A stretch of 64,000 nt of DNA from Cladosporium halotolerans. Its lineage: Eukaryota. The stretch lies in contig NW_027191453.1 in the NCBI RefSeq assembly GCF_011745625.1, positions 992,001-1,056,000 of the forward strand, in the 5' to 3' direction. A program made the translations under genes and the position numbers. Under the pieces are notes generated by a model. The model made no database searches. It was not told the origin of the DNA and saw only the letters and a program-made list of their open reading frames with translations. Position 1 is the stretch's first letter, and the number at the start of each line of letters is the position of its first letter. Of this stretch, positions 1 to 64,000 are shown in pieces.

Positions 1-215
1 TCAGGCGATCTCGTATGGCATGAACACACAGATCAAGACAAGTCCGCTCATCGGGTTCTGCGTTACTTTCGGCTTGATGGCTCTTGCCTTTGGGCCCATG
101 TTGGTGTTGGTCAACTCGACGCCGGAGCGCATTCCGGCCGACGTGGCAGCGGAGGAGATTGAGCACGCCGAGAGCAAAGGCGTTGGTTTGAATTGACCTA
201 TGGTCGTATGCATCA

Positions 216-1007
216 GTGATAAGATTCTCGAGACGAGTCTGCCAATATTGGCCCTTCAAAACTCTCCAAACTCAGAACGCTCTAGCACCCATGCTCAAAG
301 CCCTTGTCGCCTCCGCCGAGTCTGCACTTGAGACGATCATCGTCTCTGTAGCTGTGTCTGCCTATGATATAGACTCCATCAACTACGAATTGGCCAAAGG
401 CAACGTCCATTCGGCATTGAGCGAGTTGGGCATTGATGGCTATAACCGTCTCGATCATGTTGTGCGTCAGCTTGCCCCAGCACTCAGGATTCGAGGGGAT
501 TGTTCCGGGCCATACACACTTCCAGAGGATCCACTTTACTACCACAACCAAGGACAACTTCTCTTCACTATCGTGTACACACAGGAATCGATGACGGCGG
601 GCCTATGGAAAGAGGAGTGCGGTGTAATGGAAATGACCAACCGTTGGAATTCCGCCCAGCTCGGCCACAACGCCATGCAGACTTGCAGGAAGACCGCAGA
701 GGATAAGACAATTTGCGAAGAGTATTTCAAGACCGCACTTCGCAGCGCGATCAGGGACTCGAGCCGTGATAGGCACGAAGAGATTGGCCCAGTGTTGATA
801 TACGGAGAGTGCGCTGGTGACAACGACATGCTCGCCACGCTACGGCAAGTTCAAACAGAGCAGTTTCCGAATGGCCATGCAGGCGACTTGTCTCGCGTGC
901 GAAATGTCTCGCCCGATCCGGCATTTGCGGGCTCTCGATCAATGGCTAGGACTATGTGGGAGGCACATGGCTCCGAGTACGAGCGTCATTGTGTGATGGA
1001 GCTCTGA
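216..1007 (+). CDS. Hypothetical protein, possibly degenerate actin-like/Hsp70-like fold; 5' end appears disrupted (possible pseudogene)
   Basis: 263-codon open frame with globular composition. Its C-terminal 'VLIYGE...LRQV...DPAFAGSRSMA' loosely recalls the Hsp70/actin-fold phosphate-2/adenosine region (inference). An upstream ORF at 20-196 encodes a signal-anchor-like N-terminus but stops at TGA 194-196. Confidence 0.5.
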   Translation: MIRFSRRVCQYWPFKTLQTQNALAPMLKALVASAESALETIIVSVAVSAYDIDSINYELAKGNVHSALSELGIDGYNRLDHVVRQLAPALRIRGDCSGPYTLPEDPLYYHNQGQLLFTIVYTQESMTAGLWKEECGVMEMTNRWNSAQLGHNAMQTCRKTAEDKTICEEYFKTALRSAIRDSSRDRHEEIGPVLIYGECAGDNDMLATLRQVQTEQFPNGHAGDLSRVRNVSPDPAFAGSRSMARTMWEAHGSEYERHCVMEL

Positions 1008-1249
1008 TCTACAACAAGTGAGGGGAGAATCCGACATGCCTGCGCCAATCGTGCGCTCCTGCCATCTTCGCCACATGTCCGAGATGCCGTCATGAGAAAC
1101 AGACTCATGTATTTAAGCAATCCTGTGAACCCAGATGAAGCTCAGCTTTCAATTCAAACCCAGTGTATCTGTAGTAGGGTATATCAGAAACGCCAGTGGT
1201 CCCAAAATACCAAAATCAACGCCAGAATCCCGAGCGCAGTCATGACAAT

Positions 1250-3501
1250 TCAACCTTGCCGCTCGTTTTCTCCTCCGCCATCACCCTTATGCATAATCCC
1301 CTCCGCCCAGTTCTTCGCATCGCCAAACTTGGCAGCAAACCACGCCCACCAACCATTGTGGTGGTTGAGATTCTCATCCTCATCCTCACCCTCACCCTCA
1401 CGTCCACCATCCTGCACCTCCGGCCTTTCATCAGCCCCTTGACCAGGCCTAACAGAAACCAACGAGCCCCTCGAATCCGTCGTCCACGTCCCCTTGCCCT
1501 CCGCCTCCCCGCTCGTCGCCGTCCCATCCCCAGGCGAAACAGTAACCAACGAGCCCCTCGAATCGGTCGTCCAGCTAACCTTGTCCTCCGAACCAGTCGC
1601 AACCTCCACCCCCGGCAGACTCGAGAACTGCGGCACAGGCGCAATAACCGGCACCTTCGCCCCGCTCGGCAGCGGGTCCTCCGGCACCTCGCCCGGGCCC
1701 GCAACAGCGTGCACGCCCACCGGAGTCAGCGGCAGCCTGAGCGTGCCATTGTTCGGCGCAGCGCCCAAGCCCAGACTGTCGCAGACGAGCCCGTAGACCT
1801 CCGTGTTCTGGAAGACGTCCACTTCACTGCCGGGCGCGTGCGGGAAGGCCGGGCCGCGCGCGACGAAGATCGCGCGCATGAGCGGGTGCTCGTGGTCGTA
1901 GCCGTGCAAGCCCGCGGGGGCGTAGGGGCCGCTGGCGGTGCGGACGTCGAAGTCGTCGCGCGTGACGATCGCCCAGCCCGTCGTGGGGATGAGCCAGAGG
2001 GGCGCGATGCGCGCGTTGTGCGCGAAGTGGTAGCGGGCGGGCATGGTGCGGTCGCGCAGGTGGACTTCGAAGGTTCCTGCGTACTCGGGGGTTTGGGACT
2101 TGGCGAGGAGGTCGTCGTATAGTCTTTCGAGATTTTCGGGGCTGGAATCGTACGGCCTCAGGCCGTAGAGGGGCCAGCCGTCGGTGTGTTCGATGAGGGA
2201 GGTGTCGAGGAGGTCTTCGAGCTGAATGAGGCGCGAGGTGTCGGTGGTCGCCATGCCGTGGTCAGAGACGATAATGACGTTGACTATGTCGGAGAGGTTG
2301 CGCGCTTCGATGCCAGCAAACAGCTTCCCAAGCATAGTATCGACCTCCGAGATCGTCTTCCGAATCTCCGTGCTGTTCGGACCATACTTGTGCCCGTCCG
2401 CATCCACATTAGGCACATACGCCGCCATCAACTGCGGTCTAGGAGACTCCGCAACGGCGCGCTCACTCTCGTCCTTCGGCCCCGGCATATCCAACCACCC
2501 CAGAATCCTATCGACCTTCCTCCCCAGCTCCTCCTTCGCATTGTACTTGTCCACATACGTCGGCTCAACATCCCCAATATGCGCCTCGCTCCCCGGCCAC
2601 ATGTGCACCCCACTCTTCACCCCCTCCCTCTCCGCGAGCTCCCAAACGGGCTCCGCGCGCCACCACTCCGGCTGCATCGACCTCTCCGGATCCGTGTAGT
2701 AGAACTCCCTCTCCATCTCCGGGTCCCAGAACGTATTCCCCACCACGCCATGGCTCTCGGGATATAAGCCAGTAACCAGCGTGAAATGGTTCGGGAACGT
2801 GACGGACGGGAACGAAGGCAGCATGTACTTGGGCGAGACGCCGGCGCGGATGAACGCCGCGAGCGTGGGCGTGAGGTCGCGGTGGAGGAAGTCCGCTCTG
2901 AAGCCGTCGAGAGAAATCAGCAGCGTCGTGGGCGCGAAGAGCGAGGTGCCGTTGCTGAGCACTTGCGGCACGTACTCGCTCTTCTCACCACTGCTGCTGG
3001 TGCGGAACCGACTCCCCTCACTCGCATTGTAAGCCCCGTACAGCAGCGCGAGGAACAACCCAGCGATAACCGCGTAGACCAGCGCGAAGCGCCCGTACTT
3101 CCCAGCTTTCTTTCCCTGCTGTCACAAAATCAGCCCCAGTCCCAAGAACCGCCCCCCCCAAGCAAACTCACCTTCTCAAACCGCACCGGGCTCTCCTCTC
3201 CCGAAACACTACTCCTCTCGCTCTCGCCCCCCTGCTCCATCCTCCCCGCCAAACCCCTCCGCGCCCTCCTGCCCGACCCCCCGCCTCCAGCAACAGAAAG
3301 CAGCCGCTCGACCTCCTCCTGGCCCCCGAGCGTCTCGCGATCAAATCTCCGTTCCCTCTCGCTCTCAGCGAGCGAAGAGCGCCTCTTAGCTCTCCCCGTG
3401 AAATCGCCATCGTCATACTCGCTCTCGCGATCGCTGGCGCTGGCGCCGCCGTCGTCGTCGTCGGCGCGGGGCACGCGCGCGTACTCCGCAGGCGGCGGCA
3501 T
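1250..3501 (-). CDS. NPP1: Ectonucleotide pyrophosphatase/phosphodiesterase (type II membrane, alkaline phosphatase superfamily), ~732 aa
   Basis: Motifs LISLDGFR, FPSVTFPNHFTLVTGLYPESHG, SDHGM and GLHGYD. ATG at 3501 (MPPPAEYARV). Intron 3119-3171 (GTGAGT...ACAG) joins it in frame to a TM segment (FALVYAVIAGLFLALLY). Confidence 0.93.
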
Positions 3502-4768
3502 GCCTGCACTGCGGGGCGTTCGTTCGTTTGCGCAAAAAGGTAGCTCCGGAGCGACGGAAAGAGAGAAGAAGACGACTTCAATTAGCCATCGAGCGATTCG
3601 CGCAGCGAGAGTGGAAAAAGTCCGCTGCGCCTTGCGCGGCGTGTGCTCGTGAGAGGTGGTGTCGGAGTGAAGGAGCGGAGGGCCTGAGGCAGGAAGGATT
3701 GGGCGGCTACTGCAAGGTAGCTTAGGCGGGCGCGATGGATTCGGCTTGCGGCTTGCGCCTGCCTGCGGGCGGAGAACCACGAGGCTGAGGAGCCGTGGGA
3801 GTGAGCGCAACGTGGGCATGTACCGATCTCACGTACTTCACGGGTAATTGCGGCGTGGAGGGCAGGGAACCATGGGTGGGACACTATGGGTCAGGCACAC
3901 GGTGGGAAATGGATGATAATGATGAGACGTGAAGTTCTTTTTCTCAAATCGTTCGCTGGTAATATCGATATATCCTTGGTATTAGACATGCCGCCGGGAC
4001 TACCTGCAGCAGCGCAGCTAGACGTACGTACGTACGTTCCAGCATGAAAATCGCATGTTGGGAGCCACAAAAAAAAAGAAAAAAAAAGGAATGAGCAAAT
4101 CGAAGCAAACATTGAAGCCGACATCTTGAGGTCTCCCCATTTCCCGATCGGTCCGTCCATCCATTTCCGTGAAAGACGCTTTTGCCCCTCCTCGTCGAGG
4201 TGACTCCTCCATTTCCGGTCTCCCGACCCAGCCGAGTCTTCTCCTTCCAGCCCTCTTAAGATACACAGTGTAATCGTTGACTCAAATGAAACACGGGTGT
4301 GGTGTGGTGGGTGGGATCTCAGCGAAGCTCGCGCGAAAGCCAGTCCGCGGCGGTTGAGAATTTGAGAAGGTAGTGTTCGCGTTGCGTTGTGAGAGCAGAG
4401 GCGAGCGATGTGCAGGTGGTGCATAGTTCGTTGCGGCACGTAGCTCACACGGAGCGACATAGCCCGAGTTGATGAGCCGGCAAAAGCGAGTTGCACCGCT
4501 GAACCAGTCGGAAGTCCTGTATTGTAGTCACGAGCCCCAGTGGAGAGGAGAGGTTAATGTGATCCGTCATGTATATAAGTATACCGGACGCTTTGGGTCC
4601 ATTCTGTGATCGTTGCCTTTGGAGGAGAGTCCAGCGGTGTCATTATAGGCCATAAAGTGGGCCCTTGCCAATATGTAGGGGCAAGTGAGTTGGTATGCAT
4701 AGAGAAAAATTTGCAGCATTGCCACGAGGCTGAACGTTCGATAGCAATGTGCCCGAAGGCTCGAGTGC

Positions 4769-6546
4769 TTATCGGCCGTAACCGCCATATTCAACTCCCT
4801 GCATCGCTCCTGGACCTGGCGGGGCTTGCGTGCCATTGCCGTAGCCTGGCGGCCCTGGAGCAGCGCCTGGGTTGAGCGGAGGCAGAGAAACGCTACCGCT
4901 GGGCGGTGGCGCGCCGCCTTGCTGATTCAGCTGCTGTGTAAAGTGGCCGTAAACGTGGGGCGCGTTGGAATCGAGGCGGCGCAGGTGCTGATGCATGACT
5001 TGGATTTCCGTCTTGAGCATGTCGTTCTCCTTATGCGCCTCGCGGGCATAATCAGCTTCGCGTTGCAGCCGGACCATTCTCTCCTGGAGGGCAATCTCGT
5101 TGTTCTGAGTCATGCGGATGTAATCAATTGCTGTGACGTTGTTAGTCGATGCCATAATGACTTGCCCAACAATGAGAGACTACCTTTCGACAAGATCTCC
5201 CACTTGCTCGCCTTGGTGCCACCAGCTGTCGGCACAGCCTTGTTCAGATCCTCAAACAAATCCTTCATTTCGCTTCTGCGTTTGCGCTCGGCAAGTTTGT
5301 GACTGACGCGGAGTTCTGGAGTGCGACTGTAGTTGCCAATTCCAGCGGACGGGGTACCTTCATTTTGTAAGTTCTGGATAGCTCTGTGTTGCATTGTGTG
5401 GTGGTGAGTGGTAGGGTCTGCTTCACGTCAGAACCGATCACACCGTGCAAGGGACACGGAAAACGTACCATCATCCAGCCTTCTCTGACCCTGCGGCATT
5501 GACGAGTCTGTGGAGAAGATACTGCTTCTGATCGAGGAGGCGGCGACACTGTTGGTCCGCGACACCCCTATGCTCGACTCGCCGCTGTCGGAACCTCTCC
5601 TTTCCTCCGGAATCGGACCATCAGGGAAAGCCCAAGCATAGCCCTGCGTGGGCTTTGCAGCCGTGGGATCAGGAGCGCCTGGACCGCGGCCCACCGGCAT
5701 GATAGGAGGCGCGACGCGCATCGGCGGCTGTGACCTCAGGCTTGACCTCCCGCTAAGAGGGGACATCGGTGCGCCTCCATTGGGGCGGCGAAGGCTTGCA
5801 GCTAATGAGACCTGAGAGTTGTTGTTGCTTTCGTAGGGGGAGTGCGGGTTGTTGATGTAGAGGTTGTTGAAGTTGCTGTGCATGCGACTGTCCACGCTGC
5901 TTCGTCTCGATTCCTGGGCGGCATAGTCGACGCTGCCGCGGTGGGCAGAATCCTGGAAACCCTGATTTATGGACGGTAGTTGAGAACCTCCAGAGTTTGT
6001 GGCTGTAGGGATGCGGGCTGATTGGGGTGTGTTTGGCAGCGAACTGCGTGGTGGCGAGTCGTCAGGGTTGAGGAGCGTGCGAACGTGGAGACCCTGGCTG
6101 TTCACGGAGTTGTCTATATGCACATGTCAGTTTCAGGAGGCTTGAGAAAATAACTATCGTGAAGCGCATTGTTGCGCAAAGCCAATGACGACTCAGCGCC
6201 GGCCTCCAGCAATGACCTCGAGACAACCCCGCAATTCCTGCGATCCTGCGTGGAAGCATTGGAGGTTGAAGCCATTGCTGGTGGGCGTGCTCCCAAAGCC
6301 GCACCAACCGCGACATTGGGAAACACTTGAGGCAGTGACACTGCCTGTAGGCTTTGGAGAGTAGAAGAAAGAACGCATGAAACACTCACGCTTGCTGTGG
6401 GGTTGCGGCCACGTACCAGAATCGCGAAGGTGTTCGCCTTGCGGCTGGTCGCCGTGCGAAGGGTGCTGTGCCGAGTTGGAGGGTGGCAAGCCATTGGTGA
6501 GGCTGGAGATCGAAGGCAGGCCCTGCGGTTGTGAGGGCGAGGCCAT
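4769..6546 (-). CDS. devR: bHLH transcription factor of the DevR/Hpa3/Esc1 type, ~465 aa
   Basis: bHLH sequence RTPELRVSHKLAERKRRSEMKDLF...KASKWEILSK|AIDYI. Exons 6390-6546, 5469-6113, 5184-5417 and 4769-5130 splice in frame through GT-AG introns with CTGAC/CTAAC branch sites. Confidence 0.85.
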
Positions 6547-7218
6547 TGCGCTAGTTGTGGGAGCAGCGAAGAGGTGAGGTGGGCGTCGAGGTGGCGAGGA
6601 AGCTCAGCAGAGGAGGTGAGGTCGAATATCAGCTCGCTCGCGGCAGGTGCGTCCAAGCACCAGTAGGCAGGAGCAGTTGGGCGGCTCGCGCGTGAGCCGG
6701 GCGAACCGTATGGTTGACGTGGAACTCTGAATGGGCGTTAGGTCGAGCAGGGCAGGCGTGCGCGATGCGGGGTTCCACGCACCTCGAGATCGGAGAATAA
6801 AACGTGAAAGGAAGGGCAGGGCGACGGAGTCAGCGACGCGACACTGGCGGACGGCGCACGAGGGCGGCGGGGGGCGACGGCGAGGTCAGCGCGACGGGGT
6901 GGCAGCTTGCTGGGCGAGGGGAGGAGCGGCGGCAGAGGTGCAGATGTTTTGCGCACGGCGTGGATGGGGCGCGTGGGGCGAGCCAGTGGTGACCTCGAGG
7001 TGTCCAGGCCACGGTCAGCTGCAGAGACAAGGACAAAGGGCAGCAGGAGCTGGCGGGCAGGGCGGCGCGGTGGGCAATGGCCGAGGGCGGTTTGGTCAGG
7101 TCGAGCTGCAACGCTCGAGTTTGGCGGCGGTGCTGAGGCCACGCGGGCGGGGCGGTTGCGCTGCTGCTGCTGCGCGTGTGAAGCGGAGTGCAAGGTTCCA
7201 GTGCGGGCGCAGCGAGGG

Positions 7219-7470
7219 ACGGCGAGACAGGCGAGGCGACAGGCGAGGCGACAGGCGGTGCTCGCAGGCGGGTAGGGCAGGGCAGGGCAGCAGTCAGTCA
7301 AGTCAAGTCGAGTCGAGTCGAGACGAGACGGACGACGGACGACGGACTCGCGGGCGGCGGAGTCGAGGTGTGCAGCGCGGCGAATCAGTGCGGCGGCAGC
7401 AGGTGCGCAGAAAGGCGAGGGCGCTGAGGCAGGCAGATCAGGCAGATCAGGCAGGCAGGCAGGGTCAGGC
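7219..7470. repeat. Cluster of short imperfect tandem repeats in the upstream/leader region of the bHLH gene
   Basis: About 3 copies of (acaggcgaggcg), an agtc/aagtc/gagtc/gagac/ggacgac series at 7290-7350, and 2 copies of (aggcagatc) plus (aggc)n at 7427-7463. Confidence 0.8.
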
Positions 7471-8561
7471 TGAGGCTGGCCCGACTCGTGTGTCATGCAG
7501 GCTCTGTGCCTTGCGTCCGATTGTGTGAAACCGTGCGCCTGGGGCAGCGGCGGCAGGGCTCGGGAGACGAGGGCTGGCGTGCGCGTGGGACGGGCAGGCG
7601 AGGCAGGCTGCACGCGGTGGGAGGGAGGGCTGGCTCTGGCTGGCGGGCTGGCGGGCTGGCGGGCTGAGGCAGGGCGGAGCGGACGGGGCAGTCAGGCACA
7701 CGCGGCAGTAAGGTACCTTAAGGCAAGGCAAGGCAGACGGCATGTGAGGCGGGCGGGTGCGGCAAGACTTCAAGATTCCTACGCTGCCTACCTGTAATTA
7801 CTACTGTACGCACCACCTGCTACACAGGGCATCGGCGCCGGGGCGAGCACCAGCAGACCCGACCTCGATTGGCGGGCGGATGAGCAAATAAGGCGCGCCG
7901 GCAGATTCAGCGCCAGCACCAGCGCCAGCGCCCGGCCACGAGCAGCAGGAGTCAAAGGGCCGGGCAGACGCGATCGCCGCGGCGGGCGCTACGCCAAGTG
8001 CTGGGACGAAGGACGGTTCACGTGCGACGGTGTGCAGATCTGTAAATGCACGGGAATCCTTCGAGGTACGCGCGAAAGCATGGGCGCCGCCTGCTGGGGA
8101 GCAAACGGCCGGCGTAGCGTGGCGGCATGGCATAGCACGCGCCCGCGCCCGCGCCAGATATTCCCCGTGTGCTCTCTTGTGTGCCTTGCCTGGTGTGCTG
8201 TGTCTGTCTGCCCTGTCCGCTGGGTGAAAACACCCAGGTTCCCTCAACCACCACACAGCCGCCGCACGGCCTATCAGACACTGCAACTCTGCGGTCGCAC
8301 TCGACGCCCCGGAAGCGGCAAGCGCACGCCGCAGCGTCGAGCCTCTCTCCCTCTCGGCCGGCCTGCAGTCGAGGCGGCTGCTGCTGGAATACATAAGCGA
8401 GCCGCTAGCGGCAGCGAACCGATTCGCCGCGGGCCAGCGCACGTGAGGCAGGCATGCTGGATGCGAGGCGAGCAATATCCGAACGCGTGTGGCGCCGGGG
8501 GCGGCAGCAGAGGGAGGGGAGGGCCGGGCGCGGTAGCAGGCCGGGCGAGGAGGGCGGCGCG

Positions 8562-8602
8562 CAGCAGCCCACAGCAGCCCACAGCAGCCCACCGCAGCCC
8601 AC
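8562..8602. repeat. 10-bp tandem repeat (cagcagccca), 4 copies
   Basis: cagcagccca cagcagccca cagcagccca ccgcagccca c is directly visible. Confidence 0.9.
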
Positions 8603-10863
8603 GTTGCGCGGCCATCCTCCGTGGGCTTCGGGCTGCAGGCTGCGGGTGGTGGTGGACGGACGTGTGGGCGTGATGGATCCTGTGCGTGGTCGGTCGGCGA
8701 CATCGCGGTGATGTGCGCGGGCATGACACGCGCGAGCGACGGCCAGAACGGCAGAGGCAGAGGCAGGGCCAGAGGGTGAAGATCCGGCGCGCGCTTGGCC
8801 CGCGCGAGACAGAAGGGCGCGGAGGGCGAGTGGGCGAGTGGTGTCTCGGCGTCGCGCTTGCTCGACACGAAGACGACGACGACGACGCCGACTGCAGCGA
8901 CTGGCAACTTGCCTTACCGTCCTCGTCGCCGGCGTGGGAGGCTAAGGCCAAGGTACCGCCGTCGCAACAGGCAAGGCTCCCGGTCTGGCCAGCCCGCCTT
9001 CCCTGCCAGGCTGCCGGCGGTGGGCCGCCGCAGAAGTGCCATGCCCTTGTGGGGATGGTCCTTGGAGATCCTTCTCCATCTCCCCCACGTCGCCGCCACC
9101 GATCTCATCCACCACCACGCCGAGGACCGAGAACATGCGCGCGCGACTCTCCACCGCGCCCTCGCGAGTCACCACTCACTCACCACAGCAGCGGCCCTCG
9201 CGCCCATCTTCCGCGCCCCGTCCGTTACGCATGCGTCTCCCCCACCAGCACCACCACAACCACCATCCTCGGCCGCACAGCGCCCTGCCGTGCACCAAAC
9301 CAAACCAGCCGCGCGCAGCGCCCATCCCAGGTCGGCGGGCCTGTCTGTAGAACCCACCCGTTTCAGTCTCGTCCCTCCCTCCCTCCCTGCGAACAAACGT
9401 TCGTAGCACCAGGCGAGCGAGCACAAAGGGGGGAAAAAACTCTCCGACGCCGTGTCGCGAGATCGTTCGAGAGAACGTACTTCCCCTCCCCTCCCCTGTC
9501 CTGCCCTGCCCTGTCACCTCACGTCAAAGAAACGCGAACTCTCCTCCCCGTGCCTCCCTTGGGTCACGCCAGGTACGTACTGAACCGTACACGGCGTCCC
9601 GACACCGCAAGCGTCGCCGCAGATCGATCGGCCGGCCAGCCAGCCGGCCGGCCCCCCGGCAGCACGCACGCCACAACCTACCAAAGTCCCCAGCACCCAC
9701 GCACAGTAGGTAGGTAGTATGTACATCAGCACCAAGTCCGAGCGCAACTCAACACCGCGAGCGCACGCAGCACACGCAGCCCATCCCACATCCCACGCGC
9801 CCGCCCGGAGAATTACAGAAACACGTGTTATACCTCCCTCCCGTCAGCAGCCACGGGGCGTGGCGCTCTCAGCCCCAGCGGCTCTGCTGAGATAGCGTTG
9901 CTCGCGTCCTATACCGCTCGCAGTGATATAGGGCCCGGCTCCGCGACGGGACTGTGCCAGCTGGGAACGCAGGCGGGAGGGCGCGGGCCGGGTGGTGCCG
10001 GTCGCGGGATTGGGAATGATAAGTTGCTGTGAGAGCACGTCGCCTTGTCCTCGCGGCGTTTGGGACATCGTAGCCGACAGTGTGTAAGTGATGTTGGGGA
10101 AAGCGACGTGATGGCGGAAGCGGAAGGGTCGGCGCTGTTTGCCATGCTGATGCTGATGGTGGTTGTTCTGAGACAGGACACGCGTTGTCTCACGCCTGGA
10201 TGAGCTGCTTCCGCTGGATTCTGAGGACTCTCGCGTGGCGGGACCCCGTTGTGTCGTCCGGCGCGTGGGTGGTTGGGAGCGTGGGAGCGTTTTATTAAGT
10301 CTTGTCGCCAGGTGCGGGATTCGGGAACGTGGCCAACGTGTTTACCTTCGCGGCTGGGGTTCCGCGTGCTTGTCGTCATGGTGTTCGGGACGCATGGACG
10401 CGCGCGTTCGTGCGGTGCTGAGTCGGTGTGGTGGAGATGGGACGTGATGTGATGGACGAGTGGTGTGGTCGCGTGGGGATCGCTCGGGGGAAGTGGAGGA
10501 GTGCGCTAGGCTACCTACCTAGGTAGGGTAGGCTGATCTGAGGGTAACCCACCTCAGCTCGTGCTTGCTAAGTAAGGTATAAGTGAGAAGGTGGACGGGT
10601 CGGTGAGTACAGATGCATGCTATTGGAGCCATAGCAGAGCATCCAAAAGAGCCGAGCGCATCTTCGCTTGGGGTTTGGACTTCGCTTCGTCTCAAGTAAT
10701 GGGTAATTGATCATTTCAAATGTGATCTAGTAGTAGGACGCGCTAGCCTCACTCGAATCGCGCATCGTAGTATCTATTCGAGGCCGTGTAGGAAACACCA
10801 CCTGAAATGCACAAGAGCACAAAGAACCCCTCTCTCACCGAGATACCCTCCCTCAATCGCCTC

Positions 10864-12232
10864 CTAAAGCTCCTTCTCACCAGCCTTCCCACTACCAACC
10901 TTCCCATTCACACTCCCATTCACCTCCACCATCCCAGCCGCAGCCTTCTTCTTCCTCCTCTCCGCCGGCAACCTCCAACTCGTCTCCCAACCATACAGTG
11001 CCCCGCTGCCAAACACCAGCGCCGACCCCAGCACCATCAGCGGGCTCAGGCGGTGCCCGAAAATCACCGTGCTGAAGATGAAGCTCACGAGCTTGCGGAT
11101 GTTCAGCACGATCGTCACCGTGACCGCCGAGCTCTTCGCCGACAGCAAGTTCACGCCCGAGATGCACGCCAGCTGCGCGAGGGCGTTCAGCAGCAGGAAC
11201 AGCACGCCCTGCGGCATCGCTTCCGCGACGGCGAGGGCTTGCGAGAGGAGCGCGTCGGTTGCGCTGGCGCCTGCGATGCCGGCGTGGGGCGCGTAGGGTT
11301 GCAGGTCGAGGGGCGGCGTGGAGGCGAGGCGGCTCCATTGGCTGCGCAGCGTGCTGGAGATGGGCAGGAAGAGGGGCAGCGCGAGGAAGTGCGAGTAGAA
11401 GAGGTTCTCGGTCCAGCTGGCGCCGTATGCTGCGTAGGTGTCTTCGACGTACGCGCCCATGTAGGCGGAGAGGGATTGGGCGATGAGTAGTATGGCGAGG
11501 CCGGTGGTGAATTCGGCGTTTGAGGCATTGGATTCGACTTTCATGGCTTTGCCCTGATTTGCGTTAGGATGTTTGCCTTGAAATGTTCCTTAAACAGGTC
11601 CGACACGCACCTTGCTTAGCGAGTCTGCCCAGGCGCTCACAAGCACGCCGACTGTCAAGATAGCGACGCTGCCGACTTGCAGCTTTGAGTACCGCTTGCC
11701 TCTAATGACGCCGGCAAGCATCGTCGTGACACTGCCAAAACTGCGCAGAATGATGTGCACTGGCACGGAGATGTTGAAAGCGAATGCCCAGTTGTTGAGC
11801 ATGTTGATGCTATAGAACAGGAACGCGATATACGCCCATCGCCACATTGGAACGCTGCCTTTGCCATTGTTGCTTTTCGCGTTGGCGGCGAAGAGAGGTG
11901 CTGGGCTTGCGGTCACGCTAATGAAGGCGAATTGGAGGAATGTGATCAAGAGGCCTGTGGTTTGTACATCAGAAATTTTGTACCGTACAAGTTGCCCATG
12001 TGATCGTGATATGTTCATACCGCTGTCTGGCTCATTCCTGTTGCATTGCTGTCAGCTTGTCTGCTGTTTCGAGATGGATTTTTCGACGAACCTTATTATT
12101 CCTTCGAGAGCGAAGACCTGTATACAGTCAGTCATGTACTTGGTTAGAAAGTACCAAAAGTCTAGTTACATTACTGCAGCATCCGCCGAAAATGAGCCCA
12201 ACGACGCTCACTGGCACGAGGACTGATGCCAT
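10864..12232 (-). CDS. YEA4: UDP-N-acetylglucosamine/nucleotide-sugar transporter (UAA family, SLC35B4-like), ~379 aa
   Basis: Spliced N-terminus LIFGGCCSN|VFALEGII, plus NNWAFAFNISVPVHIILRS, WTENLFYSH and VTIVLNIRKLVS. Exons are 12170-12232, 12092-12117 (26 nt), 12021-12037 (17 nt), 11611-11954 and 10864-11553. Confidence 0.92.
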
Positions 12233-12629
12233 TAATGGAAACGTCTCCTGTACGGGCTGAATTTGCTACGGCCTGGTGACAGGTCGCAATTGTTACAACA
12301 CACTCGCAATCTCTGGTCACATCAATTTGTTCGACGCTCGATGAAATGAAAATGATTGAATTTGTGCTGATACGTGCTGTTGACCGCGAACCCCAGCAAT
12401 CACAAGGCTGGCAGGGGCGTGACGCCGGACGCCAAGGCCAGACGTTCGGAATGCCTTCACAACAGCGGCAGCTAAGGTGTGCCGTACCTTATTGTTCCCT
12501 CGCCAGATCTCGAAAGCAGGCTGGTTCAAGTGCCTTAGGGACTTCGATAATAACCTGAAAACGTGTTTTGTATCGATCAACAGATTTTCATCCGATCACG
12601 GTTGACAATCACGCCCAAGGACCCTAGTC

Positions 12630-13230
12630 CAACCACATCAACAATCGCAAACACACGTCCCTCACAACTTTCCCATACCCGCCCTTCGCTTCGACAAGCG
12701 AGCATCACGGCAACCCGGCCATAACCCTACACTACACGCCCCTGTCAAATCTCAATGTGCATATGTATACTCCACCCCACCACCTGCACCAAATCTCCCC
12801 ACCCCTGCCCCCCATCACGGAAAAACTCCCCTCCAGGCCCCCCAGCCAGCCAGCCAACGGACCGATGACGAGCTCGCCTCTAGACTTTCGCGGTCCACGA
12901 TCGGCTTGAGAGCAAGATCGCGGCTTTCGTCCGCCCCTGCAGGAGGAGCCGAAAGCGAGGCAGGCGAGTCGTCAAGCTCGCTTGCGCGCCGACCCACCCT
13001 CGCGCGTGCTTTTGGGGCAAGTCCTCCGTTGTCCCGGCTGTTTGGGTTTGACGGTTTATGCCAGTGGGTTTTGGGTTTGTATTGCGTGCTGTGAAGATAG
13101 CTGCGCTAGTGCTGGGTCGTGCGAACTTAGGGAGAGCGAAGCGAGGAGGGGTTGCGCGATTTGAGGATGCGGCTGGATGTTGCGCTCATGGAGCGTGTTC
13201 TGTTGCGGATGGGTTGATGTCGAGGTTTTG
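12630..13230 (-). ncRNA. Candidate long structured non-coding RNA of unknown class (rod with branched head)
   Basis: Nested complementary segments found by eye: 12635-12642/13213-13220, 12686-12693/13137-13144, 12720-12739/13103-13121, 12855-12861/13025-13031, 12866-12879/12962-12974 and 12923-12929/12950-12956. TATAAAA lies on the minus strand at 13256-13262. No credible long ORF. Confidence 0.5.
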
Positions 13231-13308
13231 CACGAATCGTGGGTCAGACGCAAAGTTTTATAGATTCCGGCAAAGCGGCAGCCATCAGAATTCGACCATC
13301 GAGCTTCG

Positions 13309-13391
13309 GGTTCTATAGTGTAGCGGTTAGCACTTCGGATTCTGATTACATCGGCCTTCCGGCAACCCCGGTTCGATTCCGGGTAGGACCT
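13309..13391 (+). tRNA. tRNA-Gln(CTG) with an 11-nt intron
   Basis: Acceptor stem GGTTCTA/TAGGACC, D-arm with TAGCGGTTAGC, anticodon stem TCGGA/TCCGG, anticodon CTG at 13342-13344, intron 13346-13356, T-arm CCCGG-TTCGATT-CCGGG, followed by a T-rich Pol III terminator. Confidence 0.95.
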
Positions 13392-14109
13392 TTCCTTTTG
13401 CTATTCCTAGTAGCGAGTGCAGCACATGTTATTTTGCATGCCGTTTGTGTTTTGCAGGCCATATGGGGGCATGGGTGCGTCATGGGCCATTGGATTCTGG
13501 CTAGAAGCTGGACATGGAATGCACGCACACGACGCATACGCAAACTCAACCCAGGATTAGGGCCAAGTAAGACACCAACATGTTGGCCGAAACATGGTGC
13601 TCCGATCCACAGAAACAACTCAACAGTCACGAGTGACGGAAGACAGACAAGAAGTCACAGTCCGAACGAATTTTCTTTTTCTGAGCGCGCAGCCGCCGTG
13701 CAATAATGTAAGCTAAAGTTAAGGTAAGGTACTCCCACGTCAAAGGCGCACGGGCTGCCGCCGCGCGATGCGATCGATCGACAGGAAGGTAAGGAAAGGA
13801 AGGAGAAGGGAGAAACAAAGCAAGCAATGGGACCCGTGGGCCTTGAAGGGATTTTGCGGTCGTCGACAGGAGAATTGAGAAGGGAAGGAGAATCAACGCC
13901 ATATTCGCCGGCTCGGGGACATCCTCCTGGGCGGTGTTTTTTGGGGGAATTGGCAAGAATAGAGGGAAGGAGAAAGTTACGGGGGTTGCCCGCCCATACC
14001 CAAGGCCATAATGGGACACCGATCCGATCCGTGAAAGACAAACGAAAAAGAAGAAGACGGAGCAGAGTGCAAGTTCATCATGCTCGTTGGGACGACGGAA
14101 TAGACTGCG

Positions 14110-17100
14110 CTACGCAACGCCCATTGCCCGGTTCTGGCCCCGCGAATCCCAATTCTTTCCCTGCTGCTGTCCACCGTTCCTGGTCGGGCTCCCGCCGTGG
14201 CTTTCTGTGCTGCCGTTGTGCTGCGTGTTGTAGGGCAAGTTGGGAGCGTGCAAGGCGCCCGAGGAGCCTTCGGCCGCGACGGCGCGGACGGAGCTCTCGT
14301 TGCGCCAGGCGTCTTGCTGGTGCGGGTCGGTGTCGACTCTGGTGACAACGGGTGTACCGCCTGCCGTTCCGGAAGAGCGTGGAGGGTGTTCGGCAATCTC
14401 GTGAGGAATGGAGTTGCCGACTGTGGGCGCTTTGGCGCGGTCACCATAGCGCTTGAGGATCTCTTTCGTGGTGATCTCGGCATTGTTTGACCACAGGCCG
14501 GAGTCATTGAGAATGAGGGCAAGATCTTCGGGAACCTATAACAGATGTGTTAGTAAAGTCATCGAGATTAGGGAGCTAGGAATTATGAATGACATACCTC
14601 ACACATGCTTTCGTTGCACTCAATCAAACTGTGCACGGCCTCAATGGCCAAGAATGTCTCGTCCACGCCGTTTTCGGGCCTGTTCTGCCTAGGTTCATCT
14701 TTGTATGGCGAGTAAAGAACATTAGGCGTAATAACTGTAGCCAGGTTGTGGATATCCATCTTGCTGCCGGACTCTTCATCGACGTGACTGAAAGAGCTCA
14801 CCCAGTTCAGAAACGTGAACAGGACTTCCAGAGTATCACGATGCGCTTTGGGTAAGAGACAGCATGTCAAGTGGAGGAGTCGCCTCCTGCGATCTGCTTC
14901 CTCGATTCGCTGCGATGTGATCCAGAGCTTGAACAGCTTGTGAGTGAGCAACGGATCCGGCAATTCGCGCAGGAACTTCTTCAGTAACGCAGCCACCTGG
15001 ACGGGGTTTTCTTTGCTGAGGTCGACCTCAACTGCACCCTTGAGATCGATTTCAGCTTTGACGTCGTTAAGGCGTTTAATATTGCCGTTTTTGCGGAAGA
15101 CACCTTCAACCGACATGTCCATCGTCTTCATCGCGCTTACTGCTTCTTGCACCAGGCTTGGTACTTTGAGCGATCCTGGGCCAACGCAGTCTGTACTCTC
15201 CTCATAGTCTCTTTCGAGAAGCTGCTCAAGCGGGATGCCGAAGATGGCGTTCTTTGACGCCTTAGCTTTCTTTTCTTTCGGAGCGAAAGCCTTGCCGAAC
15301 TTGCTCCAAAAGGTAGGTCGCTTTGTCTCGATGAGATCCAGCAGCTCTTCTTGATTGAAAAACCCATCGAGGAGAGGTTCCATCGAGAGCACAGCGACGT
15401 GTCGTACGATGAAATATTCGAGAGCAGTCAGCTCCGAGAAATATCTCTTCGTGCCAGCAAGTCGAACATCGCCACCTAGGCCAGGTTTGTCTTCATGGCT
15501 GAGGTCGCGCGATCCAGAACCTTTTACAACCTTCAGCTTGGGTTCCTGAGGTATCATGGGCTGGCGGGCAAATCGTGAAGCGTTGGGCCTCTGCTCCCTG
15601 GTTTGCTGGGCTTGCACGATGCGAGGGATGTCGTCAAGGGTCATCGTGTCCTGTCTGCCGAAAGTGAGTTGCGATGTGAGTTCTCCTTTGGAATCGCGAT
15701 CCTCGACGATCTGAAAGGTGCCTGTCTGCCTTCGGTTTCCGCCGTCAGCAGAGCCGGGTCGCATGCCTTCCGGGCCGTCGATGATCCTTGACGTACGCGC
15801 TTGTCGTCCGGCATTGGAGAGATGTTTGTCCATTCTGGTGCTTCGAAGCCGTCGGATATCACCCATGGTGTCTTCATAGTCGTTTTGTTGTTTGTCAGAG
15901 CCAGACCGTCCAGCGTAGGATCGTGACCTCGTGTTAGAGCGTCGAAGGGGCGGTTCGCCCTCGTTACTCGGAGTATGACCCTCCCTTGAGTTGTAGTCTC
16001 CAAGATTCGGATCGTCGCTGGTATGCGGCAGAGCGCCACTAGTCCTAAGAGTGGCGAGCAGTCGCGCGTGTGCTACTCTGAGTAGATGGACGTATTGCTG
16101 CAGCCTAGTGACTGACGCAAAACCGCCTGCCCTCGCTTCCGCTGGAGCGTGAACATCGCAGAATATGCGTCCGTTCGCCTCGTTCTGACGAGCTGAGCCC
16201 GGGTCATCACTGAAATCTTTGCCGCACTTCGAACAGGTCAGACACTGTGTGTGAATCACGCGGTGATCTTTGCGGAAAGACTTGTCCTCGACCGCTTTGT
16301 TGCACACCGGACATGTGTCAGCGCTGCGGTCCACGTACGCATCGGCGTCGGCTTTGGAGTCTCGGTTGCTTTCAGCCTCTAGACAATCGTCCAGTCTGCC
16401 AATGTCGCTCAAAAAGCTTTCCAAGCCCTCGGCATTGCGAGTGTCACGCTCGAGTTTGAGAGCGCCGGACAAGCAGATGCGAATCATGAGCTTCAGGTAG
16501 TGGGCCAGACCAGTCACCAGAGAGAGTAGTTCTTGAGTTACACCAAGCCTCCGAACGCCGGTGTCTTGGCTCTCGGCCAATAGCTGAAAGAACGCAACAA
16601 CCTTCTTACAGAGGAGTTTGGCTTCTCTGCTGTAGCTGAGACCTGGGTGCACGATGGCGTCAAATGTTCGCACGCCTTTGCCGGGTGCGTTGTTCGCTGG
16701 CCGATTCTGCAGACGATGATCCAGTGCGTCGGCAGCGCTGAAGAGCAAATCGACGTGAGTGATGAACTTCTTAGCCGCAACAACTCCGTCCATATACGCT
16801 CCGTTCGAGACGTGAAGAAGCATGTCCGAAATGCAAGTCGCTGACCGCTCCTCGAAAGTCGACAAGGTCTGCCAGATCCAGTGCACCTTATGCTCGACGG
16901 CTTCCTCTTCGTTTCGTACGTTGCGGCGCACCTCCTCATTCGCGTCTTCATCCTTCCTATCGTCGCCTGGCTGGTCGCCTTGCTGTTCTGAAGCGTCTGC
17001 ATTCTTTGAAGGCGGCGCGTGTAGCCTGACATTCCAGTACTTGTGAATCATATAGCACTCCGGGTGCCAGTGCTGATTCACACCATTGCGGAAGATCTCG

Positions 17101-17828
17101 ACGAATTGCTTCAAGATGGCTGTCTGGCAGCCATTGCATTTCTGCGCGAACTTTGTCGAGTAGTGGTAATGGCAGTATACGTTGCTCTCGTGCTCGTAGT
17201 ATGAATCCTGCGCGCCGAAAACAGTGGGACAAACACTGCAGGTGAAGTGCTCGATGTGGTATTTGCGATCCAAGGCGGTGATGTACGAGCCACGGAGCGC
17301 GCCCTTGCAGGCGTGACACAGAAGGTCGAGTCGGCGGAAGTAATCTGTCTCGCACAGCGGGTACTGATTCGGTGGTTGATCTGGAACAGGGAAGAACTTC
17401 GAGGCTACAATCTTGTGGCAGTCCTAGATTCACGTAAGCAGCGGCCTCACACGCGTTTGAGTAAAAGCTGCACTCACATGGCAGGTAAAACACTCAAGGT
17501 GGTAAGTTCCACCAAGAGCCCTCACAAACTGCCCCGTCAGATGGTTGCCGCATTTCCCACAGATTCGCTGCTCTTTCGGCTCCTTCGTCGTTCCACTGGG
17601 CCTCCTGGGATTGCCTCTCGCTCGCTCCACCACTTGCTGTTCACTACCGCCTTCCATTATCCTGTCCACTCTCTCTTGCTGTGCAGAGACGTTCCCCGGC
17701 TCTGCGCCTCCACTCTTCTGCCGTCGGTGTCCTTGACCATTCGCAACTGGCTCAAGCTGTCCTGTGGGATACTCGCTGTTGGAGCCATTGGCGGCGCCCG
17801 CTGGCCGATCCTCCGATGGGAGACCCAT
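14110..17828 (-). CDS. LRG1: LIM-domain Rho GTPase-activating protein (Lrg1/Rga1-type)
   Basis: LIM domains (CGKCGNHLTGQFVRALGGTYHLECFTCH|DC, CSVC, CNGC, CPVC) and a RhoGAP domain (VEGVFRKNGN, AALLKKFLRELPDPLL, SKMDIHNLATVITPN). Introns at 17424-17477 and 14536-14597; stop TAG at 14110-14112. The start is uncertain: a further intron at 17838-17932 links an upstream in-frame segment in which I found no ATG. Confidence 0.9.
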
Positions 17829-19072
17829 CCCGACAATCTAGTGGGCCTCCCCGCCCAATGTAGTCCTGCTTGCTGTGCCCTAGAGGCCGCTGCTGCCCTT
17901 TGGTACGCGATAAACACCCCCGATTGGCTTACCTTGTAATCGATGGGTGTTCGCAGTTTTGACGTGTCGATCCGTGGCCTCGGGATGTCGTAGATTGGGA
18001 GAGGCTCGTGTTCGGGGTCCCACGCGGACACGCGGTGGTCGAAGTTGCTGGTGATGGCGTGGCGGTGTCGGTTCAGGTAGGTGATGTGCTGGTCTTCTTC
18101 CTCGGCCGGCGCCAGGCTAGTGCCGACATCAACAGGCTAGTTGTTGTGTCGGCAATGTGCGCTCTCGGTGGCAGCTTGATGGCGATCGCGGACCCTGTCG
18201 AGGGAGCGATCTGAAACACCAGGGGATCCGTATGCGCGGCAAAGGGTGGCCAGAAATAGCGCGGCGAAGATGGCGGGCGGTACAGGCTGCGGGGGATCGT
18301 AGGAGTAAGATTCGGGAGGCGGAATGGTGCTGGGGTCGGTGGTGTTGATGCTCGTGGCGTAGCGGAGGTGCGGGAGAGTGTTGTCGAGCGGAATGCGCGC
18401 GCGCGAGACGAGGGGCGGCGGAGATGCGGAGGGGGTGTTGACGGGCTAAGGAGTGATGGGAGGATGGGCATGCGGTCAGACGCCGCGTGTCAGGGCGACG
18501 AGTATAGCGCTGGGTGTGCGACGACGCATATAGCTACAGCGACCGCATGTCCTGTTCACTTCGCCTCTGCGTACGCGTGGGCGTGGTGGAGGGTAGAGGC
18601 GACAGAGTGATGCCTCAGGTTCACACCGCTCGCTCGGGTGCTTGCTGGGTAGAAGCCGAGGGCGGTGCCGCGACAAATACGAGACGATACGCCTATATGT
18701 CAAGTGCGTATCTTCACGGACACTGGCTACAGCTACATAACAGCGCCCTAATCCAATGTCTCTGGCAAGCAGCAACATAGGTCACTCCCCATAACGGCCA
18801 GTATCCAGTACCACGCGCTGCAATCCTACACTACCGCCAGCCGTCTTCACGCGACCCGCGACCCCAAGGTTCACAGTCTGCGGACGCTCCCGCAACCTAA
18901 ACCTAATCCGCCGTCCATAGGACCGCAGCCCTGGCCCTGGCACTGGCCCTACAGGACTATCAGCAAGACAGACAGCCGTCAACGCAGGTACGCAGCGCAG
19001 TCTTCACCTCACGAGCCGCACGACACACAAAGGCGCTCCCCGCTTCACACACACCGGCATCTACCACACACC

Positions 19073-19585
19073 ATGGCCAACCAAACGCCCCTCGCCATCA
19101 CCGCGCGCCGCCGCCCCAAGCCCACGGGCGACGAAGAAGCGACGACAAACCTCAAACTCGGCGAGATGTCGAACAGCGCCGCGCTCAGCACTGCGGCCGC
19201 GCACGAATTGCTGACGCGCATCGAGGAGGCGCGCGCGCAAGATCCCAAGCTGCCCCTTGCCTACAACGACCTTATCAACAAGAACAACGCGTACCTGGCG
19301 ACGTTCGCGCGCTTCAAGGGCAGCGAGACGGTGCAGCAGGTGACGAGCGAGGCCGAGACGCTCACGCAACTGGCGGAGTTCGAGAGGGCGCAGTTGGGTG
19401 AGTTGAATATGGAGGGGAGGGTAGAGTGAGGACAATGAGTGCTGACGGAGGATGCTACAGGAACGCTCTGCTGCGACACGGCGGAAGAAGCGCGCACGCT
19501 CATCCCTTCGCTCGAGGGCAAGATCAGCGATGACGATTTGCAGGCTGTGCTCGACAATATCTCCAAGCTGCGCGACTTTTCGTAG
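19073..19585 (+). CDS. RPB4: RNA polymerase II subunit 4
   Basis: GDEEATTNLKLGE...YLATFARFK...FERAQLG|TLCCDTAEEARTLIPSLEGKISDDDLQAVLD. Intron 19398-19460 (GTGAGT...GCTGAC...CAG). Confidence 0.93.
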
Positions 19586-20709
19586 AATGACAAAGTTGAT
19601 CACGTGGTTGGAAAGGGAGGGCAGAGCGACCAGGAAATGACCTGACTGTTACGGTCAGGCCTGAGGTCAAGCAAGTCATCATACTGAGGGGGCATGATAT
19701 TCAGTCTGTCTCGAATTGTTCATGAGATGTTTTTAGCGAAGGCGTTCGGATATGGTACGAAGCAAATCCCGCAGGAGCGGAGGAATCAACTGGGGCAGAA
19801 AACATGGTCAGGATACGGCAGCGTTACGCATTCACGAGCCAGAAGAAATATAAATCACAAGAACAGCGATCCCTTTCAAAAACCATAATCCCCTACGCAT
19901 GCTTGGCACCGTCGTACGTGTGCCACGTAGATTTACTGGCCAGAGTCACAACTATAGATGTCACAACTCTGCTTACCCACTGCCTTGATACTCAGAACAT
20001 CACCTTCGAAGTCTAATAGCGAAATCGAACACTTCCCAGAACGCACCAGGCAGAAACATCCTTCCATTCTTCAGTCGCACAAATCGAGAAAAAAAAATTG
20101 AAGTGTCTCTCATGTCAATCAAGCTATAGGTAGTACCCGCTATGCTACACTGCGCAATCTGGCCTCGCAACGACGACAACAATAACGAAAAAATACACCA
20201 CACTTTCCTTCCCTCCGCAATGCTCGCTTCGCTCGCAAATCGCCCGCTTGAACGCAAGCAAGCCAGAAGCGAAGCGGAACAAATGCCAGCCTGCCAGCCA
20301 CCCTCCTGTGTTTTTCGGAGGAACAGAGAAACAAAAGAGACGAGAGAGAGAGAAGGAAATACGAGATGAGAGCGAGAGCAAGGGCCATCTCGACAGAGAT
20401 GCCCGAAAGTGGAAAGAAAAGACAGAGCAGCGAATGTGAGTTTCCCGCGTGCACATAGAGCACCGCAGAATGAGGAAAAAGAAAAGAGGAAAAAGCCCAT
20501 CCAACGCCTTGCTTGAAGATTCGCGAGCGCAGTCGCACGACGGCGTCTTGTTCGCATGTCGTACATTCTGCGGGCGCGGAAAAAGACAAAACGAGATCAG
20601 GAAGACTGATTTGTGGGGTGAGGGAGAGATGGTAGTGTCGTTAATGCGTAACAATGGAGTGAAAAGAAAGATAAAAGGGAAAAAAAGCAGGACATAATCG
20701 CTTCGTAAA

Positions 20710-23700
20710 TCACCCCCTGGACGGCGAGTTGGCACCCCGAGGAGTCGGGTCGGGATCGAGCTCGCCGCCGCTGCCGCCGCCGGTGGGAGTCAGCGTGGCT
20801 GGCCGGGGGGTCGCGTCGAGGTCAGTCTCCGTGCCGCCGGAAGGCGTGCTCAGCAGACCACTGCCGTCCGCGTCCTGCACGACCACCGTCGACTTGTCGC
20901 CCGGCGCCTTGGGGAAGACGACGGGCGGCGTCAGGTGGCCGGAGCGCTCGACTTCACCGGCGCTCAAGTTGTCGTCCAGCTCGTGCTCCTCCTCCTTGAT
21001 CGTGCCGGCTTCCTCGACGCCGCCCTCGGCCGCGCGGGCGGAGCTCTCCTTCAGCGCCGCGATGTCTTCGTTAGAGATCACGCTGCCTTGCGAGTTGGTG
21101 CGCATCATCTCGATGCCGAGACGGGAGGCACGCTTCTCTTTGCGCTGGCGCGCGGGCGAGCGGTAGCGCACGTGGCTGCTGTGGCCGAGCTCTTCGTCTT
21201 CGTCGTCGCCGCTTTCGGCTGCGGATTCTTGGCGGACTTTCTCGAGAGAGCGCCGTTTGGCTTCGATGGCTTCCGTCGAAGGTTGCTTGCGAGGTGCGCG
21301 GTGTTCTGTGTCTTCCGTTGGTGTCTCGAGAGCAGCAGGCGCGGAGCTTTGGGGGCTGAGTTGAGCTGGTGGCGGCGAGAGGCTGGACTTTTGCTCGGGC
21401 TCGGCCGTAATGTTGCTGTTGTTGGAGATGCCCAAACCACCGAAGTTGCGCTCAAGGTCAGAGTCTGTGTACTCGAGTGTAGGCTGGCGGCTAATAATGC
21501 GAGGAATGCTGTCAACCCGAGAGCCAATCGAGCTGACTGACCCGATCGAGTTCTCGCGCTCCGAGAACGTCGTCCATGCTGTCGACGCCGTGCCGTCCTT
21601 GTTGGAAGACACGTTCGTGCTTGTGGGACTGCAAGCGTCAAGTGAGCCCGAATGTGTCGCAGGCCGTAGCTGCGATAGAGGGAACGACTGCCCTTGCGAG
21701 TTCGGTCTCCAGCCCTCTGGCGCCGGCTTCCACTGGCACAGCCTGCCCATGACTTCCTCGAGCTTTTCTCTGGTCGGCGGCTTCTCCACCAGGGCATCGA
21801 AATGGTGGGGCGCTTGAAGATCCTTCAGATAACCAGTGACTGCAACAATAGGTGTATGGGAGTTTGCGATCTTAGTGTCTCTGATCATGCGAGCCACATC
21901 CGCGCCGTTGACTTGAGGCAGCTTGTACTCCATCATGATGATATCGTATTTGATGTCGCTGCTAGCGTAGCGGAGAGCGTCACGCCCGTTGGTCACAGTG
22001 ATGGTTCGGCAGCGCAGCTTCTCCAGTAGACGTTCCATAACCAGACGCGAGACTGGATGATCCTCGCAAACAAGCACATCGAGCGTGCGGAAACTGGGGC
22101 CGTCTCCGAGGCTGACCTGAGAAGATCTCCTTAAGCTTTGGCGACGCCTTTGTACCCGCAGCAGAGCGTTTTGGCGACTGTCCTCATTGTCGGAAGACGA
22201 CGGCGAGACATTGAACACGCCGCTCCGACGTTTGTGATGACTTGGCATGAGCTCTGGAAGCAGATCGCCATCCTGTGATCCAATGGTGTGTGATCTCTGC
22301 CGGGCGGGTGACGAACTGCTCGCCTGCCTTTGCCTGGCCAACTCTTGCGTGATTTGGCTGGCACCAGATTTGTTGACCTTGATCGGCGAAGGCGTTCCTG
22401 ACATCTTGAATCCTCCAGGTAAACGAGGAGGTCCTTGCTCGAAAAAGTTGCCAGGCTGTAGCGACGAATTGCTTTGCTGCAATTGTTGCGAGATACCTGA
22501 GGCTCCGCTGGAAGTCTTCCTCCGTTCGTGGTTGTTGCCTGCGCTGAACGAGACTAGCAATGGAGATGATGGCTGTGAAGCTCGGCTTGGGGAAGAGTTG
22601 GCGTGGCTGAGCAAAGACGGCGACTGTGACCGCTGGTGTCCCTTGTTAGAAGACAGAGTACGCTTCAGAGGACCCGGTGCTATCGGGCTGGATTCGAGAG
22701 ACGGGCCTGGAGAGGACGAAACCGCCGGCGAAGAAACGCCAACGCCCGCCGCAGTCTTAGCCTGAGCTTGCATGGCGTCTGCTCGCAATTTCTGGATGAC
22801 ATCTTTGTTCGCCTTTTCGAGAACAGGCAAGTTCTTGTACTGAAACGCGCCAAAGTCATCCGTCACGGCCGGTTCACTGAGCCTGCGCGCACGGTGGTCT
22901 CGAACGTGAGGTGGGATGTGCAGGGGCATGAGATTACGCTTAACAGCGGCGTTGACCTGACTTCTGACTCTGGAGAGCGCATCGTGTGGACGGTCGGGAT
23001 AGTCAGCGCCAGGCGTGCCCGTGGGGGATGACGATTGATCTTCGAACTCCGCGGCGAAGTTCTGCATTGTGGCGCCACGGGCATCGAAGTACTCGGTATC
23101 CTCTGGGTTCTCAGCCGCAGGAATGAACGCTGCTTCATCGTCTCGCAGCGTGTCCCAATTGATCTCTGAAAACCACGGGTGGGCTTTGATCTCGTCACCA
23201 CCGCTAGGGTACTTGTCTTCTTTGTTCGAGCCAAGACGCTCCTTCGGGTCAAGACAAAGTAGCTTATTGATCAGATCCTTCGCATCCTCGGAGGCAAAGT
23301 CTTCATCCTCATCCTCAGGCCACTGAATGTTGCGGGCGAGGATGTTCTTGAATACCTCATCCGGCGTGTCCGCGTTGAAGGGTGGTCGTCCGTACAAGCA
23401 CTCGAAGATGATGCAGCCGAGTGACCACCAATCGCTCATTTCGTCTTGGCCGGAGCCGTTGATGGTCTCAGGCGCAAGGTAATCGGGCGTACCCACGAAT
23501 CGCCTGCTGCTATCTTGCGGATCGAAAAGCGCCATCATTGGGGGTGGCATAGTGGATTGCTGAGGAGGCGTTTCTACACGCCCTGATTGACTTGGCACAG
23601 GCTGCAGTCCGTACGGATCGGGTGATTCAGCCGCTTCTTCGTCGGCCGCTTCTTCCTCGATCGGAGAACGTCCGTCAGCGACAGAGAATCGTCGGAACAT

Positions 23701-26700
23701 AGATGCTAGCGCTTCGCTGTCTCCGCTGTCGCTTCGTTGTCCAGAGGTACGCCGCGAAGGCTCACGGGAAGGTTCACGGTTTAGACTGAAGTATGAGGGC
23801 TGCGACATCTCTGGGTATGGTGTCAGGGCTGGAGTTTGGCCAGGAGAATTGTTCCCGGCGTGGAAATCGAAGGAAGTAGATCTAGAAGAGGTAACAGATG
23901 GCGCCCTCTTGAAAGGTCCCTGTTTGAGGAGATCCGGTGGTACATCGCCCGGTTTGGCGTTGAGCACTCGCTTCTGACGTCCGATCATACCCATGCGCGA
24001 TAGTCCAAAATCCGTGAGCTTGAGGTGGCCTTTAGATTCGATGAGCAGATTGTCGGGTTTGAGATCACGGTGGACGATCTGCCGAGCGTGCAAATGCTGC
24101 ACGCAGAGCACGACCTCCGCCATGTACTTTTGCGTCCAGTCCTCGGGCAAAGCGCCAAGGACCTTGATAAGGGATGCACAGTCGCCACCGTTGAGATATT
24201 CCATCACGAGGTAGAGGTAGTCTTTACTCGAAAAAGTCCAGTAAAGCTTGGCAACGAAATCGCTCTCGCCTTGCCACATCATGATAGCTCGCTCAGCCTT
24301 GACGTTGGTGACCTGGTTCTTGGCAACCATATCCCCCTTCTTCAATACCTTAATGGCGTAGTAGTCTCCCGTCGACTTCTTCTTCGCGAGATATACACTG
24401 CCGAATGCACCCTTACTAATGGGCTTGATGATTTCGAAGTCCTTGATAGAAGTCTGTACAGCGCGAGGTTGAGGTACAGTTGAAACAGCTGAGAGTCGAG
24501 GAGACGAAGGTCTACCAAGTGCGTCCGATAGTGCCGCGGAAGATTGTCGACGGTGGTGGTGTGTGTGCTGGGCTCTGATGACGGGGGATGTGAATTCGCT
24601 AGTCGTTAAAATGGGCGAGGCGATAGGCGAGGGCACACTATCCGCGGTGCTAGACATCCGTGGTCTCGACATTCTAAGAGGAGATGACGGTCCTGGAGGC
24701 ACTCTCGCCGGTGATTGGTGCCGACTAGAAGCAGACAAGCTTGGGAGTACGAGGCTCTTGCGCTTTCGCTCACGTGATCTATGGCTTGCCATCCGGCTCA
24801 AGCTGAGGTCGGCTCCAGGAGAGTCCGAACGCCTGTAGCTGCCAGACGCGATGGAGGAACGCACACTGCCGTCACTCTCTGCACCTGTATCGCTCTCCAA
24901 AGCGATTGAACCTCGCTTGTGGAAGTGATACGGTTCCGAAGTTGATGGTGCGCCGCCATGGGATTTTGGTGTGATCGCGCCTGCTTGAGGGCTGCTTGCT
25001 CGAGATGAGCCTGCTGGTGATACTTGTCGCGAGAGATTTGGATCCGGGCTGTTGCGAAGTGCCATTGCCATTGCAGAGGTCGAGGGTGGTCGTGGGTATG
25101 AACCGGACATTGACGAGACCTCTGACATGAGATCCGGCTCAGACGGCGGACCTGGGACCTGTGGTGTTTGCATCGGCACCGGGCCTTGAAGATTCTCAGA
25201 GCTCTCGCTAGAGTCGCTGATCTCTCCAGCAGCAATACGTGCCGCCTTCTCCATCGCCGCCTCAATGCATTCCTGAACCAAAACGTCGTACTCAACTCTG
25301 ATGCGCTCCGAGTACTCCAGAATTTGCCGGTGGCGGAAAACCGCATCTACCTTTGTTCGTGCCAATTGCGAGGTCTCTTCGCACAGCGCAGCGAGACCCT
25401 GCTCATTTTCGAGAGAAGTCGCGCTTGGTGACTGCCACTGCAAGACCTGCTGGATCCGACCCTCGGATTGAGGAGACAATGTTCTCATTTCACCAGGAGC
25501 CCAATTCTTCGTGTCTTTGATTGCCGGTGTGCTGATTTCCATGACAGTGTCACACAAGTCCATGACTAGCTCCACGATCCGTGCCAGGGGTCTACGCACG
25601 GCGAACGAGCGAGCACGGCTATGTCCAAATCCAGTGCGCGAAGAGTCCCTAGAACGATTCTGGACTGCAGGGGAAGCTCGGCCAGAAGAAGGGTTCGATG
25701 GAGGATTCGAAGATGATCCGATTGGCATGCCTTTGTACTCTGCTGTAGGCGCTGGTGCAGGCGAACCCTCATCTGACGTGGCACTTTTTGCGCGGGCTTG
25801 AGCTTCCAGGGCGTCAAGCACTTTCACAATGGCACCTCGTTGCTCGTTTAGCGACTCTTGAGCCATTTGGACCTCCATCTCGGCATGATGTTCTTGAGAG
25901 CAAAGTTCCGTGTGCTTCTCAAACCACCAGGGTGTGATTTGGCGTTCACAAAGTCGACAAAGAATCGGCATGGGGGGCGGGTGGCTTCCAGGGTCGTTTA
26001 CTCCAACGTCGGCAAGAAGAGTAAGGTAATTGGCCAGAATCTCCGCACCAATTCCAAGAGAATCGACGAGCACGGGAGGGAGGTCGATGGTGATCTCGCG
26101 TGAGATCACAGGCTTGATCATCCACATAGTATGGCTCTCTTCACCTGTAGTACGGTCGTAGACCAACATGCCCTGGGCTTCGAGATCGACGGCCTGGGGC
26201 TTCTCGTCCGGCTCTTGTTCTGGCTTGGCGGCTTTCTCCTCCTCGTTACCCTCATCTTGTACCTCTTGATCAGTGGACATTTCGTTCTCGTCCTTGATCG
26301 GCTTCTCCTCAGCATTGGGTTTCAAATCATTCAACGAATCTGGCTTAGGCTCTGCCTCTGTCGCTTCCACGGTTTCCCGGTCGGTCCAAAAGTTGTCCGG
26401 CAGCTTCACGGCAAACCTAATAATCTTGCTTTTCGAGTCGTCCTGGCGAATGGCATCGACGCAATCGGAGAAAACGGTTGGATTGTCGACCAACATTTCG
26501 CTGATCGGCTTACCGATAAGGCTAGCCGCGGGGTGTCCGGTGAGCTCCTGCCACGACGGGCTCACCCAGCGTACTTTGCCCTCCAGATCCAGCTCCAGCA
26601 TGGCGTTCATCGACTGCTCGGCAGCCTTCTTCAGATCCTCCCGCTCCTCGCGAATGTCCATGCTTATCGTCCGCTCCATCGGTGTCCTGTTCTGGCCTTC

Positions 26701-26778
26701 CCGCGCGGCGTCTTCTTTGATCGCCGCCACGGCAGGCGGCACAAGCATGCCCTGCTGCTGGGGCGGTGCGTCGGCCAT
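20710..26778 (-). CDS. RIM15: Rim15/Cek1 (Greatwall-like) Ser/Thr kinase with PAS, C2HC, split kinase and receiver domains, ~2022 aa, intronless
   Basis: Kinase motifs KPISKGAFGSVY, HRDLKPDN, DFGLS and, after a long insert, FVGTPDYLAPE. CRLCERQITPWWFEKHTELC zinc finger, N-terminal PAS-like region, C-terminal receiver (VLVCEDHPVSR). First in-frame ATG at 26778. Confidence 0.95.
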   Translation of the reverse strand: MADAPPQQQGMLVPPAVAAIKEDAAREGQNRTPMERTISMDIREEREDLKKAAEQSMNAMLELDLEGKVRWVSPSWQELTGHPAASLIGKPISEMLVDNPTVFSDCVDAIRQDDSKSKIIRFAVKLPDNFWTDRETVEATEAEPKPDSLNDLKPNAEEKPIKDENEMSTDQEVQDEGNEEEKAAKPEQEPDEKPQAVDLEAQGMLVYDRTTGEESHTMWMIKPVISREITIDLPPVLVDSLGIGAEILANYLTLLADVGVNDPGSHPPPMPILCRLCERQITPWWFEKHTELCSQEHHAEMEVQMAQESLNEQRGAIVKVLDALEAQARAKSATSDEGSPAPAPTAEYKGMPIGSSSNPPSNPSSGRASPAVQNRSRDSSRTGFGHSRARSFAVRRPLARIVELVMDLCDTVMEISTPAIKDTKNWAPGEMRTLSPQSEGRIQQVLQWQSPSATSLENEQGLAALCEETSQLARTKVDAVFRHRQILEYSERIRVEYDVLVQECIEAAMEKAARIAAGEISDSSESSENLQGPVPMQTPQVPGPPSEPDLMSEVSSMSGSYPRPPSTSAMAMALRNSPDPNLSRQVSPAGSSRASSPQAGAITPKSHGGAPSTSEPYHFHKRGSIALESDTGAESDGSVRSSIASGSYRRSDSPGADLSLSRMASHRSRERKRKSLVLPSLSASSRHQSPARVPPGPSSPLRMSRPRMSSTADSVPSPIASPILTTSEFTSPVIRAQHTHHHRRQSSAALSDALGRPSSPRLSAVSTVPQPRAVQTSIKDFEIIKPISKGAFGSVYLAKKKSTGDYYAIKVLKKGDMVAKNQVTNVKAERAIMMWQGESDFVAKLYWTFSSKDYLYLVMEYLNGGDCASLIKVLGALPEDWTQKYMAEVVLCVQHLHARQIVHRDLKPDNLLIESKGHLKLTDFGLSRMGMIGRQKRVLNAKPGDVPPDLLKQGPFKRAPSVTSSRSTSFDFHAGNNSPGQTPALTPYPEMSQPSYFSLNREPSREPSRRTSGQRSDSGDSEALASMFRRFSVADGRSPIEEEAADEEAAESPDPYGLQPVPSQSGRVETPPQQSTMPPPMMALFDPQDSSRRFVGTPDYLAPETINGSGQDEMSDWWSLGCIIFECLYGRPPFNADTPDEVFKNILARNIQWPEDEDEDFASEDAKDLINKLLCLDPKERLGSNKEDKYPSGGDEIKAHPWFSEINWDTLRDDEAAFIPAAENPEDTEYFDARGATMQNFAAEFEDQSSSPTGTPGADYPDRPHDALSRVRSQVNAAVKRNLMPLHIPPHVRDHRARRLSEPAVTDDFGAFQYKNLPVLEKANKDVIQKLRADAMQAQAKTAAGVGVSSPAVSSSPGPSLESSPIAPGPLKRTLSSNKGHQRSQSPSLLSHANSSPSRASQPSSPLLVSFSAGNNHERRKTSSGASGISQQLQQSNSSLQPGNFFEQGPPRLPGGFKMSGTPSPIKVNKSGASQITQELARQRQASSSSPARQRSHTIGSQDGDLLPELMPSHHKRRSGVFNVSPSSSDNEDSRQNALLRVQRRRQSLRRSSQVSLGDGPSFRTLDVLVCEDHPVSRLVMERLLEKLRCRTITVTNGRDALRYASSDIKYDIIMMEYKLPQVNGADVARMIRDTKIANSHTPIVAVTGYLKDLQAPHHFDALVEKPPTREKLEEVMGRLCQWKPAPEGWRPNSQGQSFPLSQLRPATHSGSLDACSPTSTNVSSNKDGTASTAWTTFSERENSIGSVSSIGSRVDSIPRIISRQPTLEYTDSDLERNFGGLGISNNSNITAEPEQKSSLSPPPAQLSPQSSAPAALETPTEDTEHRAPRKQPSTEAIEAKRRSLEKVRQESAAESGDDEDEELGHSSHVRYRSPARQRKEKRASRLGIEMMRTNSQGSVISNEDIAALKESSARAAEGGVEEAGTIKEEEHELDDNLSAGEVERSGHLTPPVVFPKAPGDKSTVVVQDADGSGLLSTPSGGTETDLDATPRPATLTPTGGGSGGELDPDPTPRGANSPSRG

Positions 26779-28226
26779 GCTCGCGGGCGTGGGTGGTGGT
26801 CGTGCGAATGTTCCGAGGGTATCTCCGGCCGCGTGTCTGGGTGTCCCGGAGGAGCAGACCAAAGGAAGCGGTGCTACGCCCGTCTGGCAGGCAGGCCCAT
26901 CGTGACGCGGGATCAGGATGGACGGTGCGTAAGAGGGCACGACGCGGCGTGCGAGCGAGCGGTGGGCGCAGTGCGGGCAAGACCTCGATGTCTTACACAA
27001 AGAACGTCGGGGCGGAGGACGGCAGTGGGTACGTCCGGGCTTGCGAGAGCGCGCGTGGGGCGGCGGGACGCCGGGCAGAGGGATTGGCGGCGCTCTGGCG
27101 GGAGGCAATGCACACGAGTGCGGCGGTATGCGACTGCGCGGTGGGAGGGCCGGTGTCGAGTGAGGTCGGAAAAAAAGAAGGACGGCTCGCGGCGAGAGCG
27201 TCAGGTGGACACGGCCTGGCAGCGGTCGGCGTGCAGTGTGCTGTGCTGCGGTAGGAAGGCTAGAGGCGCGCGCTACGTCGACCCCGCATTTATTAGCTGC
27301 TTTAACGTGCTCGGGACGGGCGGGCAGCAGCAGCACGGGCAGATAGCGATGGCTACTTGTCTCGCGAGTCGAATGATGGCAACGGAGCAACAGGTACGGG
27401 TGGACTTGATATTGGAGAGTTCGCGAGGCTCGCAGGCTGCCTGGGCCTACTTATCGCCTGGCCCATCGCCCATTGCCAGCTCTCGCGCGGGTGGACCGCT
27501 CGTGCAGCCACGGCACGTCTATCGCCTCGTCAACAGCCAACCTGCGCTCGGTGTGACCCCTGCTCGCTTTGCCTGGGCCAGCATTCTTCTGCACTTTATC
27601 GTTTCATGTCCGCCCGCCCATCCCGGCCGCGCCGCTCAACCACCAAGGCCGCTCTGCACGTCGGCGCCGTGCGAGCAGTCGACCGGCTTCGAGAAGAAAA
27701 CGCACGGCTCCCGCGCACGACCGGCATGTGCTCGTGAGCCTGTCATTCCCTGCTGTGCTTCGACGAGGCGTCCGTGACTCAGCCACCAAAAGGGCCCTGC
27801 CGTCAAAACAAACATCCAACTCTCGTGCTCACGCAGATGACTCTCGCCTGGACAGACTTGCATTGTAGATCTCTTCGGTCTGCCGTGTTCGCCGCGTAGC
27901 TGGATCGTAGCGGAAGCACGGCTGCGATCCTTGCCCTTGACGCAGACTTCTGGACACCTCCGGAACACGGCTGTGACGGCTATTGTGGATTGCTAAGCAA
28001 CGTGCGTGACAGACATAAGCTTCGAAGGAATGTTGGACAACAACGCCAAAAGGCTGTCCCGAATTCTGGTTTCCTATGACAGAAACAGTTCGCGAAAATC
28101 TTCTGTGAGTGTTCGCTTCGGCTGACCTACACTTTGCGTTTGTTTGACAAAGATTTGTGGTACTGCAAAATCAAGAAAAACCGCATCGGTCAAAACATCC
28201 CATCTCCAGCTGCTTCCTCTATACCC

Positions 28227-29806
28227 CTACCAAGATGCATCCAAAACAGGCGGCAGCCTCATCCTCCCCCTCACCAACACCCAAGCCCAAATCCCATCCA
28301 CAATCAAAATATCCACAAAGCTGAACACCAAACTGCCCCCAAACACCACCGAATGGTACGTCCAGGCGTCCTCCGCCGTAATCCCAATCCGCGTGACCGC
28401 CACCGCCCACGGCAGCACCCAGCAGAGATTACTCACGAGCGACTGGTAGAGGTACCAGCGCGGCCGCGAGGCCAGCAGCACCGTCGCCAGCTGCGTCGAC
28501 AGTGCATAGAACACGTAGCACCAGTCGATCGTCTTCCACATGTGTTCCGTGATGCGCGCGACGGCGGGCGAAGCGGAGAGGTAGAGCGCGAAGCGCCGCG
28601 CGCCGTAGAAGGAGAGGAACAGGCAGAGCGGAATCTCGATTGCCAGCGCGATGAGGCAAGAGAGCAAGGCTGGTTTCGCGATCGCTGGTGGATGTCAGAA
28701 ACAAGTACTCAACTTATGGTGAGCAAGGAGTTGTGGAACTCACCCGCCAGCTGCCGCCAACTCGCCCGTGGCCGTCGCACAACAACGCCCACCTCCCGCC
28801 GCCACGCGCCCCACGCGTGTCCGACGAACGCCAGCGATATCGCCTCCAGAGCTTGCACGGGCACCATCACCAGGCCCCAGCGGATGGTGTTGAAGACGCC
28901 CCAGGCCGTCGCGTAGTCCGATCCTAGCGCGACAATGCCGCTGACGAGCCATAGGTACAGCGCGTTGCGCACGGCGGACTCGACAAAGGTGTAGAGACCG
29001 GGGCGGAGGAGGATTTTGAGGCCTCGGAGGGACGGGCGGCTGGATTCTGCGGTGTTGAGAAGGCGGCGTTCGCGGCTGGTTGTCCAGAGGAAGTAGGCTA
29101 GGCCTGCGAGGGAGGCGGCGAGGTTGCAGGCTAGCTGTGTTGCGGCTTGCGTGTTGACTGTGGGTGTGACTTTGGGGATGTGGAATTTCGAGATTAGGAT
29201 CATGTCGAGGACAATGTTGACGGTAAACTTGACTGAGCTGATGACCAGCGGGACGTCTGGTTTGTCGAGCGCTCTGGTTGAAGCCGAAACGGCCGTCTCG
29301 ATCGTGGACGAGAGCGCAGAGAAAGCCGCGATGCGGACGTAGTCAACCGAAACGGCTCTGGTCACTTCGGGTACGAATGCGTTCGCGAATTGACGAGCCG
29401 CGCCCGCGAAGACGATGGACATGATCAGGCCGAGAATAGTCTGCACCGTGATGAGGGTGTTCGACAGGCCGTGCCTGGCGGTCAAAGACCGGTTGGACTT
29501 GTCGGCGATGATGTTCCAAGCGGCTCGCGGAAGACCTTCATTGAGGACCTCGATCACGACGCCAATGTACGTATAGGCGTCTGTCGTCGCAACCATAGAG
29601 GAGTCGATATTCGCCACCCAAAGCTTGCTTAAAGTCCCGTAGAGCGCCGGCAAGATGAAAGCCGATGTGTTGAAGAGGAGACTGCCGGTGTAGGTTCTGC
29701 GGCTCCATGGTTTGACATTAGTATTGAAGACGCCATTTGGAGTGTCAGATCGCTCGTCAGCCTCGGTGGCCGATTCGTCGACGGCGAAGAAGTTCTTCCA
29801 AGGCAT
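28227..29806 (-). CDS. Polytopic membrane protein, MATE/MOP-superfamily-like transporter
   Basis: Multiple hydrophobic helices; MATE-like segments (YVRIAAFS...[28 protein letters not shown]). Intron 28685-28743 joins ORFs 28709-29806 and 28227-28667 in frame. Confidence 0.75.
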
Positions 29807-30868
29807 GTTGTTGAGCTGAGGAAGGGAGCACAGTGCTTGTAGAAGACTAGGCTGAGAGAATGACGGTGACGAGAGTCTTCATTTGGAGCGACTTGTTCGA
29901 AGTCTCAAGACGGAAGTTTCACTTCCTTGTATCGGCTGTGAATGCATTTGTTACACAAAAGCAGTATCGAAAAAGAGAAGGTGAGACAGCAAACCACACC
30001 ATCTCGATGTATCCACGTGTGGACGCCACGACAGCACATATCATGCGTATATATTCACCGCGGTAGTAAGGCCATCTTCTTACTGGTCTCGCTATCGCTC
30101 GGTTAGAGTGCATACAGCTACTTGCAGCACAAAGAGGGGGAAACAAGCGAAGAGTTGATCAGCCGCTTTGCAAGGGTTAGGAGTGCCAACGCGCATCGAT
30201 AGCCGCCACGATGCAGGACGGATGCCTCGATCGCCATCTTTTATAATATTGAAGGTGGACTCTAGCGGGCGGGCGGATTTCTTCTGCTGTAAAGACTTTG
30301 GAGCGGACTAAATGATGGACTGCATAATGATGCAGTGATCCATCGGATACTAATTGTACTTAATGACATGACTATATGTCCTGTAAAGACATATGAATTG
30401 CATGAATCAGGACGTCTTAAATGCCGCGATTGCTATGAGTTAATGCACATCGACATGATGTATCTTTGCTCGCCGAAGAACCCGCTGTTTTAGGGGCCTC
30501 GCGGGAAAGCATCTGTCAGAGGGGCCATTGAGTGGATGGAATTGGAACCCAGTTGTCCCGAATTATGGATCTGCTGAATCATTAGATATTGTTGCTTTGT
30601 TGGCCGAGGCTTCAGGCTCGAATTGCTTGCAACTCACGCCATGAAGTATTCCGCTAGAAGCTGGAATGGATCAACTGCTGTGACTGTAACTGACCAGTCC
30701 AGATGTGTCGCAGCTGCGATATGCCAGTCTTGATGGCTCGAGTTCCCCATGAACAGGTTTGGAGTTTCGCCTCTAGTCACCAGGCTTCCACTTCATGGTT
30801 TTCGGTGCCTGCGGAGACTCGTCGTCCGAAGCACAAATATCATCATCTTGCTTCGACTGCTTCTTCTA

Positions 30869-31608
30869 TTACTTCTTCTCGTCCTTCTTCATCAATGAAT
30901 CAGCATACTCAGCAGGCCCATTGTCAGCCTGCTTGCGTTTCTTCTCTATTAGCTCATCGATCGCGGCCTTGCTCTCCGGGCTCATCTCGACTTCGCCATC
31001 AGCCTCGTTCTCCGCAGGATCCACGGCCGCCAGACAGACAGCGATGGCAAAGTCGGCCTCGTGACTGATACTGACTTGGACGATTTGCCCAGTCTCATCC
31101 TCGTCAATCTCGGCATGCGGCTGGAGATGCAGTTCCGGTTTCTGAGGGAGACGGCCGGGATGTGCCGGCCGATCCAAAATGACGCCGAAGACGTTGGCCC
31201 CCTTCTTGTGTCTGCGGACCTGGACCTCGCTGTAAACGAGTTTCCGTTGCGAGACCGCTTTTATCATGGCTTCCTTCGCGGCCCATCTATAATGTCGCCG
31301 TGTTAGTCAACCGAGACTGTGGCCCCTTGGACGCGGCTGTTGCTCACTCACCTGCCCGCAAGATGAGTTGAGACAATCTCCAGGGTTTTGTCTTGTGGTG
31401 ACCGCCAGTATCTACCGTCAAGGCTGGATGCCTCCTGCAGCGATTTCCCGAAACGCGCGTAGAATTCGTGCTGCTCGCGAGGTGTGAGGAGTCTCTTTAG
31501 GAATTTGGCGAAGCCCATGCGGTTTTGCACGAGTTTCGCGATGCGGGGCACATGGATGATGTCGGTTCCCACGGAGAGATTTGGTAAAAAGGGACGGAGT
31601 TTCGGCAT
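30869..31608 (-). CDS. PPT2: AcpS-type 4'-phosphopantetheinyl transferase (mitochondrial holo-ACP synthase)
   Basis: VGTDIIHVPRI, HLAGR|WAAKEAMIKA and VSISHEADFAIAV. Intron 31287-31351. Confidence 0.88.
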
Positions 31609-31996
31609 GTTTGAGCAAAGAGCGAATGAGATCGTTGGACGTACTCGTAACTTTACCTATACATTACAGGCAAAGACGGGTGCGGAGCGGAGGTGGATAG
31701 GCGTCACGTGATTTCAAGGGAGTTTGGCAGCGGTATGAGATGGTCAGATGACTTATCGAGCGTATGGACGACAAAATCGATTCTGTTGGAACAATAGATC
31801 ATGCATAAGGACTCTGGAAAGCTGCGTGGTTGATCGAAGCAGATGCTGCCGCTTTAAGGTATATTTACAGGTGAGCTCGTGGTTGACTCACGTGACTCTG
31901 ATAGTCGAATTCACAGAATCAACCCATTGAAAGCTCTACAACGGACACATCTTCTCCATCTGAACACCATCTCAGAGCCAAGGTCAATAGATAGAC

Positions 31997-32441
31997 TCAG
32001 TGCTTTCCTTCCCGCTTCGCGTTGTCACCCTCAGCTTCCTTCAGGAATTGCCTTCGCAATCGGTTAGCCTGTGATGCACACATGGTCGATACTGCAGAAA
32101 AGAAGTGGCGCAGTATCCTGGATGATGCCATGTACGTACTGGATGAAGTCCTCCTCGCCCTTGCTGGAGGCGTTGATGGGAGGGCCCTGCTGAGCGACCT
32201 TCTTGCTGCCGCCGGACAGGAGGAAGACACCACCGAACATGGTGCCGAGAACACCCATGGCGAGCTGTTACGCAGCATGTCAGCCGTTGTTCCTTGATCG
32301 TATTCGCATGTGTCCCATTCTCTTTCCATGTTCCCCCTCGTTTCAAGATGCGGGCGCGGAAAGGGTCTCTCGTCCGGAGGATTGACGTACGTGGTGGGAG
32401 CCGACCTTGCCGAGGGCGGGGAGCTGGTAGTAGACGACCAT
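31997..32441 (-). CDS. ATP19: Mitochondrial ATP synthase subunit k, 76 aa
   Basis: Spliced product MVVYYQLPALGKVGSHH|LAMGVLGTMFGGVFLLSGGSKKVAQQGPPINASSKGEEDFIQ|QFLKEAE.... Exons 32391-32441, 32140-32264 and 31997-32051. Confidence 0.9.
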
Positions 32442-32866
32442 GTTTGCGACGGTTTGGTGTGATTGAAGATGGGTTCGGAGGGTGTGGTTGACGTCGGGAG
32501 AGCTGCTGGTCGACGAGTTCGCCGTCGTCCGGAGCGCAGCATTCGGGAGAAAGCCGCGCGCGAAGAAGCCGGCCCGGGCCTGCCGCCGCGATTGGCGACA
32601 GCTGCCCGCCCGGCGACCCAGGCGTCTCGCGAGACCGCGCGCTTGCCGTCATGTTCCGAGGCGTAAGTGGCAGCTCTCACATCATCGTTACTGCTGACGG
32701 GCGATCCTGCTTTCGATAGCTGCGCATAAAGTATATTCGTAGATACTCCTCGCACAAACCCACTAGGTATCTTCGAGCTCACAGAAGCCTTGACTGCACG
32801 GCAAGTACTCGCAAAGCACCCTACACACATACACATTCGCATAGAAGGTCGAAGGTCTATCTCACC

Positions 32867-33790
32867 ATGGGCGACAAAGACATAGTCGAAAAAGACGCTG
32901 GGGAGGACCCAAGCCGTGTTTCCACCATCGAGCATGTTCGCGAAGGAGAGCGCCCGGACTTTTCGAAACCCCTGCCGCGACAAAAGCTGCCCGCCGATTT
33001 GCAGAAAACCTTCGAAAACGACGAGACCTGGTGGAGCGCGTTCTACGAGGGCAACGCGCAAGAGTCTACAGAGTCCAGCGTCCGTTATGCCGCCTACGCG
33101 TCCCGTTTCCGAACCATCCTTCTATCCGCGCACCGCTATGTCGCATACACATCAGATATCGGAGAGAGCTTCAGGCCGATTGCACACCCAATCGCGGTAC
33201 GAGCGGCATACGGTGTTTCGTGGACGTACCTGATCGGTGATGTGGGCTATGAAGGATACAAGGCATACCTCCGCAATCAACGCTCGCTTCACCCTGAGAA
33301 CCAGGAGGGTACGAAGGAGCTCTCCACAACTTCTACCGACAAGGGATCCGCGAAGGTCGGAGAAAGCAGGTCGCTCGGCGCCGGAATCACCGGTGACAGC
33401 ATCGCAAGCCAGCAGCCCGAGGGTCGCGTCGTGCCCATCGAGGACTACCGCACGGTAATGGCACAGCGAGCACTCTTCCAGGGCGTAGCCTCGATGGGTT
33501 TGCCCGCATTCACTATCCACAGCATTGTCCGCTACTCCGGCCGTGCGTTGAAGAATGCGAAGAACACGCGAATTCGCACGTGGGGACCTATTGGTCTTGG
33601 TCTCGCGGCTGTACCTGCTCTGCCCTACATGTTCGATGAGCCAGTGGAGAAGGCGACAGAGTGGCTATTCCACAAGGCGTTCGAGACCATCGGCGGACCC
33701 GACGCCGTTCGCGCGACTCCTGTGACTGGTCAAACAGCGATGAGGGAGCTGTCGACTCAGCAGAACAGGCAGAAGGAGAAAGAGCTGTAA
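32867..33790 (+). CDS. MTFP1: Mitochondrial fission process protein 1 (MTP18 family)
   Basis: RYVAYTSDIGESFRP, AYGVSWTYLIGDV, FQGVASMGLPAFTIH and GLGLAAVPALPYMFDEPVE. Single 307-aa ORF. Confidence 0.88.
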   Translation: MGDKDIVEKDAGEDPSRVSTIEHVREGERPDFSKPLPRQKLPADLQKTFENDETWWSAFYEGNAQESTESSVRYAAYASRFRTILLSAHRYVAYTSDIGESFRPIAHPIAVRAAYGVSWTYLIGDVGYEGYKAYLRNQRSLHPENQEGTKELSTTSTDKGSAKVGESRSLGAGITGDSIASQQPEGRVVPIEDYRTVMAQRALFQGVASMGLPAFTIHSIVRYSGRALKNAKNTRIRTWGPIGLGLAAVPALPYMFDEPVEKATEWLFHKAFETIGGPDAVRATPVTGQTAMRELSTQQNRQKEKEL

Positions 33791-34098
33791 GATTGATATC
33801 GCACAGGCCACATGAAAGATTCTCTGTTGTGCTCAAGACCGCGATTCGTGGGCGTTCTCGGCTCAGCCAAATACTTTACCAGTGTACATAAGATTCCAGA
33901 ATCCCACATGTTGTACAATGTATCCACAAAGATTCAATCATATTGTCCGAAAACTTGTTCGTCATCTTTTCTGAACATAACCTACACAAATCCTCGCTCA
34001 CCGTATTACTGACATGAACAATATCGAAGGGCTGAAAGAACATTGACATTACATATACTTCATACACATCATCGACACCAGCTAATCATGTCAACATA

Positions 34099-34593
34099 CT
34101 AGACGCCACCGAGAAGGCCGGTAACCTTGCCAGCATCCGGGAGATTTCCCTGGAAGAGCGTAAGTTTTAGCCAATAGCTTTGATATCACAAAGGACACAA
34201 GCGTACCGCAGTGGGGAGTGAGGGCAGCTGGGGCTGAGCGTCGCGCTTCACGCCTCCGGTGAGACCAGTCACTGTACCAGTGACGCCGGAAAGGCTTCCC
34301 TAAGAAGTGTCAGCTTGTGGCAAGAAGTAGCCCGCACACAGACACACGACATACCGCTGCGGGAATCGAAGGCAATTGAGGTTTGGCATCGCGCTTCAAA
34401 GCACCACCAAGACCTGGCGCACTGCTGAGGAGGGACGTTGGATTGCTCTGTTTGGGGTTTAGAAGCTGCGAGCAAGAGTGAAGCTTTGCTGTCGTACCAG
34501 GGGAAGAGCGGGCACCTGAGCCTCTGGCTGTCCGATGGGCGCAGCCAAGATGCCGGTAGACAAGGCGAGGAGAAGCAGGGATACGGTCTTCAT
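34099..34593 (-). CDS. Small secreted Kex2-processed repeat protein (KEP-like peptide precursor), 110 aa
   Basis: Exons 34498-34593, 34355-34447, 34207-34299 and 34099-34149 with three phase-0 GT-AG introns give MKTVSLLLLALSTGILAAPIGQPEAQVPALPL|SNPTSLLSSAPGLGGALKRDAKPQLPSIPAA|GSLSGVTGTVTGLTGGVKRDAQPQLPSLPTA|GNLPDAGKVTGLLGGV*. A TATATA element lies ~90 nt upstream (34682-34688). Confidence 0.88.
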
Positions 34594-35547
34594 GTTTTCG
34601 AGGCAATGAACGGAATGTGAGGTCAAATGGTGTAAAGTGGTAGGTTGATATACATTGTGTTCAAGGAACACGGCGTACGAGATATATAGGCGGCCTGCCT
34701 TCACATATCGAGAGGCGCTGCTCAGTGGAAAGCATGTCCACCCTCGAGGCTCGATCGCATCAACCAGGCGAAACTTTGTTGGAGCTTTACAGCATAGCCA
34801 GAAATAAGTATGGCGCCACCGGATCTCCCCAATTCAATGCAGCCGCATTTCGGTGGCAACTCCTCAAGAGGAGTCGAGTCTAGGTCGCCAACATGTCTCG
34901 TCGTGAGCCTATATGTGAGTCTACTATACTTTGCCCCTGGGAGTTACGCCAGGTCTGCCCTCGCACAGGTACGGGACTCCGTACAACTCACGTCGTCCGC
35001 CCAATAGTTGATCAAGCCATTCAATCGCAATATAATCCATAGAATCACCACGGCTTGTGATGACCCTAGGACTCGGTGCCCAGCATCAAAATGGTCTGTG
35101 TGATTTGCTGCGGACATTCTCAGCTCAGAGATTATAAAGTGTCCAGATAGAGCATGCTTCTCAACGCTCCTGTTGACAGTGCCTCCCTGTCTCACGAGAT
35201 GGAGGGGGCGCCACTGGGATGGCGCGGTTTGCAGCGGCTGTCATGAACGCGAGGATTCTGACCCCTTTGGGAAGAGCTTAATGGAAACAGAAATCCATGG
35301 ACCTGTCGTCGAAACGTGGGCATTCAAGACCTGCTAAACGAGCACCGTCAACTCGACTGGAATATGAGCAGGCGCGGTGTTGGCAGAAGGATTCGGTGGC
35401 GCTTTGCACAAATGATCTCGCAATTTGTGATGGTGCAAAAAGCCAGAGAAGGATGCCGGCCACGCGGTATGCGATCCTTCAGCAGGATGACGAATATTGC
35501 CTTGGGTAGCGATGGAGTCGAGACAGCATCTTTGTCGTGTACACGTC

Positions 35548-36516
35548 TCACTTCTGATTCTTCCGCATCTGGTCGAACATATCTTTCCACTGCTGGTCTT
35601 CATCGTCATCATCTTCCTCGGTGTCATCGTCGTCATGATCGTCAGCTCCCTTGACAGGCACATTCATATCGACGTCTTTGAGCATAGCGGCCACTTCAGC
35701 AACAGGAGGCAGAGTATTCGCATTTGACGAAGTAGTTGTCGGCTCGTATCCCTCGATAGCAGTAGAGCTTGAAAATTTGACTTTGCTCGCCGGTTGAGTC
35801 TGTCTAGACGATGGCGTCTTCTCAACAATGAAGTCCGCCATGACCTGGTCTGGCCTAAAACTTGCGGCAGTTTCTCCTCTCTCCAAGGCCAGTTCGCCTC
35901 TCTCCGCCACCCGCTGTTGGATCTTTTTGGAGCTGGCTTCATCGCCATCGGAGCTTTCGGCGGACATCAGATGGCGATCATTCTCGTGCAAGACAATTGG
36001 CGCTTGCTGACCGGGCACCCGTTCCCACGCAGGAACTTCAGAAAGCTGTGCTTTGATGTAAAGGCCTTTGCGGGTACACTCCTTGCTGCACCAATCGCCA
36101 TCCCCCTCCTTCAGCTTCCACGACTCAGATTCCTTGAGGTGAAGCCCACGGGGCTCGTTGGCACATAAGGGATATCCGCATCTGCTGTCTATTCGTCGTT
36201 CTTCGACCAGCTCGTCAAAGTTCGAGGGTTGAAATATGGAAACGAGCTGAAGAAATTGCGATGCATCTTGAGCTGTGGGCTGTGACGATGGCGGAAACTC
36301 CAAAAGGATTTCGATGTGGTTGAGTATTTGGCTGGACGTCTTCTTCTGATGGTCGATCAAGAGGGCATGCTTGATTGCTATATCGAAGTGGCGTTTTTTC
36401 TTTGCTGCCTCGGCGTCCGCCTCGGCCTGCGCTGCTTCGTCTGGTGGTGGCGACGTCCCAGCCGGTCTGGCCGGCTGCTTCAATATGGATTTTCCTGGCA
36501 CCTTCTTAGTTGCCAT
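35548..36516 (-). CDS. RTR1: Rtr1/RPAP2 RNA polymerase II CTD phosphatase-like protein
   Basis: FQPSNFDELVEERRIDSRCGYPLC...WCSKEC...KAQLSEVPAWER zinc-finger pattern. First ATG at 36516. Confidence 0.87.
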   Translation of the reverse strand: MATKKVPGKSILKQPARPAGTSPPPDEAAQAEADAEAAKKKRHFDIAIKHALLIDHQKKTSSQILNHIEILLEFPPSSQPTAQDASQFLQLVSIFQPSNFDELVEERRIDSRCGYPLCANEPRGLHLKESESWKLKEGDGDWCSKECTRKGLYIKAQLSEVPAWERVPGQQAPIVLHENDRHLMSAESSDGDEASSKKIQQRVAERGELALERGETAASFRPDQVMADFIVEKTPSSRQTQPASKVKFSSSTAIEGYEPTTTSSNANTLPPVAEVAAMLKDVDMNVPVKGADDHDDDDTEEDDDDEDQQWKDMFDQMRKNQK

Positions 36517-37006
36517 GATACTATGCGCCCGTGAAGACAGAGACAGAAGGTTAAGCTCGCGCTGCGACAGCACAGTCCCGTAGTCTGCAGGCTGTTCCGC
36601 GTCTGCTGCTGCTCCAAGCGTTGCTTAAGCTTCACGCGGTGCACGCGCGCAAGGGTAGCGTTGCGGAAACGTCGTCATCCGGCCCACGTTCCTGCCGTTG
36701 CCAACTCAGGCAGCTCTGGGCGGCCCTCACTTCACTCCACCAGCTCGCAACTGCCTCTTTGGACCTTTCATCCTTGTGTGAATCACGTGTGATCCCTTAC
36801 ACCACCGTTGGCCCCGCTCAAACACCCCGTCTGGCCACGAAACCGGCCTGAAACGCCGTCCAGCCAGGCAACAAGGCCAGTGCATTGGCACGCGTGGAGT
36901 TTATTGTAGGAGCTTCGTCATTCCCACCACCCCGTACAGGAGGCCCTCCACATCTCGCTCTGCATCCGCAAACCACAACAAGACGACCGCACAAACCGTC
37001 GCCGCC

Positions 37007-40000
37007 ATGGCTGGCTACAAAGTCAAGGCGCTGTACGAGTACACTAGCGAAGAGCCCGACGACCTCACCTTCCCGGTGGGCCAAGTCATTACCATCACGG
37101 AAGAGATAGACGCGGATTGGTACGAGGGAGAGTATACAGACGCCAGTGGGGCCAAGAAGGCAGGCATCTTTCCCAATAACTTCGTGGAGAAGTGCGAGCC
37201 CGAGGTTCCATCGAGGCCTAGCAGGCCTACCAGGCCAAAGCAAGAGACCCAGACACCTTCCGTGCCCGCTGCGGCTCCTGAGCCTGAACCTGAGCTTGAG
37301 CCTCAAAATGCGGCAAGAGAAGAGGACGATACCCCTCCGGTGCCGGCAGCTTCAAAGCCACAGCCGCCGCCTGTGACCATCCCCGCTGAGCCAACTAAAG
37401 CTCGGGAGGAGGTGCGCTCGCCGCCCTCCACTACTAGTGAGAGGAGCCCTGCCGCACAAGTCGAGCCTCCTCCTGCACCCAAACCGGTCCAAGCGGAGCC
37501 CGCGGCGACCGAGTCTAAGAAGCCGCCGCCGCCCGTTGCGCCCAAGTCCAATGCCTTCAAAGACCGCATTGCAGCCTTCAACCAGCCGGCGGCGGCACCC
37601 GTGATGCCTTTCCAGCCGGGTGGACAGAAGTCTCAGCCAAGCAACTTCATCAAGAAGCCCTTTGTTGCTCCACCGCCGAGCAGTTCCGCTTATGTCCCAC
37701 CACCAATTAAGCAGGAACCGCAGCAAACACATTATCGCAGAGAGGAGGACCCCGAGATCAAGCAGCGGCAGGAGGAGGATAGGGCTGCGGCCGAAGCTGC
37801 GGGTTTTCGCGATGAGACCCAACAAGAGGAGGGCGAAGAGGACGCACCGAAGCCTCAAAGCCTGAAGGATCGCATTGCCTTGCTGCAAAAACAACAGGCT
37901 GAGCAAGCCCAGCGTAGGGCTGGTGGCGGGGAGAAGAGGGAAAGAAAGCCCTCCAGGAAACCATCTGAGCCTGAACCTGAGGGTGATGACGACGAGCTTG
38001 CCCGTGTCCGTAGCCCCGGCGATGAGAGACAGAGTTTGGATGTCTCTCGTGGTCGTCCTAGGGTTCCGTCGGCTCAGAGACCTCCGCAGGAGCCCATGTC
38101 GCCCTTGCCGGATGCACCGCAGCACGAAATTCTCAGTGGCGGCGAAGAAGCCGACCAGTCAGCTGCTGGTGAGACCACAGAGGATGATGCTGGCACCATT
38201 GGACCAGAGGACAGCGACGACAAGCCCAAGCCGCCGCCTCGAATTGACACAGCGCCCAAAGAAGAGAAAGAAGTTGGCGACGAGGCGGACACTACGGAAA
38301 ATGCCGACGACGACGAGGATTCCATGGATGAAGAGACTCGGAAGCGCTACGAGTTGAGAGAGCGCATGGCCAAGATGAGCGGTGGTATGGGTATGGCCGG
38401 CATGTTCGGCCCACCTGGTGGCATGCCAATGCCTGGCAAGGGCGCCCCTAAGAAGCGCACTTCCACTAGAGACTCCGACAGGAAAGCATCTGTCGACATT
38501 CAAAGCCCTACCAGCCCTTCGAGTCAGGAGCCACCAAGGATGCCCATGATGCCTATCCCTGGGATGCAGCCTGTCCAGAGCCCTCCCGCGGATGAACCTC
38601 GCAGATCTGTTGAGAAGGAGCCCGAACCCGAGCTTGAACCGATTTCCGCGCAGAGACAGCCTGATGAGGTTCCAGATGTGGAGGATGTGAAGCCTGAGCC
38701 CCCACCGCGGGCTTCGATGACGGAGGAACGCGGTGCTCCTCCACCAGTGCCAAGAGGTAAGTGTTAACAAAGCCGAGATCTGCAAGAGCCTCTAATCAAA
38801 GCCTGGTGTCTTTGCTGCAAAGATTCCAGGTGTTTGGAAAGAGGAGGCACATGGCGCCGTTTTTCTTGCAAGTCAGGTCCATTGTGTCCAAGCTGACCCT
38901 TTATAGAGCGCCCGTTATCTCAGGCAGCTCCACCTATACCGGGTGACCGCCCTGTACCCCGTCCGCCTCCTGGCCCGCCGGCTCCTGAAACGCGACCTGT
39001 ACCGCCCCCACCGCCTCCAGCCGCTGCTGTTCCTACACCTCTTTCGCCTGGGCCGGGGTCCGAGTCTGATGATGAGATGTCAATGCACAACAGACAATCA
39101 TCTGTGCAAACTCCAATTGCGGAGACTCCTCTCTCGATCAGAACTGGCCCTCCTCCAGTGCCTCAGCAAGAAAACACTCCTCTGGTGACATCCCCGCGGA
39201 ATAAGAGGGCTTCTTACTTCAATAGCGAGGAAAGCACGCCGCAAACTTCCACCTCGGAGAAGCGGTCGAGCAAGATTCCTCCTATCCCTGGAAGCAGCCC
39301 GGCGAGTGCATCGAGGCCGCCACCTCCTCCTCCGCCGCAGACGTCTGCGCCCCCTAGCCGCCAAAGCACGGATTTGCAGGCAATGCCGATTACTGGAAAC
39401 GATGAGCGCGGCGAAAGCGACTATGAGGGCGACTACGATACGGATATCGCCTCGAGTGCAAAGCACAAAGACGCTTTGAAATCACACACGCGCGACCTCA
39501 GCATGGATGGAAGTACTACTGCCGATGACACTCCTGAGGACGTCACGTCTCCTGTTTCTGCTGCGCCTCCTCCTATCCAAAGGGCAGTTCCGCCTCCACC
39601 TCCGCAGGCTGCTCCCAGACCTCGTCAATCAATGGACACACCTCGCGCTCCACCCCCTGCGCCGCCGCAGAGAGAGATGTCTACCTCTTCGTATGGCGGT
39701 GACTATGATCCTTATCGCTACAACGATGCTAGCAAGTCACCACCTCCAGTGCCTGGTGCCGTACCTGTTGCGGCGCCACCGATCCCTCCTAGAGAATCGG
39801 AACCCGTCAAAGAGGACAGTTCAGATGATATGTACTCGGCGTCGCCTCCGAGGAAATCCATGGATCGCCCGCCTCCTCCCCCGCCCGTTCACGCTGAACA
39901 ACACGCTCCTATGCCACCCATGCCCCCGGTTTCACAACCACCTCCACCTGCTCGAGCACCACCAAGGCAATCGCTCGACGTATCGAGGAATCCCACTACA

Positions 40001-40834
40001 GTGAGGCGTTCCATGGATCAGAGCCGACCCTCCTCTGATAACGGACAAATTGCCAACGACCTCAACTTGAGCGAAGATACTCCCTGGTGGACAGCTGAGC
40101 AGCCTCTGCCGCCAGTCCTCCAAAGCCGAAGAGGCGTGGACATCCTGTCAGAGAGCGAAGAATCCAAGACATCTAAGCGTGGCGGCCGTACCATCATCAG
40201 CAAGGACATCTACGTCCTTTACATCGATTACAGCCAGACCGTCATCACCGCGCGCTACGACCCTCAGGACCCAGAGAACGTCTCCCTCGAGCAGCGCCAC
40301 GAAGCTCCTCCCGCCAAACTCCGCCAAGACCAGCTCGAGTCCTACTGGCAGCGCTTCGGCGCCAAAATCGGCGACACCGCCGCCTCTCTAGGTAACAGCA
40401 AGAAAGACAGCACGGTCGGCGACGGCACGCCCTTCGCACTCGTCGCGGACCTCATCAAGGCGCAGCCCGAGGCCCTGCACCCCGTCGGCACCCGCGCCTA
40501 CGGCGCCCTCGTCTATGCTAACCTTGCCAACGCCTCCGTCATGCAGTTCGACGAGATCCGCGCCGGCGACATCGTCACGCTGCGCAATGCCAAGTTCGAG
40601 GGCAAGCACTCCGGCCCCATGCACCAGAAGTACAAGCAGGATCTGGGCGCCGGCCACGTTGCTATTGTTGGCGAGTGGGACGGCACACGCAAAAAGATCA
40701 GGGCGTGGGAGCAGGGGAGGGAGAAGGCGAAGGTGAGGATGGAGAGTTTCCGTCTCGGCGACTTGAAGAGCGGCGAAGTGAGAGTCTGGAGAGTTGTGGG
40801 CAGGGAGTGGGTAGGCTGGGAAGGCGAGGCGTAG
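37007..40834 (+). CDS. BBC1: SH3-domain proline-rich myosin-tail-interacting protein (Bbc1/Mti1)
   Basis: N-terminal SH3 (VKALYEY...DWYEGEY...GIFPNNFV), FKDRIAAF and LKDRIALL motifs, LRERMAKMSGGMGM, and a conserved C-terminal domain (FDEIRAGDIV...SFRLGDLKSGEVRVWRVVGR). Intron 38757-38906. Confidence 0.85.
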
Positions 40835-42117
40835 TCTTCGTCCATTGATGCATCCGCGTTATGTGATTGAAGTATGTAGCGTGGGAGAGAACGGATAATG
40901 TAGATACGAACTCGTAATACAGGAGTCGTTGTGATGCGAAGCACCCCGATCACGAACCGTGTTCCTTCAAACGCCACCATGCCGCTGTCTCCGACCCGTC
41001 TGCGACGTGGTGTAGTTTGACGCCTGTGCCAGTACATCACAATATCAAAAGACCTTTCATTACAGCGCGCCCAAGATTGTGAGGCGAGAACGGGTGATGC
41101 ATTTGCCAAAAGGCGAGACCGGGGCCTCACCAACTGCACGTAGCTAAGTTATATCCGCAACGACAGACAGACAGACGCTCTCACAGGCAGTCACTAACGC
41201 TACACGACACCCGGAAAAGCGGCAACCAAAGAAATAGAAGGAAATGACACTAATACACAGGCGAAGCCGCCCTTTTTGCTCGTTAAAGACCCGACTACCA
41301 ATCTTTCCGCGCCGCCGTCCCGATCCGTGACATTTTTCAGGGGCCGCCCTTCTTGCTTCGTTTATCAGATCGCCTGCCCTGGCGTCACCTAAGAGAAAGA
41401 CGGAGGAGTGAATGGTAAAGTTGATCAAAATGTCGAGAGATGGCCCGCGCTGTTGGCAGTGCGTTGCATTTGAAGGGCGCGGACCATTTCTGAGAAGTGA
41501 AGAAGGAATAAGTAATAGAATTCGTACACGTCGTCAGAAGTTCTGCTCGTAGAATAGAAATGCCTTGCCGTGACCGCGATGGGAGATATTAGAGGTAGAC
41601 CTGTAACGACGGGAGAAGGAAGAGATGCGGTTCGGGTTCCACCAATGCCGAGATAGCGTGCTTCATTCTTTTTTGTTTTTGCTTTGTTTTTTTTGTTGTC
41701 CGTTGAGATGATCTTCGTTTTGTGATTCCGCGGCGAGACAACTGGGATATCTCGAAGCCGGGACGTGAAATTCTTGTAAATGAGGTCGTGAGGCGTCCTT
41801 ACTCGTGAAGTCTTTGTGGAAGTCGGGAGTGAGTGGCTCTTGATTGTGTTCTGGCGTCGCTGTTTCTTTTTTGTGCTCGATGCGTATGCTGCTGTTCGTG
41901 TGTGCGTATCCGTGAAGGCGCTATCGTATTTCAAAAGGCGTAGGTTGAATGTGAGGCTCATCCTTCTCACTCCACTCATGTAGCGCCTGCGCTCTTGGGC
42001 GTGGAGCCGGAGCTGATGGTGTGCAATGGTGGTGTCGATCGCGGCAGATGGGCCGGATGTAAAAACTTATGCCGCTCAGCGCTAAGAAGTACGAATGGCA
42101 AGATTGCTGTACAGCGC

Positions 42118-43735
42118 TTAGTGGCAGCCAGTTTGGAGATCCGGGTAGTACCCGCGACTCGAATCGACGCCTTGGAAGCGGCCGATACCACTGGCAGAAT
42201 ACTGCGCGCCTGGAATGGCATCCGAGTACTCAGTCTTGACTGCGTATTGGCGCGGCTCAGTGGAGAAACGAGCATTGCTCTCGATCTTTCCGAGCGGCGG
42301 TAGTTGGGTCGGCATGCCTTCGTAGATAGTACTTGGGTAGTACTGGTATCCGCTGTGCTCATGTAGTGCAAGTCGGTCGGCGTCCGACATCACGGTTTCA
42401 ACTGGGTATCCGTCCACCGGTCCGCCGTCAATGCTTGACGAGCTGCTACCCGAGTGGCTGCCCGGGTCGCCTAGGGGTATGCCGAGGCCATAGTGGTTGG
42501 CCCGATAGCCGTTAATCCCCCCATTACCACCGCTGTAGTGACTCCCGGCACCGCGGAACCCGCCTGCATTCATGGCACCGAATGAAGCGCCGCCGGTGCT
42601 ATATCCTCCACTGGAGCCGGTCGATCCACCTCTGCCAGAAGTGCCGTTTTGACCCTCATTCTGGTAATGGCTCGGGGATCGTCCTCGGACGACGATCTTC
42701 TCACTCACGCGCTGAGCGATTTTGACCCATGACGGCGTGTCGTTTTCGCCTTTTCGTATGTCCACGAATAGCTCAACCACGAGATGAAAATACTGCTGCG
42801 AAGCACGTCTCTTCCCGTTGTTTGCGGTCGCCTGTTTGAACTGAATTCGCTCAAAAGTGTGGGTAGTCGAAGAGCCTGGGAGAGGAATGTGCGCGGCGCC
42901 ATTGCTGTTCATGTTGAACTGACTCATGGTCGGGGTCGAATCGGGCTGCGAGAGAGATGTGTCGTCCGGCTTACTCTGGAAGGGCAGAATCGGGCCGGGA
43001 GGATGACCAGTGGCATGGAAGGTGTGCATGGGAACCTGATAGACTCCGTGCGGAGATATTGTCGAATCCATCCTTCCAGTCGGCGTGGGAGAGACTTTCG
43101 TCACGTCGATCTTGTTCTTCGGGCCAGCATCGCGTTTAGGGGTATGCTGGACAAGTTCGATCGATTTGCCTTGCGAGCCGTCTACGGCAGCGGACAGGCG
43201 CATGCCCATGGCCATTACCTGCTCGGTGTGATTGTTGCGCTTGATGGTCAGGCGACCATTGCTGATGTTGGGATGAAGCTCGAAATGGCAGTTGACCGAG
43301 AAATAGTTGCGTCGGTAGCAAGTCCATTTGTCGTCAACGGTAGACAGGAAGAATCCTTTCTCGACCTTTGCATGAACTTCCGGTGTGACGGGCATGTCGC
43401 CGCAGTGGAGTTCAAGCAAGACCTCCAGATTCGGCCAGGGAAAGCTCAGGGACTCATTCTGCATACCACCGTAGGCGTGTGCGCCCGGCGTAGCCATGTG
43501 TGTTGGGCCACTAGATGGGACACCTGTCAAAGATAGGCCTGCTGCTGCGGCCGTGAGAATGCTTCGGGAAGGGTCTGCGTAGTGCGGGTAGCTCGATTGA
43601 ACACTCGGTGAGAGTGCGTTCCGAGCCAAATATGGTGAAGCGTTTGCGTACACGTCGCGATCGGTGGCATTCGTGGCGCCTGATAAAGGCGAACGCGTCG
43701 AGGGTGAGAGTATGCTTTGTGTTGAGCCGTCTAGT
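42118..43735 (-). CDS. Ndt80/PhoG-family transcription factor (main exon; 5' exon(s) and start unresolved)
   Basis: KGFFLS...WTCYRRNYF, LVQHTPKRDAGP, FERIQFKQATANNGKRRASQQYFHLVVEL and IVVRGRSPSHY. An upstream intron at 43736-43815 indicates additional 5' exon(s). Confidence 0.88.
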
Positions 43736-46700
43736 CTGTTGCGCATGTGTTAGTGCCAAGCGCCATTCAAGATAGATCTCGTGCGATCTTGCGTCACACT
43801 GTCTGTGGTACTCACATTGATGGTGCGCGTGCTCCAGTATAAGACTGAGGTACAAAAGGCTGCGCTAAAGGCACTGGGCCTGGATATGAGGGGACTACAC
43901 TGCCTGTGTAATGGTTTGCTTGTTGGTAGTTGTTGTACGCCAAGGAGGAAGCCGCGGACGAAGGGCTGGTTGAGATGGACCCGGATCCCGAGTCAGTGAG
44001 ATTCTGGGTGGCCGGATAGCTGTGTCACATGAAGCGTCAGCGTACAGCTCACAACGCGTAAGTGTATGGAACACGAAGAAGTCAAGGTCGAGAAATGCGC
44101 AACATGACGGCGTGCCACCGACATTCAGCGTTCTTGAAGCTGCAGAATTGCTGGGCTTCAACAGTCAAGAGCTGGATTGCGACATGCCATGACTGGTCGT
44201 GTGATCAAGGAGGTGAGAATCAACGAAAGAAGCGCCGGAGACACATTAGCTGTGCCGGACCATCGGCGGCAGCGTCGTGAAACGTCTGCCTGACAGCGGA
44301 GCGGCTGCTGGCGTGCACGCAGGAGAAGAGACCGGGCTATCAGGCCATGCTGCATAATGCGAAGGATGCCTTGTGGGGCGACCCATCTCGCTCAGCAGCA
44401 AATCAAAATGATAGAGTATCAAACGCTAGAAAGCCATGGCAGGTAAGAACCAATGTTTGTCTACGTACCTTCTGCCATCTGGCGCTACGTTTCGACTGGG
44501 GACGTAGCGAGGTCCGGCTGTGTTGCCAGAGGTTGCGTAGGCGAACGCTCCGGTAGACTGTTGTACGAGAGAAATGTCCCGTCGCAGCGGCTCGACCGAG
44601 CCGTTAGTGGTGTAGGATGAATGATGTGCATGTCCCGGGAATTGATCGAGAGCATCCGGATTGGACGACAGGGAGTAGTCGTTGTGCAGCGGCAGCTGCT
44701 GCTGAAGGAGCGTGCCTACATCGATACGTCAGCATTGAGCCACGAACCGCTGCAGGCAATTAGATGCACGGCGAGAATGACGCGGCGGGCTCGGGCCATG
44801 CAGAGGCTGTCTTCGCGATGGAACGATGGTGCACGTGAGACGAAACCCGGGTGCCCAACGTCACACCACATGCAAAGCCAGAAGGTTTGTCGGTAAAGTG
44901 GTACGAAGCAACAAGAGTAGAAACGAAAAGGGCCGTTTCACGCGTCGTGGCGGGGCAGCCCGTAATGACCGGTCGATGAGCGAAGAAGAGATGGCCGGGG
45001 CAGAGGAGCGAGCTAGGGGGGGCTGAGGGCTGGAGGAAGGGGATTGGACGTTTCGCGCGAGACTTGTAGGGACTTGGGCAAGGCGTGCTGCAGGTGGGAA
45101 CATGGGTCTCTGGATCGGGCTGAGCTCACCTGGTTCCATTGTCAAGGCCGAGCCCATGTATATGCGTCGTATCGCGCGCTCGTTGTCGACTCCTAAGCAG
45201 GACAGAATCGAATTGGCATCGATCGCCTTGTTCGAATAATCACCTCAGGGCCGATCTGTGCAGGCGGGAAGGCGTCTTCAGGCGGATTTGCAACGATGCG
45301 ATGGCGACTATGCCTGATGTCGTCGGCTTGGCGCGAATGGTTTCAGGCTCTCAGGCTCTCGGCTGCTGACGGGCCGCGTGCAAGTCGACAAGCGCGCGAC
45401 GAGCTAAAATGCGCGATGCTTTCGGGTGCGGAGAGGGCGCAGCGAAACAGCTGGGGGCGGCTGCGGCCCTGTTCGAGTGCGCGCGAGGCGAAGCGCTCTC
45501 AATCGCACTTTAACTCCACGCCTGGCGGCTATGCCGATGCTTCTTCCGACGTCTCCAGCTGCGTGTCTTGCAGCGTTCCCGCCTATCTGCGAGCAAATCA
45601 TTAGCAAGCCGTGCATACAGATCCTCGCCCATGCCTGCGCCTAGAAACGCCTTTCTCTGGGGAGCTGGGGCACGCTAATGCCGGGGAGTAGCAGGTGAAG
45701 GCCGCGAACAATCTCGACAGGTCGATTGTTGTGCAAGATGTCCTCTTTGAGTGGTGCTGATGCCGACATCCGGGGGTCGATGCGCGCACCGCGCCGGTCA
45801 CCTTACAGTCGTTGGAGCCGCCGCGAAGCAACTTTGAGAGACGTAAATGCTCTAGACATACCTATTCTGCACGCAAAACTCAAGGTTCGTAGGTCCAGAA
45901 AATGCCCAGGGCGTAGATCTGGATCAGTCTCGAGTGATTTTGGCTTTCGTGGATTGGGTGTAGATCGCTTGTTCTGATGGAAATGCGGTGCGATGCGTTG
46001 AATGAAGGGTGTTCAGGTAGATGAACGCTGTTCGCGAATGCAGAATCGATGCAAGAGCGTTCGACTTAAATACTTGGGGCCAGCAGACACGCTCGTCTCT
46101 TCGAACCTGAGCGTTGTCAGCGTCTCTGTCGCGCGCAATTGAAGTCAACATCGCAGTCAGCGGTAGCGTACCTTGCGTCAAACGTCAATCCAACAAAGAA
46201 GCCTCGACTCGACCTTCCGTCATATGTGACAAGCAAGCGAAACTTTCGGACAGACAATGCCGGGAGACAGGAGGTTAAAGTTTCCAGCATTCAGATTGAG
46301 AACTCAACCGCAGGAGTCCGTGATTTGCTTGAAAGAGATGGAAGATATTCCGTGACGACGGCGACCATAAGGCGGTGGGGAACGGAACCACACGCTGATA
46401 AAGGCGAGTAGGGGTATGCCGGCCTCCTGCGAGGTAGCAAGGCTGTTAGGTCAAGATCAAAGAAGCCCGCGACCCAGGTGGGCGTGATTCCCCGGCGATG
46501 CAAGATGATAGGCAACACGCTGTGGCCTACAGCCTCCGTCATAGACGCAACAAAGCAGAGACCAGCCTTGGCCGGCGCATCGACTCGAACGAAGACCGCT
46601 CTAAACCCAACACTCGCAAGCGTTCTGCAGCAGCGGTTACCGACCGTTTGGTTCAAGATGGGGCGTGGCATCAGGTCATCAGCCTCACAGCAGCAGGGCA

Positions 46701-49700
46701 GCAGCAACGATCGTATTCTCGAATCCCCTGCCCCCGGTCTGCGCTGCGGCCCTGGCCTCTGGCAGCGCTCAGGCCACGCTCCATGCGTGTGTCTGTCTGA
46801 CTAGCGCGGCAGGTTACAGTGGGAAGCTGCATCTGCTTCGCGCCCTCCTCGGCCGACAGAGGCGGTCGATCAGCTCGCTGTCGCGAGGCTCTGAGTCGTT
46901 CGCTGAGATGCGAGGGGTGCGCGGGGATGTGAGATCCGGTCAGTCGGAATTAAGCGACTCACCTCAGTCCGTCGCTGCCCTCCTTGCTGCTCCAGTAGCA
47001 ACATGAGCCTTCACAGCCGGGCAACTGGGCAAGTCCTCAAGTCATGCTCCGACGGCATCGTGCTAGCGATTAGCCGCATACAATCGCTCATGATCTCGGG
47101 AGAAGCCCAGGCCTTCGTCACTCCACTGGTCTCTCTCGTCCCCCAAAGAAACGGTCTGTATGATCAACCACCAGGATGCAACAGCGTTGAGGGAGTCGAG
47201 CCAACCATCGCGCTGCCCTGGTGCCTCCCCCGGGCGGGCCGCCATCCGGATGCGACTCCATGCAGGTGTACTCGCATGCAACACGTTAGTGCACCGGTGT
47301 GTGGAGGCCGTTTGGGAGGCGGAGGGAGGCTTTTGCCTGGTTAGTGCGTCTGCTACGCTGACGTCCCGGCAATCTGGGAGCGAGACAGATCACAAAAGGC
47401 ACTTCGCGCCGCAGCTTCTGTTTATCATGCGAGTACCTGTATTGGAAAGCCTGAGCGGGCCGTGGCTTTGCCGCTGAGGCGGTCACGCGAAGGCACATGC
47501 CCTCTCACTATTGCGTCGGGGTGTTTCCCTCGAGTACCCGCTTAGTCTTGTGCGCGATGCCGTGTGGTGTGGTCGAAGGATTTCGCGCGTATCAAGCCAC
47601 ATCATGCAGAAAATCTGGGGCTGCAGATCATCAGCAGGTCGCAGCAGGGGCCCATGTCGCTTCCGCGGTGCCATAGCTTCTTCCAACGAGTGGGCGAGGA
47701 GAGATGCGGAAGCCAGTCCAGATTGCACTCCCCGGCGACGCGATGGCAGCCGCCGCATGTTTCAGCAGTGCCTACCGCATCTGAACGTAATATTGCCTCC
47801 CGCATGTGGCTTGCGGGCTGCAAGCCCACCACATCGCGGCGCGCAGCAACCCCTTGCATTCGACCAGGAGAGCCCGGAAACCCCCACGTCAGCCTGGGTT
47901 GGCGCAGACGAGTAGTCCGTAGACCACAGAGCGCTGCGGACGCGGCCACTCGCGCGCGGATGATCAAGTGAGGTTGGCTATTTCGGGCGCTAGCGACGGC
48001 GATGCGCGTCCGCCCGCTTTCTTGGCCTCGCCGCCCTCCGTCGAGTCGACGACGATTGACGTCCGCAGGGAGGTCGTCGCCATCCGCTGTATCGAACGTC
48101 TCCCACAGCTCCAACCCGCCATGGCCCGCACTGAGGCTTACGCAGCCGCATTCCACGGCTATTCGCGATGATGCATATATTTAGGCCGGCCGCGAGATGC
48201 AGCTGCAAACAAAGAGGGTGGCCGGTTCCGCGTCGAGTCTGCCAACTCTGACCTTCCGTTCCGTCCGATATGCTGACCATTGGGGACTTCGATGGCGGCC
48301 TTCGATTGCTCAGCCATCACGGTGCCTTCCCCGGACAAAGAAGGAAGCCGGGCAGCATCGTCGCGGGCACCGGCATCCCGCGCTGTCTCCAGTCCGCCCC
48401 CAGTCTTCCCCCGATCCCTCCCCAATCCTCTCCTCCCGTCTTCACGCCCGCGGCCCACCAGGTGTGGTGGACCAGACATGCGCAGCCCCACGCTCAGTCT
48501 GCAGACGGCTCCGCCACCAAGCGTCTTTTGGACGAGCGACCGATCTGCCGACACCTGTCTTATTTGCCTCCCCAGGCGCATCCAGTCGCTTCTCGAAGCC
48601 GCCTCGTCGCCCAGGGGATGGGTGCGGACACCTGCATATCGGTTTCGCTGTCACGTCAGATCCCAGCCTCACCGCTTGTTTGTGTACCCACGCTTGGGCC
48701 TTCCATTGCACCATACACGCAGTCGGGGATTATGCAGCGCTGCTTGAGATGCGCGCGTGGTCAACTCCCTACGCCCTCCTGTTCATTGCCACTTGGCTGC
48801 ACGTGTGAAGACATCCCACGGACGTGTGGGCTGGCCGCCCTATCCACAGCCTTTCTCCATATACACGGCTCAAGTACCTGCTCAAAAGCACTTTCCGACC
48901 TCCGCATACGCAGACAATGGATGGATCACGCCTCTCGCTGGCCGGACTTTACGGGTAGCGACAGGAGTGAGCATTCCACCCAGCAGCTATTTCCAAGTCA
49001 GCTTTTCGCTGCTTGTGACTGTTCGCGGATCGCCTGAACCGGCATGCCCTCCTTCACGCGCCACGTCGGCGGTTTTTCCGGTCAATTCATCGAAATTGAG
49101 GCTTTATGAAGCGACGACCGCGTGGAACAGCACGCCCAAACAATCTTGAAGTAAAGCGCGAGCGATGACCAGTCACCGTGTGACTAGCTTGCGCAATCAA
49201 TCATCCTGTGCGGCCGGAGCCTGTGACATCTGACAGCAGGGCAAGCATTCCGCTCTCCAGCGAGACCGGCTCACTCAAAACTCGGCGACGGGTTGGTGCT
49301 GATATCCGCAGGCGCATTTTCACATGCTCACGAACCCACAGCATCGCGTGGTTTTGTTTGGTCAACTGGGTACGTGGTTTCTTGTGGGCATGCATTTCTC
49401 ATTATCGAGATGCCGTGGTGTTGAGCTGCACACACCCCATCACGATCTCCGTCGGTGCGACGTGCGCTGTGCCACTCACATGAAGCAGGAACTCGATGAT
49501 GCCGCAAACCTACCAGACAAAGGCTGCGAACTTCATTCCACAGCACACGTGCCGGCATTCTGTCGCACGTTCTCGATCTTTCATGCCATCGGCGTGGTGT
49601 CGCGAACCCCTGGCCGATGCGGTCGTCTGGTATTGCTTGCTACGCCTTCTCAGCAACGTAGGATGACTTGGACTCTGGCCCGCTTTTGCAAGCCCAATGG

Positions 49701-50676
49701 TTGCATCGAAGGCTCCGGCTGACACTTGCGAAGCAAATCGCCGATAATGCTGCTCCAGCTCAGAGTTTTTCTGCCGTCACCCGTCGACCTTGTGAACTGT
49801 AGCGGTCCGCGCAAACTCGGCGAACGTGCTCCCGTGCAGACTGAGAAGCATATGCGCGGCACGCTGCAACCCTGCCATCGCCACTTCAGCCCACATGTCC
49901 GGTTCGGAACCGTGTACACAACATCTCCCTGGCAAAGCCGCACCGAGCACGCCACCACACGCACCGATGCCTGGCGACCCTGCACACAAGGTCGCAGGGC
50001 TTCGTCTGACGCAAGAAATTCCCCGTCACGCTCGTTAGCGTGCCATCAAGCCGATCAGTAACACTCGAGGTTTTCTCCCCGGGGCACGTCTTTCACCAAA
50101 GCAGCCTCTCCTGAAACATACGGCCCAGCCCCTAAAAATATTGCATACCCGCGTAGACCTGTCGTGCGAGCGAGCCCGCATGATGATGCGGCGATCCATC
50201 TTCGACTCCGCCGCTCCAGGTCACGGCTCAGCTTACGTGGCGTCAGTAGCGGTGGTGAGGAGGGGCCAAGTCGATTCTAGTCAGGTGCCTTGATCTCCCG
50301 CTCGTGTAGCTTGAGCAGAAAAAGGCCCGACTGGTGCGGTAGTGAGTGTGCACGTCTTTGCTCGGGCCGAGGATGGCACGCTGGCGCGAGGCAGCCAAGT
50401 TGTGCGCGCGACTGCGTCGGCAGGCACTCCGTTGGTGGCCGCGTGGTGAGAATTTGGGGGCTGTGACTCGAAGTCGCGATCGGTAGCTTACCGATGAGCT
50501 GACCACGCACGCAAGTGAGCAGTCCACATGGTCTCTGGTATCTCGTGACGTCTGTCTGATACTTGGTAGACTGCCTCAGGTAGATTGAGCATGTCTTTCG
50601 TGCATTTGATCATTATCGTGCAAGGATACTTAGCTGACTTGCATCTGACAGTCAGTTGTAAGAAAGATTCACCATC

Positions 50677-51651
50677 CTAGCTCATATCGTAAGGCAACTC
50701 TCCCAGTTTCTCCCGCAAGATACCCTCAGTCAATCTCCAGCACCGCTCCTGCAACTCCTCGTCCTTCGCCTGCTTACTGATCTCCGTCACTTTCCTGTCC
50801 GGCACAATGTACCCTCCATCGATCTTGTCTTTCTCAACATCAAGACTGGTGGCGGCAAACAACGCAGACCGACACCCCTCATCCACAGGGTCCTTCATGA
50901 ACGGCCTGACAGCCTTCACCCCCAATTTCCCTACCTTTCCATAAGCATCCACCGCCTGCTCCGGCTGATCGGTATTCACACCGCCCGGGTGCGTAGCATT
51001 CACAAACGGCGGCCCTCCGGCGCCCTCAAACCCCAACAGCCCCTTCTCCTTCCTCCGCGCAATTGCCCGCACGAGCAAAATTTGCGCCAGCTTCGTTCGC
51101 GCGTACAGTTTCATAGGCCCGATCGCGCTGTTGATCTCCGCCAGGTCGCGGAACTCGATGCCCTCGGTGCCCAGGCGGTGGAACTCGCTGCTCATCAGCA
51201 CGAGGCGCGAGCCCGGCGTGCGCTGCAGCGCGGGCAGCAGGAGCATGGCCAGGTGGTGCTGCGCGAAGACGTTGACCTGCATGTGCGAGTCGAGCCCGTC
51301 GAGCGTCTCGGAGTAGTCGCCTACGCCGAGGCCGGCATTGCAGACGAGCCCGTCGAGGGTCGTGAGGGTGCCGGCGAGGTCGCGGGCGACGCGGTCGGTT
51401 TGGTGCAGGTCTTCGAGGTCGATTTGGATGGGGTGCAATTTGGAGGTGTCGCCGTATTTGGCGAGGTTTTCTTGCGCTTCGGATAGGTGCTCTTCTTTTT
51501 TGCCGAGGAGGTAGAGTTTGGAGGGATTGTGTTGGAGGATGTGCGCGCAGATACCGTAGCCTATGCCTGCGCTGCCTCCGGTGACGATGTAGGTCTTGCC
51601 CGTGAGGTCGGGAATGTCCTTATTAGGATCGAATGTGTTGTTGCCGAACAT
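50677..51651 (-). CDS. Short-chain dehydrogenase/reductase (retinol-dehydrogenase/WWOX-like)
   Basis: TGGSAGIG, CNAG, MSS, catalytic YARTK and HPGGVNT. Intronless, 324 aa. Confidence 0.92.
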   Translation of the reverse strand: MFGNNTFDPNKDIPDLTGKTYIVTGGSAGIGYGICAHILQHNPSKLYLLGKKEEHLSEAQENLAKYGDTSKLHPIQIDLEDLHQTDRVARDLAGTLTTLDGLVCNAGLGVGDYSETLDGLDSHMQVNVFAQHHLAMLLLPALQRTPGSRLVLMSSEFHRLGTEGIEFRDLAEINSAIGPMKLYARTKLAQILLVRAIARRKEKGLLGFEGAGGPPFVNATHPGGVNTDQPEQAVDAYGKVGKLGVKAVRPFMKDPVDEGCRSALFAATSLDVEKDKIDGGYIVPDRKVTEISKQAKDEELQERCWRLTEGILREKLGELPYDMS

Positions 51652-52170
51652 CTTGAAGAATCGATTGATAGGAACAGGAACACTGTTGAGCGGGAGCTGT
51701 GTAGACAGAGCTAGCTGAGACAGACTGCTGTATTGATGAAAAGACCAAAGCTCTCCATGATACCTCCAGAAGCGATGACACCTCGATGATACATCTGTTT
51801 ATTGCCAATGCGATGCGACCATCCTGACGTCAAGACAAACATTTCATGTGAATGGAGTGGCGATCATTCGCGAACACATTCGTGCGAGCCTAGAGATAGG
51901 CACGAAGATTGATCAAAGATGGGACTTTGCTGCGATCGCAATGAACATTTAAGAAGCACCCCTACATTCACTTACTACATACTTTTTGCTTCCAGAGATG
52001 AGTGATGTTATTATTGCACTGTTGTCGTCGTTGACGATCACCTCAGACCAGGCACGGGCCGACGGGGACCCTTGCAATGACGCCCCGCAGCCGAAGTGCA
52101 TCACTCGTCGCCGCGTTGGCGAAGTCGGCCGATTCCTCGAAAACATCTTAGCGAGCAACGCAAGGACAAC

Positions 52171-53121
52171 ATGGCCAAGGCAAATTGGGACGACAGCTGG
52201 GCTGTTTGGGCCTTCTCGCCTAGCATATCTGCCATTGTCGTCACCCTGCTTGTCAGCTTGTCTCTCCCAATTCTGCTTCACTACTACCTATACCGGAAAT
52301 CTGTACCCAAACAGCTCCCTACAATCCTTCTCCTCGGGCCTAGTGGAGGAGGAAAGACCTCGCTATTGACTTCGGTATGTGAGCGCCCAGTCAATTTTCG
52401 AGCCGAATGATCGCGTAGCAGCTAACACGGCACCCAGTTCTCCAACGGCGAGCCCTCTGTGACACACACCAGCCAAGCACCCCAAACCGCCCTCTGCCAG
52501 CTCCCGACGGGCTATAACTCCTACGAAGATCGCTTCCGCAGCGAGAACGACAACGCGCCGCGCAACCGGCCGAAATTCCTCATCCTCGACACCCCCGGCC
52601 ACGGCAAACTGCGGCATCATGCCGTTAACGCGCTCAAGACCTCGACGGCGCTGAAAGGCCTGGTCTTCGTTGTCGACAGCGCTGCTGTCAGCTCTGCGGC
52701 GGGGCTGACGGAGGCTGCGGAGTACCTGCACGACGTGCTGTTGCTGCTGCAGAAGAAGCACACGCAGGGCAAGACATCGAAGACTGAGGCGACGTCCGTG
52801 CTGGTCGCGGCGAACAAGCAGGATGTGTTCACTTCGCTTCCGGCGGGGATCTTGAAGACTCGGCTGGAAGAGGAGATTGCGAAAGTGCGGACAACGAGGA
52901 GCAAGGGTTTGATGGACAGTGGAGTCGGAATGGAGGACGATGCGGGCGGAGTGGACGAGGAGCAGAATTGGCTAGGAGAGTATGGGTCTAGCCGGTTTGA
53001 CTTTGCGCAGATGGAAGAGCATGGTATTGAGGTTAGGATTGCTGGTGGAAACGTGAAGGGTGATGGCGCGCAGAAGGGCGATGTGAGGGAATGGTGGGTT
53101 TGGGTTGGGGATAACTTGTAA
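52171..53121 (+). CDS. SRP102: Signal recognition particle receptor beta subunit
   Basis: N-terminal TM, P-loop GPSGGGKT, THTSQ, DTPGHGKLR, VFVVDS and AANKQD. Intron 52375-52437. Confidence 0.92.
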
Positions 53122-53406
53122 TTAATTGCACGGCAACATTTTCCCCTCTTGCCGTTTCAATCCTAGTCGGCGAACATCGACGACGATATCAGGACACCTG
53201 TTGGATGCGTCGCGTATGTTGGAACACTCAATGCTCTGTAAGTGATATGAGAGTGCTAGCGATATCTGATGTTAACCTGGTACCAAGTTCTAGAACGATA
53301 ACCATTTTCAATTTAATTTTGGCTATGGACAGGTTGCGAGAAGCACTATACATTCTGTGGGAGCGGATCTGACAAAAAAATTGCACTCCAATATCGGATA
53401 GTGAGA

Positions 53407-55156
53407 TCAAGCGTGCGTCTTCTGGATATGATCAACAGCCTCCAGCACTGTAATAAAGTCAGCTCTATTATCCTCAAAAAGCGAACGAACAAATACTAAC
53501 AGTAACCCACGAACACCTTTGGGTTCTCCGTGGCCGGGAAGTGGCCCACACCTTTCATAGCCTGGTGCTTTCCGCCAGGGATCTTGTCGCAGGTCGCCTG
53601 GCCCATCTCCGGGGTGTTGCTCCAGTCATACTCGCCAGTAAGCATATAAACAGGGCATTTCTTGGTGTCGATACTAGACATTCGTGATCTTCCGTCCCAT
53701 CCACCGAAGTACATGTCCAAATCTCCGTGGAAGATGCCGTAGGCTTGCGCGGAATACAAATGCCAAACGAGCTGGCGGTTTACGAGTGGAGCAGTTGGGG
53801 ACATCATCTAGAATATATAAGCGGAGTCCAACCTTGATGTGAGGTGTGGCTCGAGGTGTGAACGTGAGGCTTACTCCGTAAATCCACTCAGGGTTGAATA
53901 GTGATTGGTTGTGGTGTGGCGTCTGATCGTACCACTGCCTCTTCATGTCGAGGAAGTCACTCCCCTGCAGTGGGATGGTACCGATGCAGCCAACCTCGTC
54001 TGCACGGATGGCGCAGGCCAGCGAGATTTGGCCCGCCATCGAGGCACCGCAGACGATAGGGTTCTTCAGTCCGAGCTTTTTGATCATCGCAGCAATGCAA
54101 CCAACATAGGCATCTTCGTTATTGGTGTGACTGCCTGGGTTGTGGCCTTCGTACTAAGGCAAAGAATCAGTCTCTAGACCGATATCAATCCCTACTGCAC
54201 TTACAGGGAACGATCTTCCATGAGCCGGTAGATCAAACGCCGTCATGTGCAACTTCTGACGAGCACGAGGATCGTTCATGACACTTGACGAATTAGCATA
54301 GGGTTCAAGTGGAGATTGGACCAGAAAGCTTACCCGTGATATTGACGGCTGTCACTTCCGGCAGTATGGAGGAAAATAATCTCCTGGTTGCCTTCTCCAG
54401 ACTGCTCATAGAAGACCTTGCACTTGCCCCACATTGGCGATTTGACGTAGACATAGCGGCCGACGATGCAGTCGTCCTCAGGCTCATCTTGCTGTTCTTC
54501 TGGTGTCGGTCCAGCGAAAGAATCGTGCAACAACTCCAGGACGCGGCGCCAGACGTGTGTCCAGCGGGCGAAGGCGTCCTACGAATGGTATTAGCTGCAA
54601 AAGTTCAGAAAAGGTAAGGATTCTCTCAGCGCACGTGATTTCCTTGGACTTCAATGCCCTCTTGCTTAATGTTCATACCAAACATCTGTTTGACATCCGG
54701 GTCAGCCATCCTGTTCTCCCATCTTCGGATAGACAATCGTCTTACACCCCTGCGATGTCAGATTAGCCTAGGTTCTACCACAATTTCGAGTTTTACTTAC
54801 CAGTAGCTCTGGTATGGCATGACGGGGGTTTGCTTGAAAAACTCCTGCCATTGTTCGGGCAGCGCAGAAAGCGTGAACTCGGCGTCAGATGCGCTTCCAG
54901 TCCGGATGTTGATCTTGCCCTTGGCAACGGTAGTCAAGATAGTGTTGTTGCTGCCGGCACCCTTGATACCAAAGGTCGACTGATCCGTGATCGCATCGCT
55001 GTTGACGAAAGCCGACAGTTGCTTGTCACTTTGGGCAGCCTTGTTGGCCTTCTCAATGGCTCCTGAGAGCTGAGAGGGCAGGTCCGCCCATGGGTGGTTG
55101 CTGGAAGAGTCGGTCATGGCTCCGTCTGAGGTCTTCTGACGTTTTGGGCGAGGCAT
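53407..55156 (-). CDS. Alpha/beta-fold hydrolase with an N-terminal SCP2-like extension, ~453 aa, 8 exons
   Basis: FLHTAGSDSRQY, FDLPAHGRS, nucleophile elbow GASMAG, TGEYD and GHFPATENP. Exons are 54801-55156, 54746-54749, 54635-54685, 54334-54578, 54205-54283, 53875-54153, 53501-53807 and 53407-53447. The SCP2-like call is inference. Confidence 0.85.
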
Positions 55157-55823
55157 CTTTCAAGAAAGGCGGGTTCAATGCTTCACTTATAGAGCTCTGC
55201 TGATCTCGATAGGCAATTGGTACCTTGGAGCAGGTGACTGAGGGGCGCGGGTGGAGAGGGGAAACCGCAAGAGCTCAAACCCGGCCATTGGTGTCTTTTT
55301 GTACCTACCGTCATTTACACTTCGGATCTTCCCTGATCTGTCGAACAATGCGTGTGCAATGGGGTATACTTGGAGCTGTAGGCTCAGTCGCCAGAGCTTG
55401 GCCCACCTGAGGCAGGTCAAATGCGGGGGAGGTGTTGCTCAGGGCTTCGCTATACAGATCCACGACCGTCGGCGGGGGGGCGAATCACGGCAACACGGAA
55501 ATGGCTGTCTGGGCGAGAACTTCGATCGACCGACTCCGTGGAGCAGCAAGTTGCACTTGTTATTCCCGGGAATCGGGGCAGTTCGATGAAGTCCAAAGCT
55601 GACAACGTCCTTCACGTCATGTGGGGAATTCGGTGCCCCGCACGACAACATGCTCGGTTGTATGAGAGGGCCTGGAACTCGGCTATTGATTGAGCATAGC
55701 AATACCGTCGTAAGAGCCAGCTTCTCTCAGTTGGCCGCTAGAAAGATTGCACACAACCAAAGTACCGTCACACTGGCGAGAGCAACGAAACGCAGGAAAA
55801 CGACTGACACTACAACCACCACG

Positions 55824-57559
55824 ATGGCTCCCAACTTACCACTCAAGGTATGTGATGTGTTTCAATTAGCTGCTCGAAATTTGCCTCAACTTGTCACTAA
55901 ACACGATTATAGCTCAACAACCCCGACTTGTTCAAAGACAAGTCCTATGTTGGCGGCGACTGGGTCGAGGCTAAGTCCGGCAAACGCTTTGATGTCTACG
56001 GTATGTATATATCCATATCACACATAAAAGTTGTTCACTAACAACATCAGACCCTGGCAATGGCAAGGTCTGGGCAACAGCACCAGACAACGTCGCTGAA
56101 GACACCGACGCGGCTGTGAAGGCAGCACACGAAGCATTCCAGACGTTCCGCAAAGTCAACCCACGCACCCGCGCTCAATGCCTGCTGAAATGGGACGCAT
56201 TGATCCGTGAGAACCGCGATGATCTCGCCAACATCGTCACCTACGAGACTGGAAAGCCTCTTTTTGAGGCCCAGGGCGAGCTCGACTATGCCCTCGGTTT
56301 CACTTGGTGGTTTGCGGGCGAGGCCGAGCGCGTGCAGGGAACCGTACAGACGCCGGCCGCACCCAACAGGCGAGTCTTCACTGTCAAGCAGCCTATCGGT
56401 GTTGCTGTTGCACTTGTTCCCTGGAATTTTCCTATCGCCATGATCTTGCGCAAGGCTGGTGCGGCACTGGCGGCGGGCTGCACCATGATCGTCAAGCCCT
56501 CGCCCGAGACACCCTTCTCTGTACTCGCTCTCGCGCACCTGGCCGAGAAAGCCGGCTTCGCGAAGGGCGTCTTCAGCGTTCTCACGACAAGCCTGGACAA
56601 CACTCCCGGTCTCAGCGAAGCCCTCTGCCGCCACCCACTCGTGAAGAAGGTCACCTTCACCGGCAGCACGCGCGTAGGCAAGCTGGTGGCGAAGATCTGC
56701 TCCGACGGCCTGAAGAAGTGCACGCTGGAGCTGGGCGGCAACTGCCCGTTCCTGGTCTTCGACGATGCCGACCTCGATCAGGCCGCCACGCAGCTCATGG
56801 CGCTTAAGTGGCGGCACGCCGGCCAGGCTTGTATCACCGCCAACCGCGTGTACGTGCAGAAGGGCGTGTACGACAAGTTTGCAGAAATCCTCGCGCAAAA
56901 GACGAAGGAGCTTGTCGTCGGCCACGGCGGCGACTCGAAGACAACTATGGGCCCTGTGACGACGGAGCGTAGTCTTGACAAGGCGCTCGCGCAGGTCGAG
57001 GACGCGAAGAAGCATGGTGGCAAGCTTGTACTTGGTGGCAACAAGCTGCAAGGTTCCAAGGGCTACGATGGCTACTTCTTCGAGCCGACGATCATCACTG
57101 GTGCTAACGACCAGATGCTGATCGCCAGGGAGGAGACCTTCGCTCCTGTGATGGCACTGTTCCCCTTCGACACGGAAGAGGAAGCCGTACGAATGGCTAA
57201 CGACACCAGCATGGGTCTTGCGAGCTGTAAGCCGATTGCAAACCGCTACAAGTGAGGGTATGAAGGAAATACTGACCGAATGACAGACTACTTCACAAAG
57301 AACATCGACCGCACCTGGCGACTGCTCGAAAACCTCGAAGCTGGCATGATCGGCATGAACACAGGCAACGCATCGGCGGCTGAGTCGCCCTTCGGAGGTA
57401 TCAAGGAGTCTGGCTACGGCAAGGAATCTGGCAAGGACGTGGCTGTTGCTGAGTATATGGTGAGTTTCACCCTGTCGCAAATGTGCGGGTCTTCTTTTGC
57501 TAACGAATCTTGCGCAGATTACCAAGACTGGCACCCTCACACTGGCGGATCACTACTGA
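55824..57559 (+). CDS. UGA2: Succinate-semialdehyde dehydrogenase (ALDH5/GabD-like)
   Basis: PWNFPIAMILRKAGAALAAGC, FTGSTRVG, LELGGNCP, AGQACITANR, EETFAPV and PFGGIKESGYGKE. Introns at 55848-55912, 56001-56050, 57227-57286 and 57460-57517. Confidence 0.9.
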
Positions 57560-57714
57560 TCTTGTCGCCTTCCAAGAATTGACAAGTTAGCGTGGAACGT
57601 GTATCGTAGCTAAGCAGAATGATAATATGAAAAGCTTGCTGCATTTGAGGCTCAACAAGAATGAATTCTCCGTCACGACGTCCTAACATCATTTCATATA
57701 TGCCACGACATGCT

Positions 57715-59290
57715 TCAAATATCGATCTCACCATTGCACATGCCCTCGATGTCCTCAAGCTTGCTGCTCACAGTGGTTAAGTTCTCGCAGCCATTTTCCT
57801 TAACCACAATATCGTCCTCGATCCTAACACCACCGACGCTCCAGTAGCGGTCCAACACGCTCTCGTCAATGACATCCTTCCACACGCCGTCTTTGAGCTC
57901 CTGGCGCAGCGGGAACTCTCTGAAATAAATACCAGGCTCGTTGGTAATGACTGCATTGACAGGCAGCTTCCCACGCACACGCAGGTACGACAAGTACGGG
58001 TTCGGATCAGCATAGTCAGCATTTCCTCCGCAGTCATGCGTGTCCATTCCCAGATAGTGTCCGAGGCCGTGCGGGAAGAAGCGTGTTGTGACCTTGCTGT
58101 CGAGGATCTGCTCGACGGACAGGCTCTGCTTGAAAATACCGAGCTCGCGCAGACCCGCGGCGGCGATGCTGTGCGCGCGCATGTGCACGTCCTCCCACAT
58201 GACACCGGCCTTGATCATGCCCATGCACTCTGTCTGCATCTTCAATACCAGCTCGTAGACCTCGCGGCTCTCCTTGGTGAAGCGGCCGTTGAGCGGGAAG
58301 GTACGGGTGATGTCGGCGCAGTAGCAGTTGTATTCGGAGCCCGCGTCGAGCAGCATGTTAAGCTTCTGGTCGAGCGGCAGGTCGTTGTGGACGTAGTGCA
58401 GGGTGCTGGCGTTGGTGCCTGCGGCGCAGATGCAGCCGTAGGCCATCTCCTTGCAACCGTTGGCGTGGCAGTGCATGACAAAAACGGCGTTGAGCTCCCG
58501 CTCATTGGACGCGGCGTGGACGGAGGCTTGGACTTGCTTGTGTGCGTAGGAAGAGACGATGTTGGCGTGGCGAATCATGGCGATTTCGTGCTCGTCCTTG
58601 ACCACGCGGCACTGCTCGATGGCACGGCGGGCCCATTCGAAGTCGACGTTGGGCTGCAGGTGCTTGACGCTATCGGTGTGAAAGATGGTGAGGTCTGAGC
58701 GGTCTTTGATCACCATGAGGGTCTCGTCCGTCTTCTTGAGCATTTCTTGAACGGATTTTCCAGACTTGAGCTCATCAGTCGTGAGTGCATGGTCGATGTC
58801 GTATTTCTCCAGCGCTTCCTTGGGGAGCAGCGGCATGCCAGCCCACATCACATACTCAGGGTCGACCGGAGGGATCCAGAGAGTAGACTTGTCAGAGGCG
58901 ATATCGTAGGCAAAGCTACAATCTGGAAGCTCGCACCCGGTGAGGTAGTAAAAGTGACGGCGTTGTCTGGCAAGTCACCGTCAGTACCAACAATCTCTTA
59001 TCTTAGTTGTACGAAAATCTCGACTACGTTCAAACGACGATGAACGTACCTGAAATGCGCTTCCGTGTCGTCATCCTACACTCTCAATCAGTACATTTCG
59101 GAGGGCCATCAAACTAATGTAAAAGGAATACCTCATTCTCCTTCAGCGCCTGTCCCTCGAGATAGATAACGCCGCTCTTAGGCCCGCCGTTCTGAGCGAG
59201 CCATTCCGCAACGCGACGGCAATGCGCTTTGGCAGGGTATTTACCAGCAGGCGGCGCAGGCAAGTTGGGGTTCGCAATCTGTTTGGCCAT
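57715..59290 (-). CDS. pepP: Xaa-Pro aminopeptidase/prolidase (peptidase M24B)
   Basis: KYPAKAHCRRV, FR|QRRHFYYLTG, DAGSEYNCYCADITRTFP, PHGLGHYLGMDTHD, NEPGIYF and GGVRIEDD. Introns at 59076-59131 and 58967-59049. Confidence 0.92.
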
Positions 59291-59714
59291 TTTACAAAAT
59301 TATCGAACGTTACGTCGTCTGTCGTGCCTTGCTATTGCAGTCTCGAAGTTCAAAGAGTCAGTGTGCGGTTCCGAGCCGCGGCTAAGCGCGCTGAGGTATG
59401 GAGCATCGTCTGATGGAACGACGAGATGTAACCATACTTTATAAGCCGCTCTCAGGAACTTGAGCCGCACTTCAAATTGATGGATTGATCTTTCAGTATG
59501 GATACTGTACGGTGGTATCTTGGATTATCTCGTTGGTATTTACACATGTTGGAAAGCCCCGAGCTAAATATCATGCTTTACAAAAACCCGGCCATGGAAC
59601 GCCGGTGCCGTATCCTGAACGCCTTTGCATGCAACTACGTGAACCGTGATATGCTCTGTAGCGAGCCTTGAAGGCAAGTTTGCCGCAGAGAGGAAGGCGC
59701 CACACGTCAAACGC

Positions 59715-60737
59715 TTAGTCCTTCCAGCGGTTCATGAATCTCCTCATGTCGCCATCCGGGCCGGGAAGAGGAGAAGCCTGTCAATGGGTCAACAAGTGTT
59801 CAGAGCTTTTTTGCGATACTTCTGATACTTACAGTGTTCTCCATGCTGTCAGCGCTGAAAGTCTGGGAAGCAGTCTCGGTCTTCGTGACAGACGGAGTCG
59901 GCAAGAAGGTGGTGGCGACCTTGTAGGCGCTGGTCGGGTACAGCGGCTTGGTCTCCTTCTTGGTGATCTTGGTCGGCGGTACAGACTGCATTGGCGCATA
60001 CCTCATCAGGCCGGTCTGCGACGCGAGCGGAATGCCAGAGTTAGGGTTGGCAGCGTTGGCGGGAGAGCCTGCATCTGCGTTGTTCGCGGTCTGGTCCTGG
60101 TTCTCAGGCACAGCAGTGCCAGCGTTTTTGGCGGCGGTAACGTATTGTGGAGCAGTCGTTCCGGTCATGCCAGAGAGCGAGAAGCGTTTTGAGTATGTGA
60201 TCACTTGACCGCCCTCAGTCGCGACCGACATCATCTTGAAGTAGCTGTGCGAATGATCAGTATGGGCGAGATCCAGCCTTCGGTGAAAGTAAAGGAGATA
60301 CTCACAAACCATTTTGAACCTCATCAGCCATGGTAGAGGAGATCGTAAACTTGGTTGAAGTCGCACTGCCAAACGCAGTCGACTCGCCAGCGGTGATGGG
60401 CAGCTAGACGCGAGCTGGTCAGCAGCACATTCTACACCATGAGACCGCCAAATTTTTCTTTTAGAACCCTTGTACCACCCACGCGACATCCTCCCTCCCT
60501 CCTCTTGCAGGCATGACTTACCGAGTCCGTGTCCGTGTTACCGCCGACGATCAATTGCAGCGTGAAGGACTTCAGCTCTGAGATCTTAGGCGCCTCTCCA
60601 TCATCCTTCCATTCCACAGTGACCGAGCCAGAAGTGCCAGAAATCGGATTCGAGGAGCCAGCTGCTGGTGAAGTGATCTGGGGCATAGCGAAAGCGCCAG
60701 CCGCGAAGGCGGCCGCGATGAGCGTTGAGCGGACCAT
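59715..60737 (-). CDS. KRE9: Kre9/Knh1 beta-1,6-glucan synthesis glycoprotein
   Basis: Signal peptide, YSKRFSLSGMTG, QTGLMRYAPMQSVPPTKIT, SMENT|ASPLP and terminal RFMNRWKD*. Introns at 60404-60521, 60245-60305 and 59778-59832. Confidence 0.9.
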
Positions 60738-61316
60738 GGCTAGGGGTTGTAGGTGCGCGCGTGGGCGCTGAGGACGTGGCGTCTGGCGATGGTAATGCGA
60801 CTAGGCGCGAGCGAGTGTGGGAGTGCGGTCAGGGTCGTTTGTCGTGTGTTTGCTGATTTGGGGTGGTTGGCGGGCAGGTGGGCAGCGTGTTGTGAAGGTG
60901 GTCCAGGCGCATGAATCCACGCAATCGCCCTGGGGAGGCGATTCCTTGGCCCGCTGAGCCCGCTGGAGACCCGCTGAATTGGGCCTCCAAGACTCTCTAG
61001 TGCGCGAAAGGGTCTTGCGCGATGCATAAATAGCTACGCTAGACTTGACCTAAATGTATGGGTATGGAAGGCTAGAATGCGAGCTTGGTATTGCTTCATC
61101 ACTAGGTATCGGTCTTTTTTCGCGTCGATGGCACTTTGAATCGCTGAGCAATTGCTGAACATCCTTCAGGCACGGCCCCGCACGCTCAGATTCCTTGGAT
61201 GGACATCGGAGATTATGACCGTGAGAACCACAATTGAACGGATGACTGGTATTACTCATGTGCTTATTACTTCGCGAATATGCGATTCGATCCACTTTTC
61301 TCCTAGTGCAATCGCT

Positions 61317-63753
61317 CTACAAGCTTAGTAAATCGCCCTCGCCTTCTCCAAGCCCATCCCTGCCATCATTGACCTGGCGCATTGGTTGAATAGTTCCCAA
61401 TGGCTGGTTCGCATTCACTGTGTAGCTGTTAGGGTTGGGGCTTGCAAACCCATCATCGTTTAACCTCAAAGCAGCCATCTGCTGCGGCCCGCCGACCGAA
61501 GCAAAGTATGCATCGGCCTCGCTGAGAACGTCACCGTTGTGAGCGCCTGCACCCGCCGCACCAGGAACCGCTGCGATGCCGTCGACCACGCCGTTTTGGG
61601 CCGAGAAAGCTTTCGCGTGCTGGGCCGCCTGCCAGGATGGCAACTGCTCCTTCTGCAGAGCTGGGCTTTCCTGCAGTTTCCGTGGTCGCGCCGAACGGAA
61701 GACGGTGTGGACGGGCTTGAGGTAGACGGTCGCGAGAGTGCCGACAACGAGACACATCTCTTCGAGCGTAAGGGGATCCAGTTTCTCCGACTCTGCAGTG
61801 ATAGGTGGTTTCTCCCCCATGACCACCTGCTTCGCCGCCGTAGGGTTCGAAGACAAGAGTCGCCAGTACATGTAGCCTCTGTCGCGCAGGTCAGGGTTAT
61901 CGGTGTCTTCGGTGGCCCACTTAAGGACCTTGGGAACCAGCTCTGAGCCCTTCGTCGGTCGCTGGATGAAAAGCTTGACTGTTGCCGTGAGTAGGGCAAG
62001 CTGAACATCATGAGTCTCATCTTGCCACGTGTCGAGGAAGTCCTCCAGCAAGACCTCAGAATTGTCGATGCGATCCGCATACTGCCCGATGACCCAAATC
62101 ATGGCGGCCTTGGCTTCAGGTTCGTCCAGAGAGTCAAGGTTCTCGCATAGCGTTGAAATGATGCTCTCGTACTGGTTCGGGTATTTGCGGAAAATGTTTT
62201 TGATCACAACCGTCGCCTCTTGCACAATGTAGCTGACTTTCGTCGCTACAAGCTCGAGCAGGGTCGTAATGCAGAGCTTCGCTGCCGGCTCAATCTTGAT
62301 AGCCAGCTTACCGATCGCACGCACAGATTTCCGGACGAAGTGTACGTCAATTTCTGTGGCGTACTCTCGCAGTTCTGCCAGGACCTCTTTAATGTTGTTG
62401 GCCGTCGCGAGCATGAAGATGAGTTCCAGCTTTGTCACTTTGACGTAAATTGGATCGTTGTACTTGCAAAAGAAGACTCGGATATCATTCTTCAGCACTT
62501 CGGGTCTCCTCTGTAAGATGAGAAGAGCGTTGCGCAAAGCCAGGTACTGAATCTCTGGGCCCTTGGACAACAGAGTCACCAATGGCGGCGAAAGCTTTGC
62601 GCAAAGGCCACTGATCGTCTTTTCGCTGTCGATGTAATTCATGAGGTATAGGACCACGCGTATGCAGGTGAGCACCACAGCGCTGTTTGTGTGCGATAAC
62701 CGCGGCGTGATGCGCTCGGCGAGGAATGCTGCTTCGGACGTGTCGTGAGGTACGTAGGATGTCAATGCTTCCAGAATGTAGGTTTGGCCCCATCTGTACT
62801 AAGTTAGAATGATCATGATACCATTCTCTCGCTAACGAGGCCAACTTACTCTGAACAATCCGGAAGAATCTGTACAATCTTGCTTGCGCTGGTGTAATCG
62901 ATAGTGAGTTTGATGGTCTCGCTTCGTTCCCAGATATCCATTAACGCAGCAAGTGCGCTGCTGACGACGGTGGGGTTCTCGTCTCTCAACATCAAGTTCA
63001 GTCTATCGATAAGATCGCTCGCTTCGACCATCGTTCGGTCATGATCGTACAGCTTCGCGACAGTGAAGGCCGCAGTTTTCCTCACGTAGGGATCAGAGTC
63101 CTTGAGTAGCTTCTTGAGCGGAACAACTGTTGCCTCGACGAACTGACGGACGTGAATGTATGATATTGTTCGAAGCGCAAGTGCACGAGTCAGCGGGTTG
63201 GAGTCGAGAAGGTCCTGTTGCAGAGTTGGCAGCGCTTTGAGAGCGAGATCAGGCTTCATCCGCGCATAATTGACGAGATACAGGTAGCACCTGGAACGTT
63301 GGCTCGTTAGCGAACAAAATTTCCCAGCCAACATTCGAGCTACATGGATTTCTCAATCGAACCAAGAAAGAGCAATGTTCACTCACATCTTCTTGATCTC
63401 AACGCTCTCAATCTCCATGCACCCGATGATATCGGGAAACAGCGCAACCATATCATTGTTGCTCATGGTCATATTCGCAACTATCTTCTTCAGCGCAATC
63501 TTCTTCCCCAGAAACGTCTTGTCCTTCTTTGTAGCCGGTTGGATGAGCTCCGCGCGCAGCTCCGCGACTTTGCCCTGTTGTGCGCGAGTCCATAGTAAGC
63601 TTCTGTACGCGAGAGGGGCAGACGGTGCATAGGCGTGAACGGAGTATTCGTATGCTATGTGCGGTAGGAACATCCCGGCATGGATAGATTGGACGGGTGC
63701 ATGTGTGGACGTACTCTTGCGAAGAGCTTCGCATCCTGCCCGGAAGAGCTCAT
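61317..63753 (-). CDS. APL1: AP-2 adaptor complex beta subunit
   Basis: MSSSGQDAKLFAR|GKVAELRAEL...KKIALKKIVANMTMSNNDM, DPYVRKTAA, FFCKYNDPIYVKVTKLE and DNPDLRDRGYMYWRLLS. Introns at 63575-63714, 63291-63386 and 62794-62849. Confidence 0.93.
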
Positions 63754-64000
63754 GGTGCCTGTGTATATTCTTTCGCCCTACGGTCCCACCACCAGCTCAT
63801 GCGGCTGCCGCCGCACTGATATGGCTTCACGCCCTTGGCTCCCCCTGTTGTCCAATGAGCGGCGGGGGTAGTGGGCGTAGATTGCGGGTGGGATCTCGTG
63901 ATGCGTCGGTGCGGGGATAGGAGGGGAGTGGCGGTCTTGGTGGGCTGGAGGGAATGTGAAATATATGTTCCGGCGAGGATCGCAAATGTGTACGGTTCGG

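Follow-up and report, generated by a model that had tools for sequence, protein, structure and literature searches.

A rod-shaped fold upstream of a YEA4-type gene in Cladosporium halotolerans is probably a by-product of base composition

The spacer upstream of a YEA4-type nucleotide-sugar transporter gene in Cladosporium halotolerans can be drawn as an RNA rod of about 600 nt with a branched head, but it is probably not a structured-RNA gene. We put the probability at roughly 60% that the rod is a by-product of the composition of the spacer and that the spacer gives rise to a low-level upstream or 5'-extended transcript of YEA4 that starts from a TATAAAA box. (The strand and the start site of this transcript, its continuity with YEA4, and any regulatory effect are what we infer.) The fold is what would be expected by chance, its shape follows from composition, and it is not widely conserved, which together argue against a dedicated structured RNA.

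We analyzed a window of 64 kb from C. halotolerans (NCBI RefSeq assembly GCF_011745625.1, contig NW_027191453.1, positions 992,001-1,056,000), and all coordinates below are positions within this window. The genes around the spacer are:

10864..12232, minus strand: intron-containing gene for a YEA4-type nucleotide-sugar transporter (UAA family); two exons match Pfam's UAA family (1.8e-41 and 1.4e-29)
13308..13392, plus strand, pointing away from the candidate RNA: tRNA-Gln(CUG) gene with an intron (Rfam tRNA, 51.2 bits; coordinates from ARAGORN)
14583-17051, minus strand, upstream of the YEA4-type gene: RhoGAP/LIM gene (Pfam RhoGAP, 1.6e-38)

The candidate RNA (12630-13262) occupies the spacer between the tRNA-Gln gene and the YEA4-type gene. 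The YEA4-type gene begins with an ATG at 12232 on the minus strand, which is also where its alignment to 7 related loci begins. The initial annotation identified the adjoining tRNA as tRNA-Gln, and the cmscan alignment agrees: the anticodon loop reads UUCUG and is followed by a 13-nt insertion, which gives Gln(CUG). ARAGORN, when run in bacterial mode, reports Arg(tcg) at 13308-13392, and the cmscan alignment identifies this as a misread. In DNA-like sequencing runs, the tRNA has about 10-20 times the depth of the sequence on either side, and many contigs exit from it with differing flanks, so this tRNA-Gln(CUG) belongs to a multi-copy gene family. Contig depth in the DNA-like runs suggests that the spacer itself is single-copy.

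The rod that the initial annotation drew by eye does form in silico. On the minus strand, ViennaRNA's minimum-energy fold for 12630-13230 is rod-shaped and ends in a branched head, and the proposed helices are present in the sequence. Helices 13220-13213/12642-12635 and 13144-13137/12693-12686 are both paired at 8/8 positions, and 13040-13034/12853-12847 is paired at 7/7 positions, with one G-U pair. A longer helix, 13121-13103/12739-12720, is where it was said to be; its arms are unequal in length (19 and 20 nt), so it must contain a bulge, and the earlier reader counted 3 G-U pairs in it.

The rod is no more stable than shuffled sequences. Its energy is -236.0 kcal/mol, as compared to -234.1 ± 8.9 for 20 dinucleotide shuffles (z = -0.21, with 9/20 shuffles as good), -233.1 ± 6.9 for 100 global dinucleotide shuffles (z = -0.42, 35/100 as good), and -233.9 ± 7.4 for 100 shuffles within blocks of 50 nt (z = -0.29, 39/100 as good). 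The same stretch on the plus strand has z = +0.21. The initial annotation had named a folding z-score near zero as evidence against a structured RNA, and near zero is what we found for the rod, with the proviso that such z-scores are blind to functional structure whose energy is thermodynamically unremarkable. More broadly, none of the rod, its head, or the stretch that is covered by RNA contigs has a folding energy that is clearly below that of dinucleotide shuffles. It had also been proposed that the G-U pairs favor the minus strand. The minus strand does fold more stably (-236 vs. -211 kcal/mol for the plus strand), but the means for the shuffled sequences differ likewise (-234 vs. -213), so the advantage of 25 kcal/mol is compositional.

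The shape of the rod also has a simple origin. The two halves of the spacer have opposite skews:

13000..13250, minus strand: C-rich, G-poor half, which forms the 5' arm of the rod (plus-strand GC skew of +0.32 to +0.49)
12600..12850, minus strand: G-rich half, which forms the 3' arm (plus-strand GC skew of -0.40 to -0.63)

Long-range pairs that join the two halves account for 111 of the rod's 203 pairs. If we shuffled the sequence within 50-nt blocks, which keeps the C-then-G gradient, there were 94 ± 13 long-range pairs, and 10 of the 100 shuffles reached 111. With global shuffles, there were just 34 ± 22 long-range pairs, and 0/100 reached 111. Because the block shuffles recreate the pairing between the arms and the global shuffles do not, the rod shape follows from composition. 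The initial annotation had cautioned that the C-then-G skew inflates chance pairing; by the block shuffles, this is the full explanation of the rod shape. The candidate's rod-likeness is at the upper end of what its composition yields: besides ranking with the top tenth of the block shuffles, it has more long-range pairs than any of 9 other C-then-G stretches in the window that we folded likewise (0-81 pairs). The general caution is that, where a GC-rich genome switches between patches of opposite strand skew, any C-rich stretch with a G-rich one after it is bound to yield an impressive rod of nested helices, and only shuffles that preserve local composition reveal that such shapes come free.

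As to the cause of the skew, we rejected a rule that 5' leaders are C-rich and 3' trailers are G-rich. The RhoGAP gene is C-rich (on its own strand) 3' of its stop codon, and several runs of skew lie inside long open frames. In the G-rich half, six runs of 4-6 G are clustered in about 70 nt (12775-12843, minus strand), and there is a canonical motif of four G3+ runs at 12684-12659 (minus strand). Judging from these motifs, the G runs could form a G-quadruplex in competition with the rod, either in RNA or in the non-template strand of the DNA.

The head of the rod deserves separate consideration:

12845..13040, minus strand: GC-rich head (about 65-66% GC) with balanced skew; minimum energy of -91.8 kcal/mol

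The predicted fold of the head retains its outer helices, two of the three proposed hairpins, and the UGACGACUCGCCU/AGGCGAGCUCGUCA helix; the third hairpin is absent. Folding the head by itself yields an inner structure identical to that within the rod. The head alone might be a real small structured element, or a protein-binding RNA domain, within an otherwise unstructured transcript. Its centroid structure is the same as its minimum-energy structure, its z-score on the minus strand is -1.54 (with 11/200 shuffles as good), just 2 of 152 arbitrary 196-nt stretches from the window have such a low raw energy, and the block that contains it can still be aligned in a relative with about 85% identity (see below). 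However, the low energy goes with the head's GC content of 66%, and 17 of the 152 stretches, taken from the minus strand of this window, have z ≤ -1.54. On the plus strand, the head's z-score is -1.33 (20/200 shuffles as good), and such similar values on the two strands mean that there is no strand-specific signal. Also, a pair in the helix that closes the head is mismatched in close relatives (see below), no Rfam family matches the head, and nothing similar is found in 22 related loci. When we built a covariance model from the single sequence of the head and searched the window and the 22 loci, it matched only itself; the best non-self match had E = 2.1 and was downstream of the gene. Overall, we consider a functional element in the head to be very unlikely. 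Elsewhere in the window, minus-strand stretches at about 42001-42196, 60901-61096, and 31501-31696 had z-scores of -3.96, -3.76, and -3.69 (with 20 shuffles each).

The initial annotation reported no motifs from known RNA families, and our searches bear this out. We compared both strands of 12300-13500 to the 4227 models in Rfam 15, and even at E ≤ 10, the only match was the tRNA (RF00005, 13309-13391). Across the whole window, nothing but the tRNA reached Rfam's gathering score. For box C/D snoRNAs, we looked for the C box (RTGATGA), and 0 of the window's 17 matches lie in 12364-13300.

We also rejected coding and repeat readings of the spacer. An open frame of 162 codons (12606-13091, plus strand) has no relative among candidate proteins of 89-284 residues, and an open frame of 86 codons (13058-13318, plus strand) does not match any Pfam family. 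For an open frame of 48 codons, a diverged relative has single-base deletions within it, at 12797 and 12813. The short open frames in the spacer encode proline-rich or glycine-rich sequences, which are products of the skew. We found neither long direct repeats nor long inverted ones (at best, an inverted pair of 26 nt with 73% identity), and the spacer has the same depth as the flanking gene, so we rejected a repeat, a transposon, or a solo LTR.

To compare the spacer across close relatives, we aligned contigs from four public sequencing runs to 11900-13500. The spacer is covered by three of the runs (X1, X2, and X22), with an identity of roughly 97%. A more diverged relative, which is about 85% identical, is represented by one contig from X1. 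In this relative, 12589-13116 (528 nt) can be aligned, with 63 differences and 14 gaps, while 12281-12423, 12519-12589, and 13116-13201 no longer align (the first two were replaced or have diverged). That 12589-13116 still aligns while three neighboring stretches do not makes constraint on the spacer possible. Another stretch is better conserved:

12423..12519, minus strand: block that is 96% identical in the diverged relative (4 differences in 97 nt, X1)

This block sits 70-170 nt above the proximal end of the YEA4 mRNA (see below). It is probably a conserved core or an upstream element of the proximal YEA4 promoter.

Most of the listed substitutions at paired positions in the close relatives break the fold's pairs. 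Our test was restricted to 40 listed differences out of 195 over 1.6 kb, and 14 of the 40 fall in the rod. Of these 14, 11 are at positions that are paired in the minimum-energy fold: 8 of them break the pair, and 3 are one-sided changes that keep it. Among the listed substitutions, there was no two-sided compensatory change on one contig. For example, contigs from all 3 of the runs that cover the spacer have C instead of G at 13038, which breaks the pair G13038-C12849 in the head's closing helix, and there is no change at the partner (12849) among the listed differences. Positions 12776 and 13123 are partners that both vary, but they do so on separate contigs, so they do not demonstrate compensation.

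For more distant relatives, we used 22 YEA4-type loci from metagenomes (48-76% protein identity), which we found by using one YEA4 exon as the query. In nucleotide comparisons (blastn), similarity stops at the ATG in all 7 of the loci that align that far, and no similarity upstream was found in the 22 loci at E ≤ 1e-3. For the same 22 loci, nhmmer found one weak and composition-biased match, and tblastx found weak matches, mostly to the proline-rich frames of the C-rich arm (best E = 6.6e-05). The tRNA was found in 0 of the 18 distant loci that we scanned, and the RhoGAP/LIM gene was found in 0/22 (by tblastn), so the syntenic interval with YEA4 is absent at that distance. By these sequence comparisons, the spacer element is not conserved beyond close relatives. 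The initial annotation had asked for conservation and covariation in relatives, and its proposal of a novel structured ncRNA fails on the z-scores, on conservation, and on the lack of compensation among the substitutions.

What some of the distant loci share with the window is a switch in skew. Upstream of YEA4 in the window and in two distant loci (L005 and L011), the gene's strand is C-rich at about -1000 to -800 and becomes G-rich at about -700 to -400. The switch is partial in L001 and absent in L003, for a total of 2-3 of 4 distant loci. There is no sequence similarity among the window and the distant loci in this region, and two of the loci (L001 and L005) are relatives of one another. 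The G-rich part in L001 is around the end of an open frame that lies upstream on the same strand. The shared switch may be due to chance, as the window itself has about 12 such switches.

The skew switch bears on the possibility that the rod as a whole functions as a long hairpin (either an ncRNA or a Dicer substrate that yields milRNAs or siRNAs) and that selection maintains its composition instead of its individual pairs. Besides the switch at 400-1000 nt upstream of YEA4 in those distant loci, this would fit the size of the fold-back (-236 kcal/mol), its being more rod-like than 9 other skewed stretches, and the coverage of most of the spacer in a run that contains cDNA (see below). In contrast, the z-score is near zero, 8 of the 11 listed substitutions at paired positions break pairs, the ends of the RNA coverage (12364-13172) do not match the ends of the rod, and the switch is weakened as evidence by the relatedness of two of the distant loci and by the many switches within the window. 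The helices are also a poor fit. Neurospora milRNAs derive from hairpin precursors that are Dicer substrates, and the spacer would resemble these as a Pol II-type transcript that folds back on itself over a long stretch, but its stems are short and interrupted. The gap-free helices that we checked are just 7-8 bp, the 19/20-nt helix is bulged, and the fold is no better than shuffles. Short, interrupted helices are poor substrates for Dicer. This counts against the Dicer or milRNA precursor that the initial annotation had suggested, and we view a functional hairpin of either type as highly improbable. It is likewise highly improbable that the spacer encodes a discrete ncRNA of about 0.8-0.9 kb whose C-then-G arrangement is kept by selection on composition, so that a long hairpin always forms, and whose fold or G runs control YEA4 or feed RNA silencing. 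If this were true, then the C-then-G switch upstream of YEA4 in some distant fungi would be the same device without sequence conservation.

If the spacer is not a structured-RNA gene, is it transcribed? The features that bear on this are:

12364..13172, unstranded: colinear, unspliced contig of 808 nt from X2 (25 differing letters and 1 gap)
12233..12353, minus strand: putative proximal 5' leader of YEA4-type mRNA, which is short (to the end of a spliced contig from X2)
13256..13262, minus strand: TATAAAA box (putative promoter element)

Runs X2 and X6 include YEA4 contigs that are spliced across introns (three introns in X2), so these runs contain cDNA. The 808-nt contig suggests that most of the spacer is probably present as low-level RNA in a close relative, on the strength of a single unstranded contig from one run. 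Within X2, the mean word depth is 5.8 for this contig and 55.3 for the mRNA contig, which are rough values and not expression levels. No contig bridges 12354-12363, between the 808-nt contig and the mRNA contig. X2 does not cover 13196-13303 or 13412-13500, and X6 does not extend above 12329, and we count these gaps neither for nor against transcription. If the RNA-covered stretch (12364-13172) is folded as RNA, then z = +0.45. Thus, of the initial annotation's suggestion of a structured leader for YEA4, the leader or upstream transcript gains support from the 808-nt contig in a cDNA-bearing run, but "structured" does not hold.

The spliced contigs end at 12353 in X2 (followed by adapter letters) and at 12329 in X6, while DNA-like contigs continue beyond these positions. 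This is a weak hint that the proximal 5' end of the mRNA is about 100-120 nt above the ATG, as the ends of contigs cannot prove the end of an RNA.

The TATAAAA box that had been noticed at 13262-13256 on the minus strand is indeed in the sequence. TATAAA is rare, with 7 occurrences in the 64-kb window (both strands combined), and the one at 13262-13257 faces YEA4. The TATAAAA box could act as a distal promoter element for Pol II, giving an upstream transcript on the minus strand. It also lies 46 nt before the 5' end of the mature tRNA-Gln, on the opposite strand. In fission yeast and in plants, Pol III uses TATA elements that are upstream of tRNA genes. Perhaps, then, the box serves the tRNA-Gln gene, Pol II does not transcribe the spacer, and the 808-nt contig is genomic DNA that was carried over; after all, it is one contig of low depth from one run. 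But the perfect TATAAAA reads on the minus strand, and the plus strand reads only TTTTATAG. Carry-over also sits poorly with the YEA4 introns in X2, which are joined across by the sole contig there, with no unspliced contig on them. We consider this combination to be quite unlikely.

Alternatively, the RNA over 12364-13172 might be from the plus strand: if the YEA4 promoter is bidirectional, it would also give off, as a by-product, an unstable divergent RNA (promoter-upstream antisense) in the direction of the tRNA gene. The contigs are unstranded, the low end of the 808-nt contig (12364) is 11 nt from the end of the mRNA contig (12353), and the stretch begins C/A-rich and finishes G/T-rich when read on the plus strand too. 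On the other hand, we saw by eye no TATA-like element in that direction near 12300-12364, and the perfect TATAAAA faces the minus strand. Divergent start sites are typically 100-200 bp apart, so 11 nt would be too close. A divergent transcript is unlikely on this evidence.

Under our preferred explanation, which is a compositional rod and a probable low-level transcript on the YEA4 strand, any RNA or single strand from a spacer that is C-rich distally and G-rich proximally would fold into a long imperfect hairpin. The TATAAAA at 13262-13256 would drive a weak distal start on the YEA4 strand, and the minus-strand RNA would read through the spacer and either approach or enter the proximal YEA4 promoter (with a putative 5' end near 12353). 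There are 9 ATGs from 13225 to the start codon, 8 of which are above the proximal 5' end (to 12354), and the upstream open frames have 4-42 codons. With 8 upstream AUGs, a 5'-extended or upstream transcript would be poorly translated. Upstream transcription could also dampen the proximal promoter by interference, via either a LUTI-like mechanism or an upstream-transcript mechanism.

Both mechanisms have precedents in yeast. Transcription of the non-coding SRG1 from upstream of SER3 interferes with the downstream promoter. By analogy, if an upstream transcript on the same strand as YEA4 ended at its promoter or ran across it, then this would fit with the upstream contig's ending 11 nt from the mRNA contig. 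LUTIs (long undecoded transcript isoforms) of budding yeast are 5'-extended mRNAs from gene-distal promoters, which are poorly translated and repress the proximal promoter (PMC8153250, PMC8829799). The YEA4 locus resembles these in having a possible distal promoter at the TATAAAA, roughly 900 nt upstream of the proximal 5' end, probable RNA coverage in between, and 8 upstream AUGs. It differs in that the coverage is unstranded and no contig joins it to the coding region, and in that the genome is of an intron-rich, fungal type. The residual biology would be modest: tuning a gene through a distal TATA promoter whose transcript is laden with upstream AUGs is common and has been described before.

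The YEA4-type gene itself includes a microexon of about 15-16 nt (12022-12037, minus strand) within the intron span of 11956-12090. The reading frame requires 16 nt, so the positions of the joints are ambiguous by one base. In spliced contigs from both X2 and X6, the joints at 11955 and 12091 are separated by an identical sequence of 15 letters.

Follow-up and report, generated by a model that had tools for sequence, protein, structure and literature searches.

A four-exon gene of a Cladosporium-related fungus that probably encodes a precursor of three short, Kex2-released secreted peptides

Kex2-processed repeat proteins (KEPs) are a described class of fungal precursors, of which one survey catalogues 7878, with 2560 counted as stand-alone (PMC7329392). 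The locus at 34099..34593 of the window, as we call the whole 64-kb stretch of DNA that was analysed, raises the question of whether a gene divided into very small exons belongs to this class, and, if so, which peptides it would release. Our preferred answer, to which we give a probability of roughly 0.65, is that a Cladosporium-related Dothideomycete carries a genuine, unannotated and expressed gene here, whose product is a 110-residue KEP-type prepropeptide.

The coding region runs on the minus strand from the ATG at 34593-34591 to the TAG stop codon at 34101-34099 (110 codons plus stop) and comprises four exons of 96, 93, 93 and 51 nt (exon 1, 34593-34498; exon 2, 34447-34355; exon 3, 34299-34207; exon 4, 34149-34099), which together yield a spliced coding sequence of 333 nt and a product of 110 aa. 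All three introns, likewise on the minus strand, are of the canonical fungal type, starting with GTA[CT]G, ending with [CT]AG and lying in phase 0: intron 1 (34497-34448, 50 nt) reads GTACGA..CAG and has a weak branch-site match, CTAAA; intron 2 (34354-34300, 55 nt) reads GTATGT..CTGAC..TAG; and intron 3 (34206-34150, 57 nt) reads GTACGC..CAG. Intron 3 resembles intron 2 (z=3.1). The coordinates, the three-intron model and the 110-aa product put forward by the sequence-only reading were reproduced exactly, and its remark that the ORF track misses the gene is borne out, given that every exon has at most 32 codons and the gene is thereby invisible to ORF-based tracks. Upstream, a TATA-like element, TATATAT, can be read at 34682..34688 (minus strand), 89-95 nt ahead of the ATG; one end of a 280-nt contig from run X1 falls at 34669, immediately downstream of this element, which gives a mere hint of a transcript start.

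Parts of the stretch occur in 24 sequencing runs, four of which (X1, X2, X21 and X13) were used for comparison; the small word shares of the other 20 count here neither for expression nor for habitat. All RNA support consists of single contigs of low depth (2-3.4) that stem from relatives present in mixed samples, X13 being an RNA-Seq metatranscriptome and X1 a run whose RNA label is presumed. A 151-nt contig of X13 skips 34300-34354, the 55 nt of intron 2, exactly at the predicted GT..AG (CT..AC on the plus strand), with 71 and 79 nt of flanking sequence. Intron 1 is unspliced in both contigs that reach it: the 280-nt contig of X1 spans it, and the 151-nt contig of X13 extends 11 nt into it, matching throughout that part. 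Intron 3 lies outside the cover of the RNA contigs. Thus, of the three introns for which RNA confirmation had been proposed, intron 2 is confirmed as removed, in one X13 contig, whereas intron 1 appears in the two contigs only in unspliced form, and its retention would end translation after 44 codons.

The relatives sampled by these runs are about 4% diverged, X21 differing by 32 substitutions and 1 indel over 771 nt, and the reading frame is intact in all of them. Across codons 26-110, 9 of the 11 changes in X21 are synonymous, compared with an expected fraction of 0.30 (P=6.3e-4), and the synonymous count in X2 is 8 of 12 (P=0.01). From exon to exon, the frame with the most synonymous changes shifts in the way that the splice model demands; in exon 2, the predicted frame makes all three changes synonymous, and each of the other two minus-strand frames makes none of the three so. 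Divergence as such is no lower in exons (16/333) than in introns (4 substitutions and 1 indel in 162 nt). We conclude that this is a genuine, spliced gene, on whose spliced frame purifying selection acts. Within the gene itself, between exons 2 and 3, codon positions 1, 2 and 3 are identical in 18/31, 23/31 and 10/31 cases, respectively, a pattern that marks the two exons as old duplicates kept by selection, the protein being held and the third positions randomised.

The product opens with a signal-peptide-like N-terminus (codons 1-17, 34543..34593, minus strand) that has Lys at position 2 and a hydrophobic core at residues 4-17 (mean Kyte-Doolittle value 2.31). A rule-based check with the (-3,-1) rule places the likely signal cut after Ala17, and a cut after Ala18 is excluded because Pro would occupy position +1. 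A second hydrophobic stretch is absent, the maximum 19-residue Kyte-Doolittle value past residue 20 being 0.89. There follow, all on the minus strand, the pro-piece AP-IG-QP-EA (codons 18-25, 34519..34542); unit 1, with its first 7 residues at the end of exon 1 (34498..34518) and its last 17 at the start of exon 2 (34397..34447); the first Kex2-type dibasic site, K50-R51 (34391..34396), and its spacer D-A-K-P, two Ste13-type dipeptides (34379..34390); unit 2, with 8 residues at the end of exon 2 (34355..34378) and 17 at the start of exon 3 (34249..34299); the second Kex2-type dibasic site, K81-R82 (34243..34248), and its spacer D-A-Q-P, again two Ste13-type dipeptides (34231..34242); and unit 3, with 8 residues at the end of exon 3 (34207..34230) and its last 16 in exon 4 (34102..34149). 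The units comprise 24, 25 and 24 residues, each beginning with Gln and each split by a phase-0 intron. Unit 3 ends right at the stop codon, the very position where units 1 and 2 have KR next, and the sole two Arg residues of the whole protein are those of the two KR sites. Re-derivation returned the same signal peptide, the same KR-DA-KP and KR-DA-QP layout and the same three peptides as originally proposed. The QP-EA that had been noted before unit 1 is likewise present, but counted from the likely signal-peptidase site the dipeptide ladder is incomplete in this allele, I-G being non-standard for Ste13, so that unit 1 may keep an N-terminal extension.

The repeat is inconspicuous in DNA: Tandem Repeats Finder did not detect it, because the units are just 55% identical at that level. 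The translations of exons 2 and 3 align gap-free and agree in 14 of 31 columns, 9 of these 14 falling within K-R-D-A-x-P-Q-L-P-S, and when one of the two exons was searched by tblastn against the window, the other was the sole further match with E<0.01 (E=7.6e-7); the repeat exceeds chance. Identity amounts to 16 of 24 residues between units 2 and 3 and to 7 of 24 between unit 1 and either of them, the conserved parts being the two ends, an N-terminal Q-[LV]-P-x-[LI]-P and a C-terminal G-L-x-G-G-[VL]. The units are uncharged, devoid of Cys, Trp, Tyr or any aromatic residue, and rich in Pro, Gly, Ser and Thr (Ser and Thr make up 15 of 73 unit residues); together they fill 73 of the 110 residues of the protein. 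The build of the gene is unusual: each 93-nt, phase-0 exon carries the end of one unit, the KR spacer and the start of the next, so that the frame would survive the gain, loss or skipping of a unit. This exon-per-repeat structure shows how such precursors grow and would offer a way to evolve, or alternatively splice, the number of peptides, a point that the available parts of two KEP surveys (PMC6339444, PMC7329392) do not discuss.

The processing signals are retained in the relatives. In protein sequence, X2, X21 and X13 show no change in either KR site or either DA-xP spacer, and X1 shows none in site 1, a conservation seen solely among relatives down to about 95% DNA identity; beneath it lie silent changes at R82 (CGC>CGT, in X2, X21 and X13) and at P86 (in X21). 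The pro-piece does vary in protein: X2, X21 and X13 carry G21A and A25P, both of which hit the second residue of a dipeptide and yield Ala or Pro, turning it into AP-IA-QP-EP, a perfect four-step X-A/X-P ladder from Ala18.

Taken together, these features suggest the following route. The signal peptide would direct the protein into the ER and be cut off after Ala17; in the late Golgi, a Kex2-type protease would cleave after K50R51 and K81R82, and a Kex1-type carboxypeptidase would trim the trailing K and R; a Ste13-type dipeptidyl aminopeptidase would then strip DA-KP, DA-QP and the pro-piece, halting at Gln-[Leu/Val]-Pro; and the exposed Gln would cyclise to pyroglutamate. The fungus would then secrete three linear peptides, each 24-25 residues long, for which we computed monoisotopic masses, in the pyroglutamate form, of 2242.22, 2222.18 and 2257.23 Da.

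The strongest competing explanation, in our view improbable, is that the small secreted product, a repeat protein rich in Pro, Gly, Ser and Thr, works without being cut, for instance in the wall or at the surface as an O-mannosylated protein or as an effector, with KR sites that are incidental or only partly used. There are just two dibasic sites, the Ser/Thr content is like that of wall proteins, and the P4 residues of the two sites, Ala and Gly, are poor ones, Kex2 preferring an aliphatic residue at that position. Against an intact protein, however, the KR-DA-xP block is the best-kept part of the repeat, Arg occurs nowhere else, unit 3 stops exactly where a KR would otherwise come, and both pro-piece changes keep or improve the X-A/X-P ladder.

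If the precursor is processed, it might be a divergent alpha-type mating pheromone precursor. Its layout matches that of alpha-factor precursors, whose processing signature is KR followed by EA or DA, the Ste13 motif being a run of XA/XP (PMC6339444), and units 2 and 3 are indeed preceded by KR-DA-KP and KR-DA-QP. The same survey describes the Ste13 signature in Ascomycota as generally dedicated to alpha-type pheromones, and those of Dothideomycetes as diverse. Yet the Dothideomycete types it describes either have two Cys (outside Pleosporales) or carry PYGxPxG (in Pleosporales) (PMC6339444), whereas the units here are free of Cys, Trp and Tyr; and pheromone repeats are short, near-identical and built on a lineage motif, whereas these units are long (24-25 residues) and strongly diverged (7-16/24). 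A pheromone therefore seems very improbable, in line with the initial judgement that the peptides do not resemble alpha-pheromones, whose hallmarks Cys and Trp they do not have.

Still less can be said for a RiPP-type precursor of modified peptides, a reading that we consider remote and that would place the tailoring enzymes elsewhere in the genome. Dikaritin and epichloecyclin precursors do have a KEP layout, a DUF3328 gene neighbours 22% of KEP genes (PMC7329392), and our neighbourhood scan covered 64 kb. Within that span, however, no Pfam match to DUF3328, tyrosinase, methyltransferase or P450 was found when 97 stop-to-stop ORFs with 140 aa or more from the whole window and, between 19 and 50 kb, a further 135 of 75-139 aa were scanned (232 ORFs in total). 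The neighbours are housekeeping genes, and the locus lies in the interval between MTP18 and Rtr1. A RiPP-type neighbourhood is absent from the 64-kb window. The units also have no aromatic residue for known cross-links, and known cyclic-peptide precursors, as far as the survey treats them, do not carry a Ste13 signature (PMC6339444). The sequence-only reading had likewise seen no DUF3328 gene nearby and had ranked linear peptides above dikaritins, and the scan and the composition of the units sustain it on both counts.

Equally remote is a non-functional locus, a decaying or non-coding transcript that happens to resemble a precursor, for which the retention of intron 1 in both contigs crossing it, the absence of homologues in the databases searched and the similar divergence of exons and introns might speak, but against which stand the synonymous excess (P=6e-4) and the intact frame in all relatives, the kept second and randomised third codon positions of the old exon duplicates, and the removal of intron 2 in RNA.

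The preferred reading, a KEP-type precursor, leaves the question of whether its sequence has known kin. Protein, profile, metagenome, Pfam and ESM Atlas searches returned no homologue beyond about 95% DNA identity. In the protein search, with exon references extended by a few codons into the introns, none of 552 'longer' candidates reached E<=10, and there was no candidate of 'near' length; the lack of a spliced product in that collection says little, because the protein of the neighbouring MTP18 gene occurs in it at 100% identity only from assembly-derived sources, so that the genome has no curated annotation there. HMMER with a weak exon profile of 4 rows and 31 positions found no homologue among 1.84 billion representatives, a collection in which unannotated genes are invisible. 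Its sole match at E<=0.001, P0001 (635 aa), is confined to Gly-rich positions 2-15 of the profile, which recur in five repeats, and was set aside as an unrelated repeat protein. Among 133 pattern-matching metagenome stretches, the only one to pass tblastn, L001, encodes the N-terminus of a 2-oxoglutarate dehydrogenase (PF16078, E=3.5e-21) and was discarded as a chance match. The three longer exons never reached a Pfam gathering score, the ESM Atlas search gave no usable match, and six 8-residue strings from the peptides were absent from a full-text literature search. The tblastn and profile searches, which had been suggested as a check, found no homologue. The earlier description of the peptides as an undescribed family holds for the sequence, which is new, but not for the kind, already published as KEPs (PMC6339444, PMC7329392).

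How well the gene fits that class depends on the definition. Umemura 2020 (PMC7329392) requires an N-terminal ER signal peptide, which a rule-based check finds here, and at least three tandem repeats, each of at least 8 aa, between KR, KK, RK or RR, with none longer than 100 aa and a repeat score of 0.6; here, three units of 24-25 aa are bounded by the signal peptide, two KR sites and the C-terminus, unit 1 being just 7/24 identical to the others. The pipeline of Le Marquer 2019 (PMC6339444) demands repeats over at least 15% of the protein, far exceeded by 73 of 110 residues, and cutting at KR/RR (or KK) into no fewer than four fragments, at least three of them similar; two KR sites give three fragments, so this pipeline would skip the protein, as, according to its authors, it does some genuine alpha-pheromone precursors. 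On the preferred reading the gene is a new orphan KEP, at the lower edge of the formal definitions on account of its two KR sites, and, as no sequence relative was found, it would count as stand-alone.

As for what the peptides might do, should the KEP reading hold, our leading but tentative suggestion, at somewhat less than even odds, is that they are diffusible extracellular peptides, protected from exopeptidases, that act as a signal to the fungus itself or to other organisms. A wall- or surface-associated role is our second choice and a rather doubtful one. A broader proposal, that three pyroglutamate-capped, uncharged, Pro/Gly-rich 24-mers constitute a non-pheromone extracellular system specific to the lineage of Cladosporium-like fungi, either a self or inter-kingdom signal perceived via a receptor or a hypha-coating ascomycete counterpart of the smut repellents, is unlikely.

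The wider significance lies in how such a gene is overlooked. KEP surveys rely on annotated proteomes and on thresholds of at least three dibasic sites. With exons of at most 32 codons and two KR sites, this gene escapes ORF tracks, probably gene callers as well, and one, if not both, of the published pipelines, so that small members are likely missing from the catalogue of fungal secreted peptides. A Zymoseptoria preprint (10.1101/2023.11.20.567875) mentions KEPs only as future work. The locus also provides a clean experimental case, with three peptides of defined mass and natural variants that keep the ladder. Given that Cladosporium-like fungi are common in soil, on plants and in many sequencing runs, a secreted peptide of this kind could matter for their interactions.

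Among known systems, alpha-factor MFalpha1 and other KEPs with the Ste13 signature share the signal peptide, the tandem units separated by KR, the sequence KR, DA and X-P, a last unit at the C-terminus and the lack of tailoring genes nearby; the gene described here differs in its 24-25-residue uncharged units without Cys, Trp or Tyr, which are just three in number, diverged (7-16/24) and split by introns. Dikaritin precursors of the ustiloxin/phomopsin type share the signal peptide and KR-separated repeats, but have short Tyr-containing cores, adjoining DUF3328 (UstYa) genes and no Ste13 signature, none of which is true here. Rep1 of Ustilago maydis is, similarly, a secreted, KR-separated repeat precursor of related, non-identical, hydrophobic peptides without Cys, but it gives 11 peptides with a demonstrated amyloid nature and surface role (PMC3133707, PMC6339444); moreover, Rep1 is reported in the survey without the Ste13 signature present here (PMC6339444), which counts against the repellent/amyloid reading first proposed for these peptides. 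A further parallel comes from a basidiomycete. In Coprinopsis cinerea and in Pichia, mass spectrometry has identified Ste13-trimmed, pyro-Gln KEP peptides that start with Q-[IV]-P (PMC9769878). The C. cinerea peptides are charged and unrelated in sequence past the first three residues, and the knockouts described there, which have no phenotype in axenic culture, offer no lead to function (PMC9769878). Nonetheless, the products of C. cinerea KEPs 497993 and 490115, one KEP peptide of that species being 20 residues long, are linear, released at dibasic sites, trimmed at XA/XP and converted from Gln to pyroglutamate, several of them starting with Q-[I/V]-P (PMC9769878), just as the peptides predicted here would start with Q-[L/V]-P.

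The peptide gene, an unannotated four-exon gene on the minus strand (34593..34099), is a real, neatly built feature missed by annotation. It is a new member, so far an orphan, of an already known class, and lies on the lower margin of the definitions published for it. The model places the ATG at 34593, exons of 96, 93, 93 and 51 nt, and the TAG stop at 34101-34099, and exactly reproduces the 110-aa product of the sequence-only reading from a 333-nt spliced CDS. The introns all lie between codons (phase 0): intron 1 has 50 nt (34448-34497; GTACGA..CAG, CTAAA-type branch element), intron 2 has 55 nt (GTATGT..TAG, CTGAC type), and intron 3 has 57 nt (GTACGC..CAG, CTAAA/CTTAC type). A TATATAT element lies upstream of the ATG on the same strand (34688-34682). 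With no exon longer than 32 codons, the gene escapes stop-to-stop ORF tracks; the ORFs of 116 and 124 aa that these show across it are read-throughs of exon and intron.

By its layout, the product is most likely a Kex2-processed repeat protein (KEP). Residues 1-17 form a predicted signal peptide by rule-based assessment (Lys2, hydrophobic core of mean Kyte-Doolittle 2.31), with the predicted cut after Ala17, where the (-3,-1) rule holds, the next position being excluded by Pro at +1. A pro-piece reading AP-IG-QP-EA is followed by unit 1 (24 aa), K50R51-DA-KP, unit 2 (25 aa), K81R82-DA-QP and unit 3 (24 aa), which runs into the stop codon at the position where KR comes next in units 1 and 2. 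The units share a Gln-[Leu/Val]-Pro start and a Gly-Leu-x-Gly-Gly-[Val/Leu] end, each with net charge 0 and GRAVY of 0.32-0.71, and contain no Phe, Trp, Tyr, Cys, His or Met; units 2 and 3 agree at 16/24 positions, and unit 1 agrees with either at 7/24. The only two Arg residues of the product lie inside the KR sites. A GPI protein was rejected, the C-terminal hydrophobic run being too short by the usual rules (maximum 19-residue hydropathy 0.89).

Three sequencing runs (X2, X21, X13) supply contigs of relatives at some 4-6% divergence; for X21 this amounts to 32 substitutions and a single 1-nt deletion over 771 nt. The differences were mapped onto the spliced model with an expected synonymous fraction of 0.30. 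In X21, 10 of the 16 exonic changes were synonymous and 6 nonsynonymous (P = 0.0076), with 9 against 2 in the mature region, codons 26-110 (P = 6.3e-4); X2 gave 9 and 8 of 17 (P = 0.042) and, in the mature region, 8 and 4 (P = 0.010), the two tests not being independent, as most variants are common to both. The frame gathering synonymous changes shifts between exons just as the splice model requires: 3/3 changes in exon 2 are synonymous in the predicted frame versus 0/3 in each other minus-strand frame, and 3/4 in exon 3 versus 0 and 1. At the DNA level, exons have diverged no less than introns (16/333 versus 4 substitutions and 1 indel in 162); the constraint is confined to the protein.

At the protein level, neither of the KR sites and neither of the DA-xP spacers changes in any contig covering them, R82 and P86 carrying silent changes in relatives. 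Two pro-piece replacements in relatives, G21A and A25P, turn AP-IG-QP-EA into AP-IA-QP-EP, an unbroken four-step X-[A/P] ladder from Ala18 that supports the predicted signal-peptidase cut after Ala17 as well as trimming dipeptide by dipeptide. In the window allele, I-G is the one step that deviates from the ladder, so an N-terminal extension may remain on unit 1 in this strain.

An index search found 24 sequencing runs containing part of the stretch, one of them (X20, probably the source) the whole and the others 5-27% of sampled words; four were aligned to the locus at a threshold of 85% likeness. X13 is the sole run catalogued as an RNA-Seq library, the label 'RNA?' of X1 being a guess. One of the three predicted introns was seen removed in RNA: a 151-nt X13 contig joins 34299 to 34355, with flanks of 79 and 71 nt, and the 55 nt left out are precisely intron 2, which reads CT..AC on the plus strand and GT..AG on the gene strand. 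Intron 1 was seen only retained, since a second 151-nt X13 contig (34487-34637) runs 11 nt into it, with 9 differences all elsewhere, and is unspliced there, and a 280-nt X1 contig (34390-34669) crosses all of it; intron 3 had no RNA contig cover in X13 or X1. In X2 and X21 the locus is spanned by unbroken DNA-like contigs, and all contigs have depths of 2-3.4, which carry no information on splice-form proportions. Of the three introns, the poorest branch-site match is that of intron 1, which one contig each of X1 and X13 retains. Its retention would stop translation after 44 codons, and its splicing could therefore gate peptide production.

The most instructive details are the exon-per-repeat structure and the natural variants keeping the dipeptide ladder. 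Introns cut each unit after residue seven or eight, so that exons 2 and 3 are both 93 nt long with the same content: the final 17 residues of a unit, then KR and a pair of dipeptides, then the opening 8 residues of the unit after it. Their DNA is identical at 51/93 positions (18/31, 23/31 and 10/31 at first, second and third codon positions), and this pattern, with second positions held and third positions randomised, marks an old duplication retained through protein-level selection. Introns 2 and 3 align with a score of 8 versus -3.1 +/- 3.6 for shuffles (reached by 2/500), so at least one expansion of the array came about through duplication of a module of roughly 150 nt made up of an exon and an intron; intron 1 aligned with neither in the shuffle comparison. 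No paralogue was found in the window, the best non-self tblastn matches having E > 0.01. Exons 2 and 3 (34207-34447), exactly 93 nt and in phase 0, would keep the frame when skipped or duplicated. Either event would lower or raise the number of units in the precursor by one, hybrid units among them; the contigs examined gave no sign of such isoforms.

The surrounding genes are housekeeping genes. They include a single-exon MTP18-family mitochondrial fission protein gene (32867-33787, plus strand; Pfam E = 1.6e-80), with best named relatives in Cladosporium allicinum (71%), Rachicladosporium (66%) and then many other Dothideomycetes, an Rtr1/RPAP2 gene (35548-36624) and an SH3/AIM3-BBC1 protein gene (36782-40834). 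For the MTP18 protein a 100% match came only from assembly-derived sources, and from these matches the host is placed as a Dothideomycete close to Cladosporiaceae that lacks curated annotation in the collection searched. Also among the housekeeping neighbours are a MatE transporter fragment, an NDT80/PhoG-type DNA-binding factor (42118-43749, minus strand) 8 kb from the peptide gene, and a Rim15-like nutrient-signalling kinase at 20710-27450 (minus strand; one open frame of 2246 codons carrying PAS, protein kinase and response-regulator receiver domains). DUF3328, tyrosinase, methyltransferase and P450 had no Pfam match among the 97 stop-to-stop ORFs (12 + 85) with 140 aa or more across the whole window, or among 135 ORFs of 75-139 aa at 19-50 kb. 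At positions 6000-10000 the G+C content is 66-68%, with G strongly in excess of C (skew 0.26 at 6001-8000). Both strands have long stop-free frames that overlap and that gave no Pfam match, and the stretch holds four short arrays resembling microsatellites (7226-7257, 7430-7474, 7638-7666, 8562-8602); it could be GC-rich DNA without coding function or a low-complexity gene of an unusual sort. Over roughly 6.7 kb at 43900-50600, ORFs of at least 75 aa gave no Pfam match; this stretch may be gene-poor or contain genes that are lineage-specific or have several introns and escape ORF scanning, as the peptide gene did.

Searches returned no relatives of the product beyond near-identical DNA in sequencing runs. 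Word-seeded HMMER against 5.8 billion clusters gave 0/552 candidates at E<=10 among longer proteins and no candidate among proteins of similar length, and Pfam, the ESM Atlas and a full-text literature search with the peptide strings gave no match. The one match of a full HMMER pass (31-position exon profile, 1.84 billion representatives; E = 1.3e-4) is an unrelated 635-aa repeat protein, and that of the metagenome scan (L001, a metagenome stretch, 2094-2141) is a chance match in a bacterial 2-oxoglutarate dehydrogenase N-terminus. The L001 string, W-K-R-D-A-K-P-Q-L-P, illustrates that the 8-residue spacer motif alone is unspecific in large metagenome scans. Orphan status is provisional because these searches cover called proteins or prokaryote-dominated DNA, not a fungal genome collection, and gene callers miss short multi-intron genes.

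As to function, we place a diffusible signal or interaction peptide tentatively first, on the strength of the Ste13 signature, the predicted doubly protected N-terminus (pyroGlu plus Pro3), the low copy number, and conserved unit termini around a variable middle. PMC6339444 proposes KEPs with this signature as peptide-hormone candidates and describes it in Ascomycota as 'generally only dedicated' to alpha pheromones. A surface or self-assembling peptide, ranked second and likewise held with low confidence, would fit the zero charge and positive hydropathy of the units, their Gly/Val/Thr-rich C-terminal halves, and their non-identity, as in Rep1; however, Rep1, like cyclic-peptide precursors, is described as having no Ste13 signature (PMC6339444), whereas the peptide gene has one. 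An alpha pheromone was rejected by sequence: those of Dothideomycetes are described as of two-Cys or Pleosporales PYGxPxG type (PMC6339444), and the units have neither motif, have roughly double the length and fall short of near-identity. A dikaritin-type RiPP precursor was dismissed, there being no DUF3328 neighbour among the ORFs scanned in the window and no aromatic residue.

Among KEPs, of which PMC7329392 reports 7878 in 1345/1461 strains (2560 stand-alone; DUF3328 neighbour in 22%), the peptide gene falls short of the Le Marquer criterion of at least four fragments and is borderline for the Umemura criterion of at least three repeats. In alpha-factor precursors, KR and then EA or DA precede each unit; Kex2 cleaves after KR, Kex1 removes basic residues and Ste13 takes off XA/XP dipeptides (PMC6339444). 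The processing chemistry of the sequence-only reading, Kex2/Ste13-released peptides starting with Gln, is thus established elsewhere, and the kind of precursor is known; published KEP peptides detected in C. cinerea and in Pichia are Ste13-trimmed with pyroGlu starts (PMC9769878). According to the same report, knocking out six KEP genes left axenic cultures without a phenotype, and the detected peptides include Q-I-P and Q-V-P starts, one being 20 residues long. A Gln followed by a residue other than Ala or Pro and then by Pro would halt the dipeptidyl aminopeptidase at a Gln able to cyclise. Some of the peptides detected in Coprinopsis and Pichia start Q-[IV]-P and units 1-3 here Q-[LV]-P, in otherwise unrelated KEPs, and this common Q-[ILV]-P start suggests convergence on a 'stop and cap' design.
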